60,369 nt of DNA from Gammaproteobacteria bacterium (GTDB lineage: Bacteria > Pseudomonadota > Gammaproteobacteria > Steroidobacterales > UBA11654). A program made the position numbers and the translations under genes. Below are positions 1 to 60,369 of this stretch, piece after piece. A model generated the notes under the pieces. It did not search any database. It was not told the origin of the DNA and worked only from the letters and a program-made list of their open reading frames with translations. The stretch is from NCBI GenBank assembly GCA_029242945.1, contig JAQWSZ010000009.1, forward strand, positions 1-60,369, read 5' to 3'. Positions within the stretch are counted from its first letter, which is position 1; every line of letters starts with the position of its first letter.

Positions 1-462
1 CAACCTTCCATATCGGCTAATGAAAACACAGATGAAGAAAAAGTCGGTGAGCTCATTTATAACCATGAAGTTGTTTATGCTTGTACTGGTTGGTTAAACC
101 CTGATAAAGACCAAGATGAAACATCCATTCAATTACACAAATTCATCTGTGGAGTCTATTTAGGTATGGTGCAGGAGCAGAATCAATATCATCAACATTT
201 TATTGAATACTTTACTGAGAAAGAAGATAAGGAGATGGTTGATTTTGCAGATGTTTATGAACTAACGGGTTGTAATATTGGAGGTCTCAGTCATCGAGAA
301 TTTGGACAACTTTATTTAGATTTTATGAAAAATAATGAAGACATAATGGACTATAACTTCTATGGTTCTCTGCATGGAACTTTAAAGCCATACTGTAATT
401 CTTTAAGAGATAAGAATATAGATTTCTATCTTAATGAATCAGGTGATAGGAGGCGAATATGA
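1..462 (+). CDS. 5'-truncated Cys-containing protein, possibly Rap1a/Tai immunity-like fold
   Basis: Frame is open from base 1 (QPSISANENTDEEKVGELIYNHEVVYACTG...FICGVYLGMVQ...), so the gene starts before the window. Four spaced Cys, ending in LKPYC. Confidence 0.5.
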   Translation, partial: QPSISANENTDEEKVGELIYNHEVVYACTGWLNPDKDQDETSIQLHKFICGVYLGMVQEQNQYHQHFIEYFTEKEDKEMVDFADVYELTGCNIGGLSHREFGQLYLDFMKNNEDIMDYNFYGSLHGTLKPYCNSLRDKNIDFYLNESGDRRRI

Positions 463-701
463 TCGAACGAGTAATGAATCTTCCAATCTTTATGTTCACT
501 AGAGTAGCTTTATCAGTTCTAATTTCTGCATCAGCGGGGATAATAGTATTAAGTTTTTTATGGATGTTTTGGGGTTTCGCTGATGATGTTTATAATGCAT
601 TAGTTCTTGAAGAAGAAGTAATAGTAAAAGAAACATCAGTAGATCTATCTCCAAATATACAACCGATACTTGTGACTGCTAAGAAAAGAACAATAGAATA
701 G
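459..701 (+). CDS. small hypothetical membrane protein
   Basis: 80 aa with one hydrophobic segment; ATGA overlap with the upstream stop. Confidence 0.5.
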   Translation: MIERVMNLPIFMFTRVALSVLISASAGIIVLSFLWMFWGFADDVYNALVLEEEVIVKETSVDLSPNIQPILVTAKKRTIE

Positions 702-703
702 AA

Positions 704-1777
704 TTAGACATCATTATTGTTATCTATTAGGTTTGAGTCTTCTTCTAAAATTTTTGCACTTTCTATCTTTCTTGTTGAGTCAGCAATTCCCATGTCTTCA
801 ATTTTCCTAATTGACGGCATAACTCTACTTTCCCAAGATCTTACTCCATTGCTATAGGCTTTAACGGCACGACCAAGATCAGTTCCAATTTTTTTAAAGA
901 AATCATCATAGAATTTTTTGAGTCTTGTATGCATCTCGAGTGCTTGATTCTTTATTTCTTCTGCATTTTCATAGACTTCTTGCTGTTGCCAAGTAAGCAT
1001 GATTGTTTTTAATGCCGCATAAACCAAAGAGGGTGGACAAACCATAACTCGATGCTTTGCTGCTTGTTCTACAAGATCAGGTATTTGTTCAATCGCTGAC
1101 ATGTATATTGAGACATTGGGTACATACATGATTACAAAATCTGGTGTCTTCTTTTCTATGACACCTGAGTAATCTTTCTTGCCCAGTTTTTTTGCATGAT
1201 CAAGCACATTTTTTGCATGCTCTTTGAGTTTTTGTTTTTTAAGCTTTTTGTCATCAATTTCTACAGCTTCTTTATAAAGTTTCATCGGGGCTTTAGAGTC
1301 AATTATTATCGTCCCTTTATCTGGAGTATTGACATAAACATCTGGTCTGAAATCACCTGCATCAGTTTTTTCTGATTGTTGTTCACTGAAGTTAACTCCT
1401 TTAACAAATCCTGCTGTTTCCAGCATCACTTTTAATCCTTCTTCAGCCAATGCTCCTTGTTCTCCAGGGTTTGATAAGGATTCTGCCCATTGCGTATGTG
1501 ATTTAGTTAGATTTCCAACTTCTTGAGAAAGATTCTGAGTATTAGTATTCCATGTGGATGTTGCTTTGATGATGGCAGTATTTAGTGCTTCTAGTTTTTT
1601 TGTAATGTCATCTTCATTCTGTTGTTGATCGTCAGTGACTTCTTGTTGTATTTCTGAAAGTTCATCCCGAGCTGTTTCTCTAAAAATAGATTTAAGGAAG
1701 CCAGGCATAATTTTGAATGTAGCTAGTCCTCCGATAAGGATGCCAATAATAAGAGCTAAAATTATTTCAAGATTCAC
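704..1777 (-). CDS. rmuC: DNA recombination protein RmuC
   Basis: N-terminal TM helix, coiled coil, QG..AE, RPD..V..PD...IIIDSKAP nuclease-like motif, DFVIMYVP, CPPSL. Confidence 0.85.
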   Translation of the reverse strand: MNLEIILALIIGILIGGLATFKIMPGFLKSIFRETARDELSEIQQEVTDDQQQNEDDITKKLEALNTAIIKATSTWNTNTQNLSQEVGNLTKSHTQWAESLSNPGEQGALAEEGLKVMLETAGFVKGVNFSEQQSEKTDAGDFRPDVYVNTPDKGTIIIDSKAPMKLYKEAVEIDDKKLKKQKLKEHAKNVLDHAKKLGKKDYSGVIEKKTPDFVIMYVPNVSIYMSAIEQIPDLVEQAAKHRVMVCPPSLVYAALKTIMLTWQQQEVYENAEEIKNQALEMHTRLKKFYDDFFKKIGTDLGRAVKAYSNGVRSWESRVMPSIRKIEDMGIADSTRKIESAKILEEDSNLIDNNNDV

Positions 1778-1820
1778 GTTTTAATCTTATCATCATATAA
1801 TGAATGAGCAATGAGATAGG

Positions 1821-2663
1821 ATGGAATCAATGAAATTAGTCAAAAAATTTAGTTTATTTATATTAATGCTTGGGTTTTTAAATCCAAGTTTTGCTTTTGG
1901 TGAAAGTTTCGGTGAGTTTGAGGATCATAGACATGATATGCCTGTGACTTCAGAAGGTGCCAATCGCTCACCTATTAATAAGATCGTTTCGTCTGAGATT
2001 TTATACGGACAAACCAATGATCAGTCTCATAAGGGTTACTTAGCAAAACCAAGTAGTAGTCAACCTAAGTCAGCATTGATCGTGATTCATGAATGGTGGG
2101 GATTGAATGAAGACATCCATTTAATGGCAAATCAATTGGCTGGATTGGGTTACACCGCATTGGCAGTGGATCTCTATGATGGGCAAACAGCAACCAAGCC
2201 AAAAGATGCATATCAACTAAGTACCAATCTATCTAATAATGAAGCAATCGCATTGGCAAATTTAAAAACAGCTTATGATTATCTGAAAAATGAAGTGGGT
2301 GCTGGAAAGATTGGCATTATTGGCTGGTGCTTGGGTGGAAAATGGTCTTTAAGAGGTGCTTTAATGTTGCCCAAAGACATTGATGCTGCCGTTATTTATT
2401 ATGGCAGTTTGATAGATGATAAAGAGAGATTAGCAACCCTTGAGATGCCCATTATTGGTTTTGTCGGAACTAAGGACCGTTTGCATAAACAATTTATCGC
2501 CTTTGATAAGGATCTTAAAGCATTAGATAAAAATGCCAGCATTCATTTTTATGATGGCGCTAGACATGCTTTTGCCAATGCATCAGGTACAGCTTATGAG
2601 CCTGTTGCTGCTGAAGATTCTTGGCAGAAAACTATTCGATTTCTAGCTGAGCACCTAGACTGA
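1821..2663 (+). CDS. dienelactone hydrolase family protein, exported
   Basis: Signal peptide; HEWWGLN, GWCLGG (Cys nucleophile), HAFAN motifs. Confidence 0.9.
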   Translation: MESMKLVKKFSLFILMLGFLNPSFAFGESFGEFEDHRHDMPVTSEGANRSPINKIVSSEILYGQTNDQSHKGYLAKPSSSQPKSALIVIHEWWGLNEDIHLMANQLAGLGYTALAVDLYDGQTATKPKDAYQLSTNLSNNEAIALANLKTAYDYLKNEVGAGKIGIIGWCLGGKWSLRGALMLPKDIDAAVIYYGSLIDDKERLATLEMPIIGFVGTKDRLHKQFIAFDKDLKALDKNASIHFYDGARHAFANASGTAYEPVAAEDSWQKTIRFLAEHLD

Positions 2664-3758
2664 GAGAATCAGACCTTCAGTTGGGGCAATTTTGTCTTGG
2701 ACAACCTTGGTGAAATTATCTTCTATTGCTTCAATTCCATGACCTCTGGTGATACTCATCCATTGATGACTGTATTGTTGGAAATCAATTAAGCTAAGGC
2801 CAATTCGTTTTTGCACTTCACCTGGCCCCCATTCTTCGGTTCTTTTTTGTGCCTGTGTTGGTGCGAAAAAAAACGTAGGTTTGGCACCCGGAAAAGAACT
2901 CATGTCACCTACATTGAAATCTTTTTGTTCAGCCTGATGAGTGGCACCCACGCTACAGGAGTACTTCACATTGTCTTGAAAATGTTCATGAAGGTCTTGC
3001 ATTGCTGGAAAATTCCCAGCCATATCAACAATCATGATGGGTTCATTTTTATCAAGTGTTTGGGCTTGATCGTAAGTAATGATTTCATCATAGCACCCCA
3101 GACTTTGGCAAAACTCCACGTTCTTTTCTGAAGTCATGCCAATGGTTTTCTTGCCGCCTCGTTGCTTTACAGTAAAAGCTAGTGCAATACTGGTTTTAGA
3201 CGATGCACAGGTAATGACATAAGCGTTGGCTCCAAAATAATTATTATCAAACATAAAATCATCAACCAGCCAGGAGGTTAAAAATAATCCACGCAGCAAT
3301 AAATCTTGGTCTTCTCTTGCCTCTTCGTATAACGGGTTGGCTTTGGTGTTGTCAAATCGTGAATAGATAGGGGCTAATTGTTGCCGATGTGGCACCACAT
3401 CACTAAACCCGGAGGAGGTGACATTACCGGCTTTTGCAATGAGATAATTCGACATTGGGTAGAATCCCCAATAACGATCTCCAACCCTGATATCTGGATG
3501 ATTAGAAGCCGCTACATTGGCATAACCCATGGCTGGCACTCGCCCAAATCCATCGGTGGTTGGAAAAAATTGCCAATAACCGAGCGTGTCACCGGCTAGG
3601 CAATATGAAATATTATTAGCAGTGAGGGCAAACCGATCGATAGCAAAGAGCACTTGATCAGTTTCAAGATTGCCGTCAAAAGTTGTGGTGTTGACTCGGG
3701 TGTTAGTCCATTGATCTTTTTGCACCTCAAAGGTGGTGATGTCAATCGGGTTAGTCAA
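2655..3758 (-). CDS. DUF2855 family protein
   Basis: FALTANNISY, YWQFFP, LFLTSWL, SASSKT-like (CASSKTS), VGATH, FFFAP motifs; TTG start overlapping the upstream gene's stop. Confidence 0.8.
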   Translation of the reverse strand: MTNPIDITTFEVQKDQWTNTRVNTTTFDGNLETDQVLFAIDRFALTANNISYCLAGDTLGYWQFFPTTDGFGRVPAMGYANVAASNHPDIRVGDRYWGFYPMSNYLIAKAGNVTSSGFSDVVPHRQQLAPIYSRFDNTKANPLYEEAREDQDLLLRGLFLTSWLVDDFMFDNNYFGANAYVITCASSKTSIALAFTVKQRGGKKTIGMTSEKNVEFCQSLGCYDEIITYDQAQTLDKNEPIMIVDMAGNFPAMQDLHEHFQDNVKYSCSVGATHQAEQKDFNVGDMSSFPGAKPTFFFAPTQAQKRTEEWGPGEVQKRIGLSLIDFQQYSHQWMSITRGHGIEAIEDNFTKVVQDKIAPTEGLILSV

Positions 3759-4632
3759 TATCGAGTCCGTAGATTCTAATCACATTGTCTCTCAGTAGTT
3801 TTTTTCTCACTTGTGGTTTGAGATTCAGTCCATCGATATCATCGATTGATTTTTTAAACTCCAAGACAGGGAAATCCGTTCCAAAAATGACTTTGTCTTG
3901 CCCATAACTATTAAGGTAATGAATAAAACTTTTTGGCCAATACTTCGGTCTATGAGCATCACTACCAATGTAGATGTTCTCATGTTTCCAAGCCATCGAG
4001 ATCATTTCCTCATGCCAAGGAATACCCACATGAATGCCAATTAATTTTAATTCAGGAAAATCGCAAGCCACCGTATCCAATGTGATCGGTTGGCCCACAC
4101 TTCGTGTGCGATATTCCTTGGAGTAAACCATGGATTGTCCAACTTGCATTTGTATGGGAACATCCAGCTCACAACACTTCATATAAAAAGGGTAATACTT
4201 AGCATGGTCAGGAGCCAACTCATACCAATGTGGGTAGAGATGTGCGCCTATAAAGCCCATATTGGTCACTGCATCTTCAAAGGCTCGAACCCCATCCATG
4301 CCATCGAAGGGATCAATACCAGCCAGACCATAGAATCGATCGGGGTATTGTTCACAAGCTCGCGCTACTACTTCATAGGGCATGTGATAACAACCAGGCA
4401 TGCCAATCCGACCTGAATGTGCAGCAATCAGAAAAGCCTTTTCAATGCCGGCTTCTTCCATTTTTTCAATCATTTGCTCCAAGCTCAAACCAGCCATTAA
4501 ACCACTTTGTGCATTCATTTTATCGACGAAAAATTCATCGCCCCAATCGGGTCGATGAGACAGTGCTTCATCGGTCCAAATATTCACCACCGCATCGATG
4601 GCTTTGTATTCATTCTCTATTTGATCAGACAT
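3751..4632 (-). CDS. amidohydrolase family 2 protein
   Basis: HLYPHW, HVGIPW, VIFGTDFP motifs. Start reassigned to ATG 4632 (MSDQIENE), because the longer ORF crosses the riboswitch on the opposite strand. Confidence 0.85.
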   Translation of the reverse strand: MSDQIENEYKAIDAVVNIWTDEALSHRPDWGDEFFVDKMNAQSGLMAGLSLEQMIEKMEEAGIEKAFLIAAHSGRIGMPGCYHMPYEVVARACEQYPDRFYGLAGIDPFDGMDGVRAFEDAVTNMGFIGAHLYPHWYELAPDHAKYYPFYMKCCELDVPIQMQVGQSMVYSKEYRTRSVGQPITLDTVACDFPELKLIGIHVGIPWHEEMISMAWKHENIYIGSDAHRPKYWPKSFIHYLNSYGQDKVIFGTDFPVLEFKKSIDDIDGLNLKPQVRKKLLRDNVIRIYGLDID

Positions 4633-4702
4633 AGTTATTTTTTGATAAATTTCGAAGTTAGACAATAGCAAATATTCCCCAAATATACTATGATATCGCC
4701 GA

Positions 4703-4786
4703 CGTGCAAGGGGTGGCAAAAGCCTGAGATCTCGATTAAGGAACCCTTTGAACCTGAACCATCTAATTATGGCGGAGGAATAGCAT
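4703..4786 (+). ncRNA. TPP (thiamine pyrophosphate) riboswitch
   Basis: AGGGG-TGGC-aaaa-GCCTGAGA...ACCCTTTGAACCTGA-accatcTAAT-tatgGCGGAGGAA matches the TPP aptamer core; lies upstream of TBDR-PnuC-kinase. Confidence 0.9.
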
Positions 4787-4871
4787 GCTATTTTTACAAT
4801 TGAAAAAAAGGGTGAAGGACTAAGTGCAATACCGCACTGGTTCTGTTCCATGCAAATGGCGGAGGTGTACC

Positions 4872-7007
4872 ATGACTAAGTCTTTTAAAGACTATTTTTA
4901 TCCTATTGAGTTTTCATATTATTTAATTGCTCTCATGATCTTGTGTGCATGCATACCTTTGCATGCTAAAGATATCGAAGAGATCGTAGTTCGAGCGAGT
5001 TATCGTGATACCGCATTGAATCAAAATGATGGCAGTATTTTGGTGATTGATGAAGATCGCCTCGATGGCGAGCCAATGAAGCATTTTGAGCAGCTTTCTT
5101 TTTTAATACCCAATCTGAATTTCTCAGCCAGTGATTCCAGACCTCGATACTTTCAGATACGAGGGATTGGTGAGCGATCCGGTTATGAGGGAACGCCTAA
5201 TTCTTCCGTTGGTTTTATGATTGATGATATCGATTTCTCAGGACAAGGCGGCATCGCCACCAGTTTTGATTTGGAACAGGTTGAGGTGCATCGTGGTCCC
5301 CAAGGATCAAGAATGGGAGCCAATGCATTGGCTGGTATGATTTATATTCGATCCAAAGAACCGACCGAAACACTGGAAGGATTGACCGAACTCAATGTCG
5401 GTTCGGATGGCATTGCAAGTATTGGTTTTGCTATGGGCGGACCAATGCAAGGCAATTCAGCAGTGAAATACCGTTTTTCATTAAGGCAAGATGACAGTGA
5501 TGGATTTAGAGACAATTTGTATTTAAAGAGAAATGATACAACTGGCAAGGATGAATTCACAGGACGATTAAAGATTAATTGGCAAGCCAATGACAAGACG
5601 ATTGTGGATCTTCTTATACTCAATGTTGATGCGGATGCCAGTTCTGATATGTGGACCATCGATGGCAGTTTGAATACTTTATCGGATAAACCCGGTGTGG
5701 ATTCTCAAGATACTAATGCCTTGGGTTTAAAGATCAAACATGTGGCTGATGACTATCGTTTTGAAAGTCTGAGCAGTACTACCGATTCTGATATTACAGT
5801 CAGTTATGATGCCGATTGGAGTAATCCAGAGTCTAGCGCACCTTACATTTATGATTTTTTCTCTGAAACCAAAAGGTCCAGACGATCGTTTAATCAAGAA
5901 TTTAGATGGCTATCCAATCCAGCTGATTACAATTTAGGCAACCGATTGGAATGGGTGTTGGGAATGTACTATCTGAGATTGGATGAGCAAAATGATTCTA
6001 TGGATCTTGGACTCTATAGCAATCCTTTCAGCAGTCGCTCTCCCTATGTAGCGGACTCTGCTTCTACGAATAATTACGATTCAGAAAATACTGCTTTTTT
6101 TGCTAGCTTTGATTATTTAATCTCATCCTCAACAACCCTAAGTTTTGGTTTGCGTTGGGAAGACTGGCAAGCGAATTATAATGATACATATGGTGAGGTA
6201 TTCGCACCTGAGGACCAAATGCTGGGTGGTAAACTCTCTTTATTGAATGAATGGAGTGAGTATAGCAATATCTATGTGAGTGTCAGTCGGGGTTATAAAT
6301 CTGGTGGATTTAATTTAGGCACAGGATTGCAGGGAATCACATCGGATGCCAATTTAATGTACGATCCTGAATATCTTTGGAATTATGAAATGGGAATGAA
6401 TATTCGTTATCCTGAGTCTAATATGAGTTTGGATACTGTGTTTTTTTATTCCGATCGAGACAATCAACAGATCTTGTCTTCTACCCAAGTCGATCCTAAT
6501 GATCCCAATACTTTTTTGTTCTTAACTCAAAATGCGGCAGCCGGTGAGAACTATGGTCTTGAAATGAATTGGACCGCAATTCTTGATGATAATTTTAATC
6601 TTTTTGCATCCCTAGGCTTGTTGCGAACCAAGGTCACGAAATACGGCTCCCAGAGTGATTTGGAGGGAAGAGATCAAGCGCATGCTCCTCGAACCACTTA
6701 TGCAGTGGGTGTGAAATGGAAACCAACGAAGCAGATCTATGCTTCCCTTGATGTTACTGGAAAAAGCGGATTCTATTATTCGGATTCCCATAACAATAAA
6801 TCCAAATCTTACGCTTTAACTAATCTTGTTATTGGCTATCAACAAGATCAATGGAGCTATGAATTCTGGGCAAGAAATATCTTTGATCGATATTATTCTG
6901 TTCGAGGTTTTTATTTTGGTAATGAACCTCCCAGTTTTCCAGCAACTCTATTTCAACGACAAGGTGATCCGAGGCACATGGGCGTCCTAGTCCGATATGA
7001 GTTTTAA
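4872..7007 (+). CDS. TonB-dependent receptor, probable thiamine receptor
   Basis: GGAGG RBS before ATG 4872; signal peptide, EEIVVRA TonB box, VEVHRGPQG plug motif, GYKSGGFN, C-terminal YEF; follows the TPP riboswitch. Confidence 0.9.
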   Translation: MTKSFKDYFYPIEFSYYLIALMILCACIPLHAKDIEEIVVRASYRDTALNQNDGSILVIDEDRLDGEPMKHFEQLSFLIPNLNFSASDSRPRYFQIRGIGERSGYEGTPNSSVGFMIDDIDFSGQGGIATSFDLEQVEVHRGPQGSRMGANALAGMIYIRSKEPTETLEGLTELNVGSDGIASIGFAMGGPMQGNSAVKYRFSLRQDDSDGFRDNLYLKRNDTTGKDEFTGRLKINWQANDKTIVDLLILNVDADASSDMWTIDGSLNTLSDKPGVDSQDTNALGLKIKHVADDYRFESLSSTTDSDITVSYDADWSNPESSAPYIYDFFSETKRSRRSFNQEFRWLSNPADYNLGNRLEWVLGMYYLRLDEQNDSMDLGLYSNPFSSRSPYVADSASTNNYDSENTAFFASFDYLISSSTTLSFGLRWEDWQANYNDTYGEVFAPEDQMLGGKLSLLNEWSEYSNIYVSVSRGYKSGGFNLGTGLQGITSDANLMYDPEYLWNYEMGMNIRYPESNMSLDTVFFYSDRDNQQILSSTQVDPNDPNTFLFLTQNAAAGENYGLEMNWTAILDDNFNLFASLGLLRTKVTKYGSQSDLEGRDQAHAPRTTYAVGVKWKPTKQIYASLDVTGKSGFYYSDSHNNKSKSYALTNLVIGYQQDQWSYEFWARNIFDRYYSVRGFYFGNEPPSFPATLFQRQGDPRHMGVLVRYEF

Positions 7008-7578
7008 GACTCTATTAACAAACTTACCCGAGATCATTGCGGTGATTTTGGCGATTGTCTATTTACTATTAGCAGTGAAGCAAAACATTTGGTGTTGGTT
7101 AGCTTGGATTCTGAGTTCTTGTCTTTATTGCTACATCATGTATAGCGTAGGACTTTATATGGAGTCAGGTTTGCAAGTCTTTTATATCGTTATGGGTATT
7201 TATGGTTGGTCCCAATGGAAGCAATCCAAATCAGATACAGTTTTTGAAGTGTTTACATGGACTCCGATTCAGCATTGTTTTTCAATTCTTCTGATCTTAT
7301 TTCTAACCATTGCTTCAGGCTATTTATTGGACCAGTTTACCCAAGCGCTCCTTCCATTTTGGGATGCTCTGACAACTTGGGGTGCCATAATGGCAACTTA
7401 TATGGTTGCTAAAAAAGTTTTAGAAAATTGGCTCTATTGGTTTGCTATTGATTTAATATCTGTTTTTCTTTTTGCTTCAAGAGAGCTTTACTTAACCGCT
7501 TTTTTATTCTTTTTCTATCTTTTTATTATTGTCATAGGCTATCGATCTTGGAATCAGGCTCGATTAAGAGATGTCTGA
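6997..7578 (+). CDS. pnuC: PnuC-family vitamin transporter (PnuT-like thiamine transporter)
   Basis: YGW..W, WDALTT, LENWLYW..ID motifs; multi-TM; TPP riboswitch context. Confidence 0.85.
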   Translation: MSFKTLLTNLPEIIAVILAIVYLLLAVKQNIWCWLAWILSSCLYCYIMYSVGLYMESGLQVFYIVMGIYGWSQWKQSKSDTVFEVFTWTPIQHCFSILLILFLTIASGYLLDQFTQALLPFWDALTTWGAIMATYMVAKKVLENWLYWFAIDLISVFLFASRELYLTAFLFFFYLFIIVIGYRSWNQARLRDV

Positions 7579-8389
7579 TAATTTATACAAACTTAAACCC
7601 ATTGAAGGGTTAATTGAAATTGGTTCTTTAATTAAAGATGGACCTGTTTCACAAATATATTCTTGTTTCTTCAAGGGTGACCCAGGCATAATTCGGATTG
7701 ATAAATCACTAAGACAGCACTTCAATCTAAATCGAATTCAAGAGACAGAAATACTACAATTCATTCAGGATCAAGCCTATGCCCCTGAGATACTGTACTC
7801 CAAACCAAAGGGTGGATTACTCATCACACGATTAATTGAAGGCCAGCTTTTAACACAACAGTCGATTCGACAGGCTGATCATTTAAAGCTTTTGGCAGAA
7901 GCAATGCGATCCATTCATCAATTAAAACCGTCTATTGAGTTGACTCAGTTCAATGATTTCATTCTAAACTATCAAGCGGAATTGAGAGATCTAAGGAATT
8001 CTAAAATCCTTAGTCGAGGTTTTGATCTATTCAGGGAATTGAATCAAGATCAACAAAGTTTATGTTTTTGTCATAATGATCTTAATCATACGAATGTTTT
8101 GATTTCGAACAGCCTAAAAATTCTAGATTGGGAGTACTCGTCTTTAAATAATCCCTATTTTGACTTGTCTACAGTGATCGAGTTTCATAATTTGAATGAG
8201 GGTGAAATTGAAGTATTTTTGTCTCATTATGAGCAAGGATTAGCTCCTATTGATCACAAACTACTGCAGTCTTGGCAACTCATGTCACAATATATTAATA
8301 TGTTTTGGCTTATGATTTTACAGAAATACGATACAATATCAGACAATGAAAAATCATGGATGAACGATTTAGAAAAACGTTTGTCTTGA
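7571..8389 (+). CDS. choline/aminoglycoside-kinase-fold phosphotransferase (probable thiamine kinase)
   Basis: CHNDLN..N and ILDWEY motifs; overlaps the PnuC gene. Confidence 0.8.
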   Translation: MSDNLYKLKPIEGLIEIGSLIKDGPVSQIYSCFFKGDPGIIRIDKSLRQHFNLNRIQETEILQFIQDQAYAPEILYSKPKGGLLITRLIEGQLLTQQSIRQADHLKLLAEAMRSIHQLKPSIELTQFNDFILNYQAELRDLRNSKILSRGFDLFRELNQDQQSLCFCHNDLNHTNVLISNSLKILDWEYSSLNNPYFDLSTVIEFHNLNEGEIEVFLSHYEQGLAPIDHKLLQSWQLMSQYINMFWLMILQKYDTISDNEKSWMNDLEKRLS

Positions 8390-8408
8390 AAAAATAGGTT
8401 GAGAATTT

Positions 8409-9707
8409 ATGGCTAAAGTAAAAACATTTGATTTCGATACATTGTCCAATCATGCTGGGCAAAGACCGGATAAGGAAACTGGTGCAAGAGCAGTTCCTAT
8501 TTACCAGAGTGCTTCGTTTGTTTTTAGAGACTCTGATGCCGGTGCAGCCATGTTTAACATTGAGCGTGGCGGTCATGTGTATTCAAGAATCTCCAATCCA
8601 ACTAATGCGGTCTTAGAAGAGAGGATTTCTGCACTTGAAGGTGGCGTTGGTGCTGTGGCAACATCCAGTGGTCAAGCGGCTGTCTTTAATGCCATTGCTA
8701 CTCTAGTAGATCAAGGAGGACATATTGTATCCTCGCACGCACTCTATGGTGGAACTCATAATTTAATGGAATATACTTTGCCACGTTTTGGGATCAATAC
8801 AACGTTTGTAGACCCTAATGATATCGAAGCTTTTCGTAATGCAATCAAACCAGAAACAAGACTGATTTTTGGAGAAACGGTTGCCAATCCAAGAACAGAA
8901 GTGCTGGATATTCCAAAAGTAGCTGAGATTGCTCATGAGCATCACATACCCCTAATAGTGGATTCAACAACAACAACTCCTTATTTGATTCGGCCCTTTG
9001 ATTTAGGTGCTGATATTGTCGTTCATTCAGCCACTAAATTTCTCAGTGGTCATGGCACAGTAATGGCAGGCTTGATTGTTGATGGGGGCACCTTTGATTG
9101 GGAATCAACGGATAAGTTTCCTCAAATGACCGAGAAATACGCAGGGTTTCATAACTTGTCTTTTGTTGAGGAATTTGGACCTGCTGCCTATATTGCAAGA
9201 GTTAGAAATGAGGCTGCTCGGGATTTTGGAGCCTGTCTAGCTCCTAACTCTTCCTTTTTGGTTCTAAATGGTACCGAAACACTTTCTGTAAGAATGGATA
9301 AGCACATTAGTAATACGAAAAAAGTTGTAGCGTATCTGAAAAATCATGAGGTAGTGGAGTGGGTGAGTCATCCTGATCTTGAGGATCATCCAAATCATGA
9401 GTTAGCAAAAACTCTTCTACCCAAAGGATCAACAGCCGTTTTCAGTTTTGGCATCAAAGGAGGCAGAAAGGTTGGGCAAATTTTTATTGATCGTTTGGAT
9501 TTATTTTCCAATCTAGCTAACATTGGTGATTCCAAATCGTTAGTTATTCATCCAGCCAGTACAACACATCAAAGAATGTCAGTAGAAGATCTTGAAGCAG
9601 CAGGGATATCCGAAGGTTTGATTCGTTTGTCGATTGGTATTGAATCTGCTGATGACTTAATTGAAGATCTTGAAAAAGGATTTAGAGCAGCTGCTAAGGC
9701 TCTCTAG
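8409..9707 (+). CDS. metY: O-acylhomoserine sulfhydrylase (MetY family)
   Basis: YSRISNPT, HSATKFLSGHG PLP-lysine motif, ANIGD.KSL.IHPASTTH. Confidence 0.9.
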   Translation: MAKVKTFDFDTLSNHAGQRPDKETGARAVPIYQSASFVFRDSDAGAAMFNIERGGHVYSRISNPTNAVLEERISALEGGVGAVATSSGQAAVFNAIATLVDQGGHIVSSHALYGGTHNLMEYTLPRFGINTTFVDPNDIEAFRNAIKPETRLIFGETVANPRTEVLDIPKVAEIAHEHHIPLIVDSTTTTPYLIRPFDLGADIVVHSATKFLSGHGTVMAGLIVDGGTFDWESTDKFPQMTEKYAGFHNLSFVEEFGPAAYIARVRNEAARDFGACLAPNSSFLVLNGTETLSVRMDKHISNTKKVVAYLKNHEVVEWVSHPDLEDHPNHELAKTLLPKGSTAVFSFGIKGGRKVGQIFIDRLDLFSNLANIGDSKSLVIHPASTTHQRMSVEDLEAAGISEGLIRLSIGIESADDLIEDLEKGFRAAAKAL

Positions 9708-9727
9708 ATAAGGATAAATATAGAATT

Positions 9728-10516
9728 ATGTATATCAATATTGAAAATCAAAAAACTTATATTGCGACTGGAAGTAAGGAACATGTAAAAGGTCGAATAG
9801 GAATGACTTTTATTCATGGCACAGGAATGGACCATACCGTATGGACATTAGCAGGCAGGCATTTTGCCAGACGAGATTTAAATATTTTAGCAGTTGATTT
9901 GCCCGCTCATGGCCACTCTGATGGCGATTTGATTCCATCGATTGAAGGAATGGCAGATTGGGTTATTAAGGCTATGGATGCTGCTGGCCAGGAACAATCT
10001 ATTATAGTAGGGCACAGTATGGGCTCATTAGTGGCCTTTGATGTAGCAGCCAGATATCCTGATCGAATAACTGCACTTGCGATGGTGGGTACCGCATTAC
10101 CCATGCCTGTGGGTGAAGTTTTACTTAACAGTGCAAAAGAGGACAGTCCTTTAGCGAAAGATATGATTAATTTTTGGTCACACAGTCAAGCTGGTCATTT
10201 GGGTGGATCACAAGTGCCAGGTACTTGGATGATTGGTAAATTAAATAGACTGCTCGAACGGGCAGGTCCAGGAGTTATTCATAATGATCTCTTGGCTTGT
10301 GCAGAATATACAAAAGGTATGGAAAGAAGCCAGGATGTAAAAGCTCCCACCTTACTTATTTTAGGAGAGGACGATATGATGACTCCTGTAAAAAATGCAA
10401 AAGCATTGGCAGATGCAATCCCTGAATCAAGAACAGTTATTCTTCCAAATTGTGGTCATGCAATTGTCAATGAAGCACCAAATGAAATGTTGGATGCCTT
10501 AGTTACTCTAATCTAG
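9728..10516 (+). CDS. alpha/beta hydrolase
   Basis: IHG, DLPAHGHS, GHSMG nucleophile elbow, CGH catalytic His. Confidence 0.85.
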   Translation: MYINIENQKTYIATGSKEHVKGRIGMTFIHGTGMDHTVWTLAGRHFARRDLNILAVDLPAHGHSDGDLIPSIEGMADWVIKAMDAAGQEQSIIVGHSMGSLVAFDVAARYPDRITALAMVGTALPMPVGEVLLNSAKEDSPLAKDMINFWSHSQAGHLGGSQVPGTWMIGKLNRLLERAGPGVIHNDLLACAEYTKGMERSQDVKAPTLLILGEDDMMTPVKNAKALADAIPESRTVILPNCGHAIVNEAPNEMLDALVTLI

Positions 10517-10533
10517 TTGACTACCTTTTAGTT

Positions 10534-11529
10534 ATGCCAGTCGTTGCTCACCCAAAGCTTCCTTCGCTTGATAGACCTGAATTAAAAGAAATGCTTCAGG
10601 TTGATCATTCATCTAATTCTAATAATTCTTATCAAGAGCTCCATGTGGCTTTATTAAATTTAATGCCCGATGCAGCTTTGCAGGCGACAGAGAGACAATT
10701 TATAAGTTTGCTAGGTTCTAGTAATGAGTTTTTGGTTCATGTTTATCCAACTTCTATTGATATTGGATCGAGAGGTCAGGAATACCAAAAGTATATTCAA
10801 GATTATTACAATGATATTCAATCAATCTATGGTATGCCAATTGATGGTCTAATCATTTCAGGAGCTAATCCTTCTAAACCCAATATCTCAGAAGAATCTT
10901 TTTGGTCTCCTTTGATTGAGGTCATGAATTGGGCCGATCAAGAAGTAAATTCAATCTTATGTTCATGTTTAGCAACCCATGCTTTGATGAAAGCAAAATT
11001 TAATATTGATCGTAAAATAAGAGACAGTAAATCTTGGGGTGTTTTTTCTCATAATTTATTAAATACCAATCATGCATTGACCCAAGATTTAACCAATGAT
11101 TTTGAAGGTCCTCATTCTCATTACTATGATATACCTAGAGAAGAGATTGAAAAAACTGAATTGCAAATATTGGCTGAAAATGATGAGGCAGGTTTTTTCT
11201 TAGCTTCTACAGAGAATTCAGATTTAGTTCTTTTTCAAGGCCATCCAGAATACGATAAAAAAAGTTTGTTGAAAGAGTATCAAAGAGAGATTGAGAATTT
11301 TGTTAATGGATTAAGGTCCGATTATCCTCCATTACCTACTGAATATTTTTCTAAAGAATCACTACAACTTCTTGATGATATTAAGAAGCGTACAATCGAA
11401 ACGATGGAGAAACAAGTTATACCTGAGAACGAACTACTGAGTACTATTGAGGCAAATTGGCAAGAGTCTGGAAGAATATTGTATAGAAACTGGTTAAATA
11501 TTTTGTTCGACAAAAAAGAACGGTCTTAA
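10534..11529 (+). CDS. metA: homoserine O-acyltransferase (MetA family, probably succinyl)
   Basis: LLNLMPD, DGLIISGA, CSCLATHA (catalytic Cys), PHSH, QGHPEY; no Glu at the acetyl-specificity position. Confidence 0.85.
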   Translation: MPVVAHPKLPSLDRPELKEMLQVDHSSNSNNSYQELHVALLNLMPDAALQATERQFISLLGSSNEFLVHVYPTSIDIGSRGQEYQKYIQDYYNDIQSIYGMPIDGLIISGANPSKPNISEESFWSPLIEVMNWADQEVNSILCSCLATHALMKAKFNIDRKIRDSKSWGVFSHNLLNTNHALTQDLTNDFEGPHSHYYDIPREEIEKTELQILAENDEAGFFLASTENSDLVLFQGHPEYDKKSLLKEYQREIENFVNGLRSDYPPLPTEYFSKESLQLLDDIKKRTIETMEKQVIPENELLSTIEANWQESGRILYRNWLNILFDKKERS

Positions 11530-13190
11530 TTCTTTTTTATTTTTTTCCAACTGTCTCTCAGAGTTATAATTCTATTGAAATGTAGGTTTCCATCATCCTC
11601 ATTCTGAGCAAGAACAAAGTATCCGTTTCTTTCAAATTGAAAGCTATCTCCATAATTAGCTTCATTAATACATTTTTCAATGACAGCATTTTTACAGGTA
11701 ATTAATGAGTGAGGATTAAGATCTGTTTCTATTTCTGGCTCAGGACTGTTAAACAGTGCTTCAAATAGATTAACTTGAGCAGGCTGATTTTCTTTTGCTG
11801 AAACCCAATGGATAGTGCCTTTGACTTTTTTCTCTGATGTTCCAGTTCCACTTTTTGTATCAGGATCATAGCTGCAGTGAACTTCTGTAATATTTCCGGA
11901 AGCATCTTTGATAATTTCTTCGCATTTAATGATATAGGCAAAACGAAGCCTCACTTCACCGCCAGGTTTTAATCGAAAGAATTTTGATGGAGGGTCTTCC
12001 ATAAAGTCAGTCCTCTCAATATAAATTTCTTTACCAAAAGCCATTTCTCTTTTTCCCATATCTGGATTTTTTGGGTGATTTACCGCTTCCAACCATTCCA
12101 CTTTATTAGAATCGTAGTTTCTAATAACAATTTTCAGTGGGTCAAGAACAGCCATACGTCTATGTGTATTAACATCTAAATCTTCTCTTACGGAATTTTC
12201 AAGAAGTGCCATTTGGATTGATTTATCTTTCTTTGTAATGCCAACTCTCTTACAAAAGTCTTTAATTGATGAAGGCGTGTAACCTCTGTTTCTCATCCCA
12301 GATATTGTTGGCATTCTTGGATCATCCCAACCATTGACTGTGTTATCAGAGACTAATTTTGCTAATTTTCTTTTACTGGTAATTGTGTGCTCAATATTCA
12401 ACCTAGAGAACTCGATTTGTCTAGGTTGACTAGGTAATACTAGTTGATCTAAGAACCATTCATAGAGTGGTCTATGGTCTTCAAATTCTAGAGTGCACAA
12501 TGAATGAGTAATACCCTCAATCGCATCTGAGAGCGTATGAGCAAAATCATACATTGGATATATGCACCATTGATTGCCTGTCCGTTGATGTTCTAAATGA
12601 AGTATGCGATAGATGATTGGATCTCTTAGATTCATATTGGGCGAAGACATATCTATTTTTGCTCTTAAGACATTCTCACCATTTTCAAACTCACCGCTTC
12701 TCATTCTTTCAAACAGCCCTTCATTTTCACTAATAGAACGCTCTCGATAAGGACTATCAATTCCTGGAGTGCTTAGTGTTCCTCTTGTATTTTTAATGTC
12801 ATCAGAATGTTGACTGTCGACATATGCTTTGCCATCAGCAATTAATTGCATGGCATATTGATAGAATTCTTCAAAATAATCAGAGGCATAAGTTAAACAA
12901 TCATCGTAATTAAAGCCCAACCAATCAATGTCTTCTTTTATAGCTCTGACATAGTCTTCTTTTTCTTTAGCAGGATTTGTGTCATCAAATCGTAAATAAC
13001 ACTTCCCATTGTATTCTTTCGCTATGCCAAAATTTAAACAAATAGATTGAGCATGCCCAATATGAAGAAAACCATTGGGTTCAGGCGGAAAACGGGTGCA
13101 TACCCGAGAATTATTCTTATTTTGTTCTAAATCGGCATCAATAATATGCCTGATAAAGTCTTTACCTTTATTTTTGGAATCAATACTCAT
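11526..13190 (-). CDS. glnS: glutamine--tRNA ligase
   Basis: TRFPPEPNG.LHIGH, RFDDTNP, YPMYDFAH, TSKRKL, WDDPRMPT. Confidence 0.97.
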   Translation of the reverse strand: MSIDSKNKGKDFIRHIIDADLEQNKNNSRVCTRFPPEPNGFLHIGHAQSICLNFGIAKEYNGKCYLRFDDTNPAKEKEDYVRAIKEDIDWLGFNYDDCLTYASDYFEEFYQYAMQLIADGKAYVDSQHSDDIKNTRGTLSTPGIDSPYRERSISENEGLFERMRSGEFENGENVLRAKIDMSSPNMNLRDPIIYRILHLEHQRTGNQWCIYPMYDFAHTLSDAIEGITHSLCTLEFEDHRPLYEWFLDQLVLPSQPRQIEFSRLNIEHTITSKRKLAKLVSDNTVNGWDDPRMPTISGMRNRGYTPSSIKDFCKRVGITKKDKSIQMALLENSVREDLDVNTHRRMAVLDPLKIVIRNYDSNKVEWLEAVNHPKNPDMGKREMAFGKEIYIERTDFMEDPPSKFFRLKPGGEVRLRFAYIIKCEEIIKDASGNITEVHCSYDPDTKSGTGTSEKKVKGTIHWVSAKENQPAQVNLFEALFNSPEPEIETDLNPHSLITCKNAVIEKCINEANYGDSFQFERNGYFVLAQNEDDGNLHFNRIITLRDSWKKIKKN

Positions 13191-14005
13191 GAATTTAGTT
13201 GTTTTGTTTCAGCTTCCCAATCATCCACAGTTGTCTTTTTGCAAAAGAGTCTGCCAAATAGCAATCTTCCTATCACTTTAGTTTTTGTAAGCCAGGCAAT
13301 TTGAGCACCATTTTTGTTATTTTTTAAGGTTTGTTCAACCAGCCAAGGAGTGACAACCTCAACTCTGTCAGCTAGAACGTTGAGAATTTTTTTAGATTTT
13401 TCCCAGTTGTCCCCGCTTTCTTTTGATGATCTCACTAATAGATCTGTAGCCACTATACCTGGACTGATCGAACCAATAATAATGGGTGTGTCTTTATATT
13501 CATTTGCTGCTGCTGCTGTGAAATATCTCAAAGCTCGCTTGGTAGAGCCATAAACAGATATTCCTTTTTGTAACTGCCCATTACTTCCAAAACCTTCAAA
13601 CATATAAATCTGCCCAGAGCCTTGTTTCAACATTTCTTTAGCAACTACTTTTGTGCAGAGTATGCTACCAACTAAGTTTGTATTAACTGTAGTAAGAATC
13701 TCATCCAATTCAAGATTCTCAATACCCAATCTTGAAGTTGAAACCCCAGCATTATTAATCCAGATGTCTATTTTACCAAAGCGATCAAATCCTTTTTGCC
13801 ATAGATTTTTGACTGAATCAATATCTTGAACCATGCAAGGAACACCAATTACATTATCTTTCATAATTTGTATTGAATCGAGAGCTTTGGCAACTGAGGA
13901 ATCACTGGTTCCTGAAATGATTACTTGATGACCTCGGTTTAGAAATTCTTTCGCCATGCCTAATCCAATTCCACGAGAACTTCCAGTAATTACAACTGTC
14001 TTCAT
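13187..14005 (-). CDS. SDR family oxidoreductase
   Basis: TGSSRGIG, NNAG, YGSTK; GGAG RBS favours start 14005 (MKTVV). Confidence 0.85.
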   Translation of the reverse strand: MKTVVITGSSRGIGLGMAKEFLNRGHQVIISGTSDSSVAKALDSIQIMKDNVIGVPCMVQDIDSVKNLWQKGFDRFGKIDIWINNAGVSTSRLGIENLELDEILTTVNTNLVGSILCTKVVAKEMLKQGSGQIYMFEGFGSNGQLQKGISVYGSTKRALRYFTAAAANEYKDTPIIIGSISPGIVATDLLVRSSKESGDNWEKSKKILNVLADRVEVVTPWLVEQTLKNNKNGAQIAWLTKTKVIGRLLFGRLFCKKTTVDDWEAETKQLNS

Positions 14006-14045
14006 ATTCAACTCCATCAATAATTAATCTTTATTATTCTATTAC

Positions 14046-15209
14046 TTAGATAGGCTTTCTTAAAGTAAAGTTAGCGATAACGACGATAATAGGTAGTATT
14101 ACTAGTGCACCAACATACAGTGGTGCTGATGCTATGAAATTGGTGTATAGGACTCCCGAGAATGTTGGACCTATAATTCTACCCATGGCTGATGCTGATT
14201 GGTATTGTCCTAAAAATTTTCCTCTTTCATAAGGTTTGGCACATTTTGATACTAGGCTTGATAGGCAAGGGTTAAAAATTGCAGCACCAAGGCCATAGAA
14301 AAATAAACCCATCCATAATATTGATGTCTCTTTGGAAAGACCAATCAGCATGAGTCCTAAGGCTACAAAAAATGCAGCGATTTGAACAAGTTTTATCTCT
14401 CCAGCAATCTTAGTCATAGGACCAATAAGACCTCCTTGAACGACAACACCAATAAAACCAAGCATAAAAAAAACAGTGCCTATGTTTGTTGGACCGTAAT
14501 CAAAAATACTGTTCGACCATAGAGGGAAAATAGCTTCCATTAATGACATTGCTGTATAGAAGACTAGACCACAAATAAAAAGAGGAAGAATGATCTTCTC
14601 AGGAGAAAATGTCCCTTTTTCAAATAAATTTAGAATTGATCCAAATGGTTTTCTATTTTCTATTACTAAACTTTCTTTTAAGAAAAATATGGTAGCTAAT
14701 ATAGCTAACACATTGATTCCTGCTCCTGAAAGAGCGACTAGTATATAATTTGCATTTGCAACATCATTGCCAGCTAAGAAACCTCCAATTGCTGGTCCAG
14801 TCATAAAGCCTAGACCAAGTCCGGCACTTACCTTACCAAGACCTGCTGATCGATTTTCATTATCTGTAATATCGGTGACATAGGCAAAAGCAATGGAGAT
14901 ATTTCCAGCCATAAAGCCTGAAAGAATCCGACTTAATATTACAGTCGTGATGGTTGGTGCAAAAGCGAGAATGACATAGGAAACTGCGGATCCAAAGAGA
15001 GTTAATATAAGAACTTTTTTTCTGCCTATGGAGTCACTGACCCTTCCCCAAAAAGGAGCTGCAATGAATTGACCAACTGAAAAAAATGCCATACTGAGGG
15101 TAATAATTTCTGGGCCGGCACCTAATCTTTCAGCATAAAAAGGAAACAAAGGCAATATAATGCCAAATCCCATTAAACCTATAAAAGTGACTAAAAATAT
15201 TACAAGCAT
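14046..15209 (-). CDS. MFS transporter, TetA/DHA1-like
   Basis: GRVSDSIGRK motif A, GPAIGG motif C, about 12 TMs. Confidence 0.9.
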   Translation of the reverse strand: MLVIFLVTFIGLMGFGIILPLFPFYAERLGAGPEIITLSMAFFSVGQFIAAPFWGRVSDSIGRKKVLILTLFGSAVSYVILAFAPTITTVILSRILSGFMAGNISIAFAYVTDITDNENRSAGLGKVSAGLGLGFMTGPAIGGFLAGNDVANANYILVALSGAGINVLAILATIFFLKESLVIENRKPFGSILNLFEKGTFSPEKIILPLFICGLVFYTAMSLMEAIFPLWSNSIFDYGPTNIGTVFFMLGFIGVVVQGGLIGPMTKIAGEIKLVQIAAFFVALGLMLIGLSKETSILWMGLFFYGLGAAIFNPCLSSLVSKCAKPYERGKFLGQYQSASAMGRIIGPTFSGVLYTNFIASAPLYVGALVILPIIVVIANFTLRKPI

Positions 15210-15466
15210 CTGATCTAACCTTTAAAAAATGAGAAGAAAAGAAAAAGATACCTTAATAAAATCTTCTGAAATATTGTGAAAAGTTGTATTTAAGCAACAA
15301 ATATCTATCTCTGTAAGATGAACTTTAACATTAATGACTTTTATTGAAAGAAAAATCCAATTAATATATATAACAATAAGATTTACAGTGCTTAATGGTG
15401 ATTTACTTAAGTGCTAGACCTAATTCAAATACTTAATCTTAATTGAAAATACATGAGGAAAAAATA

Positions 15467-17929
15467 ATGTACAAACATTTCAAAATATATACAGGGATAG
15501 CTTTGGCTCTTCTTATATCATTGCCGCTTGAACTGGTGTCTTCACAATCTGTTATCGAAGAGATTACTGTTACAGCTCGTCAAAGAGAGGAATCACTGAG
15601 AGAAGTACCTGCTGCAATTACTGTTCTGACAGAAAGTCAAATTCAAAGATCTGGGATCCAGAGAGCAACAGATTTTATTGCGTTAACACCAGGTGTGACT
15701 ATTGTTGATACCGCTGAAGTTGGTGATACACAGGTTAGTATTAGAGGCTTGAATGGTGCAAGAGATGCTGAAACCAGTTTTGGATTAGTGATTGATGGTA
15801 TTACTATGACCAATCCGGCAGCACTCAATAGAGAGTATCTAGGCTTGTCTCAAATTGAAGTTCTAAAAGGACCTCAAGGAGCTCTTTATGGACGGAATGC
15901 ATCAGCGGGTGCAATCATTATCAAAACAGCTAAGCCAGGAGAAGAAAGGGGTGGAGCTATTAAAGCAAGTGTAGGCGATGATTCTACTTATGCAATTACT
16001 GCACGTGCAGATATCCCTATGGAAAATCATAATCTAAGTATTATTGCTAATCACAATTCCACCGATGGCTTCAGAGAGAACACATGGCTTAATTGTGATG
16101 ATTGTGTTGATAACTATGAGTCAACTGATGTCTACGCAAGAATGACTTGGGATACTGATGAGAATACATCATGGGATGCAAAATTGAGATATGGTGAAGT
16201 TGATACAACATCCATTGTCTTTAATGCAGTATTTCAGTTGCCAGCATTTGAGGCATTCCTAGGAATTCCTACACTCTATGAAGATGTTAATACTCATAAA
16301 TTTGATTTTGTGAGTAATTTTCCACATACCAATGATCAAGAATCATTAGAGTTTTCTTTGAAGATGGAAAAAGATTTGGGGTGGGCTAATTTGACTGCTT
16401 GGACTTTATATAGTGATATTGAAAATGAATTTGCAGCTGATGGAACCAGTGGTGCTTTTGGATTCTTCTTTGCTGATGCATCGTGTTTGGCATCATTGGA
16501 TGAAATCGTATCAGCTGGAAAAGGATTTTCATTACCTTCACCGCAATATATTGCTACATCCGATCCAACAGTTCCTAATGGCTTGTTATTAGGACCATAC
16601 ACTCCCACTCGATGTGATGGGACACAGTATCAAAGAAGAAATCAAGATGATTTAAGTTTTGAAGTTAGACTGAATTCTCCAGGTGATCAACCAATTCGAT
16701 GGAGTATGGGAGCTTATGTCCTTGATGTAAATCGAGAAGTAGGCGTTAACCAAGGAACGGATTTAGGTAATGGCGTTGTAATGGCTATGTATGATCCTAA
16801 AGGCGGATTAAATCCAACAGAACAAATGGTTTGGGATGATTTCTCCAATAATGTTCATGCATTCTTTGGATCTGTTGATATTGATATAACAGATACTCTT
16901 GAACTTTCTCTTGCTGGTCGTTATGACAAAGAGAAAAGAAAAGTGCATAACTTAGTACCAACCAATGTGACTTCAACTTATATTGATTGTGATGGACCTC
17001 CATATACAGGTGGGCCATTGAATACTGGTCTTTGTAGTGCGAGTTCAATTCCTGATCAAGAAAAGACATTTGAACATTTTCAACCTAAGATCAGTTTATC
17101 TTGGGCAGTTGATGATAATGCTTCATTTTATGTGAGTTGGGGCGAAGGGTTTAAGAGTGGAGGATTTAATAACTCCGGTGCTCGACAAACTATTGATACC
17201 TTTATCAATCCTCTTAATCCAAGCTCACCTATTAATTTAATGGATTCTTATGATAAAGAAGTTAATAGATCCTTAGAAGCAGGCTTTAAAGCTTTGTTGG
17301 CTGATAATAGAGTTAGTGTTGATTTATCAGTTTATAAAACAAATGCCAAGAATCTTCAATTCTTTGAATTCATAGTAGGGCCTTTTGGTCTTTTAAGAAT
17401 TGTTGAGAATATTGATGAATCAGAATTGTCTGGTGGAGAAATAGCTGTCACAGCCATTATCAATGATAATATCAGTGTCTATGCATCAGCAGCTGCGGTT
17501 GATAGTGAGGTTCTTAAGAATTCAGTTAGAACGGATAGTGTTGGTAATAATGTACCTTACCATGCTGATTACACCTTTAATTCAGGACTTTCTCTAGATT
17601 ACCCAATGTCCAATGGTATGAATTTCTTTGCACAGCTTGATTACGCTGTTGTTGGACCAACATGGTTTCATTTGATGCAAACTAAAAATACCAGAAATAC
17701 CTTATTTGGGGTTCCTATGGCTTATGATAAAACAGATCGTGCAAGATACGATACGGTTAATCTAAGATTGGGAATAGAGCGTGATAATATGACTATTGTT
17801 GCTTTTGCTAAAAACCTAACTGATGAAGATTATTTAGCCGAGGTAATTCCTGCTCCTGAGTTTGGTGGTGTGTTTGCACATCCTGGACCTCAAAGAAGAT
17901 TAGGACTAGAGATTACTTATCAATTCTAA
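15467..17929 (+). CDS. TonB-dependent receptor
   Basis: GAGG RBS; signal peptide; EEITVTARQRE, IEVLKGPQGALYGRNA, GFKSGGFN, C-terminal YQF. Confidence 0.93.
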   Translation: MYKHFKIYTGIALALLISLPLELVSSQSVIEEITVTARQREESLREVPAAITVLTESQIQRSGIQRATDFIALTPGVTIVDTAEVGDTQVSIRGLNGARDAETSFGLVIDGITMTNPAALNREYLGLSQIEVLKGPQGALYGRNASAGAIIIKTAKPGEERGGAIKASVGDDSTYAITARADIPMENHNLSIIANHNSTDGFRENTWLNCDDCVDNYESTDVYARMTWDTDENTSWDAKLRYGEVDTTSIVFNAVFQLPAFEAFLGIPTLYEDVNTHKFDFVSNFPHTNDQESLEFSLKMEKDLGWANLTAWTLYSDIENEFAADGTSGAFGFFFADASCLASLDEIVSAGKGFSLPSPQYIATSDPTVPNGLLLGPYTPTRCDGTQYQRRNQDDLSFEVRLNSPGDQPIRWSMGAYVLDVNREVGVNQGTDLGNGVVMAMYDPKGGLNPTEQMVWDDFSNNVHAFFGSVDIDITDTLELSLAGRYDKEKRKVHNLVPTNVTSTYIDCDGPPYTGGPLNTGLCSASSIPDQEKTFEHFQPKISLSWAVDDNASFYVSWGEGFKSGGFNNSGARQTIDTFINPLNPSSPINLMDSYDKEVNRSLEAGFKALLADNRVSVDLSVYKTNAKNLQFFEFIVGPFGLLRIVENIDESELSGGEIAVTAIINDNISVYASAAAVDSEVLKNSVRTDSVGNNVPYHADYTFNSGLSLDYPMSNGMNFFAQLDYAVVGPTWFHLMQTKNTRNTLFGVPMAYDKTDRARYDTVNLRLGIERDNMTIVAFAKNLTDEDYLAEVIPAPEFGGVFAHPGPQRRLGLEITYQF

Positions 17930-17949
17930 TTTGGTAGTTTGAATAAATT

Positions 17950-17977
17950 AAAAGCCCCTTAATAGGGGCTTTTTTTT
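17950..17977. terminator. bidirectional rho-independent terminator
   Basis: AAAAGCCCCT-taat-AGGGGCTTTTTTT between two convergent genes. Confidence 0.85.
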
Positions 17978-19448
17978 AATAAGGTCTTTTAAGATAATGA
18001 CCTTTGGGTTCTCCCAGAACTTGACCTTCGTCATAGATTCTATTGCCTCTTAGGAAGGTTGTAGTCACTTTTGCATTCAATTCTTGTCCTTCAAAAGGGG
18101 TATAACCTTGACCTGATTCAGATTCTTCAGCTCTAATCGTCCAAGTTTGATTTGGATCAACTAAGACTAAATCAGCATCCAAACCTATTTCAATATCACC
18201 TTTACTAGGAAGCCCATATCTTCTAGCTGGTTTTAAACTGGTTAATTCAGCCATTTTATTCAATGATAAGCCTCTTTTAGAGCCTTCGCTTACCAGTGCT
18301 GATAATAAGTATTCCGTTCCTCCAAAACCTGATTTTGCCAACCAAATATCATCAGCATTATCGTTATCAACTTTGTCTTCATGTTTGCAACATGCGTGGT
18401 CACTAACAATCCAATCTATATCACCATTTAGAACGCTTTCCCATAGAAATTCCACATCTTCTCTTGGTCTTATCGGAGGATTAACTTTTGCTAAATTGCC
18501 TGTTTCTGCATCGACATCTAGTATTAAATGACCAATTGTTACTTCCCTTCTAAAATTAATATGAGGAAAGACAGCTTGCATTTGCATAGCTGCATCTACC
18601 GCTTTCTTCGAAGAAAGGTGTAGTAAATTAACATTCGGTAGTTGTGTTTCATTAGCAAGATAGGATGCTATGAAAATAGCTAAACCTTCTGAATGTGGAG
18701 GTCTTGAAGCACTGTAGGCATGCAGTCCTTCCAATTTATTCTCTTCTTGTACTAATTTCTGATACGCAGCCATTATTTCAGCAGTTTCACAATGAAGACT
18801 TAAACTAATATCATCTTTCTTGTCAGGATACATTTCAATGGCTTTTTGTATCCCTCTCATTACAAATTCAAAATGAGCAATATCGTATTTCTCATTTTCA
18901 TCAATCATTAAGAATTCATGTTGACTGGAAGATGCACCATGCAAACCATGTCCACCATAAAACATGAAAATTTTAAAAGAAGTAATACCAAATTCATCGA
19001 TGATATTGGGTATTTCATCAATGTGTGATCGATCCATTGGTGCTATATGATAGGCATAATCAACAAAGAAATTATTTTCTGATAACTCCAAGACTTCAGG
19101 AAGAAAATCTTTATAAGGTCCACCCTTGTTTAAATAATAACCACCGGTTCTCATATAATTAAGACTCGAGGTAACGCCGCCCATTGCAGCAGCTCTGCTT
19201 TCAATGATGGCATCTTCATTTAAAGGATTATATATGCCAGTGTGCATATGAGCATCAACCAATCCTGGAAAAGCTAGTTTATTTTGACCATCGTAAGTAT
19301 TTTTAGCTTCATTTGAGTCGATATTAGGTTTAATTTCTTTAAACAGACCATCCTTAATAGCGATATCAGATACTTCTACTTCATCGGAGCTGGGTTTGAC
19401 TACTCGAATATTTTTTATAAGTAGATCATATTTTTTTTCTTCACTCAT
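17976..19448 (-). CDS. cyclic amidohydrolase (allantoinase/dihydropyrimidinase/dihydroorotase family)
   Basis: PGLVDAHMH, FKIFM (carboxylated Lys), HCE, LHLSS, KVNPPIR, SDHA, DADLV. Confidence 0.85.
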   Translation of the reverse strand: MSEEKKYDLLIKNIRVVKPSSDEVEVSDIAIKDGLFKEIKPNIDSNEAKNTYDGQNKLAFPGLVDAHMHTGIYNPLNEDAIIESRAAAMGGVTSSLNYMRTGGYYLNKGGPYKDFLPEVLELSENNFFVDYAYHIAPMDRSHIDEIPNIIDEFGITSFKIFMFYGGHGLHGASSSQHEFLMIDENEKYDIAHFEFVMRGIQKAIEMYPDKKDDISLSLHCETAEIMAAYQKLVQEENKLEGLHAYSASRPPHSEGLAIFIASYLANETQLPNVNLLHLSSKKAVDAAMQMQAVFPHINFRREVTIGHLILDVDAETGNLAKVNPPIRPREDVEFLWESVLNGDIDWIVSDHACCKHEDKVDNDNADDIWLAKSGFGGTEYLLSALVSEGSKRGLSLNKMAELTSLKPARRYGLPSKGDIEIGLDADLVLVDPNQTWTIRAEESESGQGYTPFEGQELNAKVTTTFLRGNRIYDEGQVLGEPKGHYLKRPY

Positions 19449-19465
19449 TGAACTTCCTTTTAATA

Positions 19466-21043
19466 TTATATTATTTCATCGAATCCCAATGCACCTGGAT
19501 TGATGAGGTTTTTGGGATCCAATTGTTTTTTTAATGTACAGAGAAAATTTCTTGTTTCTTTTGTTCTTGTTTTTAGATATGGATAATCCTTTCCTATCTG
19601 AAAATGAATAGCGCCGTTATTGATACACATATCCTCTATTCTTTGTTTAATTTCATAAACCAATTCCATGCCTTGAGGATTTGGCTCATGAACAGGCACA
19701 TCATCTAAGTTTAGCGGGTAGACATTTTTATGATAAATAGTTTGCTCATCTTTCCATAAAAAAGTCGGTTCATATAAGAATGCATTACTGTCTATAAATG
19801 AGAACATTCGATTCATTGCAACACCATGTTCTTTCATTCTATCTTTGTATTCCAACATTAAGGATTCAAAATCATTATCGTGTTTTAGTACTTTTGAGAA
19901 AGGCAAAACACCATGTGTAGGTTTCCATCTTTCACCATTAGGACCAAGTATAGGGGTAAGCTCCATAAAAGGGTTAGCATGGAGATAAACAGGAATAGAA
20001 TTGGCTACTTCCTTCCCGTATTTTTGAGCAATTCTTCTTGCTTCAGCTATTTTAATTTTAGCTTCCTTATTATTGATGCCCTCAGTTGTAAAATGTCCAG
20101 AGAATGCGGCATGCTTTAGAAAACCTCTGCCAGCAAAACCCATTTTTACTATTTGTAATAAACCATCAATTGGATTTTTAGAGGAGAGAAAAACGGATTT
20201 TGCGGCCATTAATGGGTTTGCATTTTCCATTTCCATGATGGCTGTTTTTTGTTTTCTAGGGTCAAGTCCGTGGTTATCAGATACTATTCCAATTTTTGAT
20301 ATATCTCTCATTGCTAGAAATAAATTTTTAAAATCTGGGAAACCAAATGAGATTGCTGCAAAGCCAGAAGGCTTCTTTTTTAGCTTTAAAGTAATTTTTG
20401 TTTTTATACCCAAAGCACCTGAGTCGCCAAGGAATAGACCACCAGTATCGGGTCCATAATGTCTGAAGAATCTTGAGCTATTATCATTGTCTCCTTGGGA
20501 GCCAGTTTCAATGACTTCTCCATTCCCAATGATCACTTGAAGACTTGAAAGCGAATCTGCTGATACTGCATTATTTGTTCCATGACTCAGCGCATGATAT
20601 GACATAGAGCCAGCAATCGTTGCTACTCTTCCTGAAAATGGTCCCCAGAAAGGAGTTCTCAGGCCTAAGGGGTTTAGTGCTTCATATAGCTCAAGCCAAG
20701 TGACACCAGGCTCAACTGTAACAAACATATCTTCTTCATTGATTTCAATTTTTTTAAGGTTCTGACTATCAACAATAATCGTATTATTATTGATAGGAAG
20801 ATAACCACCCGTGTAAGAAGCTCCTCCACCTCTTACGATAATGGAGACATCATTTGCAATGCAGGTTTTAACAACTTTTATAAGTTCATTGGAGTCATTT
20901 GGTCTGACTACTGCGAGTGGTTTTTCTATAGATGATACAAAGACATCAGTAGAGTAAAAAGATAGTGTATGTTCATCTTGAATAAAATTATCTTTACCAA
21001 CGATGTCAGAAATTTGGTTGAATGCAATTTCAACTGAACTCAT
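19466..21043 (-). CDS. FAD-binding oxidoreductase (GlcD/VAO-type)
   Basis: RGGGASYTGG, VEPGVTW, GDSGALG, LDPKNLINPG; start at MSSVE after an AGGA RBS. Confidence 0.85.
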   Translation of the reverse strand: MSSVEIAFNQISDIVGKDNFIQDEHTLSFYSTDVFVSSIEKPLAVVRPNDSNELIKVVKTCIANDVSIIVRGGGASYTGGYLPINNNTIIVDSQNLKKIEINEEDMFVTVEPGVTWLELYEALNPLGLRTPFWGPFSGRVATIAGSMSYHALSHGTNNAVSADSLSSLQVIIGNGEVIETGSQGDNDNSSRFFRHYGPDTGGLFLGDSGALGIKTKITLKLKKKPSGFAAISFGFPDFKNLFLAMRDISKIGIVSDNHGLDPRKQKTAIMEMENANPLMAAKSVFLSSKNPIDGLLQIVKMGFAGRGFLKHAAFSGHFTTEGINNKEAKIKIAEARRIAQKYGKEVANSIPVYLHANPFMELTPILGPNGERWKPTHGVLPFSKVLKHDNDFESLMLEYKDRMKEHGVAMNRMFSFIDSNAFLYEPTFLWKDEQTIYHKNVYPLNLDDVPVHEPNPQGMELVYEIKQRIEDMCINNGAIHFQIGKDYPYLKTRTKETRNFLCTLKKQLDPKNLINPGALGFDEII

Positions 21044-21140
21044 TTTTTTCCTTATTAATATTTTTTTCAAAGGAATGATTATATCCTTTGGATAAGTTGC
21101 ATGTTAAATTATTTGAAAATTTTTTTTACAAGAATCAAAG

Positions 21141-21944
21141 ATGAAAACAAAAAAAATAAAAGGTTATGTTGAATGTAAATATGGACAAATACATTTTCAA
21201 TCCTATGGCAGTGGACAGCCATTAGTCCTATGTCATCAGTCTCCAAGTTCCTTGGAGATGTTTGCTCCAGCTTATTCTTTATTAGAAAACAATGGTATTC
21301 AAGCTATTGGAATTGATACTCCAGGTTATGGACAATCCGATGAACCAGATACTCAACCATCCATCAAAGATTATGCTGAATGTATTGCTGAAGTAATAAA
21401 CCATCTTGGGTGCGAGCCTGTAAGTATCTTGGGTCATCATACGGGTGCATGTATTGCAGCTGAGTTGTCTCTTTTAAGGCCTGATCTTATTTCCAGAGTC
21501 ATACTCAATGGTCCACCAGTAATGACCACTCAAGAAAAAAATCAAATTATGAATGCTATAAAAAATGCGCCTAAAGTTATTCCAAAAAAAGATGGCAGTC
21601 ATTTGAAAAATTTATGGGAAAAAAGAATAAGCTTTACTCCTGGTTGGACAGACATAAATGCCATGCATAATGGAGTCATTCAAATGCTTAGAGCAGGAGC
21701 GAATGATCATTTTGGATTCATAGCCGCTTTTGAATATGATTTGGAGAATGCAATAACAAAAATTAAACAACCAACGATGATATTAACAAACACAGGGGAT
21801 GACATTTACTTCGCTGCAATAAGGGCAAAAGAGCTCAGATCTGATTTTGTTTTCACCGCTTTAATTGATGGTACTCACGATATTGTGGATGAGCAAACAA
21901 ATGAATGGGTTGATTCAATTGTGGATTTTATAAAAAAAATGTAA
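21141..21944 (+). CDS. alpha/beta-fold hydrolase with GHHTG elbow
   Basis: CHQSP, DTPGYGQS, GHHTG at the nucleophile position, GTHD. Confidence 0.8.
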   Translation: MKTKKIKGYVECKYGQIHFQSYGSGQPLVLCHQSPSSLEMFAPAYSLLENNGIQAIGIDTPGYGQSDEPDTQPSIKDYAECIAEVINHLGCEPVSILGHHTGACIAAELSLLRPDLISRVILNGPPVMTTQEKNQIMNAIKNAPKVIPKKDGSHLKNLWEKRISFTPGWTDINAMHNGVIQMLRAGANDHFGFIAAFEYDLENAITKIKQPTMILTNTGDDIYFAAIRAKELRSDFVFTALIDGTHDIVDEQTNEWVDSIVDFIKKM

Positions 21945-22013
21945 AAAAAGGTTATACATTTGTGTAGAAACCTATAAGATGCCACTTGTAAATTTTAATT
22001 AGGAGTTATTACA

Positions 22014-22268
22014 TTGAATATCTACGTTGGAAATATAGCTTGGTCCATGACAGAAGATGACCTAGAAGCACTTTTTGCAGAACACGGAACTGTTGTATCA
22101 GCAAATATAATCACAGACAAATATTCTGGTCGATCTAGAGGATTTGGATTTGTAGAAATGGAAGATGATGCTGCTGCAGAAGCAGCTATTGAGGCACTTA
22201 ACGATTCTGAGCAATCAGGAAGAGCGCTTAAAGTGAATCAAGCAAAACCAAGAGAAGACAGAAGCTAA
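22014..22268 (+). CDS. RRM-domain RNA-binding protein
   Basis: RNP2 IYVGNI, RNP1 RGFGFVEM; TTG start with AGGAG RBS. Confidence 0.93.
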   Translation: MNIYVGNIAWSMTEDDLEALFAEHGTVVSANIITDKYSGRSRGFGFVEMEDDAAAEAAIEALNDSEQSGRALKVNQAKPREDRS

Positions 22269-22300
22269 ATCTAGCTTTTTTTTTATTCTTTTTTTCATGA

Positions 22301-22335
22301 TTGAAGTGTAGTGCCTTTCTGGCATTACACTTCAA
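22301..22335. terminator. 15-bp stem-loop downstream of the RRM gene (terminator or stability hairpin)
   Basis: TTGAAGTGTAGTGCC-tttct-GGCATTACACTTCAA, one G-U pair. Confidence 0.55.
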
Positions 22336-22383
22336 CTTCGATATCTATAAGGCTATAATTAGGTCTATATTGAAGAATAATTT

Positions 22384-22827
22384 ATGAAAAGATTCAAATA
22401 CCCCCCGTTTCTAGTCCTTTTTGGTCTTATTGTCCAAAGCTTATTAAGTGCTTACTTTCCTTTATACATTTTTGACTATTTTCCTCTCATTCTAAGCATT
22501 GCTTTTATCTTCATAGGGTTGTGTTCAATTGTTTTTCTTCTTGATGTTTTTAAGAAAAAAGAAACAGCAATACTCCCAGATGGTGATCCTGAGGTATTGC
22601 TCACTCAAGGTCCTTATAGTTTTTCAAGAAACCCAATTTATCTTTCTATGACTGTAATTTTGATTGGCTCTTCTATGCTATATAACTGCTTGTCTGTTTT
22701 TATAATTCCGATTTTATTTGCAGTGTTAGTTAAAATAATATGGATTGATTACGAAGAAGCCAAACTGAAGAAGATCTTTGGAGAGGAATACCTCAATTAT
22801 AAAAAGAAAACTAGAAGGTGGATCTAA
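22384..22827 (+). CDS. isoprenylcysteine carboxylmethyltransferase/PEMT family membrane protein
   Basis: GPY.FSRNPIY, EEAKL...FGEEY..Y...TRRW. Confidence 0.88.
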   Translation: MKRFKYPPFLVLFGLIVQSLLSAYFPLYIFDYFPLILSIAFIFIGLCSIVFLLDVFKKKETAILPDGDPEVLLTQGPYSFSRNPIYLSMTVILIGSSMLYNCLSVFIIPILFAVLVKIIWIDYEEAKLKKIFGEEYLNYKKKTRRWI

Positions 22828-23061
22828 ATGATCTTATATCAATTGAAAAAATTATTTAAACACAGCTATCTATTTTTACTAATTTCTTGCGAAGGGCAAA
22901 CACCTGAAGAATTCAATCAAAACTTTCAAACTAAATTCAATGATTGTGTAGAAAGAGCTAAAAACAGATGTGACAATCTCGATGAGAGTGAATGCTTAGT
23001 ATTTGCTGAAACCAGATGCGAAACATTTCTGGGAACAAGTGAGAACCCAATCGTTAAATGA
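22828..23061 (+). CDS. small putative lipoprotein
   Basis: LLISC lipobox-like motif; four further Cys. Confidence 0.55.
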   Translation: MILYQLKKLFKHSYLFLLISCEGQTPEEFNQNFQTKFNDCVERAKNRCDNLDESECLVFAETRCETFLGTSENPIVK

Positions 23062-23165
23062 GTTCATAGTTATGAGACTTGTAAGGGTCAGAATTAATCT
23101 TATTAATTGATCTTTTAAATAATTGGCTTAATATTCTTATTAACTAAAACAGTATAGAGGTAATT

Positions 23166-23621
23166 ATGGAAAGTGCAGCTGCTAACTCGACTTCAATTTC
23201 ATGGAAATGCAAGCATACTTGGAAAAGAGCATCTATCAACACATTGTGGTGCCTTCTTGGTTGCTCCATTGGTGACTTTGGTACGATCTACTTCTTTCAA
23301 ATAACGGGTAACCCATGGGAATTTTCAGTTTTCCTAATTATGAGTCTTGCGATAATGAACGGATTAATTACTTCGATAATGTTGGAGACATTTATTCTTT
23401 CTCGACAGATGATCTTAAAAGAAGCGTTTAAAGTAGCCATCGGGATGTCTCTTATTTCAATGATCTCTATGGAAGTTGCCATGAATATCGTTGATGTCTT
23501 ACTAACGGGTGGTGCAATGCTTACTTGGTGGGTGATTCCAATAATGTTATTGGCAGGCTTTATTACACCTTTACCTTATAACTACTTTCGGTTGAAAAAA
23601 TATGGAAAAGCTTGTCATTGA
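23166..23621 (+). CDS. DUF4396 family membrane protein
   Basis: TLWCLLGCSIGDF, MSLISMISME, GFITPLPYNY, C-terminal GKACH. Confidence 0.8.
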   Translation: MESAAANSTSISWKCKHTWKRASINTLWCLLGCSIGDFGTIYFFQITGNPWEFSVFLIMSLAIMNGLITSIMLETFILSRQMILKEAFKVAIGMSLISMISMEVAMNIVDVLLTGGAMLTWWVIPIMLLAGFITPLPYNYFRLKKYGKACH

Positions 23622-23632
23622 TTTGATGTTTT

Positions 23633-24355
23633 TTAGTTAATTTTCCAGCTTCTTGCCCAATATATAAATGGGGTATCAAATGCGGCTATTGCTACTTTAA
23701 AAATCATTTTTGCTAAGCCCAATTGAATGGCTGTATTGAAATCAACCACGCCCCACCAAACAACTAAGGAGTAGATAGAAGTGTCAATGGTTTGTGAAGC
23801 TATGGTGGAGAGATTATTTCTTAACCATAGATGTTTTCCATTAGTCCAGGTTTTAATTCTGTGAAAACACCACACATCAAAACGCTGACTAATAAAATAA
23901 GCTAAAAGTGAACCAAAAATAAACCGAGGTGTGAAATCTAGAATTCTAACAAACGATTGATGAACTTCTGTTGAAAAGGTTTGATTGCCTTGAGTGGATG
24001 GTAAGAACAGAAGTGAGATGCTAAGCATGACCAAAATAATAATGCTTATACTAAATCCCATCATTACAGCATTATCCGCTGCCTTTTTGCCGAATTTTTC
24101 ACTTAATAAATCTGTTGCAAAGAAAATACTAGAATAAAAAATTACTCCTAAACTGGTTTGCATACCTAGAATAACTGTTAATTTTGGGCCTTGTAAATTA
24201 GCTAATAAAATAGATAAGACAATACAAGCTAAAAGACCTTTTTGCCCAAAAAACCTATACATTAATATAGTAAAGCTAAGATCAAGAATTAGAGTAATTC
24301 CATAGAGTAGATCTTGGTGGTTTGTGAAATAAAGCTGTATGTAATCTGGGAACAT
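23633..24355 (-). CDS. yhhQ: queuosine precursor transporter (YhhQ/VUT family)
   Basis: TDLLSE.FG, PRF..GSLLAY..SQ..DV, HLWLRNN.ST..SQ..DT. Confidence 0.85.
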   Translation of the reverse strand: MFPDYIQLYFTNHQDLLYGITLILDLSFTILMYRFFGQKGLLACIVLSILLANLQGPKLTVILGMQTSLGVIFYSSIFFATDLLSEKFGKKAADNAVMMGFSISIIILVMLSISLLFLPSTQGNQTFSTEVHQSFVRILDFTPRFIFGSLLAYFISQRFDVWCFHRIKTWTNGKHLWLRNNLSTIASQTIDTSIYSLVVWWGVVDFNTAIQLGLAKMIFKVAIAAFDTPFIYWARSWKIN

Positions 24356-24476
24356 AATTTTTTTTGACTAATAATTTAATATAAATTAATTTGGTTCTCT
24401 GACTTTATACAATCATCTAATAAATTGAAGATAAATTAAAGATAGAATATTTTGATACAAAAACATAATTAACTAA

Positions 24477-25184
24477 ATGATCACAATTGGATATATCTTT
24501 ATAGCATTTCTAGCTGCAGCATGCTTAGTTTATGTTGCAAATGCCTACTTAAAGCAACCCAATAACATACTTCTTTTAATACTTTGTCCAACCTCATTAC
24601 TCTGGTTTGATTCCTTTGTGATCGCGATGGGACAATTTGTGGGTGAAGGCAATCTCCTTTTAGGTGCAACATATATTCGCTACTCAGCGCATTGGTTGAT
24701 GTTGCCACTACTTTTTATAGCATCAGGAATGATTTTGAGAGGGGCGGGTTTTAAATTTGCATCAAATAAATACATTATGGGTCTATTTTATTTTTTGACC
24801 CTGTTTTTTATTATTGAAGACTTTAGGCATATTTTTATTGTAGATTTTTATCCTGCTTGTTATGGCGATACTCTCAGATATGCAACAAAGGTTCCAACCG
24901 GGCAAGCATGTACTACAGGAATGGAAGGCATGGGTATGGGTACATCTCCAGCAGCAGCGATACTCTTGACAGTTATACTTCTGTTATCAGGAATAGCAAT
25001 ATGGATAAAACATAAATGGCCTTGGCTTGCTGTAGGTTGTTCAATTATGTTGCTTGCAGCTCAACCAACGTCAATTGGTCCTATACTTAGCAATGCCGGT
25101 GAGCCAATTTTTACTTTTGCAGTTACACTTGCAGCTATCAAATTTGGAAATAAAAATGAAGAACGAATAGCTTCTAATTCTTGA
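24477..25184 (+). CDS. hypothetical multi-pass membrane protein
   Basis: 235 aa with about 7 hydrophobic segments; no recognised motif. Confidence 0.6.
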   Translation: MITIGYIFIAFLAAACLVYVANAYLKQPNNILLLILCPTSLLWFDSFVIAMGQFVGEGNLLLGATYIRYSAHWLMLPLLFIASGMILRGAGFKFASNKYIMGLFYFLTLFFIIEDFRHIFIVDFYPACYGDTLRYATKVPTGQACTTGMEGMGMGTSPAAAILLTVILLLSGIAIWIKHKWPWLAVGCSIMLLAAQPTSIGPILSNAGEPIFTFAVTLAAIKFGNKNEERIASNS

Positions 25185-25194
25185 ATAATTGAAG

Positions 25195-26424
25195 TCAAAG
25201 ATTGATCGCTTCTCCGATATTAAGTGGCACTATCTCTATCTCTTGATCTTTATTAATTGCCTCCAAACCTTCTGGAATAATTGCCCAAGAATTTGCTTCC
25301 CTGAAAGGGTTCAGTTTGAAGGATTCTTGTCCTTCTAAAATTATGACCTCTAACTTACCTTGATCATTTACTGTTGTTTTTGCTTTAGCAAAAAAACAGA
25401 ACTTTCTTGATTTTTTAAATTCCAATTGATTTACTGCAACTAGATAGTTTTCTTTTGCCTGTCCTTGCATTAATCGTATGGCATTGTTGACAAAAAAACG
25501 AAAGCCGACTGCTACTGATACTGGGTTTCCAGGTAAACCAAAGAGAATTTTTCCATCTGGTAATTTTGCCATTAATATTGGCTTTCCAGGTCTGATCCAG
25601 ACTTTATGGAATAATATTTCTGCACCCATATCAAGTAATACAGATGGCACAAAGTCAGCTTTTCCAGCAGAGACACCACCACTTGTAATAATAATGTCTG
25701 ATCCAGAATCTATACATTTTTTGATTTTATTTTTGATTTCACAAGGGTCATCTTTTGCATGGAGCTGATTGGTGCATTGTAGCCCTAATCTTTTGACGCA
25801 AGCTTCAATATAAGGCCCATTAGTATTGGGTATGCTTGATTCATTATTCCCATCTAATTCACTTCCAGTTGCAATAATGCCAATCTTAGGTGATTGGAAT
25901 ATTTGCACCTTATCAATACCATTCATCAATATTGCCATCAAGTTATATGGGTTGATGGAACTTCCTTTTTCTAAAATAATATCCCCAGGTAAGAAATCTT
26001 CTCCAGCTAGGCGAACATTTCTATCTTTTTTTATTTCTTCGTCAAGAATTAGAAATCTCTTATTATTCTCAGTAATAATTTTGGCTTGCTCTATGGGAAT
26101 GACCGCATCAAAACTTTTGGGCATCAATGCTCCTGTCATGATTTCAAAACTAACATCATTTTCATCCGAAGCAATAAATTTATCTCCAGCGTAGATAGTA
26201 TTTTTAATTTCAAAGCGTTTAGGATTATCTTTTGTTATCTCAATTGTTTCTTTGGTTTGAATTGCTACACCATCCATTGCAGAGTTAGAGAGAGCAGGCA
26301 CAGGCGATTTGGATACTAAGGTTTTTGCATTAATGCCAAAAGCCTGTTTAACATCAGTATCTTTTACTGCTAGCGAAGTCACATTTTTTTCTATAATATT
26401 TAATGCTTCTTTATAATTGATCAT
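25195..26424 (-). CDS. moeA: molybdopterin molybdotransferase
   Basis: NSAMDG, IMTGA.MP, ATGSEL, SGGVSAGKAD, RPGKP, GLPGNPVS. Confidence 0.93.
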   Translation of the reverse strand: MINYKEALNIIEKNVTSLAVKDTDVKQAFGINAKTLVSKSPVPALSNSAMDGVAIQTKETIEITKDNPKRFEIKNTIYAGDKFIASDENDVSFEIMTGALMPKSFDAVIPIEQAKIITENNKRFLILDEEIKKDRNVRLAGEDFLPGDIILEKGSSINPYNLMAILMNGIDKVQIFQSPKIGIIATGSELDGNNESSIPNTNGPYIEACVKRLGLQCTNQLHAKDDPCEIKNKIKKCIDSGSDIIITSGGVSAGKADFVPSVLLDMGAEILFHKVWIRPGKPILMAKLPDGKILFGLPGNPVSVAVGFRFFVNNAIRLMQGQAKENYLVAVNQLEFKKSRKFCFFAKAKTTVNDQGKLEVIILEGQESFKLNPFREANSWAIIPEGLEAINKDQEIEIVPLNIGEAINL

Positions 26425-26551
26425 GATTTATATATATTTTATTTGGAGTCTAAGCTTATTGTGCATTGTTTTAATGAGGGATGGAAAAATTTTTAAATTT
26501 AAAGCATAAGACCTTTTTAAGATAGAATTAATTAATAATTAGGTAACCGTA

Positions 26552-29302
26552 TTGACTAAGATTAATAGAAGAAATTTCTTACAAGGCTCAGCAGCAGCTG
26601 GACTTAGTCTTGGATTGCAATATGGATCTATGGAAAAAACATTTTCAAGCGAAACTTATCGCGGTTTCGAGGATCTCTATAGAAAAAAATGGACTTGGGA
26701 TAGAGTTGTAAGAGGAACGCACGGTACTAACTGTGCTGGCACTTGTGCCTTTAACGTATATATTAAGAATGGTGTTGTTTGGCGAGAAGAGCAACAAGGA
26801 CAATATGAACAATTGGGAGATGTTCCTGACTTTGGACCCAGAGGTTGTCAAAAAGGTATGCGTCATCATAAATATATGTATGGCAAGCAACGCATACTTT
26901 ATCCATTAAAAAGAACTGGTAAAAGAGGTGAAGGTAAGTGGGAAAGGATTAGTTGGGAACAGGCTACCACAGAGATTGCAGATAAGTTTCTTGATTACGC
27001 AATAGAATATAATCCTGAATGTATTTCTTATGGAAGCGGTACACAGATGTCTGTGAAAATGGCTTCCTTTTCTTCACATTTACGATTTGGCAATATTACG
27101 GGTGTTACTGTTCCTGAATTCTTTTCAGGTGTTGGAGATCTTCCCACCGGTTCATATATGACCTTAGGCCAAGTCTACACAGGCGATACATTTGCTTCTG
27201 TGTATAAAGCAAAATGTGTTTTAGTCTGGATGAGTAATCCAGCTGTGACACGAATACCTGATGCACACTTCTTTTGGGAGGCTCGTTATAATGGTACCCA
27301 GGTCATTTCAATTTCTCCTGAATTTACTCCTACAGCAATGCATTCCAGTATGTGGCTCAACCCGAAACCAGGGACAGATGCAGCCCTAGCTATGTCAATG
27401 GTCGGTGTGATGATCGATGAGAAACTCTATCAATCAGATTATATAAAAGAGCAAACTGATTTACCGCTTTTAGTAAGAACTGATACAAAAGAATTTTTAA
27501 GAAGAGAAGATCTATCACTCTATGGTTTACTGGCTGTTGATGATAATGTTTATTATATGTGGGATGAGGAGACAGATGCCATTGTACAGGCACCTGGGAC
27601 AGGGAGAGCTGATAAACCTATGGGGAGAGATAGGCGTAAGCATGGAACATTAGATCTTGGAAACATAAAGCCAATTTTAGAAGGAAGATGGAAGATTAAA
27701 ACATTGGATGGTGAAGTTGAAATCACCACAGTTTTCGAATTATTAAAAGAAGAATGCAAACAGTATACACCTGAAAAATCTTCCGAGATCACTGGGGTTA
27801 ATCCTGGCGTCATCAAAAAAACAGCTCGAGTTTTTGCAGATGCTCAACCAGCCATGATTTATGCAGGCTATGCTTCATGTAAATGGCTTCATGGTGATCT
27901 CTTACAAAGAGCAATGCTATTAATGTTAGCTCTAAGTGGAAGTACGGGTAAAGAAGGTGGCGGGCTACAAATAGCAAATGCACCCGTTTCTAGAGGAATA
28001 AATCAATTTGGTTTTTCTGATATTGGTCCTGCACTTCGACTAATTTCTGCTACCACATGGGATTATGATCACGGGAATATGAAGCAGTTGAATGAGAAGA
28101 TATACGGAAAGGATCTTGCTGAAACATTCGATCAATATTATAAAAAAAGTATCAGCGAAGATTGGTTCCCAGATTACAGCCAAAATGGCTATAAAATGGG
28201 AATATTTGCTGGAAACAATGGAGCCAACTGGAGAGCTACTGGAAGTCATTGGAGAAAAAATGCTTTGGAATCCCTTGAGGTTATTGTTTCGTTGGCACCC
28301 GACATGGGAATAACAGCACTTACCTCAGATTATGTTTTGCCAATAGCTCATCACTACGAAAGAAATGATTTAATGTTGCAATCAAGAGTGCCTTACTTGC
28401 AGGTCCTTAATGAAGCAGTGAGACCACTCGGTGAATCTGTAGATGACTGGGAAGCAAACAGGAGACTGGCTGAAGCTATCAGCATTAGAGCTAAAGAAAG
28501 AGGTATAAGGCCAATTAGAGATGTGGTTGATGGAAGGACGGTTAGAAGAGATTACACCAAGACGCTAGAGTTATATACAATGAATGGAAGACTTAAAAAT
28601 TCAACCGATGTTGCTCAATTTATCATCAATACTAGTCATGGACTTCCAAAAATTTCATTTGAAGAGTTATCCGAAAAAGGTATTGTTAGAGTGGATGGTT
28701 CGGATAACACAATGTGGGATAATGAGGACTCACCTTACCATACTGAAGTAGCAAAGAGTGTTAGAGACAAACATCCCTATGAAACATTTACAGGCAGGCA
28801 ACAGTTTTATATTGATCACGAATGGTTTATTGAATTTGAAGAGACGTTACCAACCTATAAGGAGCCTCTTGAAATCAAAGATTTTCCTATGAGAATGATG
28901 ATGGGACATGCACGTCATGGTATCCATAGTATGTGGAGGGATGACTCTTTACTTTTAAGTTTGCAGCGAGGCGAACCTGATATTTATATTAATCCAGATG
29001 ATGCAAAAGCAAGAGATGTTCTTGATGGAGACATGGTGAGAGTATTTAATATAGCAGGTGAATTTTTTGCTATGGCGCATGTCAGTTCATCGATCCAGCC
29101 TGGTATGCTCTTTATGTACCATGGATGGGATCCTAAATTATTTCAAAATGGGAAAAATTTTGGTGAAGTTATTCCAACTGGGGGATTGATTAAGCCCACT
29201 TCAATGGCCGGAGATTATGGGCATTTAGGTTATCAACCACTTGCATTCGCACCCAATCAAACTTATAAAGATTTTACTTGTGATTTTGAAAAATCAGCAT
29301 GA
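26552..29302 (+). CDS. type II DMSO-reductase-family Mo-bisMGD enzyme, alpha subunit (EbdA/S25dA-like), Tat-exported
   Basis: RRNFLQ Tat motif; EDLYRKKWTWD; FS0 motif HGTNCAGTC...PRGCQKG; candidate Mo-ligand Asp in VGDLPTG; TRIPDAHF..EARYNG; HARHGIHS; TTG start. Confidence 0.9.
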   Translation: MTKINRRNFLQGSAAAGLSLGLQYGSMEKTFSSETYRGFEDLYRKKWTWDRVVRGTHGTNCAGTCAFNVYIKNGVVWREEQQGQYEQLGDVPDFGPRGCQKGMRHHKYMYGKQRILYPLKRTGKRGEGKWERISWEQATTEIADKFLDYAIEYNPECISYGSGTQMSVKMASFSSHLRFGNITGVTVPEFFSGVGDLPTGSYMTLGQVYTGDTFASVYKAKCVLVWMSNPAVTRIPDAHFFWEARYNGTQVISISPEFTPTAMHSSMWLNPKPGTDAALAMSMVGVMIDEKLYQSDYIKEQTDLPLLVRTDTKEFLRREDLSLYGLLAVDDNVYYMWDEETDAIVQAPGTGRADKPMGRDRRKHGTLDLGNIKPILEGRWKIKTLDGEVEITTVFELLKEECKQYTPEKSSEITGVNPGVIKKTARVFADAQPAMIYAGYASCKWLHGDLLQRAMLLMLALSGSTGKEGGGLQIANAPVSRGINQFGFSDIGPALRLISATTWDYDHGNMKQLNEKIYGKDLAETFDQYYKKSISEDWFPDYSQNGYKMGIFAGNNGANWRATGSHWRKNALESLEVIVSLAPDMGITALTSDYVLPIAHHYERNDLMLQSRVPYLQVLNEAVRPLGESVDDWEANRRLAEAISIRAKERGIRPIRDVVDGRTVRRDYTKTLELYTMNGRLKNSTDVAQFIINTSHGLPKISFEELSEKGIVRVDGSDNTMWDNEDSPYHTEVAKSVRDKHPYETFTGRQQFYIDHEWFIEFEETLPTYKEPLEIKDFPMRMMMGHARHGIHSMWRDDSLLLSLQRGEPDIYINPDDAKARDVLDGDMVRVFNIAGEFFAMAHVSSSIQPGMLFMYHGWDPKLFQNGKNFGEVIPTGGLIKPTSMAGDYGHLGYQPLAFAPNQTYKDFTCDFEKSA

Positions 29303-29976
29303 ATGATTTATCGACAGCAATCAATTACGAAAGAGTATGCGATCAATCTTTAAGAAAAGTAGAAGAAACCGCTAAACCCAGAAGTAATCTATATACTTAT
29401 TTTTCTCTTTTGTTGGGTTCACCTCATGAATTAGTATTAGAATCTAAGATAAAATTCAATGACTCAATTTTGAAAGGGTTGCCGTATACTTTTGAAATCA
29501 GTGACTTAATTAAGGAATATAGTGAGACTGAAATCATTGATTTGAAGCGTCAGTATAGTGCTTTATTTGAAGTAGGCGATGAAGGGCCTCCAGCGCCAAT
29601 CAGAGAAGATCTATTTCTATCACAACCAGCAAAATTAAGAGAAGATTTGGTGCGTTTTTATGATTATTTTGGATACACTTTAAACGATGAGTTTCAATGG
29701 CAGATGGACCATCTGTCGATTGAGATTGAATTCATGCATTTTCTTATTTTTCAAGAACTAGAGTCAAACGATAATAAATTATCATTCCAGCTTGGCCAGT
29801 TAGATTTTTCAGAGAAGCATCTAGTGAATTGGATACCTGACTTGTCTGCTACAATTAATCGTCTAGGCAGTGGTGATATCTATTCTAAAATTGTTGTAGA
29901 ATTAAACAACTTTCTTTTAATCGATAATAATTGGCAAAAAGAAACAATTAATAGTATTCATAAAACGGGGAGTTAA
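29299..29976 (+). CDS. TorD/DmsD/EbdD-family Mo-enzyme maturation chaperone
   Basis: REDLVRFYDYFG, DHLSIEIEFM, F.EKHL.NW; ATGA overlap with the alpha gene. Confidence 0.85.
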   Translation: MNDLSTAINYERVCDQSLRKVEETAKPRSNLYTYFSLLLGSPHELVLESKIKFNDSILKGLPYTFEISDLIKEYSETEIIDLKRQYSALFEVGDEGPPAPIREDLFLSQPAKLREDLVRFYDYFGYTLNDEFQWQMDHLSIEIEFMHFLIFQELESNDNKLSFQLGQLDFSEKHLVNWIPDLSATINRLGSGDIYSKIVVELNNFLLIDNNWQKETINSIHKTGS

Positions 29977-29978
29977 GT

Positions 29979-30974
29979 ATGGGTCAAGTTGCAATGGTGA
30001 TTGATTTAAATAAGTGTATAGGTTGCCAAACCTGCACTACTGCTTGCAAGTCTTTATGGACAGATGAACCTGGTCAAGAATATATGCTCTGGAATAATGT
30101 TGAAACTAAGCCTGGTCCTGGGTATCCACGTTATTGGGAAGAAGGAGGAGGAGGTTGGGATGAACAAGGCAATCTCAATCGAGATGGTCTGATGCCTAAG
30201 AAGGAAGATCATGGTGGAGAAGTTCCTTTGAATCATGATGAAGTGTATTTCAAGGGCCTTGAGGTAAGATTGCAACAAGAAGAGCCCATGGCTAAAGGTA
30301 AGGGTGCAAATTGGGATGAAGATACAAGTTCAGGAGATTACCCTAATAATTACCATTTCTATTTACCAAGAATGTGTAATCATTGTACTAAGCCAGCATG
30401 TCTAGAAGCTTGTCCTGTAAGAGCTATTTATAAAAGAGAAGAAGATGGGGTTGTGCTTATTGATCAGGATAAATGTCAAGGCATTAGAGAATGCAATAAA
30501 GCATGTCCTTACGACAAAATATACTTTAATTATGTCACTGGAAAATCTCAGAAATGCATTTTTTGTTTTCCTAGATTGGAAGAAGGAGTCGCACCAGCGT
30601 GTGCAAGACAGTGTCCAGGAAGATTAAGATTTGTTGGTTATCTTGAAGATGAAAATGGACCAATCAATGAATTAGTTTATCAATGGAAGGTTGCTCTGCC
30701 TTTACATCCAGAATATGGAACCGATCCTAATGTTTTTTATGTACCTCCAATGTTGCCTCCAACGTTTGATGAAAAAGGTGAATTTGCTGATGAGCCTCGA
30801 GTTCCAACGGAATATCTTAGAAGTCTTTTCGGAGAAAATGTTGATGAAGCATTGATTACGATGCAGTATGAGATGGAGAAAAAACAAGAAGGTAAAGAAT
30901 CTAGATTAATGGATATCTTAATAGCAAAAGAATGGAAATCATTGTTCAGCATTCCTGATGTGAAGATTTATTAA
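29979..30974 (+). CDS. type II DMSO-reductase-family Fe-S beta subunit (EbdB/NarH-like)
   Basis: DLNKCIGCQTCTTACK, RMCNHC..PAC..ACP, KCQGIRECNKACPY (3Fe-4S type), KCIFC...CARQCPGR, LHPEYGT.PNVFYVPP. Confidence 0.92.
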   Translation: MGQVAMVIDLNKCIGCQTCTTACKSLWTDEPGQEYMLWNNVETKPGPGYPRYWEEGGGGWDEQGNLNRDGLMPKKEDHGGEVPLNHDEVYFKGLEVRLQQEEPMAKGKGANWDEDTSSGDYPNNYHFYLPRMCNHCTKPACLEACPVRAIYKREEDGVVLIDQDKCQGIRECNKACPYDKIYFNYVTGKSQKCIFCFPRLEEGVAPACARQCPGRLRFVGYLEDENGPINELVYQWKVALPLHPEYGTDPNVFYVPPMLPPTFDEKGEFADEPRVPTEYLRSLFGENVDEALITMQYEMEKKQEGKESRLMDILIAKEWKSLFSIPDVKIY

Positions 30975-31003
30975 TTAGTGAATAACTCTTAAGGAAACTT
31001 CAA

Positions 31004-32968
31004 ATGGAGCTTTCAAAAGGCCGAATTTTTTTAATTATGACATCGCTGGTCTTGTCTTCAGTAATGGCAAGTCTAGACTCGAGTTTTACTCCCATTGCCA
31101 TCCCAGACATGATCGATAAACTTGACTCAAGCACCAGTGAGGTGGTTTGGGTTGCCCTGGGATACTTAATTGCTGCAAGTGGACCAATGTTACTAGCTGC
31201 AAAAATGGCAGATGGTATTGGCCATGCAAGATTTTTCCAGATAGGTACATTGATTTATAGTCTTGCAATGATTGCATGTGCCTGGGCTCCTGATGCAAAC
31301 ACACTTATTGCAATCCGCTTTATCCAAGGTTTTGGTATGGCCTTATTTTTACCCACTACATTTGCAATTGCTACTGCCATGTATGGGCCAGAGAAAAGAG
31401 GAAGCGCACTTGGAATTCTTCAAGCAGCCAATGCAGTTGGCTTTGTTATGGGACCTGTTTTTGCTGGCTGGTTAATTGATGCTTATGATTGGACAGCAAT
31501 ATTCTGGTCTCGCATACCTTTCGCTATTCTGGCTATTTTATTGGCTTTTTTTGCCCTTGGTTTTAAGCATCCTTTTCAGTTCTCTGAAAGAAAGAAGACA
31601 TACGATTATCTTGGAGCAGTTTATTTAACGGTTGCATTATTTGGCATACTTTATGGATGTAATAAATTGCCAGTAGAGGATAATCATCTAGATCTTTCAA
31701 CTTGGATTATATTTGCACTTGGTTTTATTTTTTTTGTTTTCTTTATCAAACAGGAAAGCAAGCATAGTGATCCATTAATTGATCTGACTCTTTTTTCAAA
31801 TAGTAATGATTTTTCAAAAGCTTCAATAGCTTTTGCCTCTGTTTTTGCTAGTTTTCCTGTCTACCTTTTTATACTCCCAATTATTATGATTAGTGGTCTA
31901 GAGATGAAAGCTTGGGATGCAGGCCTTGCTTTAGGCTTGGCAGCTTTAGCAACTTTGCTAATTAGTCCAGTTGCTGGAAATCAGTCTGATAAAATTGGAC
32001 CTGGTAAATTATGTATGATGGGTGCTTTAATTACTGCTATCGGCTATCTTTGTCTTTTTCTAGTATCAGCTGATTCAACGGTGTTTTCAATATTGCCAGC
32101 TATGGCATTAATTGGAGCTGGAACAGGTTTATTCTTTTCTCCTAATAATAATTTAATGTTATCGAGCGCTCCTCCAGAAAGGGCAGGAATGGTGTCCGGA
32201 CTTTTTGGTGTTCTAAGACAATCAGGTTATGCTCTAGGCTTTGCTATTACTGCCAGTCTTTTTACTGCTATTCAAAATTATTTTGATCTTCAATGGGCTT
32301 ATTCTTCAATAGATCCCATGTCTCAAAGCTCAGCGTTAAGCATTACTGATATCTATCATCAAGGCAGTCAATGGTCTCCTGAAATGCTTGTTTTTATTTT
32401 GCATATTGGGGTTTTATTGTGCACAAGTATACTTATTATTACATTCATTAATTCACTACCGAAAATTCAACTCAATATTGCTAAACATTCTCTTATAGTT
32501 GCTTCTTCACTGCTTATTGCTTTTCTATCCATCGCTGTATTTAGTTTAAATGCACCTGGCTATCTTAAGAAAGATGACCTCTCAGCAAATCTTACTAATA
32601 ATGATAAAAATCCAATCAGTCCTTTTGGAATGTCATCCAGATCATTCAAAATTATCACCACTGCCAATGCTGAAAAAAATGATCAAACTGACAACAATAC
32701 AAGCAATGTTAATTATGACAGTCGATGTGTTTTTTGTCATGGTTCTAATTTGGAGGGTATACCCGGTTTAGGAGTCTCTATCAAAGACTCTATGTTTCTA
32801 AAGAAAATGAATGTAGATGAAATTATAATTTTTTTAAAAGAAGGGCGAATGTCTAATTCTACTGATAGCATATCTGGCGGCGTAATGCCTGGTTTTTCAT
32901 GGTTGCCTGATGAAGAGATTAAAGACATTGCAGTTTTTATAAAATCGGCTAGCAGTAACTCTGAATGA
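31004..32968 (+). CDS. DHA2-type MFS transporter fused to a C-terminal class I cytochrome c domain
   Basis: 14 MFS helices (RFIQGFG, GPVFAG, PLIDL.LF), an extra helix, an Asn/Asp-rich linker, then CVFCH (32726-32740) and GGVMPGF...EEIKDIAVFI. Confidence 0.85.
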   Translation: MELSKGRIFLIMTSLVLSSVMASLDSSFTPIAIPDMIDKLDSSTSEVVWVALGYLIAASGPMLLAAKMADGIGHARFFQIGTLIYSLAMIACAWAPDANTLIAIRFIQGFGMALFLPTTFAIATAMYGPEKRGSALGILQAANAVGFVMGPVFAGWLIDAYDWTAIFWSRIPFAILAILLAFFALGFKHPFQFSERKKTYDYLGAVYLTVALFGILYGCNKLPVEDNHLDLSTWIIFALGFIFFVFFIKQESKHSDPLIDLTLFSNSNDFSKASIAFASVFASFPVYLFILPIIMISGLEMKAWDAGLALGLAALATLLISPVAGNQSDKIGPGKLCMMGALITAIGYLCLFLVSADSTVFSILPAMALIGAGTGLFFSPNNNLMLSSAPPERAGMVSGLFGVLRQSGYALGFAITASLFTAIQNYFDLQWAYSSIDPMSQSSALSITDIYHQGSQWSPEMLVFILHIGVLLCTSILIITFINSLPKIQLNIAKHSLIVASSLLIAFLSIAVFSLNAPGYLKKDDLSANLTNNDKNPISPFGMSSRSFKIITTANAEKNDQTDNNTSNVNYDSRCVFCHGSNLEGIPGLGVSIKDSMFLKKMNVDEIIIFLKEGRMSNSTDSISGGVMPGFSWLPDEEIKDIAVFIKSASSNSE

Positions 32969-34281
32969 GCCTTATTTCTGTTGAGAATAAACCCAGTGCA
33001 TTATCGGCATGGTATGCAGTCATCGTATTGCTATTTGCCTACGTTTTATCGTTTGTAGATAGAATAATTATGAGTCTTCTTGTGATTCCTATTCAAAAAG
33101 ATTTAGATATTTCAGATACTCAGATGGGACTTCTTATGGGCCTTGCTTTTGCAATATTTTATACTGTAGTAGGTATACCAATAGCTAGATTATCTGATGT
33201 AAAAAGTAGGAAAATTATTGTCTCTATAGGTATTTTTCTATGGAGTATTATGACAGCTGTTTGCGGGCTTGCTAGAAGCTTTTTGGAGTTATTTTTAGCA
33301 AGAATAGGAGTTGGTGTGGGTGAAGCAACACTCTCACCGGCGGCTTATTCTATGATTGCTGACTATTTTCCTGAAAATAAGTTAGGCAAAGCCATTGCCG
33401 TTTATCAGTCTGGAGCACTCTTTGGTAGCGGTATTGCCTTTATTATTGGAGGAGCGATTGTTGGTTTGATTGTCAATTCCAGTGCTACATCATTGCCTTT
33501 CTTAGGAGAGCTTCAACCTTGGCAATTGGCATTCATTATAGTAGGACTTCCTGGTGTTTTAATGGCTCTTGTAATGTTAAGTGTGAAGGAGCCCAAAAGA
33601 ACAGGAATTAAAAAGGATCTTGGGACATCGGTTACTATAAAAGATGCAGTCAGATATATGGTTAAAAATTCGAAAGTGTATCTTTCAGTTTTTATAGGAT
33701 TCAGTATGCTTGCAATTCCTATTACGACTATTTTTACTTGGTATCCAACTTATCTACAAAGAATTCATGATCTTACAATAGGCGAGAGTGGAAAAATACT
33801 AGGATTAATTCTATTTTTTCTTTCAAGTTCAGGAGTCTTTTTTGGTGGTTGGTTAGTTGATTTTTTAAAACGAAGAAATTATCAAGATAGTTTTTTTCGA
33901 GTGGGTTTGATTGCAGCAATCACTCCAGTACCGTTTACTCTTTTTGTGTCATCAATGTCAGATATAGATGCTACGATAATCCTATTGTGCCCATTTATTT
34001 TCCTTGCCAGTATGCCTCTTGCTATTGGTCCAATTGTACTTCAAATTATTTCACCTAATCAATTGAGAGCACAAACAGGTGCAATTTATATGTTATTTAT
34101 GAATTTATTGACAGCAGCTATTGCTACTTCAGGGATTGGTTTTATTACCGATTATATTTTTGAAAATCCTTTAGATGTGGGGCAGTCTATTATGATTGTT
34201 AATATTGTTTCTGCCCCTGTTGCTTTTTTGGCTCTATCTTATGGTTTATTTCATTACAACAAAACATTAACAAAAGAGTAA
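32965..34281 (+). CDS. MFS transporter, spinster-like
   Basis: SFVDR.I.SLLV.PI..DL.ISDTQ.GLL.G.AF, RIGVGVGEA.LSP.AYS.IADYFP; ATGA overlap with the upstream gene. Confidence 0.9.
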   Translation: MSLISVENKPSALSAWYAVIVLLFAYVLSFVDRIIMSLLVIPIQKDLDISDTQMGLLMGLAFAIFYTVVGIPIARLSDVKSRKIIVSIGIFLWSIMTAVCGLARSFLELFLARIGVGVGEATLSPAAYSMIADYFPENKLGKAIAVYQSGALFGSGIAFIIGGAIVGLIVNSSATSLPFLGELQPWQLAFIIVGLPGVLMALVMLSVKEPKRTGIKKDLGTSVTIKDAVRYMVKNSKVYLSVFIGFSMLAIPITTIFTWYPTYLQRIHDLTIGESGKILGLILFFLSSSGVFFGGWLVDFLKRRNYQDSFFRVGLIAAITPVPFTLFVSSMSDIDATIILLCPFIFLASMPLAIGPIVLQIISPNQLRAQTGAIYMLFMNLLTAAIATSGIGFITDYIFENPLDVGQSIMIVNIVSAPVAFLALSYGLFHYNKTLTKE

Positions 34282-34357
34282 ATATCTACTATGATTAATG
34301 GCTAGCCTTTAAAGAAATTGAGCGGGCTTAATAATAACGAAAGAGGAGATTTTGAAT

Positions 34358-34990
34358 ATGTCAGATGAATCAACACAAGAAAACTATGCTGGTGTTTGGG
34401 ACACAGGTCTAGGTTTTGGGAAAAAGTCAGCACTTATTGTTATAGATCTATTGCAAGGTTATACGACCGAGGGTTCTGCATTGTATGCACCAGGAGTCAT
34501 CGATTGTGTAGCACAGATGCCAGACATATTAGCTTTAGCAAGATCTAAAGAGGTTCCAGTCATACATACAAGAGTTTTGTATACACCACCTGATTATCCA
34601 GAAGGCGGTATTTGGATTAAAAAAGCCCCTGTACTCAAAGATCTTGTTTTGGGTAATCCTTATGCAGAGTTTTGTGAAGGCGTCGAACCTGCTGAAGGTG
34701 AACTAGTAATTGTTAAGCAATATGCCAGTGCCTTTTTTGGAACTTCATTGGTTGCAACACTAAATGGATTAGATGTTGACACACTTATTATTACAGGCTG
34801 CACAACTTCTGGTTGCATTAGAGCTACAGCTGTTGATTGCGTTCAACATGGATTTAGACCCATTTGTGTAAGAGAGTGTATCGGAGATAGGGCTGAGGGA
34901 CCGCATGAAGCTAATTTATTTGACATCAATGCCAAGTATGGAGATGTAATAGGTAAGGATGTAGCAATGGATTATCTCAATAATTTATAA
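34358..34990 (+). CDS. isochorismatase-family cysteine hydrolase (N-carbamoylsarcosine/maleamate amidase-like)
   Basis: LIVID, KQYASAFFGT, GCTTSGCIRATAVD (Asp-Lys-Cys triad), KYGDV; GAGGAG RBS. Confidence 0.9.
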   Translation: MSDESTQENYAGVWDTGLGFGKKSALIVIDLLQGYTTEGSALYAPGVIDCVAQMPDILALARSKEVPVIHTRVLYTPPDYPEGGIWIKKAPVLKDLVLGNPYAEFCEGVEPAEGELVIVKQYASAFFGTSLVATLNGLDVDTLIITGCTTSGCIRATAVDCVQHGFRPICVRECIGDRAEGPHEANLFDINAKYGDVIGKDVAMDYLNNL

Positions 34991-35025
34991 ACTGTTTTTA
35001 ATTAATTAAGTAAGAGGAATTTAGA

Positions 35026-35949
35026 ATGAGCGATTTAACACAAAGTAAACATTATGATTATATTCCGATCATCGATCGTGAACCTTTCAAGTTGCCTGAT
35101 GGGGCAAGAGTTGCAGTGATGCCTTATCTTAATATTGAGCATTTTCCAGCAGCAATAGCTGGAACATCCTTAATACCTGGCACAGCTGGTTTTTCTCCAG
35201 ATCCTTTAAATTATGGTTGGAGAGACTATGGCAATAGAGTAGGGTTATGGAGAATGAAAGAACTTATGGATAAACTGGGGATGAGAGCAACGGTTTGCTT
35301 AAATTCAGAAATTATTAGAGAGTATCCTAGAATTGTTGAAGAAGCATTAGCCAGTAATTGGGCTTTTATTGGTCATGGTATCAATAATGCACCAGCAAAT
35401 TTTATTGGAAATGCTCCTGATGGCCAAGGAGGCCATACTCCATTAAGTGAAGATAGGGAAAGAGAAATTATTAGCACGGTTTGTAATTCAATGGAAGAAG
35501 CCATTGGAAGGAAAACAAAGGGTTGGTTAAGTCCTTTTTTAACACACACCGATAATACCCCCAGAATTCTTGAAGAAAATGGGGTTGAATATTTATGTGA
35601 TTACACAGCTGATGATCATCCTTTTAAGTTTAATACACCAAATAACAACCTCATTGCAGTTCCTTATACAGTTGAATTGAACGATATACCTGCTTTCCTA
35701 GGACACTCCGGAGTTGGTGTTTCTTCTGAAGCTTTTGGAGATATGATCGTTGACCAGTTTGATGTTCTTTATGAAGAAGGTGCTACCAATGCTAGATGTA
35801 TGCCAATTTGTTTGCATACCTTTCATGTTGGTCAGCCTAATAAATTCAAACATCTGAAAAGAGCCTTTGAATATATTGCTAGCCATGATGATGTATTGCT
35901 TACAACCGGCGATGACATCAATGATTGGTATAGAGCACAATATATGTAA
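35026..35949 (+). CDS. polysaccharide-deacetylase-fold hydrolase, PuuE allantoinase-like
   Basis: NIEHF, RDYGNRVG.WR, GHG, GWLSP, DDHP, PYTVELND, LH.FHVGQP. Confidence 0.85.
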   Translation: MSDLTQSKHYDYIPIIDREPFKLPDGARVAVMPYLNIEHFPAAIAGTSLIPGTAGFSPDPLNYGWRDYGNRVGLWRMKELMDKLGMRATVCLNSEIIREYPRIVEEALASNWAFIGHGINNAPANFIGNAPDGQGGHTPLSEDREREIISTVCNSMEEAIGRKTKGWLSPFLTHTDNTPRILEENGVEYLCDYTADDHPFKFNTPNNNLIAVPYTVELNDIPAFLGHSGVGVSSEAFGDMIVDQFDVLYEEGATNARCMPICLHTFHVGQPNKFKHLKRAFEYIASHDDVLLTTGDDINDWYRAQYM

Positions 35950-36025
35950 ACAAAAAAGTCCAAGTTTATTTGGACTTAGTACAATAAACATGGGTAGTTT
36001 ATAGACTACCCATGAAAAAAAACCC

Positions 36026-37297
36026 ATGAAAAATAAGCTTCTTTATTTAACTGTCATGATCTGCTTGGTATTCAGTAATGAGTATCTGTTAAGTCAGCCT
36101 ATGCCGCCAAAATTACCCGATGTGGGACCAACGGTCATGAGATTACCAACATTACTTAAACAATCACCCATTAATTTAAAAGTACCAAAAGGTTTTAAAG
36201 TAGATCTACTTGTAGATAACTTGAGTTCACCAAGATGGTTGCTAGTGCTTCCTAATGACAATATTTTGGTAGCACAATCAAGAACAGAATCGTTACCAGG
36301 TTTGCCTCTTGAGACATTGAAGATACTATCAAAAATGAATCTTTTTGGCCCTTCACCTAATAATATAATAGAAGTCAATTATAGCGAAGGCAAGTATCAG
36401 TCAAAATCTATAATCACTGACTTAAACCAACCTTTTGGAATGATTTATTTTCAAGAACATCTCTATATTGCTAATACCGATTCAATTTTAAAATTTGATT
36501 ATGAAGATTTTAAGATTAACTCAGCACCTCAGAAAATTATAGATATACCAGCAGGACCTCCTAATAATCATTGGACTCGAAATATTATCTTAAATAAAGA
36601 TTTTGATAAAATATTAATCTCAGTTGGTTCTGGAACGAATGTAAATGAAGAAGGAACGGATAATAATGAACGTGCATCCATCTGGGAAATAAATCTAGAT
36701 GGAACTGGAAAAAAATTGTTTGCAACTGGACTCAGAAATCCAGTAGGAATGGCCTTTGAACCAATTAGTGAAAAGCTTTGGACAACAGTGAATGAAAGAG
36801 ATGGGTTGGGCGAATTTTTGCCACCTGATTATTTCACTGAAGTGGTTGAAGGTGAATTCTATGGTTGGCCATATGTTTATTATGGAATTTATCCTGACCC
36901 AAGTCAGTTAAAACTCAACCCCTTAAAAGTAGAAAAAGCACTAACACATTCAAGAGTACCAGATTTACCTGTGGGTTCTCATACGGTTCCTTTGGGCTTG
37001 TTGTTTCATAGTGGAAAAAATATTAACCCTAAATACAAAAATGGAGCTTTTATTGCAAGGAGGGGTGGCGTTTCTACATCCAAGTTAGTTGGATACGATG
37101 TTATATTTATACCGTTTGAAGATGGTTATCCCACAGGAGAGATAGAGGTTTTTCTTTCAGGTTTTATTGCCGATATGGCCAAAGGGGAAATTCATGGTAG
37201 GCCTGTTGGTATAACCGAAATGAATGATGGCTCTATTCTTATTGCAGATGATGTAGGCGGGAAAATATGGCGTATTAGCTATAGTGAAGACAATTAA
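36026..37297 (+). CDS. PQQ-dependent sugar/sorbosone dehydrogenase family protein
   Basis: Signal peptide; VPKGF, NNHWTR, SVGS..N, GLRNPVG, VNERD.LG, YGWPY, GRPVG, ADD.GG.IWR. Confidence 0.88.
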   Translation: MKNKLLYLTVMICLVFSNEYLLSQPMPPKLPDVGPTVMRLPTLLKQSPINLKVPKGFKVDLLVDNLSSPRWLLVLPNDNILVAQSRTESLPGLPLETLKILSKMNLFGPSPNNIIEVNYSEGKYQSKSIITDLNQPFGMIYFQEHLYIANTDSILKFDYEDFKINSAPQKIIDIPAGPPNNHWTRNIILNKDFDKILISVGSGTNVNEEGTDNNERASIWEINLDGTGKKLFATGLRNPVGMAFEPISEKLWTTVNERDGLGEFLPPDYFTEVVEGEFYGWPYVYYGIYPDPSQLKLNPLKVEKALTHSRVPDLPVGSHTVPLGLLFHSGKNINPKYKNGAFIARRGGVSTSKLVGYDVIFIPFEDGYPTGEIEVFLSGFIADMAKGEIHGRPVGITEMNDGSILIADDVGGKIWRISYSEDN

Positions 37298-38444
37298 GAC
37301 CAATCTACTAATAGCAGGAGGCGGACTCGCTTCTTGCATACTCGCTTATAGAATTAAATCATTGTCATCTGATATCGATTTTTTAGTAGTTGAGAAAGAT
37401 CATCAGTTGGGAGGTAATCATAATTGGTCCTTTCACACCACCGATATTAGTAATTCTCAATTTGAATGGCTCTCCCCTTTAATAACCTTTCGTTGGAATG
37501 AACACGATGTTGTTTTTCCCCAGTACTCTAGAACTATTAAGGGAGGATATAACACTATTACTTCCATCGATATGCATGAAAAATTGATGCCTCTCATTGG
37601 CAATCATGTTCTTTTTGATAACGCTATCAATTATTTAGATAATAAAGTAGCAAAGCTGGATGATGGCACAGTAATTGAAGCGGATATAGTTATCGATGCA
37701 ATGGGCAACTCACCTTCTAAAGGTATTACTATTGCGTATCAAAAATTTTTAGGAATTGAGATTGAGCTAAATAAAACTCATAACATAGAAAGACCTATAT
37801 TGATGGATGCTGCAGTTGAGCAAATTGATGGTTACCGATTTATGTATACGCTACCTTTTTCTGAAAAGAAATTATTAGTCGAGGACACAAGATACAGCGA
37901 TAGTTCGCAAATAAACGAAGAAGAATACCAAGCTCAGATTATGAAGTATCTTGATATGAAAGGCTGGCAAGACTGTAAAATTATAAAAAAAGAAAAAGGA
38001 GTGCTGCCCATCATCTTGAATGGTAATTATTCTAATGTGTTTAATAAGGAAATTGGAATGATTGGAATGAAAGCACTCTTATGTCATCCAACGACAGGTT
38101 ACTCATTGCCTCATGCTGTTAAGATTGCTGATCTTATTTCCAGTAAAATTTACAATAAAAGTAATAAGATTAATGATGATATTAAGCAATATTCAATCCA
38201 ATCATGGAAAAAAGACGAATTTTTTAGAGTATTAAATAGAATGCTCTTTTGGGCATGCGAGCCTAGCTCTAGATATAAAGTCTTCCAGCGTTTTTATACA
38301 TTACCTGAATCTTTGATAGCTAAGTTTTATTCCAGAGAGTATTTATTTATCGAGAAAATAAAAATGATGATTGGAATGATGGATGGCTTTAAGCCACCCA
38401 TAAAAATTAGTAAAGCACTAAAGGCATTATATAGGAATGAATAA
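37284..38444 (+). CDS. crtY: lycopene beta-cyclase
   Basis: GGGLA, GGNHNWSFH, QKFLG.E, LMDA.V.Q.DGYRF.Y.LP, EDTRYS, HPTTGYSLP, LNRMLF. Confidence 0.92.
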   Translation: MKTIKTNLLIAGGGLASCILAYRIKSLSSDIDFLVVEKDHQLGGNHNWSFHTTDISNSQFEWLSPLITFRWNEHDVVFPQYSRTIKGGYNTITSIDMHEKLMPLIGNHVLFDNAINYLDNKVAKLDDGTVIEADIVIDAMGNSPSKGITIAYQKFLGIEIELNKTHNIERPILMDAAVEQIDGYRFMYTLPFSEKKLLVEDTRYSDSSQINEEEYQAQIMKYLDMKGWQDCKIIKKEKGVLPIILNGNYSNVFNKEIGMIGMKALLCHPTTGYSLPHAVKIADLISSKIYNKSNKINDDIKQYSIQSWKKDEFFRVLNRMLFWACEPSSRYKVFQRFYTLPESLIAKFYSREYLFIEKIKMMIGMMDGFKPPIKISKALKALYRNE

Positions 38445-39927
38445 GAAGGTTGCTATTATAGGAAGCGGGTTTGGTGGTTTGGCACTAGCTATCAGGCTTC
38501 AAGCTTCAGGTCTGGATACTGTAATTTATGAAAAGAGGGATAAACCAGGAGGCAGAGCATATTTTTACAAAGAAAAGGGTTTCCATTTCGATGCTGGACC
38601 TACAGTTATTACAGCGCCTCATATTTTTCAAGAGCTCTTTGATTTAACCAATAAAAAAATGCAAGACTACATAGAGCTTATTCCAATTGATCCTTTCTAT
38701 CGATTGATTTGGCCTGATGGCGAAGTGTTTAATTATAACTCTGATATGGATGAACTAAATTCTCAAATCCATAAACTGAATCCAAAAGATGTTTATGGTT
38801 ATAAGAAATTTTTAAAATATTCAAATGCAGTCTTCGAGGAAGGCTATATAAAAATGGTTGATCACCCATTTCAATCCATCTGGAGCATGATTAAAGTTGC
38901 CCCTCAATTGATTCTTCTGCAAAGCTTTAGATCAGTCTATTCAATGGTGTCTAAATATATTAAGCATCCAAAACTAAGACAAGCTTTCAGTTACCACACT
39001 TTATTATTAGGTGGCAGCCCTTATTCTAGCTCTGCTATTTATTCTTTGATTCATGCACTAGAGCATAAGTGGGGAGTATGGTTTTCAAAAGGAGGAACAA
39101 GCACACTCATTGCAGGCTTGACTCAGTTATATAAAGATTTGGGCGGCACTTTACATCTCAATTGTGAAGTAAAAAGTATTAAGACAAATAAAAATAATGA
39201 AATACAATCTATTATTATTCACAATGGAGAAGAAATTAAGGTGTCTGCTGTAGCAAGCAACGCTGATATCTACCACACTTATAATGAATTGCTTTCTGAG
39301 AATAAAATAGCTCAGAGGAAAACAAAGATACTAAAGAGAAAAAAATTTAGCCCTTCTCTATTTGTGTTGCATTTTGGTCTACGAAAAAAACATCCAAAGC
39401 TAGCACATCACACAATATTCTTTGGTCCGAGATGGAAAGAATTACTCAAGGATATATATAAGAATGGGGTCTTACCCGAGGATAACGCCCTTTATTTGCA
39501 CTCGCCTTCAGTGACTGATTCTTCTATGGCACCTGAGGGTTGTTCAACTTATTACGCTCTTGCCGTTGTTCCTAATTTAGGTAAATTAGATATTGATTGG
39601 TCAATGGAACAGGACAGATATAAGAATATTATCTATCAACAGCTTGAGGAGACTTGTTTGCCTAATTTGAGAGAGGACCTAGTTGTAGATCGAGTCTTTA
39701 CACCTTTTGATTTTAAAAAAGAGCTCAATGCTTATAAAGGCGCCGCCTTTTCCATGGAACCTTTACTTGTTCAAAGTGCTTATTTTAGAATACATAATAG
39801 TGATCAGAAAATTAAAGGTCTCTATTTTACAGGAGCTGGCACACATCCGGGTGCAGGAGTTCCTGGAGTGGTTAATTCTGCGAAAGCCACTGCAAAAATC
39901 ATAATGGACAGGTTAGATCATGGATAA
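38437..39927 (+). CDS. crtI: phytoene desaturase
   Basis: GSGFGGLA, RDKPGGRAY, FDAGPTVIT, GAGTHPGAGVPGVV.SAK. Confidence 0.95.
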   Translation: MNKKVAIIGSGFGGLALAIRLQASGLDTVIYEKRDKPGGRAYFYKEKGFHFDAGPTVITAPHIFQELFDLTNKKMQDYIELIPIDPFYRLIWPDGEVFNYNSDMDELNSQIHKLNPKDVYGYKKFLKYSNAVFEEGYIKMVDHPFQSIWSMIKVAPQLILLQSFRSVYSMVSKYIKHPKLRQAFSYHTLLLGGSPYSSSAIYSLIHALEHKWGVWFSKGGTSTLIAGLTQLYKDLGGTLHLNCEVKSIKTNKNNEIQSIIIHNGEEIKVSAVASNADIYHTYNELLSENKIAQRKTKILKRKKFSPSLFVLHFGLRKKHPKLAHHTIFFGPRWKELLKDIYKNGVLPEDNALYLHSPSVTDSSMAPEGCSTYYALAVVPNLGKLDIDWSMEQDRYKNIIYQQLEETCLPNLREDLVVDRVFTPFDFKKELNAYKGAAFSMEPLLVQSAYFRIHNSDQKIKGLYFTGAGTHPGAGVPGVVNSAKATAKIIMDRLDHG

Positions 39928-40852
39928 AGTGCTTTCGCATAGTGCTGCAATGATCAGAGAGGGTTCCAAGAGTTTTTCAGGAGCATCTAAGCTTCTTGAT
40001 TCAAGCAGCAAAGAGTCTGCAATATTATTGTATTCCTGGTGTCGTTACTGCGACGATCAAATTGATAATCAAATTCTAGGTATCAATCAACAGAGTAATG
40101 AAGATAATTTGGATGCAGTTGAGATTGTTAAAATAATGGAGAAGAAAACTCAGGATGCTATCAATGATATCCCATCAGAAGCAATTGAATTTGAAGCATT
40201 AAGAAGAGTGCTTCAAAAACATGGTATTCCACAGCAATACCCATTGGAGCATTTGCAAGGTTTCAGAATGGATGCAAAGAAAAAGCAATATCATAGCATT
40301 ACAGACACACTTGAATATTGTTACCATGTTGCAGGTGTAGTAGGAATAATGATGGCTTATATTTTTGGTATAAGGGATTCAAAGATAATAGAAAGAGCAG
40401 CAGATTTGGGTATTGCTTTTCAACTCACTAATATTGCAAGAGATGTTATTGAGGATGCCAAAATGGGAAGAGTCTATCTACCAAGCGAATGGCTAGCAGA
40501 GTATGATATAAAGCCTGGGTCAATTCTAGAAACTAACAATAGAGTGAAGCTTTTTCTAGTTATCAAAAAGCTTTTGGATGTATCAGAACAATATTATGAA
40601 TCTGCAAACATTGGAATCACCCATCTACCATTGAGAATAAGATGGGGGATTAAAGTGGCTTTATCGGTATATCGACAAATAGGCATTAAGATTAGAACAT
40701 TGGGTTCCAATGCATGGAATCAGAGGGTTTATGTAAAACGTCCTTATAAACTATTTTTAGCAGTGAAGTATTTTTTAAGATATTACTTATGGAATAAAAA
40801 CAACACTGCACAAGAGCTAGAAAGAGATCCTTTACTTTGGAAAAAAAACTAA
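39920..40852 (+). CDS. crtB: phytoene synthase
   Basis: GSKSF, WCRYCDDQID, YCYHVAGVVG, AFQLTNIARD..ED...GRVYLP. Confidence 0.95.
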   Translation: MDKVLSHSAAMIREGSKSFSGASKLLDSSSKESAILLYSWCRYCDDQIDNQILGINQQSNEDNLDAVEIVKIMEKKTQDAINDIPSEAIEFEALRRVLQKHGIPQQYPLEHLQGFRMDAKKKQYHSITDTLEYCYHVAGVVGIMMAYIFGIRDSKIIERAADLGIAFQLTNIARDVIEDAKMGRVYLPSEWLAEYDIKPGSILETNNRVKLFLVIKKLLDVSEQYYESANIGITHLPLRIRWGIKVALSVYRQIGIKIRTLGSNAWNQRVYVKRPYKLFLAVKYFLRYYLWNKNNTAQELERDPLLWKKN

Positions 40853-41289
40853 ACCCCTAATTTCAAGTCTTTTGGTACATAGAGGAAGCCAAATGAAGAT
40901 GCAAAATTTTTTTCAGACGTAGAGTGATGAAGATGATGAGCACGAATCATTCTTTTCATATAACGACTCTTGAATTTATATTTAATTTTAATTCTTCGAT
41001 GTACGATTATATCGTGAAAGATAAAATATGCAGGACAGTAAGAGGCAATACCAACACCGACCCAAAGTAGAGCTGTATCATTATGATAGCCAAAATAAAT
41101 ACAGAGTATCGAAGGGATAGCAAATAAGACTGCAAACCAATCATTCTTTTCAAACATACCTTCTCTAGGCCTATGATGTGATTTATGCAGATTCCATAAA
41201 AATCCATGCATAACATACTTATGTGTATAGAACGCAACTGCTTCCATTATGCAAAAAACAGTAAGGATAATTAAACAGTTTAAAAACAT
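40849..41289 (-). CDS. crtZ: beta-carotene 3-hydroxylase
   Basis: HKYVMHG, HKSHH, FEKND, FHD..VH.R, AHHLHH, SFGFL His boxes; convergent with crtB. Confidence 0.93.
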   Translation of the reverse strand: MFLNCLIILTVFCIMEAVAFYTHKYVMHGFLWNLHKSHHRPREGMFEKNDWFAVLFAIPSILCIYFGYHNDTALLWVGVGIASYCPAYFIFHDIIVHRRIKIKYKFKSRYMKRMIRAHHLHHSTSEKNFASSFGFLYVPKDLKLGV

Positions 41290-41405
41290 TAGCTTATGAT
41301 CTCAATTCTAAATAGTTTCGATAGCGATAATATAATGATGATATTTTATCATAATGATATATTGATTATCCGATCAATAACTTTACGACAGGACCAAAAA
41401 TCATA

Positions 41406-42437
41406 GTGAAAAAGAATAAGAATTGTCAATGGAGAATAGCTAGGAGACCTTCAGGGAATGTAGTGAATGATGATTTTGAATATAGAGAAGTTGATATACC
41501 AAAAATAAAGGATGGCCAAGTTTTACTCAAGACCCTTTATTTGAACCTAGCTCCAGTCATGAGAATGTATATGTCTGGGAAATCTATTGCTGGAGAGTCT
41601 GCATTAAATATAGGCGACTTGATTCATGGCAGAGGTGTAGCTGAAGTAGTGGAGAGTCGTCATAATGATTATAAAGTAGGAGATATATTACAAGGTCAAA
41701 TGGGTTGGCAAACTTATAAAGTGTCCTCAATTACAAGCAGTGAGAAATTTAGAAAAGTTCCAGATACTGGAATTTCATATTCCATTGGTTTGAGTTTATT
41801 TGGAATGACTGGATTTTCTGCTTACTTTGGTTTTTTTAATAGTGGCGCTCCCCGCCAAGAAGATACCGTTGTAATTTCTGGTGCTGCTGGAGGGGTAGGA
41901 TCAATTGTTGTACAACTAGCTAAGAATCTAGGTTGTCAAGTTATCGGTATTGCGGGAGGTCACGAGAAATGCAGGTTTATAAAAGATTTAGGTTGTGATA
42001 TTGCACTGGATTATAAAAGTGGTGATATTGCTGAAAAGATTAAGGATGCTACCCCTGATGGTATTGATTTATATTTTGACAATGTTGGTGGTGAAATACT
42101 ATCAGCTTGTTTGAATAATCTTGCACAAAACTCAAGAGTAGTTTTATGTGGTTCAATATCAGAATATCTCTCTTCTGAACCTTATGGACTAAAAAATTAT
42201 ACTAATCTTAGGAAAACTAATTCTACAATGCAGGGTTTTTTTATTTACAACCATATGGATGATCTTGATGAAGCTGAAAAGGAAATGAAAGATTGGATTT
42301 CTTCAGAAAAAATCAAGCCAGTTGAGTATATATTCAATGGATTTCTTTCCATGCCAGATTCTCTAGCTAGTCTTTATGAAGGAGAGAATTATGGAGTTGC
42401 TTTGTGCCGTGTAGCCCCTGGACCATATGATCATTAA
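41406..42437 (+). CDS. NADP-dependent MDR oxidoreductase (CurA/prostaglandin reductase family)
   Basis: GMTGFSAYFG, SGAAGGVGS, GIDLYFDNVGG, LCGSISEY. Confidence 0.88.
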   Translation: MKKNKNCQWRIARRPSGNVVNDDFEYREVDIPKIKDGQVLLKTLYLNLAPVMRMYMSGKSIAGESALNIGDLIHGRGVAEVVESRHNDYKVGDILQGQMGWQTYKVSSITSSEKFRKVPDTGISYSIGLSLFGMTGFSAYFGFFNSGAPRQEDTVVISGAAGGVGSIVVQLAKNLGCQVIGIAGGHEKCRFIKDLGCDIALDYKSGDIAEKIKDATPDGIDLYFDNVGGEILSACLNNLAQNSRVVLCGSISEYLSSEPYGLKNYTNLRKTNSTMQGFFIYNHMDDLDEAEKEMKDWISSEKIKPVEYIFNGFLSMPDSLASLYEGENYGVALCRVAPGPYDH

Positions 42438-44448
42438 AAACATATATACTATGCACATGAAAGTTATCACTTTGATTAAACAAGTACCTTTTTTATTGTT
42501 AATACTCTTGCTCTTAACCATGCATGCATTAGCCTCAGAAAGTGATTGGATGCAATACGGAGGAGATGAAGGAGGAGGTCGTTATTCAGCTTTATCACAA
42601 ATTAATCGTGATAATGTTGGACAATTAGAAGTTGCTTGGAAGTATAAAACGGGTCATTTGGATGGTGTGCCAGAAAAACTTTCTTTTTTGAAAAAAATGG
42701 TGGGGTTTCAGGTGACACCTATTATGCTTCCTGATGATGTAGGAGGCTTACTAATTTTATGCACACCTTTCAATGAAATTATTGCTCTTGATCCTAATAA
42801 TGGAACAAAGCAATGGTCCTATGATCCTAAGATTGATTTAAGACCATTTGCAGGTCGCTTCAGTTGCAGAGGCTTGGCTCAATGGAGAAATCCAGATCTA
42901 CAACTGTCAGAGGTATGTGCTCATAGTCTTTTTTTGGCTGCTAATGATAAGAGATTAATAGCAGTCGATGCGAAAACAGGCATACCTTGTCCAAAATTTG
43001 GAGAGGAAGGTATTGTTGATGTTACACCAATTATAAAAACTTTAGAACCAACAAACCAGATTAGGGCGATGCAGTTAAAATCACCTCCAGCAGTTGTTAA
43101 TGGAGTGGTGATTATCGGTGGTACAGGCAATAAGTTCAAAGATGCTAGTTCAGTCAATGGGGCAGTTCGTGGTTTTAGTGCTATTGATGGATCTTTTTTA
43201 TGGGCTTTTGATACATTGATACGTGATGTTACGAATCCCGAGTCTCTCCCATATAATGTAGGGGGTGCAAATGTATGGACGACTATGTCTGTTGATAGTG
43301 ATAGAGATTTAGTATTCGTGCCTACTGCAAGCGCATCTCCAAATTTTTATGGTGGTTTACGCCCTGGAGATAATCGTTATGCTAATTCTGTTCTAGCAAT
43401 TAAAGCATCAACCGGAGAATTAGTCTGGCATTACCAAACGATTCATCACGATATATGGGATTGGGATTTACCTACTCATCCGCTCTTAGTAGATATCACT
43501 ACAAAAAAGGGAAAGGAGCCTATTGTTATTCAGTTAGGTAAAACTGGCATGGTCTATACTTTTCATCGTGAAACGGGTGAACCTTATTTTGAGATAGAAG
43601 AAAGATCCGTTTCAACTGATGGTATTTTAGGAGATCAGTTATCGCCAACCCAACCATTTCCTGTGAAACCACCTCCACTGATAAGACAGGGAATTACTCC
43701 GGATGATGCATGGGGTGTTACGCCTATAGAAAGAGAAGGTTGCCGTGAGAAAATTGCTGGGGCTAGATATGGAGAAATGTTCACCCCTATGTCTACGAAA
43801 GGCACAATTATGTACCCACAAGTTGGAGGCGGAGCTAATTGGGGAGGTGGTTCATTTGACTCAGAGAGAAATATACTAGTTGTTCCTGTAGCAGAGGTTC
43901 CTTTTTACGTTCGTTTGATTCCACAAGAGAATATAGACAAGAAATTAGCTAAGTCACCAATGGCTGGAAATCCAATGGGACCACCAGGATTAATTAAAGG
44001 AACTGAATATGGCTTAGAGCAGGCTCCATTACTTTCACCTTTATATACGCCATGTACCAAGCCCCCATGGTCTTCGTTAGTTGCAGTCGATATGATCGAA
44101 GGTAAAATTTTATGGAAAAAACCTTTTGGAAAAATAGACAAGCTTAGTCCATTACCAATCGGCTTTGAATGGGGAACACCATTTGCAGGTGGAGCTATTA
44201 CTACTGCAGGAGGATTAATTTTTATTGGAGCCACAGCTGATGAACGATTCAGAGCATTTGATATTGAAACAGGTGAAAAACTTCTAGAATTGAAAGCGTC
44301 AACTTCTGCTATGGCTACTCCAATGACTTACATGGCTAATGGAAGACAATATGTAGTGATTGCTACGGGCGGGCATATGTGGAATTACAGAGATGGTATC
44401 AGTGATGAAATTATTGCTTATGCGTTGCCAAAAAATTTAATCCAATAA
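42427..44448 (+). CDS. PQQ-dependent dehydrogenase (quinoprotein glucose dehydrogenase-like), exported
   Basis: W..YGGD.GG.RYS.L.QIN..NV, CRG, GANVW, HHDIWDWD, GGANWGG, TPMTY...GRQYV; the start may lie slightly downstream. Confidence 0.9.
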   Translation: MIIKNIYTMHMKVITLIKQVPFLLLILLLLTMHALASESDWMQYGGDEGGGRYSALSQINRDNVGQLEVAWKYKTGHLDGVPEKLSFLKKMVGFQVTPIMLPDDVGGLLILCTPFNEIIALDPNNGTKQWSYDPKIDLRPFAGRFSCRGLAQWRNPDLQLSEVCAHSLFLAANDKRLIAVDAKTGIPCPKFGEEGIVDVTPIIKTLEPTNQIRAMQLKSPPAVVNGVVIIGGTGNKFKDASSVNGAVRGFSAIDGSFLWAFDTLIRDVTNPESLPYNVGGANVWTTMSVDSDRDLVFVPTASASPNFYGGLRPGDNRYANSVLAIKASTGELVWHYQTIHHDIWDWDLPTHPLLVDITTKKGKEPIVIQLGKTGMVYTFHRETGEPYFEIEERSVSTDGILGDQLSPTQPFPVKPPPLIRQGITPDDAWGVTPIEREGCREKIAGARYGEMFTPMSTKGTIMYPQVGGGANWGGGSFDSERNILVVPVAEVPFYVRLIPQENIDKKLAKSPMAGNPMGPPGLIKGTEYGLEQAPLLSPLYTPCTKPPWSSLVAVDMIEGKILWKKPFGKIDKLSPLPIGFEWGTPFAGGAITTAGGLIFIGATADERFRAFDIETGEKLLELKASTSAMATPMTYMANGRQYVVIATGGHMWNYRDGISDEIIAYALPKNLIQ

Positions 44449-45300
44449 ATCGACAGCATCTAGTGTTGCATCAGGATCAAGAAAGTCTAAACCTGCCTCT
44501 TTTACTTTTTGATTGGATACATTTTTTGGGCCGGGGCTGAGATTTAACCATTCTACATGGTCTAATTTCTCCCGATCGCATACGGAGGCAAAGAACTCTG
44601 ATTTAGTTATTTTTACTTCGTTAAAAAGGTTATAAAGTCCATTGAGTTTTTTATTTATTGCAAGCTCAATTGCTTTAATAACATCATCTCGATGGATAAT
44701 CATTGCATCTGATTGGCCATCAAAAGGGACTTTCTGTCCAGATATCTGTTTTAATTGATTTTTCCATTCTCTTCCAGGTCCATGTATCGTGCCCGTTCTG
44801 AATATACAGCTCTGAATAGCAGGGTTTTGAATATTATTTAGTAATTCTTCTGTTTCGATATAGACTTTTTGGAATGGGTTTAAGGGGTTTGCTTTTGTCT
44901 CTTCTGTGATTTCTGATTCATTGTTTCCATCTCCATAGGCGTTTAATGAACTAGTAAAAATTATACGACTCAACGTTTTATTCGATTTACATGCAGCAAC
45001 AATACTTTCAGCAGTACCTACATAGGAATCTCTATAGAGATCAGGGTCCATTACTGTTTTACCATCTCGTTCAACCATGCCCCCAGCAACTGTCAAAATC
45101 AGAATATCTTGATTTTCCAATAGTTCTTCCATCTTTTTTTGATCACTTCCATACATGACAATCACTTTATCTGAAACAGTTTCCAATTCTTGTTTTCTAG
45201 ATTCTTTAGTCGTAGTGACTGTGATGTTATGCCCTAAATTTTTGAAATAACGACATGCTGCAAAACCCGTGTAAGCAGCTCCTAATATTGCAATATTCAT
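44437..45300 (-). CDS. NAD-dependent epimerase/dehydratase-like atypical SDR
   Basis: N-terminal Rossmann ILGAAYTG, FTSS..AYG, R.G.I.GPGR, IHRDDV. Confidence 0.75.
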   Translation of the reverse strand: MNIAILGAAYTGFAACRYFKNLGHNITVTTTKESRKQELETVSDKVIVMYGSDQKKMEELLENQDILILTVAGGMVERDGKTVMDPDLYRDSYVGTAESIVAACKSNKTLSRIIFTSSLNAYGDGNNESEITEETKANPLNPFQKVYIETEELLNNIQNPAIQSCIFRTGTIHGPGREWKNQLKQISGQKVPFDGQSDAMIIHRDDVIKAIELAINKKLNGLYNLFNEVKITKSEFFASVCDREKLDHVEWLNLSPGPKNVSNQKVKEAGLDFLDPDATLDAVDLLD

Positions 45301-45310
45301 GTCTTATTTC

Positions 45311-46516
45311 TTATTTATTATTTAGGGCTTCAAGAATGATATTAGGCAGTCGTGAATCATCCCATTCTGAATCTTGGCTTCCAGTTCTTAGAATCACTAA
45401 TGATTCTGAAGGAATCATATATATTCGTTGTTTTCCCAAACCGTCCATGAAGAAAAGATCATCTGCTTTAAAAGCCTCACTATGAATATTTGCAAAGGTT
45501 TCCATTCTTGAGTCATATGGCCTTTTTGGCTCAAAATTATTGCCCAGCCAGATTTGCATACCATAATTAATATTTGTCTTAGAGGGCTTGGTCATTTGAT
45601 CAACCCATCCAGATGGAAGTATCTCTTTTCCTTGGAATATTCCCTTATTTAATAACATTTCACCCAATCTAATCATGTCACCAACAGTGGTCCACATACA
45701 GCAATCTGTATGCACCATGCCTCCTGGATTATCTACGAAAAAATAAGCATCTTTTGCTCCCAAAGGTTTCCAAATTTTTTCAGAGAAGTACTCACTATAC
45801 CTTTGACCTGTTGCTCTCTCGATGATAATTCCTAGCATTTGACTATTAGGATTTACATGAGAAAAAACTGTACCAGGAGGGCTATCACTTGAGACATTGA
45901 TGTTTGCAGATGTTATATCCAAACCCATTATTCTTTGGATTCTTTGAGAGCTAGGTGAAAAATCATAATCTTCTTTTAGTCCTCCAGCCATATTGAGAAG
46001 GTTTCTTATGGTGATTGATTCTTTTTCCGTTTCTTGCCATTCATTAATGAAGACTGAAGCTGAAACATCCACTGATTCTATAAACCCATCTTCAATGGCA
46101 TGACCCATAAGAATTCCATTCATAGTTTTAGTTAATGAATGCAGTCCAAAAAGTGAATCAAAATTAGTATCATTCCAATAGTTTTCAAAAACAATTTTCC
46201 CTTTGTGTTGTATCACTAAACTATTGCTATTATGTGACTCTGCATAATCACTGGCTTTTTGAAAAGCCTCTAGAGGTATCTCACTTTTATTAGAATCAAG
46301 GATTTCAAGAGGGTTTGTATAATCTCCTTTAGTCATTTCTAGGGGTTGATACCAAGAAAGTCTTGGATTGAGTGGATTACCTAGGAGTGAAGTTGTCCAT
46401 CGCTCCCAAAATAAACCATAAAAGCCCAAAGCAGCAGGAATAAATCCTGAAATGATACTTACTAATAGAATGATGCCAAACCATTTAAATGTTTTTTTGA
46501 AGATTAATTTAATCAT
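45311..46516 (-). CDS. serine hydrolase, beta-lactamase/PBP-like family
   Basis: N-terminal anchor; SLTK (SxxK), LLNMAGG, YGMQIW, DGLGKQRIY.IP. Confidence 0.85.
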   Translation of the reverse strand: MIKLIFKKTFKWFGIILLVSIISGFIPAALGFYGLFWERWTTSLLGNPLNPRLSWYQPLEMTKGDYTNPLEILDSNKSEIPLEAFQKASDYAESHNSNSLVIQHKGKIVFENYWNDTNFDSLFGLHSLTKTMNGILMGHAIEDGFIESVDVSASVFINEWQETEKESITIRNLLNMAGGLKEDYDFSPSSQRIQRIMGLDITSANINVSSDSPPGTVFSHVNPNSQMLGIIIERATGQRYSEYFSEKIWKPLGAKDAYFFVDNPGGMVHTDCCMWTTVGDMIRLGEMLLNKGIFQGKEILPSGWVDQMTKPSKTNINYGMQIWLGNNFEPKRPYDSRMETFANIHSEAFKADDLFFMDGLGKQRIYMIPSESLVILRTGSQDSEWDDSRLPNIILEALNNK

Positions 46517-46541
46517 TGACTACCCCTACTGATAAAAATCT

Positions 46542-47006
46542 TTATTCGCTACTTGGATAAAACCAGTCAGGTCCAACACAAGGCGTATTGATTTTTACTG
46601 AAAATAATGAATTAGTTGTTGGGAAGCTTTCATTGACATCTACACCAGCAAGATCAATTCTAGATGCTGGCGTGCATAGTATTCCATCTTCATCAAGATC
46701 TATCCAAGCATAGACTACTAAGCCAGTATTACCCAATGAATCATAACCGAAGGTGTGGCTAAAACTTGTATCATTTGAGGTAAAGGATTCAATCTCATAT
46801 AGAGGGTGTTCTTGGAACCCAATTCCTGAGATTGCATGAAAAATACTAAAATTAATTTTACTGAAGCTTAAATTCGAATCAATGACTACTTCACCGGAGA
46901 TGGTAATTTCATCTTTGATCAATTCCGAATCCATATTATTACAGGATTGCATTCCAATACCAATCAATGCAATTAAGACCAAACAAATTGTAATTTTTTT
47001 TAACAT
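46542..47006 (-). CDS. hypothetical lipoprotein
   Basis: Signal peptide ending MQSC; DLDEDG Ca-binding-like loop. Confidence 0.6.
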   Translation of the reverse strand: MLKKITICLVLIALIGIGMQSCNNMDSELIKDEITISGEVVIDSNLSFSKINFSIFHAISGIGFQEHPLYEIESFTSNDTSFSHTFGYDSLGNTGLVVYAWIDLDEDGILCTPASRIDLAGVDVNESFPTTNSLFSVKINTPCVGPDWFYPSSE

Positions 47007-47065
47007 CCTATTATATTGTAATAAATTTAGACGATGAAGTTCAAAAATATGTTTATAATTTAATA

Positions 47066-48079
47066 ATGGCTGTATTCAAGAAACTGGTTTCATCAAATCA
47101 ATTATTGGTATTAATCACACTCATTTGCATACAATCTTGTAGTCTTTTTAAAACAGATTTCAATTTTTTTAACCCTCAGTTTGAAGTTAAAACAATGGAT
47201 AATCTGTTCTTAGATTTTAAAAAACTCAATAAGCAATTACCCATACGAATTTCTTATCCAGCGACAACAGGTAATCTACCCGTCATTGTTTTCTCTCATG
47301 GTAATGGCTCAAAAGGCGATATGTATCAAGGTTTTACTGATTATTGGGCCAGTCATGGCTATGTAGTAATTCAGCCGACCCATATTGATTCAACTTCTCT
47401 TGGCTTTGTGACCAAGCGCGATAATATGCGAGAAATGTATAAGCAGATGCTTAATGTAACTGATACTCGAAGACAAGATATGAGTTTCATTATTGATTCA
47501 TTGGATTTAATAGAAGAAATGATCCCTGATTTAAAAAATCGATTGGATAGATCAAAATTAATTGCAGCAGGGCATTCAATGGGAGCAGCTACAGCGATGC
47601 TTGTTTCAGGAATGAAATTGGTAAATCCAATGGATGGAACTGAAGAAAGTTCAGAGGAAAATAGGTTCAAAGCATTATTGATGATCAGTGACCCTGGAAC
47701 AATGACATTAATGCCAAAAGATCCTTGGAAAGGAGTTAGAATTCCTACATTAATTTCTACAGGCACTGAAGATTTTAGTGATGTTGGCTCAACACGAATG
47801 AAGTCACCATTTAAGTATGAAGTACCATTATCTCTTAAACGTTCTTTTGCGCCCCATCATTACCTCCTAATAGATAAAGCTGACCACTATCTAGGAGGCC
47901 TAATTTGTAGAATTGATGTTCCAGGACCTCCTCAATATGAGGCATTAGATATAGCTGCTAAATCAAGTGTTGTTTTTTTGAATGCTTATATAAAGAATGA
48001 TAGGAATGCATTGATCTCAATGAGATTTGGAGATATGAAAAAAGCTACTAATGACAAAGCATCTCTGACTTTGAAATGA
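47066..48079 (+). CDS. alpha/beta hydrolase lipoprotein (chlorophyllase/PAF-AH-like)
   Basis: IQSC lipobox; PVIVFSHG, WASHGYVV, AGHSMG, GTED, ADH. Confidence 0.8.
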   Translation: MAVFKKLVSSNQLLVLITLICIQSCSLFKTDFNFFNPQFEVKTMDNLFLDFKKLNKQLPIRISYPATTGNLPVIVFSHGNGSKGDMYQGFTDYWASHGYVVIQPTHIDSTSLGFVTKRDNMREMYKQMLNVTDTRRQDMSFIIDSLDLIEEMIPDLKNRLDRSKLIAAGHSMGAATAMLVSGMKLVNPMDGTEESSEENRFKALLMISDPGTMTLMPKDPWKGVRIPTLISTGTEDFSDVGSTRMKSPFKYEVPLSLKRSFAPHHYLLIDKADHYLGGLICRIDVPGPPQYEALDIAAKSSVVFLNAYIKNDRNALISMRFGDMKKATNDKASLTLK

Positions 48080-48111
48080 ATTTTTCTTATTCTAATTTTG
48101 TGTATTTTTAA

Positions 48112-49131
48112 TTAGAGACCAAATAAAGATTCAAAATTCTTTCCTAATAGTAATTCCATTTCTTTATTTGTGTAATTTACTTCTTGCATTGCATCACCAA
48201 AACGATTTAAGTGACTTTTTGTATAGCCAGGAAACTGAGGCCCATCTGAGCCATAAATCACTCTGTCTATCAAATTATTTTCCTTAATAATTGAGAGATA
48301 TTGGGGAAGTACATCTTCAGCTTTTCTTGCTCCCAATGCACCAGGTTCAAGATAAACATTTTCATATTTCTTAACCAATTCAATACATGAATCTAAATAT
48401 GTAAGTGCAATATTATAGCTATCATAACCAGAGTGACCGAGGATAAATTTTGTTTGAGGGTATTTTTTTATTGATTCTTCCAAATAGAGTGGATCCACAT
48501 AAGGCGGCTCTCTTCTAGTATATGGGTTAGGGCTTGTACCTGTATGAATATATACGGGTTTACTCAATCTACCGGCTATCTCATAAATCCCATCAAACCT
48601 TTTGTCATCAAGTCTCATTTGTTGATGAGCATGAGCAAGTTTTATACCGTAAGAATTATATTTTACTAGATCATCTTCCAACTTCTTAAGCTCTATATCT
48701 CGATTAATATTCCAATAGTCAGTTCGGATACTATAGAAGCCAAACATTCTCTCTGGATGATTCTTAATTTGCTCGTAAAGAAATTCATTGGATGCATTAC
48801 CTGTAGTATCTGGACTGTAAACAGCAAAAACTCCGGCTCTTTTAATCCCAGCATTATCCAATTGTTTTAAAATACCTTCAGAGGTTAATCCATTTCCTAA
48901 TAAAGAGCTCATTAAGAACTTCAATGGTTTTGGTACTCTTTCTGAGTATCTTTCCTTATAGGGTTCTGTGAGTGCATCCCAAGTTCCGGTGTGAAGATGC
49001 ATATCAATTACATCAATTGTATTGCCATTAACAACAAGACCATAAACTGGTTCATCATTTTCATTGAAATAATTGATAGTTGCGAATGCAATAATTATTA
49101 CTATAGAAATTTTTATAAGATTTTTTTTCAT
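48112..49131 (-). CDS. amidohydrolase family 2 protein with N-terminal anchor or signal
   Basis: IDMHLH, GIKL, IHTG, ILGHSG, YGSDGP. Confidence 0.85.
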   Translation of the reverse strand: MKKNLIKISIVIIIAFATINYFNENDEPVYGLVVNGNTIDVIDMHLHTGTWDALTEPYKERYSERVPKPLKFLMSSLLGNGLTSEGILKQLDNAGIKRAGVFAVYSPDTTGNASNEFLYEQIKNHPERMFGFYSIRTDYWNINRDIELKKLEDDLVKYNSYGIKLAHAHQQMRLDDKRFDGIYEIAGRLSKPVYIHTGTSPNPYTRREPPYVDPLYLEESIKKYPQTKFILGHSGYDSYNIALTYLDSCIELVKKYENVYLEPGALGARKAEDVLPQYLSIIKENNLIDRVIYGSDGPQFPGYTKSHLNRFGDAMQEVNYTNKEMELLLGKNFESLFGL

Positions 49132-49164
49132 ATATATTCAGTTTCTAATAAATTTCATAAGAAT

Positions 49165-49245
49165 TCAAAAAAACCCGATAGCCCAACTAATACCTAAAAT
49201 AATAATAATCCATTTTAAAACCTTTTTTAATAGGAATTTAATCAT
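49165..49245 (-). pseudogene. 26-codon relic resembling the N-terminus of the serine hydrolase at 45311-46516
   Basis: MIKFLLKKVLKWIIIILGISWAIGFF* versus MIKLIFKKTFKWFGIILLVSIISGFI: 13 of 26 identical, ungapped. Confidence 0.55.
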
Positions 49246-49254
49246 AGAGTATTT

Positions 49255-50424
49255 TTAATTAATTCCTTTGCTGATTGTGTTTACCAAAAATGAGTCATCC
49301 CATTCCATTTGTATGTCCCCTGTTCTAACGATTACCAGTTTTTTGGATGGGATAATATATACTCTTTGGCCACCAAAGCCATCAAGATATATAACATCAT
49401 CATCGATAAAAGGCTCTTTATGTAAGGCAGTCGCCGTACTTTTTTTATTGTAAGCTCTTCTTTCTTGATGTTCTGTACCTAACCAAGTTAGATAACCATA
49501 GTTTGGGTTGAGTGAAGATGGTGTGATCATTTGATCTATCCATGTATCAGATACAATTTGTTGGTTATTAATTGTACCTTTATTAAGAATAAGTAAACCG
49601 ACTCTCAGCCAATCTCTTGCCGTTGCATTCAGACAGCAGAACATTCTAGGCATTTTTGTTAATTCAGAATCTAGGAATATATAAGCATCACTTTCTGCAA
49701 TTTTTTTCCATAAGTTTTGTGAGAGGTATTCTGCATATCGCAATCCAGTTGAACGCTCTAGGAGTAATCCAAGATTCTGAGGATTAACCCCATTATAAGC
49801 AAATTCATGATCAGGTCGCTGAATACTCATTTGATTAATTGTTGATAGTGTAATTTGATCACCAACCACTAATTGATTCCATTCGCTTAAAGGATGAAAG
49901 GAAAATGTAGGATAATCAATACCACTTACTTGTTGTAGCATTTGCCTGATAGTGATATTTTTTCGATCATCATTAGCCCACTCAGTAATATAATTGAAAG
50001 CAAAGTCATCAACATTTTTTATATGGCCTTGATCTATTGCTATACCAATAAGAATAGCTAGAACTGTTTTATGCATGGAGGCCGTGCTTGAATTATAATT
50101 TTTTGAATAACCCTCAAAATAATGTTCAAGTTGTAGGCTACCTTGATGAAAAATTAGCAAAGCATGTGAATTATTATCTTGAGAGAATTTTATGGCTTGG
50201 TCTATAGAATTTTGATTGATGGACTTTCTTTCTGAAAAATTTTTCAATGGTATACCAATACCGGACTCAATTGTTTCTGGTATACCTGGACTTTTACCAA
50301 TAATCACTCCACCCAATCTACTGATTACTAATGGGTTTTGTATATAAAGGTAGCTGATATAAAGAATCAGAGAAATTATCGCAAGCAATACTAATTTTAA
50401 AATGAATTTGAATAGTTTTTTCAT
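49255..50424 (-). CDS. serine hydrolase, beta-lactamase/PBP-like family
   Basis: N-terminal TM; SMHK (SxxK), FAYNG, YGYLTW, DGFGGQRVY.IP. Confidence 0.87.
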   Translation of the reverse strand: MKKLFKFILKLVLLAIISLILYISYLYIQNPLVISRLGGVIIGKSPGIPETIESGIGIPLKNFSERKSINQNSIDQAIKFSQDNNSHALLIFHQGSLQLEHYFEGYSKNYNSSTASMHKTVLAILIGIAIDQGHIKNVDDFAFNYITEWANDDRKNITIRQMLQQVSGIDYPTFSFHPLSEWNQLVVGDQITLSTINQMSIQRPDHEFAYNGVNPQNLGLLLERSTGLRYAEYLSQNLWKKIAESDAYIFLDSELTKMPRMFCCLNATARDWLRVGLLILNKGTINNQQIVSDTWIDQMITPSSLNPNYGYLTWLGTEHQERRAYNKKSTATALHKEPFIDDDVIYLDGFGGQRVYIIPSKKLVIVRTGDIQMEWDDSFLVNTISKGIN

Positions 50425-50507
50425 GATTCATATTAAATCATATCTTAGGATCTTAAGATATTGGGCTTGCTATAACTCTAGGCTATTTTATAAAGATCTT
50501 ATCTCTT

Positions 50508-51461
50508 TCATTGTTTGTCTAGCCAAGCATCGTCACTTTCCTCAGTAATGGCTGAGAATAATGGTGAGGATAAATATCTTTCACCTGTATCTGGTAGCAT
50601 TGCACAGATGGAACTATTTTTAGGTGCCTTTTCTGCAACCCTTAATGCACCATTCATTGTTGCTCCACCCGAGATACCACAAAATATACCTTCTTTTTTT
50701 GCAAGTTCTTGAGCTGTAGAAATCGATTCATCATCATCAACAGTAATTATTTCATCAATTATTTTTTCATTCAGTACACCAGGGATAAAATCTGGAGTCC
50801 AACCTTGTATTTTATGGGGTTGCCATTCTTTCCCAGAAAGGAGCGATGCCTTATCAGGTTCAATTGCAATGATATTGATATTAGGTCTAGCAATTTTTAA
50901 AACTTCACCCGTACCAGTAATTGTTCCACCCGTACCCCAACCACTAACAAAGTAGTCTAGGTCTTTGCCTGCAAAATCATTTAATATTTCAGGGGCTGTG
51001 GTATTCCTGTGATATGCAGGATTAGCTGGATTTTGGAATTGACTGGCTAGAAACCAACCATATTTATTTGCCAAATCTTCAGCTTTTTTGACCATGCCTG
51101 TTCCTCGCTCTGCTGCTGGCGTTAGGATTACTTTTGCACCTAGTGCTTTCATAATTTTTCTTCTTTCAATGGAAAAGGTTTCCACCATCGTCGCAACAAA
51201 AGGGTAGCCTTTTGCAGCACAAACCATTGCCAATGCTATCCCTGTATTTCCTGAAGTTGCTTCAACTACAGTCTGTCCTGGTTGTAATTTACCATTTTCT
51301 TCTGCATCTTCTATGATGGCTATTGCGAGTCTGTCCTTAACCGATGCTAGTGGGTTGAAAGCTTCACACTTGACAAAGATATTTTGATCTTGCGGCCCCA
51401 TTGAATTAATTTTTACAATCGGCGTACTTCCAATTGTTTCAAGAATATTGTTATAGATCAT
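50508..51461 (-). CDS. cysK: cysteine synthase A
   Basis: NP.ASVKDR (PLP Lys), EATSGNTG, GTGGT, PHKIQG, PDTGERYLS. Confidence 0.95.
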   Translation of the reverse strand: MIYNNILETIGSTPIVKINSMGPQDQNIFVKCEAFNPLASVKDRLAIAIIEDAEENGKLQPGQTVVEATSGNTGIALAMVCAAKGYPFVATMVETFSIERRKIMKALGAKVILTPAAERGTGMVKKAEDLANKYGWFLASQFQNPANPAYHRNTTAPEILNDFAGKDLDYFVSGWGTGGTITGTGEVLKIARPNINIIAIEPDKASLLSGKEWQPHKIQGWTPDFIPGVLNEKIIDEIITVDDDESISTAQELAKKEGIFCGISGGATMNGALRVAEKAPKNSSICAMLPDTGERYLSSPLFSAITEESDDAWLDKQ

Positions 51462-51542
51462 ATTATTTTTTAATGTAATTAATAGTTTTCATATATTTTA
51501 ATATTAATTTAATCCTCTCCTTACACTTTTTGGATCTAAATA

Positions 51543-51556
51543 TATAACCATTTATT
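51543..51556 (-). promoter_or_regulatory. 14-bp element shared with the cysB upstream region (candidate CysB site)
   Basis: TATAACCATTTATT on +, which is the exact reverse complement of 52755-52768. Confidence 0.4.
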
Positions 51557-51598
51557 TGGTCAATTAATTGATCTCTGTCGGATAATATTACCTTCATC

Positions 51599-52693
51599 AT
51601 GAAGAAAACATCAGTAAGGAACTATTTAATAGAAGAGGGGCTTCAATTAAAAAGTGGAGAGATTCTTATTTCTCCAAATATTGCCTATGAAACTTGGGGT
51701 AATTTAAATAAGGATTTTTCCAATGCAGTTTTAGTGACTACTGGCTTATCTCCTTCATCACATATTGCATCAAACGAACTCAATATTGAACAAGGTTGGT
51801 GGGAAAATATAATTGGACCAAATAAGGCTATTGATACAAATCGATTTTTCGTAATCTGTGCGAATTCATTAGGTAGTTGTTTTGGTTCCACTGGGCCTTC
51901 GAGCAAAAATCCTCAAACAAATCAGCCCTATCAATTGTTATTTCCTAGATTATCAATTGAAGATATTGCTTCTAGTTTAATAAGTCTCATAAAACATTTA
52001 GGTATTAATCAATTACAGACAATTGTTGGCCCTTCTATGGGAGGAATGACAGCATTGAGTATTGTCCAGCAAGCACCAGAAATCACTAAAGAAATGATAC
52101 TTATATCTACTTCAGCTTCATCAAGACCTTTTTCTATAGCCTTAAGATCATTACAAAGAAAGATGATTACCTCAGACCCAGCTTGGAAAAATGGCAACTA
52201 TGATCTTACTGATCTGCCTTTGGAAGGGATGCGGTTAGCTAGATTCCTAGGTATGGTCACTTATCGTTCACCTGAAGAATGGAATCAGAGATTTGGTAGA
52301 GATCTGATAGAGGATATTGATACAAATGCGAACCTATTTGATAACACATTTAAAGTAGAGAGTTACTTACATAATCGTTCAGATGATTTTATTAAACATT
52401 TTGATCCCAATTCATATTTATATCTTTCAAGAGCTATTGATTTATTTGATCTAATGAATGACAGTAATGCTTTGCCTAAAGAATTTAAGCATACTACTTT
52501 GAAGAAAATCAAAATTATTGGTGTTGATTCAGATTATATTTTTCCTTTTGAATGTCAAAATGAACTTCATAAGATGTTTTTATCATCTGGCATTCAAAGC
52601 GAATTAATACAACTACAATCAATACAAGGCCATGATTCATTTTTAGTTGATGATAAAAATTTTGGGAAAGCCATTTCTACTTTTCTCCGATAA
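51599..52693 (+). CDS. metX: MetX-family O-acyltransferase, probably serine O-succinyl/acetyltransferase
   Basis: AYETWG, TGLSP, GWW, N.LGSCFGSTGP, GPSMGG, GHDSFL; lies between cysK and cysB. Confidence 0.85.
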   Translation: MKKTSVRNYLIEEGLQLKSGEILISPNIAYETWGNLNKDFSNAVLVTTGLSPSSHIASNELNIEQGWWENIIGPNKAIDTNRFFVICANSLGSCFGSTGPSSKNPQTNQPYQLLFPRLSIEDIASSLISLIKHLGINQLQTIVGPSMGGMTALSIVQQAPEITKEMILISTSASSRPFSIALRSLQRKMITSDPAWKNGNYDLTDLPLEGMRLARFLGMVTYRSPEEWNQRFGRDLIEDIDTNANLFDNTFKVESYLHNRSDDFIKHFDPNSYLYLSRAIDLFDLMNDSNALPKEFKHTTLKKIKIIGVDSDYIFPFECQNELHKMFLSSGIQSELIQLQSIQGHDSFLVDDKNFGKAISTFLR

Positions 52694-52754
52694 AAAACTA
52701 TTTTATTCATATAGCAAAAAATTATATATAGATTGAAATAACACCATATTATAT

Positions 52755-52768
52755 AATAAATGGTTATA
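52755..52768 (+). promoter_or_regulatory. 14-bp element upstream of cysB (candidate autoregulatory site overlapping a TATAAT)
   Basis: AATAAATGGTTATA, identical to the element upstream of cysK in the same transcriptional orientation. Confidence 0.4.
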
Positions 52769-52797
52769 ATTATTTTTCTATAATAATGGAGTCAAGA

Positions 52798-53799
52798 ATG
52801 ACCCTTACACAGCTAAAATATTTAGTCTCTGTGATGGAGAATAAGCTTAATATAAGCCTTGCTGCTGAAAGCTCCAACACCAGCCAACCTGGAATTAGCA
52901 AACAAATTAAGTTGCTAGAAGAAGAGTTAGGTGCACATATTTTTGTACGAAAAGGTAAAAAATTGACAAGCATTACTCCGTTTGGTGAGGAAGTAGCATA
53001 TTATGCTAAAAAAATTCTACAAGATGTTGACAATATTGGCCTTCTGAGCGATCAAATTTCATCAATAGATGAGGGGATTTTAACCATTGCTACGACTAAT
53101 GCACAAGCACGTTACATTCTTCCAGAAATAATCCAAACCTTTAAGAAAGACTACCCAAAAGTAAAATTAGAACTTAAATTAGGGTCTTCAATCCAAATCA
53201 AGGAAATGATTTTAAATAATGAAGTTGACTTAGCAATAGCAACTGATTTGGACGATCGTAATAATGAAGTTATTATGCTACCTGCTTATGATTGGTTTAA
53301 TGCAATTATTGCACCGCTTGATCACCCCATTAAAAAAGATTTAAAAAAATTAACAATTCAAAGACTTGCCAAAGAGCCACTTGTGACTTATGCCTTTAGT
53401 GTTGGAGCTGACACTTCATTTACTGAAACATTTAATAAAAATAATTTAGAAGCAAATATTGTTTTTGCAGCTAGAGATGCAGATATTATAAAAACTTATG
53501 TCAAGATGGGGATGGGAGTTGGTGTTATTTCTGGTATGGCTTATGAGTGTGATGACCATGAAAATTTCTTAGCAGTCAGTGGTGAAAATATTTTCCCTAA
53601 GCACACTACTTATTTTGGTTATAGAAGAGGCATGTTACTGAGTAAATACTCGATCAGCTTTATTAACTTATTAGCTGAACATTTAACACCAAGGAAGATT
53701 CATAAAGCATCAGAATCTAAATCACAAGAAGATATTAATATGTTATTTAATGATATCGATTTGCCTGTTATGGGTGGATGCGATCAAATTAAACTTTAA
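52798..53799 (+). CDS. cysB: LysR-family cys regulon regulator
   Basis: MTLTQL.Y, TSQPGISKQIKLLEEELG..IF.R.GK.L, IATT..QARY.LP, DADIIKTYV..G.GVG; GGAG RBS. Confidence 0.9.
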   Translation: MTLTQLKYLVSVMENKLNISLAAESSNTSQPGISKQIKLLEEELGAHIFVRKGKKLTSITPFGEEVAYYAKKILQDVDNIGLLSDQISSIDEGILTIATTNAQARYILPEIIQTFKKDYPKVKLELKLGSSIQIKEMILNNEVDLAIATDLDDRNNEVIMLPAYDWFNAIIAPLDHPIKKDLKKLTIQRLAKEPLVTYAFSVGADTSFTETFNKNNLEANIVFAARDADIIKTYVKMGMGVGVISGMAYECDDHENFLAVSGENIFPKHTTYFGYRRGMLLSKYSISFINLLAEHLTPRKIHKASESKSQEDINMLFNDIDLPVMGGCDQIKL

Positions 53800-53814
53800 T
53801 TATTAACAATTATT

Positions 53815-54702
53815 GTGACTAAAAATAAAGATATATACACCGCTATTGCTTGTATGCTTTCTGCTGTTTTTTTAATGGTAACTTTAGATGTCATAGCAAA
53901 ATATTTGCTCGTTAAATATTCTGTCGTTCAGATGACATTTCTTAGAGGTTTTTTCTCACTAATAATCTTAGGCTCGATAGGTGTTTTAAAGGATGGTAGA
54001 AGTATTTTTAGAACTGAAATACCTGAATGGCATTTTGCAAGAACAGTATTAATGATCGTATCGACATTTACTTTTTTTGCAGCTTTGAAGTTGTTGCCAT
54101 TAGTGAATGTAATGGTCATAGTTTTTATTGCTCCAATAGTTGTAGCGGCACTTTCTGGACCTCTATTAGGAGAAAAGGTAGGCCCTTGGAGATGGTCTGC
54201 TGTTATGATCGGTTTTATAGGTGTTTTAGTCATATTACAGCCCAGTTCAGAATTTAGTTTAATAGGTACAATTTATGCTCTTATTGGAGTTATAACCTAT
54301 GCTTTACTTTCGTTGTCTTCAAGAAAATTATCTGAACAAGAATCTGCTTTTAATTTGAGTTTTTATGTATTTATTGGTCCCACAATCTTGGGTGCTATCA
54401 GTAGCTACTTTTATTGGATTCCTCCCAATCAATTTGATTGGTTATTATTTCTGCTTAGCGGATTAGTAGGAGGATTTGCCTTTATCTGTTTTAACTTAGC
54501 TTTTCAAAAAGCCGAAGCTTCCTTGCTGACAACTTTTGAATACACAGGATTAGTTTGGGCTTCATTGGCTGGATACTATATCTTTAGTGAGGTGGTTGAT
54601 TCAAAAATATGGCTTGGAGCTCTGATCATAATTTTAGGGGGTGTAATTATTGTATATCGTGAGTCTATAGCACTAAAATCAAGTGAGAAATCTGAATCCT
54701 AA
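53815..54702 (+). CDS. DMT/EamA family transporter
   Basis: About 10 TMs, LGEKVG.WRW.AV.IGF.GV..IL.P, FEYTGL.W. Confidence 0.88.
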   Translation: MTKNKDIYTAIACMLSAVFLMVTLDVIAKYLLVKYSVVQMTFLRGFFSLIILGSIGVLKDGRSIFRTEIPEWHFARTVLMIVSTFTFFAALKLLPLVNVMVIVFIAPIVVAALSGPLLGEKVGPWRWSAVMIGFIGVLVILQPSSEFSLIGTIYALIGVITYALLSLSSRKLSEQESAFNLSFYVFIGPTILGAISSYFYWIPPNQFDWLLFLLSGLVGGFAFICFNLAFQKAEASLLTTFEYTGLVWASLAGYYIFSEVVDSKIWLGALIIILGGVIIVYRESIALKSSEKSES

Positions 54703-54770
54703 AAGGATATAATTTTATTTACAACATCAATATCTCATTTTCAATTAAAACAGTTTAGGACATTAATATA

Positions 54771-55790
54771 ATGAATGATAAAAATAAAACTAAAGCTTTA
54801 GATGCAGCACTCAGTCAAATAGAGAAACAGTTTGGTAAAGGTTCTTTAATGAAGCTTGGCGATGATAGTGTTGATAGAGGTATAGAAGCTATTTCAACAG
54901 GCTCAATTGGCTTGGATTCAGCATTAGGTATCGGCGGTGTTCCTAAAGGAAGAGTAGTAGAGATATATGGTCCTGAATCTTCAGGTAAAACTACATTAAC
55001 ATTGCAAGTGGTAGCAGAATGTCAGAAAGCTGGAGGCACTGCAGCCTTTATAGATGCTGAACATGCATTGGATCCAATTTATGCAGAAAAAATTGGAGTA
55101 AATACAGATGAATTCTTGGTATCTCAGCCTGATACTGGCGAGCAAGCCTTAGAAATTACAGATATGTTAGTGAACTCAGGTGCTGTCGATTTGATCGTAA
55201 TTGACTCTGTGGCTGCTCTAACTCCTAGAGCTGAGATAGAGGGCGATATGGGTGATTCACACGTGGGCCTGCAAGCAAGACTGATGTCACAAGCATTGAG
55301 AAAATTAACTGCAGGAATTAAAAAATCTAATACAACTGTTATATTTATTAATCAAATTCGTATGAAAATAGGAGTTATGTTTGGTAGTCCCGAGACTACA
55401 TCGGGAGGTAATGCCCTGAAATTCTATTCTTCAGTAAGATTGGATATTAGACGAATAGGCGCTATTAAAAAAGGTGACGAAATAGTTGGCAATCAAACAA
55501 GAGTCAAAGTTGTAAAGAATAAAGTTTCTCCACCATTTAGAATGGCTGAGTTCGAAATCATATATGGCCATGGCATATCGACTGAAGGTGAGATTATTGA
55601 TATTGGAGTTGAGCATGAATTAATTGAGAAAGCCGGTTCTTGGTATAGTTATAATGGCGATCGAATTGGTCAAGGAAAAGAAAATGTTAGAGAGTATTTA
55701 CTGCAAAATAAGGAAATAGCAGAAGAAATTAATACTAAGATTAGATCCATACTTATGCCTTCTAATAAAGAAGCCAAAGAGGATGAATAG
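54771..55790 (+). CDS. recA: recombinase A
   Basis: [33 protein letters not shown]. Confidence 0.99.
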
Positions 55791-55805
55791 TTTTATGCAT
55801 CCCAT

Positions 55806-56291
55806 TTGGTTTTGACTGAGAAGACTTCAGAAAATCTACTGATACGTAAAAAAGCTATGGATTACTTATCCAGGCGAGAGCACAGTTATCAGGAATTGAA
55901 TATTAAATTATTAAAAAAAAGTTTTAACCCATCTATAGTTGATATTGAGCTTGAGAAATTAATTAAGGATGGGCTTCTTAGTGATAAACGTTTTACTGAA
56001 TCATTCATTCGTTCTAGAAAAAACCAAGGAAAAGGGCCATTAAGAATAAGATCGGAATTATCAATTAAAGGAGTTAAATCACAGCTAATTGAAGATGAAC
56101 TTGAGGAAGTGAAAGAGCAAGAATGGACTCAACTTGCTGTTGAAGCACTTAAGAAAAAGCTGGGTAATAATAGTGAACTTGATTATCATAAACAACTGAA
56201 GTTAATGAGGTTTTTAAGCACTAGAGGATTTAGTAAGCAACAAGTAAAATCAGCAATAAGTCATTGTTTAAACAACCTATCATCTGATTGA
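55806..56291 (+). CDS. recX: regulatory protein RecX
   Basis: LSRREHS..EL, D.RF.E, G.GP.RI..EL..KG, RFL..RGF; follows recA. Confidence 0.92.
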   Translation: MVLTEKTSENLLIRKKAMDYLSRREHSYQELNIKLLKKSFNPSIVDIELEKLIKDGLLSDKRFTESFIRSRKNQGKGPLRIRSELSIKGVKSQLIEDELEEVKEQEWTQLAVEALKKKLGNNSELDYHKQLKLMRFLSTRGFSKQQVKSAISHCLNNLSSD

Positions 56292-56293
56292 TT

Positions 56294-58885
56294 ATGAAAA
56301 CAAAAGAGATAAGGACATTATTTTTAGAATATTTTGAGTCTAAGGGCCATCAAAGAGTAGAGAGCTCATCATTGGTCCCAGCCAATGATCCCACATTGCT
56401 ATTTACAAATGCAGGAATGGTTCAATTTAAGGATCTTTTCTTAGGTCAAGAAAGAAGAGATTATCTTAAAGCAGTCAGCTCCCAAAGATGTGTTAGGGCT
56501 GGAGGTAAGCATAATGATTTAGATAATGTTGGTTATACTGCTAGGCATCATACTTTTTTCGAAATGTTGGGTAATTTTAGTTTTGGAGATTATTTTAAAG
56601 AAGAAGCCATTTGTTATGCTTGGGAATTTATCACAGAAGTATTGAAAATAAATCCTGAGAAGCTTTGGATTACTGTTTACGAGGAAGATCAAGAGGCAGC
56701 GAGTATTTGGCTGGAGAAAATAAATATTCATGAGAAGCGATTGATTAAGTTGGGCAAGGACTCTAATTTTTGGTCGATGGGAGATACTGGTCCTTGTGGT
56801 CCATGTACTGAGATATTTTATGATCATGGAGATGGCATTGAAGGCGGACCTCCAGGCTCACACAATGAGGATGGCGATCGCTTTGTTGAGATATGGAATT
56901 TAGTTTTTATGCAATTTGAAAGAGCGGTTGATGGAACCATGAATAAGCTGCCTAAACCTTCAGTTGATACTGGCATGGGTCTTGAAAGAATTGCAGCTGT
57001 TATGCAGGGTGTTGAAAGTAATTATGATATTGATATTTTTAAAAATCTCATTGCACGTATTAAGGAAGTTGTTGGTTCAAGTGGGAGTGAAAATCACTAC
57101 AGAGTTATCGCTGATCATATAAGGTCTAGCGTTTTTCTCATTATGGATGGAGTTAGCCCTGGCAATGAAGGCAAAGGTTATGTTTTAAGAAGAATTATCA
57201 GAAGAGCTTTGCGTCATGGTCACGAAGTTGGAGCAGAAATACCTTTTTTTCATCGGATTGTAGAACCCTTGATTGAAGAAATGGAAACAGTTTTCCCAGA
57301 TTTAAGAAAAAAAGAAGAATACATAAAACGTATTATCTTGATGGAGGAAGAAAGATTCTCATCCACATTGTCGCAAGGAATGAAGCTGTTAAATCAAGAA
57401 ATTGAATCCAATCAAGGAAAGGTTCTTTCAGGTAGTTTTGTATTTAAGCTCTATGATACATATGGTTTTCCAATCGATTTAACAAAAGATATCGTTAAAA
57501 ATATTGGATTGGATATTGATCAAGAAGGGTTTGATGAGGCCATGGCGAAACAGAAGTCTATGGCTCGAAAAGCCAATCAATTCAGTCAAGAAGAAAATAT
57601 TCAACTTAATCATCAGTTGCAAACATTGTTTCTTGGCTATGAACAAATGGAAAATCATTCCAAGGTTATAGGAATATTTAAGGATAGAGCATTTGATGTA
57701 ATCAATGAAGGTGAAATGGGGCAAATTATTTTGGAAGAAACCGCTTTTTATGCAGAGAGTGGAGGGCAAATAGGCGATGTGGGTAGTATAGTTTCAAAAA
57801 ATGGTATTTTTGATGTCATTGATACTCAGCATTCAGGAAATGCACAAGTTCATATTGGTTCTGTATCAACAGGTTCAATTAGTCTAGGCGATGAAGTTAA
57901 AGTAAGTATTAATCCTATTAAAAGAAGTTCTATTACTAGTAATCATACTGGCACACATTTATTGCATGCTGCTTTAATGAATATTTTAGGAGATCATGTT
58001 ACGCAAAGAGGTTCTTTGGTTGACGATATGAAAATTCGTTTTGATTTCTCTCATGATCAAGCAGTGAGCAGTGAGCAAATTAGAGAAATAGAAGCAATTG
58101 TGAATTCTAAAATAGAAGAGAATATTGAAGTTGAAACAAGTATCATGAAACATGATGAAGCTATAGATTCAGGTGCTATGGCTTTATTTGGAGAAAAATA
58201 TGGTGATGATGTTAGAGTGCTTGAGGTTGGTAAATTTTCAAAAGAGCTTTGTGGTGGAACGCATGTCAAAAACACTAATGAGATATCTTTGTTTAAAGTT
58301 GTTTCCGAATCAAGTGTTTCATCTGGTACCAGAAGAATTGAAGCAATTACTGGAGATCAAGCATTGAAATGGGCTGAAGAAACTGAGCATTTAGTAGAGC
58401 AATTAACAGATCTTCTAAAAATTAGAAGAGAGGATGTTGCTGAAAAAGTCACAACTTTGGTTGAGACGAATCGAAAAATGAGTCAAGAAATTAAGGATTT
58501 AAAAGCAAGGGTTGCTGGATCTCAAGATAATGATAATTCTGTAAAACCAGAAATCATTAATGGCATATCTTTAATCATAAAAGCACTCGATGATGATACA
58601 GAAGCTGGAATCATGAGAACCGCTATAGATCAAATGAAAAATAATCTTGGTTCTGGAGTGATCGTTTTATCAAGCCTAAGCTCAAAAGGAAAAATCAGAT
58701 TAGCTATAGGAGTAACTCAAGATTTAAAAGAGAAAATACCTGCTAATGAATTGGCTAAAGAAATGTCAGAAGCACTAGGCGGCAAGGGCGGTGGCAGATC
58801 TGATTTTGCGAATGCAGGTGGCACTAACCCTGATAATATAGAGCAAGCAATTTCTATTCTTAAAGAGCGTTTAACTAGTATCTAG
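56294..58885 (+). CDS. alaS: alanine--tRNA ligase
   Basis: DPTLLFTNAGM, HHTFFEMLGNFSFGDYFK, DTGMGLER, HTGTHLLH, ELCGGTH, GGKGGG. Confidence 0.98.
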   Translation: MKTKEIRTLFLEYFESKGHQRVESSSLVPANDPTLLFTNAGMVQFKDLFLGQERRDYLKAVSSQRCVRAGGKHNDLDNVGYTARHHTFFEMLGNFSFGDYFKEEAICYAWEFITEVLKINPEKLWITVYEEDQEAASIWLEKINIHEKRLIKLGKDSNFWSMGDTGPCGPCTEIFYDHGDGIEGGPPGSHNEDGDRFVEIWNLVFMQFERAVDGTMNKLPKPSVDTGMGLERIAAVMQGVESNYDIDIFKNLIARIKEVVGSSGSENHYRVIADHIRSSVFLIMDGVSPGNEGKGYVLRRIIRRALRHGHEVGAEIPFFHRIVEPLIEEMETVFPDLRKKEEYIKRIILMEEERFSSTLSQGMKLLNQEIESNQGKVLSGSFVFKLYDTYGFPIDLTKDIVKNIGLDIDQEGFDEAMAKQKSMARKANQFSQEENIQLNHQLQTLFLGYEQMENHSKVIGIFKDRAFDVINEGEMGQIILEETAFYAESGGQIGDVGSIVSKNGIFDVIDTQHSGNAQVHIGSVSTGSISLGDEVKVSINPIKRSSITSNHTGTHLLHAALMNILGDHVTQRGSLVDDMKIRFDFSHDQAVSSEQIREIEAIVNSKIEENIEVETSIMKHDEAIDSGAMALFGEKYGDDVRVLEVGKFSKELCGGTHVKNTNEISLFKVVSESSVSSGTRRIEAITGDQALKWAEETEHLVEQLTDLLKIRREDVAEKVTTLVETNRKMSQEIKDLKARVAGSQDNDNSVKPEIINGISLIIKALDDDTEAGIMRTAIDQMKNNLGSGVIVLSSLSSKGKIRLAIGVTQDLKEKIPANELAKEMSEALGGKGGGRSDFANAGGTNPDNIEQAISILKERLTSI

Positions 58886-58923
58886 AAATCTCATTCCCCG
58901 TCTCTGACGAATAAATATTTTAT

Positions 58924-59637
58924 ATGAATAACCAAAAGTCTAAAATTGCTGTTTTTGGAGCTAATGGAGCTATAGGACATGCTTTTATAAAATACTATAG
59001 TAATTCAATGGTTTACGGTATGAGTCGTAAAAAGCCGGATGTCAATATTGAAGGCATAAAAAGTATTATTATTGAGAAGTACGATGATGAGAATTTATCA
59101 AGAATAGCTGATAAATTTAAGAATGACTCATTAGATAAGATTATTATTTCTATTGGTATGCTCCATAATGATAGTTTGGATCCTGAAAAACGGATAGATG
59201 ATTTAACAACAGACCAATTCAATGAAATTATGCATTCAAATGCAGTGATCCCCTCTCTGATTGTTAAACATTTTCATAAAAAAATGAAGAAAGAGTATCC
59301 ATCTATTATTGCTATCTTGTCAGCTAGAGTGGGAAGTATATCTGATAATCGTTCAGGTGGATGGTACTCATATCGAGCTTCTAAGGCAGCACTGAACATG
59401 ATTATTAAAAATATGAGCATTGAGCTAGGAAGATTAAATAAGAATCTTATAGTTATTGGTTTGCATCCAGGAACCGTTGATAGCGCTCTAACCAAACCTT
59501 TTCAGAAAAGTATACAAAGCTCGAAATTATTTTCTCCAGATTATTCAGTATCTAAATTGTCATCAGTTATTAATTCTTTAGTAGTAAGCAATAGTGGTAA
59601 ATGTTATGCATGGGATGGAATGGAAATATTTCCATAG
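58924..59637 (+). CDS. SDR oxidoreductase, CsgA/C-factor-like
   Basis: GANGAIG, SARVGSISDN..GGWYSYRASKAALN, LHPGTVD. Confidence 0.9.
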   Translation: MNNQKSKIAVFGANGAIGHAFIKYYSNSMVYGMSRKKPDVNIEGIKSIIIEKYDDENLSRIADKFKNDSLDKIIISIGMLHNDSLDPEKRIDDLTTDQFNEIMHSNAVIPSLIVKHFHKKMKKEYPSIIAILSARVGSISDNRSGGWYSYRASKAALNMIIKNMSIELGRLNKNLIVIGLHPGTVDSALTKPFQKSIQSSKLFSPDYSVSKLSSVINSLVVSNSGKCYAWDGMEIFP

Positions 59638-59764
59638 TAATTTAGATTAAGTACTTCAATCCATTAGAAAGTCTGTTAATTTGTTTATTTAAGGTTGGCT
59701 TGCTAGTCTTTACTGCATGAAAGAATATTATTCTTTCAGAATTTAATTATTGATGGGAGAGAGA

Positions 59765-60369
59765 ATGGATTTTCAACTTAATGAAATCTCATTAATTATA
59801 AATAATAAAAAATTAGAGTATGAACTTCCATATCTATGGATTAGAGATAACTGTCATTGCAATGATTGCAGAATAGGGGAAACACTTGAAAAGAGGTTTA
59901 TGCTTAATTCTGTTCCTGTAGATTTAAAACCCAAAAGCGTAGATATAGATGAAAATGATATTAATATACGTTGGCCTGATGACCATGAAACAACCATAAG
60001 CTTGAAGGACATAAAATCTTTAAAAAAACCTAGGAAGCCTGAAAAAGAATTTTGGACTAAAAACTTCATCCCAAAATATTACGATTGGGATGACTTTCTT
60101 GAGAATAATGACATTGCTATTAGTGCTATTTCTGAGTTTATTATCAAAGGAGCAATATGCATTAAAAATGCTCCATGCATTCCAAATTCATTAGAAGATC
60201 TTGCTCCAAGACTAGGTCCTATAAGAGAGGTATTGTTTGAGCGTATTCATAATGTTCCTATGGATGGTCATATATATAATATTGCACACACATCATTAGA
60301 AGTTCCACCTCATAATGACTTTGCCAGTTATTCATGGCCACCGAGTGTTCAGGCTCTTCATATGCTAAT
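59765..60369 (+). CDS. TauD/TfdA-family 2OG-Fe(II) dioxygenase, gamma-butyrobetaine hydroxylase-like (3'-truncated)
   Basis: Absent from the ORF track because it has no stop in the window. GGGAGA RBS, MDFQLNEI..., WIRDNCHCNDC and WPDDH (GBBH N-terminal Zn domain), NIAHT...PHNDF (HxD). Confidence 0.85.
   Translation, partial: MDFQLNEISLIINNKKLEYELPYLWIRDNCHCNDCRIGETLEKRFMLNSVPVDLKPKSVDIDENDINIRWPDDHETTISLKDIKSLKKPRKPEKEFWTKNFIPKYYDWDDFLENNDIAISAISEFIIKGAICIKNAPCIPNSLEDLAPRLGPIREVLFERIHNVPMDGHIYNIAHTSLEVPPHNDFASYSWPPSVQALHML

Follow-up and report, generated by a model that had tools for sequence, protein, structure and literature searches.

Known type II molybdoenzymes and related systems

Type II molybdoenzymes are mostly described as alpha-beta-gamma complexes, and perchlorate reductase is an exception. 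Perchlorate reductase (PcrAB) is taken here to be an alpha-beta enzyme without a haem-b gamma subunit, with c-type cytochromes as redox partners and a NarJ-type chaperone. In chlorate and selenate reductases, a soluble cytochrome c supplies the electrons. The DHA2/EmrB permeases are known mostly as exporters, and the MarR-family regulator EmrR together with emrAB is a classical arrangement.

The locus examined here lies in a window of 60,369 nucleotides, which is the whole stretch of DNA analysed, from a gammaproteobacterial genome of 1,477,266 bases in 52 contigs (91.69% complete). The alpha, beta and chaperone families TIGR03479, TIGR03478 and TIGR03482 are common to this locus and to EbdABC, DdhABC, SerABC, ClrABC and periplasmic Nxr, and both are periplasmic systems. 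Those enzymes have a gamma subunit, whereas the family of the source genome lacks an EB_dh gamma (20/20) and its alpha and chaperone score below the curated cut-offs. The module is a real, not previously described variant of the type II molybdoenzymes, and the pathway proposed for it in the initial annotation is partly supported. No description of an MFS–cytochrome c fusion or of the alpha1 clade was found in full-text searches covering the main text of non-subscription papers, among them PMC6050957 and PMC10100899.

Gene organization of the locus

All eight genes of the initial annotation were present in the region 25195–35949. Coordinates, strands and domains agreed with its description of moeA as divergent from a tight same-strand run from alpha to the PuuE-like gene. 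The molybdopterin molybdotransferase gene moeA (25195..26424, minus strand) has MoeA_N, MoCF_biosynth and MoeA_C domains and scored 263.7 bits with NF007960, below the cut-off. By the gene coordinates, a divergent intergenic region of 127 bp (26425..26551, unstranded) separates it from alpha; moeA is also upstream and divergent in the host family and in several Chromatiales/Gammaproteobacteria loci. Alpha and the chaperone gene overlap by 4 bases, the chaperone and beta genes are 2 bp apart, and 29 bp separate beta from the fusion gene. The stop of the fusion gene overlaps the start of the second MFS gene by 4 bases, followed by spacings of 70 bp and 35 bp to the two hydrolase genes. The run had been taken to end at 35949; it goes on through a GSDH-like gene, crtY, crtI and crtB up to 40852. 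Because the genome is compact and the run reaches the carotenoid genes, tight same-strand order and adjacency are weak evidence here.

Parts of the locus were present in RNA-library contigs from four marine studies. Marine RNA-library contigs bridged chaperone and beta in three runs and beta and the fusion gene in two, which is consistent with co-transcription and short of proof. Among the contig pieces listed, none joined the second MFS gene to the isochorismatase-family gene across the intervening gap, and the four runs left the bin 33852–34175 without cover; such contigs cannot show absence. The scanned region held 70 promoter-like sites, a number not above the 63.3 ± 8.2 obtained in shuffles, and the site at 34267–34295 is one of these 70. 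Since the site count was not above the shuffles, no promoter is claimed for the moeA/alpha region.

Enzyme subunits and absence of a gamma subunit

The alpha gene (26552..29302, plus strand) encodes a Tat-signal Mo-bisPGD catalytic subunit of the Asp-ligated type II branch, clade alpha1, with TAT_signal, Molybdopterin and Molydop_binding domains. The Tat motif RRNFLQ occupies residues 6–11 (PF10518, E 2.2e-4, 21.5 bits, slightly below the cut-off of 22.7). The FS0 motif HGTNCAGTC (H/C-x3-C-x3-C) was found, and its H57, C61 and C65 were invariant in 16/16 sequences. D196, in the FFSGVGD stretch, aligned with the Asp of the WYGD stretch of PcrA, which we take to be the Mo ligand. Alpha is thus like PcrAB (PDB 4ydd, 5e7o) in Tat signal, FS0 motif and position of the Asp ligand. 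Full-length alpha scored 900.8 bits with TIGR03479, below the curated cut-off of 984.75 and outside the trusted set. Compared with solved structures, a set without the SerA, DdhA and ClrA sequences, alpha was closest to PcrA (582.6 bits, residues 35–909), followed by EbdA (415.5) and NarG (299). The best 120 database relatives were 56–94% identical to alpha; few were named, with generic or pipeline-assigned names. Judged by these sequences, the alpha clade is a large, unnamed putative sister clade among type II molybdoenzymes.

The NarJ/EbdD-type assembly chaperone (29299..29976, plus strand) matched Nitrate_red_del PF02613 with 53.1 bits; TIGR03482 (89.2 bits) and EbdD (66.9 bits) both scored below cut-off. 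Beta, a four-cluster iron-sulfur subunit (29979..30974, plus strand), belongs to type II by its TIGR03478 score of 505.8 bits, above the cut-off of 480.7. It was the sole beta-like gene found in the source genome by tblastn, and its identity within the host family was 92–98%. The gene order alpha-chaperone-beta is unlike that of PcrAB.

The absence of a gamma gene, claimed for this locus at the outset, was confirmed at the locus, in the source genome and in the host family. A profile search of the source genome (91.69% complete) gave no match to PF09459 EB_dh, TIGR03477 or PF02665 NarI. PF09459 was likewise without a match in 20/20 genomes of the host family, a sample of kin and of draft genomes, and it was not found in three of five further carrier genomes; the three include a 2.79-Mb record whose title is chromosome 1. 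The control of the DOMON profile search matched nothing, and the absence of gamma rests on PF09459, TIGR03477 and PF02665. The initial annotation also gave type II enzymes a haem-b gamma subunit, a premise that is incomplete: PcrA, the closest solved relative, belongs to an alpha-beta enzyme with c-type cytochromes as partners.

The MFS–cytochrome c fusion

The gene after beta (31004..32968, plus strand; MFS_1 and Cytochrom_C domains, TIGR00711) encodes a DHA2-type permease (14 + 1 helices) that carries a tethered cytochrome c at its C-terminus. The AlphaFold2 model (pLDDT 79.6, pTM 0.75) showed 14 helices, a 15th helix at residues 492–514, a low-confidence linker of about 45 residues (523–566) and then a cytochrome fold. 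A Kyte-Doolittle count gave 14 overlapping peaks and was too crude, and the model was used in its place. Matches in the ESM Atlas carried generic MFS names only.

The cytochrome domain, residues about 567–654 (32702..32965, plus strand; PF00034, PF13442), scored 26.5 bits with PF00034, above the cut-off of 21.3. Its CxxCH motif (C575, C578, H579) and M628-P629 were invariant in 16/16 aligned fusion sequences. The domain is a class I monohaem cytochrome c with predicted haem binding, and the nearest solved chains were of the CcoP/cyt cy type. As in cyt cy-type carriers, a flexible linker joins the class-I monohaem domain of the fusion to a preceding membrane helix. The cyt cy anchor is a single helix, whereas the anchor of the fusion is a well-conserved 14-helix permease plus one helix, and the fusion gene, unlike the cyt cy type, is tied to one enzyme operon. 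The proposed partner also differs from that of PcrAB, which is a multihaem PcrC: here it is a monohaem cytochrome c on an MFS permease. The fusion had been called the only haem protein; this holds within the locus, but other c-type cytochromes are encoded elsewhere in the genome.

The same 16-sequence alignment showed a conserved LPVEDNH stretch after the seventh helix, which on our reading of the model would lie in a periplasmic loop. A complex prediction of beta (18-row alignment) with residues 535–654 (16 rows) and haem, run without controls, gave scores of 0.20 and 0.29, the mark being 0.32, and weighs neither way on binding.

Conservation of the four-gene module

The conserved unit consists of four genes: Tat-alpha, chaperone, beta and the MFS–cytochrome c fusion. 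The synteny of these genes was investigated from both ends, and their order proved to be conserved well outside the close relatives, the outcome asked for by the synteny check in the initial annotation. The alpha-centred survey covered 34 alpha1-clade loci outside the host family, of which 6 end too early and 28 are informative. The fusion followed the enzyme genes in 18/28, a free cytochrome c came straight after beta in 3/28, and neither was present in 7/28. The fusion-centred survey covered 32 distant (<60% identity) metagenome loci, 3 of them without upstream sequence. Alpha, chaperone or beta was directly upstream of the fusion in 27 of the 29 informative loci; in the other two (L163, L164) enzyme genes were absent within 5.3–6 kb upstream. 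According to the records, carriers outside the host family belong to Polyangiaceae, Marinimicrobia, Alphaproteobacteria and Steroidobacteraceae and come from surface ocean, lake and river.

Three Chromatiales loci carry a free orthologue of the fused cytochrome c domain straight after beta, at a spacing given as 3 bases; in L045 this orthologue has 108 residues and a signal peptide. Among solved chains, the free orthologue matched a CcoP/cyt cy chain best. Since the free orthologue stands right after beta in Chromatiales, the haem is tied to the enzyme and not to the permease. In genome G034, the fusion (50% identical) adjoins a MarR gene, and alpha-chaperone-beta lies some 90 kb away within that contig; this split arrangement shows that the link between enzyme and fusion is not obligate. 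In the alpha tree, every row scored as fusion (26) and every free-cytochrome locus (3) fell, like alpha of the source genome, in a single 37-row subclade (support 99); two fusion loci (L069, L108) were not placed, and L049, a fusion carrier, was scored 'none' by the distance limit.

TonB-dependent receptors follow the module in several lineages but belong to different clusters and are not counted as part of it. An arsenic role for the Marinimicrobia neighbours was rejected: one is a symporter of the bile-acid:sodium type, another a PutP-like symporter and the third a generic methyltransferase, and all score below the curated Acr3 and ArsM cut-offs.

Proposed function and alternatives

On balance, the module is probably one in which a tethered cytochrome c stands in place of gamma, with catalysis beside transport. 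The extra helix would place cytochrome c in the periplasm, the site of c-type cytochrome maturation, where it would be beta's first redox partner in place of gamma. The enzyme would most likely oxidise a small periplasmic substrate in an aerobic, streamlined marine gammaproteobacterium. Electrons would pass from Mo to FS0, the beta clusters, the tethered haem c and a haem-copper oxidase; one COX1 and several c-type cytochromes of an aerobic chain were found in the source genome. The permease, as importer or exporter, would carry the substrate of this reaction, or its product, through the inner membrane, and the fusion would keep catalysis and transport side by side. The initial annotation had described a module that oxidises outside, imports and hydrolyses inside. 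The absence of gamma, the synteny and the tie between haem and enzyme support it, whereas the adjacency of the amidases and second MFS and import as the default do not.

The fuller form of that pathway, in which an N-heterocycle or cyclic ureide is hydroxylated outside, the product is imported by the fusion or the second MFS, and ring opening by the PuuE-like protein is followed by carbamoyl or amide removal inside, is possible but doubtful. It depends on three genes downstream of the fusion. The second MFS (32965..34281, plus strand; MFS_1) had been labelled 'spinster', a label without support: its best curated match was the anion:cation symporter model TIGR00893 (140.6 bits, below cut-off). 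It is absent in the sister genus (L016), and in Chromatiales homologues with 43–52% identity are found 1–1.2 kb downstream of the free cytochrome gene; it is apparently an add-on in the source lineage. The isochorismatase-family cysteine hydrolase (34352..34990, plus strand; PF00857) belongs to the N-carbamoylsarcosine-amidase/maleamate-amidase subgroup. Its closest solved relative was N-carbamoylsarcosine amidohydrolase (176.5 bits, residues 19–211, full length), and TTSGC, the stretch with the active-site Cys, was kept. The polysaccharide-deacetylase-fold hydrolase (35026..35949, plus strand; PF01522, TIGR03212) is a distant relative of allantoinase PuuE.

As a ring-opening and N-carbamoyl/amide-cleaving pair, the two amidases are chemically sensible. 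They resemble PuuE and the creatinine/hydantoin routes, which combine N-carbamoylsarcosine amidase with a ring-opening amidohydrolase, and their link to a Mo enzyme is lineage-specific. The PuuE-like score, however, is far below the cut-off (117.6 against 424.6 bits with TIGR03212), and with PuuE (3cl6, 79.1 bits) and a related unnamed chain as closest solved relatives (79–80 bits) the protein is a relative by fold only. The two genes are also paired in G034 and in L077/L103, where they lie 6–7 kb from a paralogous alpha2. L128 has an additional, third amidohydrolase (Amidohydro_3, 611 aa) that separates the pair from the second MFS. Around alpha2, C-N hydrolases, MFS genes and a small cytochrome c are common, but reading these neighbours as hydantoinase plus carbamoylase was rejected: they resemble prolidase/ochratoxin-amidase and formamidase/aliphatic amidase instead.

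The distribution of these genes was investigated in a 400-genome sample of the class. The fusion, alpha at ≥55% identity (at least 55%) and the PuuE-like gene at ≥72% (at least 72%) each occurred in 2/400, namely G000 and G034 in every case, and in G034 these genes are spread over four separate loci. Against this, the co-occurrence amounts to one independent genome of the same order. Amidases were adjacent or within 10 kb in 0/34 alpha1 loci outside the host family. In the host family, conservation extends over the entire neighbourhood and takes in unrelated genes at its flanks, and the continuation of the same-strand run into the carotenoid genes also weakens the adjacency. As members of the module, then, the second MFS and the amidases have their presence at the locus and a weak co-occurrence link in their favour, but they adjoin it only in the host family. 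A more limited role is tentatively proposed: the host family may have gained the anion-symporter-like MFS and the amidase pair, a ring-opening PuuE-like hydrolase with an N-carbamoyl/amide cysteine hydrolase, and the pair might release nitrogen from an imported product.

A reductase acting on a high-potential oxyanion or oxide such as (per)chlorate, selenate, nitrate or iodate, with electrons running from bc1 to the tethered cytochrome c and the MFS handling the anion, is unlikely. The 582.6-bit match to PcrA and the presumed use of c-type cytochromes by the gamma-free PcrAB speak for it; that the closest solved relative is a reductase was counted against the oxidase-type reading of the module. 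The aromatic residues of PcrA beside the Mo-ligand Asp are nevertheless not kept. PcrA F-Y-D-W-Y-G-D corresponds to F-F-S-G-V-G-D in alpha, and the Trp in which entries 4ydd and 5e7o differ from each other aligned with Asn476 or a gap; in the PcrAB structure, the Tyr and Trp concerned form part of an aromatic gate at the active site. The chlorite dismutase family PF06778 gave 0 matches in the source genome (91.69% complete). According to the records, carriers are surface-ocean, lake and river bacteria, and the source genome has an aerobic oxidase. PMC6050957 gives the NarG/NxrA pattern as Y-4x-D-11x-Q(N/M); alpha has F-4x-D, and V comes after its Q at +11, so that the pattern as written there is unmatched.

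It is equally improbable that the DHA2 permease, controlled by a MarR regulator, pumps out a toxic or reduced compound for immediate oxidation by the periplasmic enzyme next to it. The fusion scored 232 bits with TIGR00711 efflux_EmrB, above the cut-off of 230.2. It has the 14 helices of DHA2 (EmrB/QacA) and, in other lineages, nearby MarR genes; the 15th helix and the periplasmic cytochrome c go beyond that family. Six loci (Polyangiaceae, four Marinimicrobia-type and one Alphaproteobacteria) have a MarR-family gene immediately before alpha, and in G034 one adjoins the lone fusion. Taken as sequence evidence, the EmrB/DHA2 score and the MarR genes before the module in 6 loci would fit efflux better than uptake, and import by the fusion permease, as first annotated, is not the default reading in a family known mostly for exporters. 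Against export and detoxification, the locus in the source genome has no MarR gene, no substrate or producing pathway was identified, and the importer-type MFS genes and amidases of the host family point the other way. No EmrA-type adaptor was seen adjoining the fusion in the loci examined.

A redox-coupled transporter would be the boldest version of the tethered-cytochrome module, and it is quite improbable. Electron flow from alpha-beta to the tethered haem would gate or drive the permease, and oxidation outside and carriage of the product would form one cycle; conserved stretches in the LPVEDNH loop and in the long loop before helix 14, both periplasmic on our reading of the model, would then serve as the docking face.

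That the fusion is an unrelated transporter lying there by chance, with alpha-beta using a soluble cytochrome c encoded elsewhere, is very improbable: the genome has other c-type cytochromes and the fusion stands alone in G034, L163 and L164, but the adjacency recurs across phyla in both surveys and the free orthologue directly follows beta in three loci.

Significance

According to the records, the carriers are common aquatic bacteria, namely small-genome marine Gammaproteobacteria, Marinimicrobia, Alphaproteobacteria and Steroidobacteraceae. The Chromatiales form with free cytochrome c and the split arrangement in G034 are natural controls. The substrate, once found, would explain a molybdenum demand in surface-water heterotrophs, and would also probe whether a tethered haem can join catalysis and transport. 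Redox-coupled transport, if true, would be a mode of transport coupling without described precedent.

Gene Organization of the Operon

Genes were assigned from the open reading frame list and from Pfam and NCBIfam scans, and every gene named in the initial annotation was found in place. Next to moeA (25195–26424, minus strand), the plus strand carried alpha, a Tat-signal molybdopterin subunit (26552–29302; TIGR03479, 900.8 bits, below the cut-off of 984.75); a NarJ/EbdD-type chaperone (29299–29976); the four-cluster subunit beta (29979–30974; TIGR03478, 505.8 bits, above the cut-off of 480.7); an MFS permease with a C-terminal cytochrome c, called the fusion here (31004–32968; TIGR00711 efflux_EmrB, 232 bits, above 230.2); a second MFS permease (32965–34281); an isochorismatase-family hydrolase (34352–34990); and a distant PuuE relative (35026–35949; TIGR03212, 117.6 bits against a cut-off of 424.6). 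The alpha translation contained RRNFLQ and the FS0 motif HGTNCAGTC, and the fusion contained CVFCH and, further on, MPGF. The label "spinster" for the second permease was backed by no scan; the best curated match was the anion:cation symporter TIGR00893, below its cut-off. The proposed same-strand run was present but did not end at 35949, continuing through a GSDH-like gene, crtY, crtI, and crtB to 40852.

The carotenoid genes at 37284–41289 lay in this run directly after the module and amidase genes and encoded a lycopene cyclase, a phytoene desaturase-type oxidase, and a phytoene synthase; a fatty-acid-hydroxylase-family gene within the set was on the opposite strand. A PQQ-dependent dehydrogenase (PF01011, 689.8 bits) was found at 42427–44448. 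Additional C–N hydrolase and oxidase genes were close to the module at 15443–21070, 5–11 kb upstream of the operon, where a TonB-dependent receptor, an Amidohydro_1 protein (490 residues), and a FAD_binding_4 oxidase were encoded.

Parts of 26400–36100 were present as contigs in four RNA-labelled runs from four marine studies. The pieces bridged chaperone/beta (three runs), beta/fusion (two runs), and PuuE-like/GSDH-like genes (three runs); contigs of this kind are no proof of one continuous transcript and may also derive from carried-over DNA.

Conservation of the Gene Order

The order alpha-chaperone-beta-fusion was kept in all 15 loci fetched from the family, the close kin genomes. Synteny in the family says little, because unrelated flanking genes were kept too. 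A genome collection was scanned with a 16-sequence alignment, and 80 loci were kept and mapped by tblastn. Of these, 14 belonged to the family and 34 others carried an alpha of 60–70% identity; six of the 34 stopped too early to judge, leaving 28 informative loci. The fusion followed the enzyme genes in 18 loci, a cytochrome c match alone took its place in three (Chromatiales), and neither was found in seven. By record title, the 18 fusion loci came from Polyangiaceae, Neomarinimicrobiota/Marinimicrobia, Alphaproteobacteria, Rhodospirillaceae, and Steroidobacteraceae. At locus L045, a free cytochrome c of 108 residues with a signal peptide began 3 bases past the beta stop codon and shared motifs with the fused domain; a rhomboid gene, a homologue of the second MFS permease, and a TonB-dependent receptor came after it.

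A FastTree tree of 74 alpha sequences was divided into two clades with a support of 100 each. All 26 fusion-scored rows and all three free-cytochrome loci grouped within a single 37-row subclade (support 99). Among the 18 loci with the fusion, L069 and L108 were absent from the tree, and L049, which carries the fusion, was scored "none" by the distance limit of the script. The labels "Bacteroidetes bacterium" (L049) and "Klebsiella pneumoniae" (L059) are probably wrong, since these rows sat among Marinimicrobia and Steroidobacteraceae.

Metagenomes were scanned with the fusion alignment, and 80 loci were kept, 48 family-like (at least 72% identity) and 32 distant. Three distant loci had no upstream sequence. 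Alpha, chaperone, or beta was directly upstream of the fusion in 27 of the 29 informative loci, a count that overstates independence as many contigs were near-duplicates. In four of the 27 (L170–L173), the chaperone was followed by the fusion without beta; at L163 and L164, enzyme genes were not found within 5.3–6 kb upstream. The synteny proposed in the initial annotation was thus kept outside the family in both the alpha-centred and the fusion-centred scans. In a class-wide sample of 400 genomes (one not scored), the fusion was rare, occurring in the genome of the window and in one other, G034. The G034 fusion (50% identity) adjoined a MarR gene, and alpha-chaperone-beta lay about 90 kb away on the same contig.

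Several variants were observed. In four Marinimicrobia-type loci (L047, L048, L049, and L051), a MarR-family gene was directly upstream of alpha, and conserved same-strand genes downstream of the fusion encoded a TonB-dependent receptor, a 362-residue protein without a family match, and a 196-residue cytochrome c, with a DUF3386 protein next in L047 and L051. Alphaproteobacteria-type contigs without an intervening beta showed alpha-chaperone-fusion (L053 and L170–L173) or alpha-fusion (L066); the MAG of L053 encoded paired alpha and beta of the other clade at a separate locus (L074). In the Steroidobacteraceae locus L070, which has no fusion, a PvdO-like protein of the formylglycine-generating-enzyme fold (14440–15381; NF051459, 211.6 bits, below cut-off) followed beta. 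The fusion gene matched in two frames or partially in L050 (14496–16392) and L108 (12717–13967), which could reflect a frameshift, a pseudogene, or an assembly error.

Search for a Gamma Subunit

The genome of the window comprised 1,477,266 bases in 52 contigs and was 91.69% complete. The initial annotation held that a haem-b gamma subunit was missing, and EB_dh (PF09459), TIGR03477, and NarI (PF02665) each gave no match in this genome, while controls matched. The search was extended to 20 family genomes to get past this incompleteness, and EB_dh was found in none. EB_dh was also absent from three of five other module-carrying genomes, including a 2.79-Mb record titled chromosome 1. The other two, a Marinimicrobia and a Polyangiaceae genome, had EB_dh matches inside open reading frames of 528 and 649 residues on contigs other than that of the module. 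The premise that type II enzymes have such a subunit is incomplete, since PcrAB itself is not known to have a gamma.

Properties of the Fusion Protein

C575, C578, H579, M628, and P629 were invariant in the 16-sequence alignment. Identity to distant members was 51–66% in the MFS part and 28–44% in the cytochrome part; this better conservation argues for a functional permease that would do more than serve as an anchor. The AlphaFold2 model (mean pLDDT 79.6, pTM 0.75) showed 14 MFS helices, a 15th helix (492–514), a low-confidence linker (523–566), and a small helical domain. As maturation of c-type cytochromes takes place outside the cytoplasm, the 15th helix is predicted to place the cytochrome c domain in the periplasm. 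CcoP/cyt cy-type domains were nearest to the free orthologue of the fused cytochrome c.

The genome of the window had one COX1 gene and further c-type cytochromes; one cytochrome c domain match was about 150 bases from COX1, in a separate 365-residue frame. Cytochrome c domains also lay within long open reading frames of 700 and 634 residues (C15:55058–55279 and C37:24790–25023), and other enzyme-cytochrome fusions may exist in this genome.

Identity of the Alpha Subunit

The top solved-structure match of alpha was the perchlorate reductase PcrA (582.6 bits, residues 35–909), followed by ethylbenzene dehydrogenase alpha (415.5), NarG (299), and Kuenenia NxrA (146). Alpha was ruled out as PcrA by altered residues beside the conserved Asp (F-F-S-G-V-G-D, whereas PcrA has F-Y-D-W-Y-G-D), by loss of the Trp that differs between 4ydd and 5e7o (aligned with Asn476 or a gap), and by the missing chlorite dismutase, a family with no match in the 91.69% complete genome. 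The Nxr/Nar pattern given in PMC6050957 was, in the form written there, not matched by alpha.

A protein search with 8,000 scored candidates gave 3,546 alpha relatives at E ≤ 1e-50. The best 120 had 56–94% identity, and the majority had no name. Among these 120, generic names were "molybdopterin-dependent oxidoreductase" and "DMSO reductase family type II enzyme molybdopterin subunit", and two carried the pipeline label [quoted passage not shown]. In the main text of the open-access articles searched, a description of the fusion or of the alpha clade was not found.

Amidases and the Alpha Paralogue

The best match of the isochorismatase-family protein was N-carbamoylsarcosine amidohydrolase (176.5 bits over the full length, with TTSGC retained), ahead of maleamate-amidase-type chains. 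The PuuE-like protein most resembled allantoinase PuuE and a related chain without a name (79–80 bits). Judged by these matches, the pair would suit a route in which a ring is opened and a carbamoyl or amide group is then removed.

The link of the amidases to the enzyme was weaker than the initial annotation assumed. Within 10 kb, these amidases were found at none of the 34 loci outside the family that carry an alpha of the window's clade. Four observations favoured a link. The pair lay 6–7 kb from a paralogous alpha in L077 and L103 (identities of 80% and 68–70%), and an Amidohydro_3 gene sat between the second MFS permease and the pair in L128. In the 400-genome class sample, a close PuuE-like gene occurred in three genomes at E ≤ 1e-60 (one, G424, just 48% identical), and an alpha of at least 55% identity in two (two candidates scored per genome). 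Close PuuE-like gene, fusion, and this alpha coincided in the same two genomes. In G034, the pair was adjacent (66% and 72% identity), away from both alpha types and the fusion. With G034 a single genome from the same order, this co-occurrence would serve as a lead rather than a test.

The genome of the window also had an alpha paralogue of 56% identity (C27:48644–51370; locus L111, 8630–11386, minus strand) with the Tat motif, the FS0 motif, and the Asp. No beta or chaperone was beside it, and tblastn found only one beta in the genome; the beta and chaperone encoded in the operon may serve the paralogue too. Its neighbours encoded a DUF4437/cupin protein, Amidohydro_2, a CoA ligase, a DSBA-like protein, Amidohydro_1 (prolidase/ochratoxin-amidase type), an MFS permease, and a formamidase-like CN-hydrolase. 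In other genomes, the clade of the paralogue showed CN-hydrolase-alpha-beta-MFS or a small cytochrome c nearby. Across the wider alpha family, C–N hydrolases, MFS permeases, and monohaem cytochromes c are thus recurrent neighbours, a pattern that fits an organic nitrogen substrate but points to no single one.

Proposed Function

The reading with the most support, to which we give slightly better than even odds, is that of a four-gene module whose transporter-tethered cytochrome c takes the place of gamma. The enzyme more likely runs in the oxidative direction and hands electrons to the aerobic chain, because record titles of the carriers point to open-water or fresh-water samples, a haem-copper oxidase and other c-type cytochromes are encoded in the genome, and reductase signatures are missing. 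For the permease, efflux would be favoured by its DHA2 score and by neighbouring MarR genes, and uptake by the amidase context. The initial annotation went further and proposed periplasmic oxidation, import, and intracellular hydrolysis. This full pathway is possible but rather improbable.

Follow-up and report, generated by a model that had tools for sequence, protein, structure and literature searches.

Type II enzymes of the DMSO-reductase family are, in the textbook view, three-subunit complexes, and the known gamma subunits of this type carry haem b; PcrC is a multihaem protein. Among MFS transporters, one report describes MamZ as an MFS protein with a C-terminal YedZ-like redox domain, for which a complex of oxidoreductase and transport function was proposed (PMC3905215). 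The first-pass annotation of the locus described here knew of no characterised secondary transporter with a covalent haem domain. This needs qualifying, given the precedent of MamZ, whose redox domain is of a haem type although not a c-type cytochrome. A search of literature full text returned no description of an MFS-cytochrome c fusion, nor of the molybdoenzyme (Mo enzyme) encoded next to it. One candidate report of an MFS-cytochrome fusion (PMC3475470) was rejected, as the term “fused” refers there to QcrC.

The window, a stretch of 60,369 nucleotides from a gammaproteobacterial contig (JAQWSZ010000009.1), encodes the fusion in one uninterrupted ORF of 654 aa (Table 1), with no rival ORF found on the opposite strand of the same interval. 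Residues 15–412 match MFS_1 (E 6.7e-52), and the protein passes narrowly the NCBIfam model for the DHA2 type, TIGR00711 (232 bits, cut-off 230.2). The AlphaFold2 model (mean pLDDT 78.7, pTM 0.74) places 14 membrane helices before residue 484 and a further helix at 492–514 (pLDDT about 90), coincident with a hydrophobic stretch at 495–515, followed by a linker that is disordered at 528–565 and a helical C-terminal domain with its last helix at 636–651. This domain is matched by Cytochrom_C (PF00034) over residues 571–649, a weak match (E 1.6e-5) that nevertheless exceeds the gathering score (26.5 vs 21.3 bits), while PF13442 remains under threshold (23.2 vs 27). It contains a CVFCH motif, and M628 lies within GGVMPGF. 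Searched against Pfam, the protein gave only MFS and cytochrome c families, with neither a YedZ-like domain nor PF09459. The architecture proposed in the first-pass annotation, a single ORF joining a DHA2-type 14-helix MFS, an extra hydrophobic helix and a class I cytochrome c, is thus borne out in each of its parts, including the two Pfam families it had predicted.

Table 1. Features of the fusion gene and its neighbourhood (positions in the window).
Feature	Position	Strand	Fusion residues	Evidence or remark
moeA, molybdopterin molybdotransferase	25195..26424	-		Pfam MoeA_N, MoCF_biosynth, MoeA_C; divergent from operon
alpha, molybdoenzyme subunit	26552..29302	+		TIGR03479; TAT_signal
delta, NarJ/TorD-type assembly chaperone	29299..29976	+		Pfam Nitrate_red_del
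beta, four-cluster Fe-S subunit	29979..30974	+		TIGR03478
Fusion ORF	31004-32968	+	1-654	
MFS core, 14-helix DHA2-type	31004..32452	+	1-483	Pfam, NCBIfam, AF2
15th transmembrane helix, predicted to run in -> out	32477..32545	+	492-514	AF2 helix; loop charges
Asn/Asp-rich flexible linker	32546..32707	+	515-568	pLDDT <50 over 528-565
P-F-G-M motif of linker	32621-32632	+	540-543	
Mono-haem class I cytochrome c domain	32708..32965	+	569-654	PF00034, invariant ligand residues
CxxCH codons	32726-32740	+	575-579	
Met628 codon	32885-32887	+	628	
Second MFS, anion:cation symporter type	32965..34281	+		Pfam MFS_1
Isochorismatase-like hydrolase	34352-34990	+		kept only in Woeseia-like clade
PuuE-like polysaccharide deacetylase	35026-35949	+		kept only in Woeseia-like clade
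GSDH-like beta-propeller	36026-37297	+		kept only in Woeseia-like clade

A trivial explanation, that two genes have been merged by a frameshift or a misassembly, has nothing in its favour and can be ruled out, because the architecture recurs both in independent assemblies and among the closest database matches. Genomes of at least six phyla carry full-length orthologues in the same reading frame, at 66 loci in all, and nearly all of the best 120 database matches share the architecture, with lengths of 630–680 aa. A contig from a DNA run covers 32353–33400 without insertion or deletion, and none was seen in contigs spanning 31459–33400. Fourteen DNA runs from nine studies contain 98% or more of the sequence words that were sampled, although the DNA itself may stem from some of these runs. 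Contigs from RNA libraries (identity at least 99%) cover parts of the gene (32410–32680 and 32730–32880, leaving 31772–32356 uncovered), and contigs that bridge the beta-fusion junction (30723–31161) come from three studies, with three metatranscriptome libraries between them. These contigs are compatible with transcription of the region, DNA carry-over being possible. Between 25000 and 38000, promoter and terminator scans gave no meaningful difference from shuffled sequences (52 vs 46.4±7 and 14 vs 8.2±2.9, respectively).

Transporters of the DHA2 type normally have both termini in the cytoplasm. The fusion departs from this norm, as helix 492–514 is predicted to flip the C-terminus. In 20 aligned homologues with identities down to 45%, the loops assigned to the inside carry 16–24 K+R per protein and those assigned to the outside only 3–6, without exception, and the loop between helices 14 and 15 is positively charged (mean 2.8 K+R, 0.1 D+E). 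By the positive-inside rule, this supports a cytoplasmic N-terminus and a periplasmic C-terminus with the haem domain, in agreement with the earlier proposal that the extra helix brings the CxxCH domain to the periplasm. Acidic periplasmic loops are also conserved (LPVEDNH at 222–228; loop 13–14 averages 5.5 D/E).

The earlier view that the fusion is under selection is strengthened by the same alignment, in which C575, C578, H579, M628 and P629 are invariant in all 20 proteins; a single CxxCH is found in each of the 56 loci that extend to the haem-domain region. Among the 20 proteins, the MFS core has a mean pairwise identity of 61.6%, whereas the cytochrome domain reaches 41.4% and the 15th helix with the linker 26%. 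Within the linker, F541 and G542 are invariant (20/20), and a motif PFG[MWFL] occurs in 37 of 56 loci, being absent from the other 19. The aligned homologues further share the intramembrane residues D25, R105, R405 and Q406, and all 20 contain AD-x-x-G-H/Q-x-R (69–76), R105-x-x-Q-G and G146-F-x-x-G150-P151-x-F-A-G155, which correspond to MFS motifs A, B and antiporter motif C (of the G-x3-G-P-x2-G-G type). As the MFS core is the best-conserved part of the protein, it is probably not a passive anchor.

Upstream of the fusion, alpha, delta and beta form what is, by profile and structure matches, a divergent clade of type II DMSO-reductase-family enzymes. The beta subunit passes TIGR03478 (505.8 bits, cut-off 480.7), while alpha stays below the cut-off of TIGR03479 (900.8 vs 984.75) and delta below that of TIGR03482 (89 vs 152). 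TAT_signal is matched in alpha, with the motif NRRNFL at its N-terminus. Among solved structures, alpha is closest to PcrA (4ydd/5e7o, 582 bits) and EbdA (415), followed by NarG (299) and NxrA (146); an assignment as a Nitrotoga-type NXR (PMC6050957) was dropped on these scores. The gamma subunit EB_dh (PF09459) has no match in the genome from which the window derives, which is 91.7% complete and encodes CcmE (111.9 bits), one COX1 and cytochrome c1 by profile matches. Upstream, moeA (263.7 bits to NF007960, under the cut-off of 440) is syntenic in Woeseia-like loci. Downstream, the ATG of the second MFS gene overlaps the TGA of the fusion (ATGA); its product scores 140.6 bits against TIGR00893, under the cut-off, and the gene is syntenic in the Woeseia-like clade. 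Because the genes outside the four-gene core vary between phyla, the substrate cannot be read from the context.

The core itself is widely conserved. The fusion lies directly 3' of alpha-delta-beta in 44 of 64 loci, 43 of them with beta at most 400 nt upstream on the same strand and one a fragmented copy (L071); in two further loci, alpha is the immediate upstream neighbour, alone or together with delta. Where the spacing was measured (37 loci), 14–145 nt separate the beta stop from the point at which the fusion alignment begins. Linked loci occur in Gamma- and Alphaproteobacteria, Fidelibacterota, Bacteroidota, Acidobacteriota and Myxococcota. A survey of beta neighbours in 300 scored genomes of Gammaproteobacteria had the window's own genome as its sole match at E<=1e-120.

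Sixteen of the 64 loci have the fusion away from the Mo operon. They group as one monophyletic clade (SH-aLRT 100), where a conserved membrane protein of about 220 aa, which matches no Pfam or NCBIfam family, precedes the fusion. A language-model search for look-alikes of this membrane protein pointed to CopD-domain or DUF2269 clusters, a lead only. All five genomes of this clade that were examined still encode the Mo enzyme, and in three of them alpha-delta-beta is followed directly by a cytochrome c that is 39–43% identical to the fused domain, so the fused haem need not serve the Mo enzyme there. In one of these loci (L092) this is a soluble protein of 112 aa with a signal-peptide-like N-terminus, and a copy 52% identical to the second MFS lies 3' of it. 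When 1.84 billion representatives were searched by HMMER with the C-terminal 170 aa, 534 matches were obtained, mostly generic mono- to multi-haem cytochromes c, of which only one (P0260, lipoprotein-type) resembles a true stand-alone relative. Three others that appeared to be stand-alone (P0243, P0253, P0324) were rejected as fragments of the fusion that begin inside helix 14.

Of the possible explanations, we favour one where the cytochrome domain acts as the electron partner of the Mo enzyme in place of gamma and the MFS part is a working carrier, and we assign this a probability of roughly 55%. That the cytochrome serves as electron acceptor for the adjacent enzyme had already been suggested in the first-pass annotation, and the suggestion fits the synteny, the absence of gamma and the separate homologues of the cytochrome c domain that follow beta. 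Alpha, the delta chaperone, beta and the fusion, as the final structural gene, would make up a four-gene cassette that specifies a TAT-exported enzyme (DMSO-reductase family, type II) without a haem-b gamma. A proton-coupled carrier of the DHA2 type would be joined to a periplasmic mono-haem cytochrome c with His/Met ligation by way of one extra helix and some 55 residues of flexible linker, the haem being presumably attached covalently and matured by the Ccm system. Electrons leaving the Mo site would travel along the Fe-S clusters of alpha and beta as far as the tethered haem c, and from there to the cytochrome c pool and a haem-copper oxidase if the enzyme is a dehydrogenase or hydroxylase; a reverse flow, from the bc1 complex, seems less likely. 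We infer both this transfer between beta and haem and its direction; a complex prediction for beta with fusion residues 520–654 scored 0.00 in both runs, which weighs neither in favour of binding nor against it. The cytochrome domain would thus fill the job of gamma despite being unrelated to it. The MFS part probably moves the organic substrate or product of the enzyme, and the tether would keep oxidation and transport together at the membrane. The nearest solved relatives of the MFS core are exporters (QacA, 138.6 bits, aligned with the core over residues 11–427; EmrB, 113 bits; also EfpA), and this is a poor fit to a simple model of import after oxidation. A more far-reaching version, which we put forward only tentatively, is an “oxidise-and-carry” metabolon, where the gamma-less enzyme docks on the periplasmic face of the transporter via the cytochrome c of the latter. 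A single complex would then combine conversion of the substrate, electron delivery to the respiratory chain and movement of substrate or product across the membrane, with the carrier perhaps controlled by the haem's redox state.

The same data can be read as a redox-controlled or redox-coupled transporter, where the haem gates or drives the MFS part according to the state of the cytochrome c pool and the linkage to the Mo enzyme reflects co-regulation only. In favour of this, the fusion stays one unit in the 16 unlinked loci, the MFS core is better conserved than the cytochrome domain, and acidic periplasmic loops are conserved. We consider it improbable, however, as beta is immediately upstream in 44 of 64 loci from six phyla, stand-alone homologues of the domain follow beta without a transporter, and the unlinked-clade genomes examined have all retained the Mo enzyme; also, no case of MFS transport gated by haem is known to us. 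We likewise doubt that two independent functions are simply fused, the cytochrome serving the Mo enzyme and the MFS being an efflux pump (e.g. for a toxic product) without mechanistic coupling. The nearest solved relatives are indeed multidrug or lipid exporters, the motif C of DHA2 proteins and the aspartate in the first helix are retained, and the low identity of the 15th helix and linker is as expected of a passive tether. Against this, the fusion has been kept across at least six phyla, and no unfused MFS homologue above about 45% identity occurs among the best 120 matches, barring shorter entries, namely P0068, which is marked as partial, and others that are presumably truncated. Furthermore, the acidic residues in TM13 of QacA correspond to G402 and Q406 of the fusion, beside the invariant R405; with the acidic positions replaced, and R405 and Q406 invariant, the cavity is apparently not of the type that binds cationic drugs.

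It is even less probable that the MFS core has lost transport and just tethers the cytochrome, as does the single helix of cytochrome cy. The sequence of membrane helix, flexible linker and class I cytochrome c is that of membrane-anchored cytochrome cy (PMC7876108). However, a single helix would suffice for this purpose, and simpler solutions exist in the lipoprotein-type P0260 and the soluble protein of L092. Nor would an anchor be expected to retain 61.6% identity, with D25, R105, R405 and Q406 invariant and motifs A, B and C intact across phyla; the role of membrane anchor, which the first-pass annotation had offered, does not by itself explain why the MFS core is the best-conserved part.

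If the favoured reading with a gamma-like cytochrome is correct, a cytochrome c replaces gamma in a phylogenetically wide and environmentally abundant clade, mostly within the polypeptide of a transporter. The protein clusters of the fusion number their members in the hundreds, and marine runs from nine studies contain near-identical DNA. If the coupling is real, it would be a new way to link periplasmic catalysis, respiration and transport. Should the metabolon exist, it would contain the first secondary transporter with a covalent haem, as an integral part of a respiratory or catabolic molybdoenzyme, and such complexes would be common among pelagic marine bacteria. The operon would also offer a starting point for identifying what is converted by an uncharacterised molybdoenzyme that streamlined marine genomes of 1.5 Mb have retained. 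Database labels such as “MFS transporter” or “DHA2 efflux permease” obscure the redox domain.

In comparison with known systems, the haem domain resembles the gamma subunits EbdC, SerC, ClrC and DdhC (EB_dh, PF09459) in being, by the proposed scheme, a periplasmic third redox component with one haem, next in line to alpha with Mo and FS0 and to beta with its four Fe-S clusters. It differs in that it is not homologous to them, has the class I cytochrome c fold with a predicted covalent CxxCH haem, and is joined to a 15-helix transporter. In PcrAB (4ydd, 5e7o), PcrA is the best solved relative of alpha (residues 35–909), and within the motif GD(L/H)PTG the Mo-ligand Asp residues of alpha and PcrA align. 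However, the F-Y-D-W-Y stretch of PcrA corresponds to F-F-S-G-V in alpha, with no Trp where 4ydd has W and 5e7o has E, the position of the gate residue W461. As alpha is without this Trp, perchlorate is not implied as a substrate.

The DHA2 exporters QacA and EmrB share the 14-helix core and motif C, with D25 of the fusion aligned to D34 of QacA, but possess neither the 15th helix nor the cytochrome domain. For the haem domain, the best matches in the PDB are weak, namely CcoP (including the CcoP-cytochrome cy chimera 6xkx, matched via its CcoP part) and the cytochrome c domain of the Cu nitrite reductase 2zoo (20.3 bits). The latter enzyme also has a fused cytochrome c, but the partner domain differs and is not a secondary transporter. 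The same holds for PuuD, an integral-membrane cytochrome c urate oxidase, where a c-type cytochrome is likewise fused to the protein that it serves. MamZ, which belongs to a magnetosome context, carries a YedZ-like ferric-reductase membrane domain on a 12-helix MFS, whereas the fusion has a soluble c-type cytochrome on a 14-helix core. Cytochrome cy of Rhodobacter (PMC7876108) shares with the fusion the combination of a membrane anchor, a long flexible linker and an electron-shuttling class I cytochrome c; in the fusion, a complete MFS transporter supplies this anchor as its 15th helix.

The joining of an MFS transporter to a cytochrome c domain in one gene is confirmed as real, selected and widespread. 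Its 654 codons form an open frame on a stretch where the opposite strand is crowded with stops, and Pfam finds both domains (see table), with PF13442 under its threshold in the same scan of the protein. The NCBIfam model of the DHA2 family, TIGR00711, covers the N-terminal 450 residues (232 bits, cut-off 230.2). The translation contains everything that the first-pass annotation described here: the haem motif CVFCH (residues 575-579), M628 within GGVMPGF, a hydrophobic stretch (495-515) and a helix at the C-terminus. An AlphaFold2 model built from a 20-sequence alignment (mean pLDDT 78.7, pTM 0.74) predicts 14 membrane helices through residue 483, an extra helix at 492-514 (pLDDT about 90), disorder over 528-565 and then a small helical domain with a terminal helix at 636-651, so agreeing, together with the TIGR00711 match, with the 14-helix DHA2-type core plus a further helix noticed at first. 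The gene starts 30 nt past that of the Fe-S subunit (beta), preceded by an AAGGAA box, and its stop codon shares the bases ATGA with the start codon of the next gene, a second MFS.

Among 5.8 billion proteins, a word-indexed search gave 943 matches, and the best 120 of these, down to 46% identity, are nearly all 630-680 residues long with 96-100% query coverage. When 20 of these proteins are aligned (45-92% identity), C575, C578, H579, M628 and P629 are invariant, as are F541 and G542 of the linker, which bears out the earlier proposal that the fusion is selected rather than accidental. Across prokaryotes, scanned at one genome per species, 66 loci came up: 64 are the fusion, and L075 and L076 are distant MFS genes of the Bacillus type; exactly one CxxCH stands at the haem site in all 56 loci reaching that region, 8 further loci being cut short of it by contig ends or fragmentary. 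Near-identical DNA occurs in 14 DNA runs from 9 studies, possibly including the source DNA itself, and a DNA contig spans 32353-33400 with zero insertions or deletions. Metatranscriptome contigs (at least 99% identity; three libraries, three studies) span the beta-fusion junction, 32410-32680 and 32730-32880, and are compatible with transcription rather than proof of it, since libraries of this kind may contain DNA. Within the window's own family the fusion is found in 17 of 20 genomes; the other three (60-84% complete) have neither fusion nor beta, a joint absence that counts as one observation, not two, because the genes are adjacent.

Two loci depart from the common form. At L014 (1 of the 64) the frame continues beyond the cytochrome domain for at least 128 residues to the contig end, and the extension, which includes HDIHVHP, resembles the N-terminal part of a metal-dependent amidohydrolase; either the fusion is triple here or the MAG has lost a stop. 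L071, a second copy in a genome of the same genus, lies in three pieces, the last 48% identical and the others 80-81%, and may reflect decay to a pseudogene, recombination or a chimeric assembly.

Features of the window and of comparison loci (L, locus of the species-level scan; G:C, genome and contig; G000, the window's own genome)
Feature	Location	Strand	Details
Alpha, molybdopterin subunit	26552-29302		twin-arginine signal NRRNFL; TIGR03479 900.8 bits, below cut-off 984.75
Delta, NarJ/TorD-type chaperone	29299-29976		
Beta, four-cluster Fe-S subunit	29979-30974		TIGR03478 505.8 bits, above cut-off
Fusion	31004-32968	+	654 codons
MFS_1 domain of fusion	residues 15-412		Pfam, E 6.7e-52
Cytochrom_C domain of fusion	residues 571-649		Pfam, 26.5 bits, gathering score 21.3
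Lycopene cyclase	37284-38444		carotenoid cluster
Phytoene desaturase-type amine oxidase	38437-39927		carotenoid cluster
Phytoene synthase	39920-40852		carotenoid cluster
Fatty-acid-hydroxylase-family gene	40849-41289	-	carotenoid cluster
PQQ-dependent dehydrogenase	42427-44448		673 aa; Pfam PQQ, E 4.6e-207
Second alpha	G000:C27:48644-51370 = L077:6630-9386	-	918 aa, 55% identical; own twin-arginine motif SRRNFL
Multi-helix protein, about 220 aa	L033:9287-9949; L029:9333-9992	+	also at 14 further loci
Weak homologues of the latter, window's genome	C34:7-510; L077:13847-14521		
Stand-alone cytochrome c	L092:9212-9550	+	112-aa ORF, signal-peptide-like N-terminus
Extended fusion	L014:10001-12372 = G019:C37:10552-12531		
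Fragmented fusion	L071 = G016:C5:102440-104363		residues 7-204, 171-481, 482-651

MFS proteins usually begin with their N-terminus inside, and haem attachment by Ccm is periplasmic; CcmE is encoded in the window's genome. With helix limits taken from the model and an N-in start assumed, the cytoplasm-assigned loops carry 16-24 Lys+Arg and the periplasm-assigned loops 3-6 in all 20 aligned proteins, where the loop joining helix 14 to helix 15 averages 2.8 Lys+Arg and 0.1 Asp+Glu. From this charge distribution, helix 15 is predicted to return the chain outward and the cytochrome domain to be periplasmic, which upholds, as a prediction, the suggestion that the extra helix moves the CxxCH domain there.

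The alpha-delta-beta-fusion operon has a MoeA gene divergent from it. A haem-b gamma subunit is typical of type II DMSO-reductase-family enzymes; the operon lacks its gene, and PF09459 was unmatched throughout the 91.7%-complete genome. In 43 of the 64 loci beta shares the strand of the fusion and lies at most 400 nt upstream of it (14-145 nt from its stop to the start of the fusion alignment where measured), and precedes the fragmented copy L071 too. Alpha is directly upstream of the fusion at L043 and alpha-delta at L060, upstream sequence is too short to judge at L025 and L056, and 16 loci have a different neighbour. Both L043, with neither delta nor beta in between, and L060, with no beta, are on MAG contigs from Alphaproteobacteria; L064, a second locus of the L043 genome, does have beta ahead of the fusion. 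By record title, beta-linked loci belong to Gamma- and Alphaproteobacteria, Fidelibacterota (Marinimicrobia), Bacteroidota, Acidobacteriota and Myxococcota, and in distant lineages the subunits keep 63-69% (alpha) and 67-76% (beta) identity to those of the window. Genes beyond the four-gene core differ among loci, with TonB-dependent receptors and MarR regulators (L046, L047), MobA/MobB (L041) or a Crp-family regulator (L048) as flanking genes elsewhere. Downstream additions in the Woeseia-like clade, which shares the window's downstream genes (second MFS, isochorismatase-like hydrolase, PuuE-like deacetylase), hint at an amide-bearing organic compound, in a context not common to the other phyla. 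The carotenoid cluster of the window lies just 3' of the operon, and the PQQ-dependent dehydrogenase farther along.

Judged by its sequence, the enzyme is on the Pcr/Ser/Clr/Ddh/Ebd side of its family: among solved relatives, alpha scores 582 bits with perchlorate reductase PcrA, 415 with ethylbenzene dehydrogenase, 299 with NarG and 146 with anammox NxrA. The Mo-ligand Asp aligns with that of PcrA, whereas the PcrA residues that we take to be the substrate gate are unmatched. The second alpha of the window's genome has no adjacent beta or delta and may draw on the beta and fusion of the window's operon; its neighbours are a signal-peptide-like amidohydrolase, DSBA-like, AMP-dependent ligase, Amidohydro_2, cupin, MFS and CN-hydrolase genes. 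This paralogue also occurs in genomes where the fusion is unlinked, there with its own beta.

The 16 loci with a different neighbour are here called unlinked. Their 12 proteins included in a quick tree, built by maximum likelihood from 52 full-length sequences (midpoint root only; L014 and L065, of odd length, left out), form one clade (SH-aLRT 100), sister to the window's clade and nested within beta-linked sequences. Directly upstream of the fusion, all 16 have a conserved multi-helix protein of about 220 residues (two examples 56% identical) that found no match among Pfam and NCBIfam families; look-alikes proposed by a language model give a lead to CopD-domain or DUF2269 clusters. The survival of the whole fusion outside the operon argues for a joint function of transporter and haem. 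Each of five such genomes examined has two beta genes elsewhere, one in an orthologous moeA/alpha(66-72%)-delta-beta operon, and in three of them (L084, L087, L092) a cytochrome c, 39-43% identical to the fused domain, directly follows beta; in the other two none was seen within 1.5 kb of it. The genes after the L092 cytochrome encode a rhomboid-like protein, a copy of the window's second MFS at 52% identity and a TonB-dependent receptor. The cytochrome module thus fills the post-beta slot whether fused or not, the strongest evidence here for a redox-partner role. P0260 (178 aa), a stand-alone lipoprotein-type relative with a signal ending LTAC, has PFGFASR followed by a cytochrome c domain, so this linker motif travels with the cytochrome, not the transporter.

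That the cytochrome domain is the haem partner of the molybdoenzyme is, on such comparisons, well supported. Alpha-beta would be matured by delta, exported by TAT and held at the membrane via the cytochrome domain, electrons would pass from Mo through the Fe-S clusters and haem c to an oxidase, and the MFS half would transport the substrate or product of the enzyme. The genome encodes one haem-copper oxidase and cytochrome c1, so an aerobic chain running through cytochrome c is present; as class I cytochromes with His/Met ligation are usually high-potential, we favour the dehydrogenase or hydroxylase direction over electron flow from bc1 to the enzyme, which keeps some likelihood. The first-pass idea of an anchor and electron acceptor is supported in its redox part, through the haem partner and its post-beta slot; a mere anchor would not be expected to show the conservation of the MFS half, where mean pairwise identity is 61.6% over residues 8-480 (41.4% in the cytochrome domain, 26% in helix 15 and linker) and motifs A, B and antiporter motif C, by what we take to be its consensus, are intact in 20 of 20 sequences. 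D25 aligns with QacA D34, and the acidic TM13 positions of QacA correspond to G402 and Q406, beside invariant R405; with the roles we assume for these QacA residues, a proton-coupled carrier is indicated, its cavity probably not built for cationic drugs. Its loops on the predicted periplasmic side, conserved and acidic (LPVEDNH at 222-228; mean 5.5 Asp/Glu in loop 13-14), are candidates for docking.

Source annotations call these proteins 'MFS transporter' or 'EmrB/QacA subfamily drug resistance transporter', and the full-text literature, a body holding few of the subscription journals, yielded no description of an MFS-cytochrome c fusion or of this enzyme. What emerges is an enzyme complex of type II DMSO-reductase-family kind whose third component would be unprecedented. 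The cytochrome module would take a gamma-like role, but is not EB_dh and so falls outside that family. Its helix-linker-cytochrome layout resembles that of membrane-anchored cytochrome cy. A cytochrome c domain is likewise fused to the protein it serves in nitrite reductase 2zoo and in PuuD. The nearest described transporter-redox fusion is MamZ, in which an MFS is joined to a redox domain that is YedZ-like (PMC3905215).
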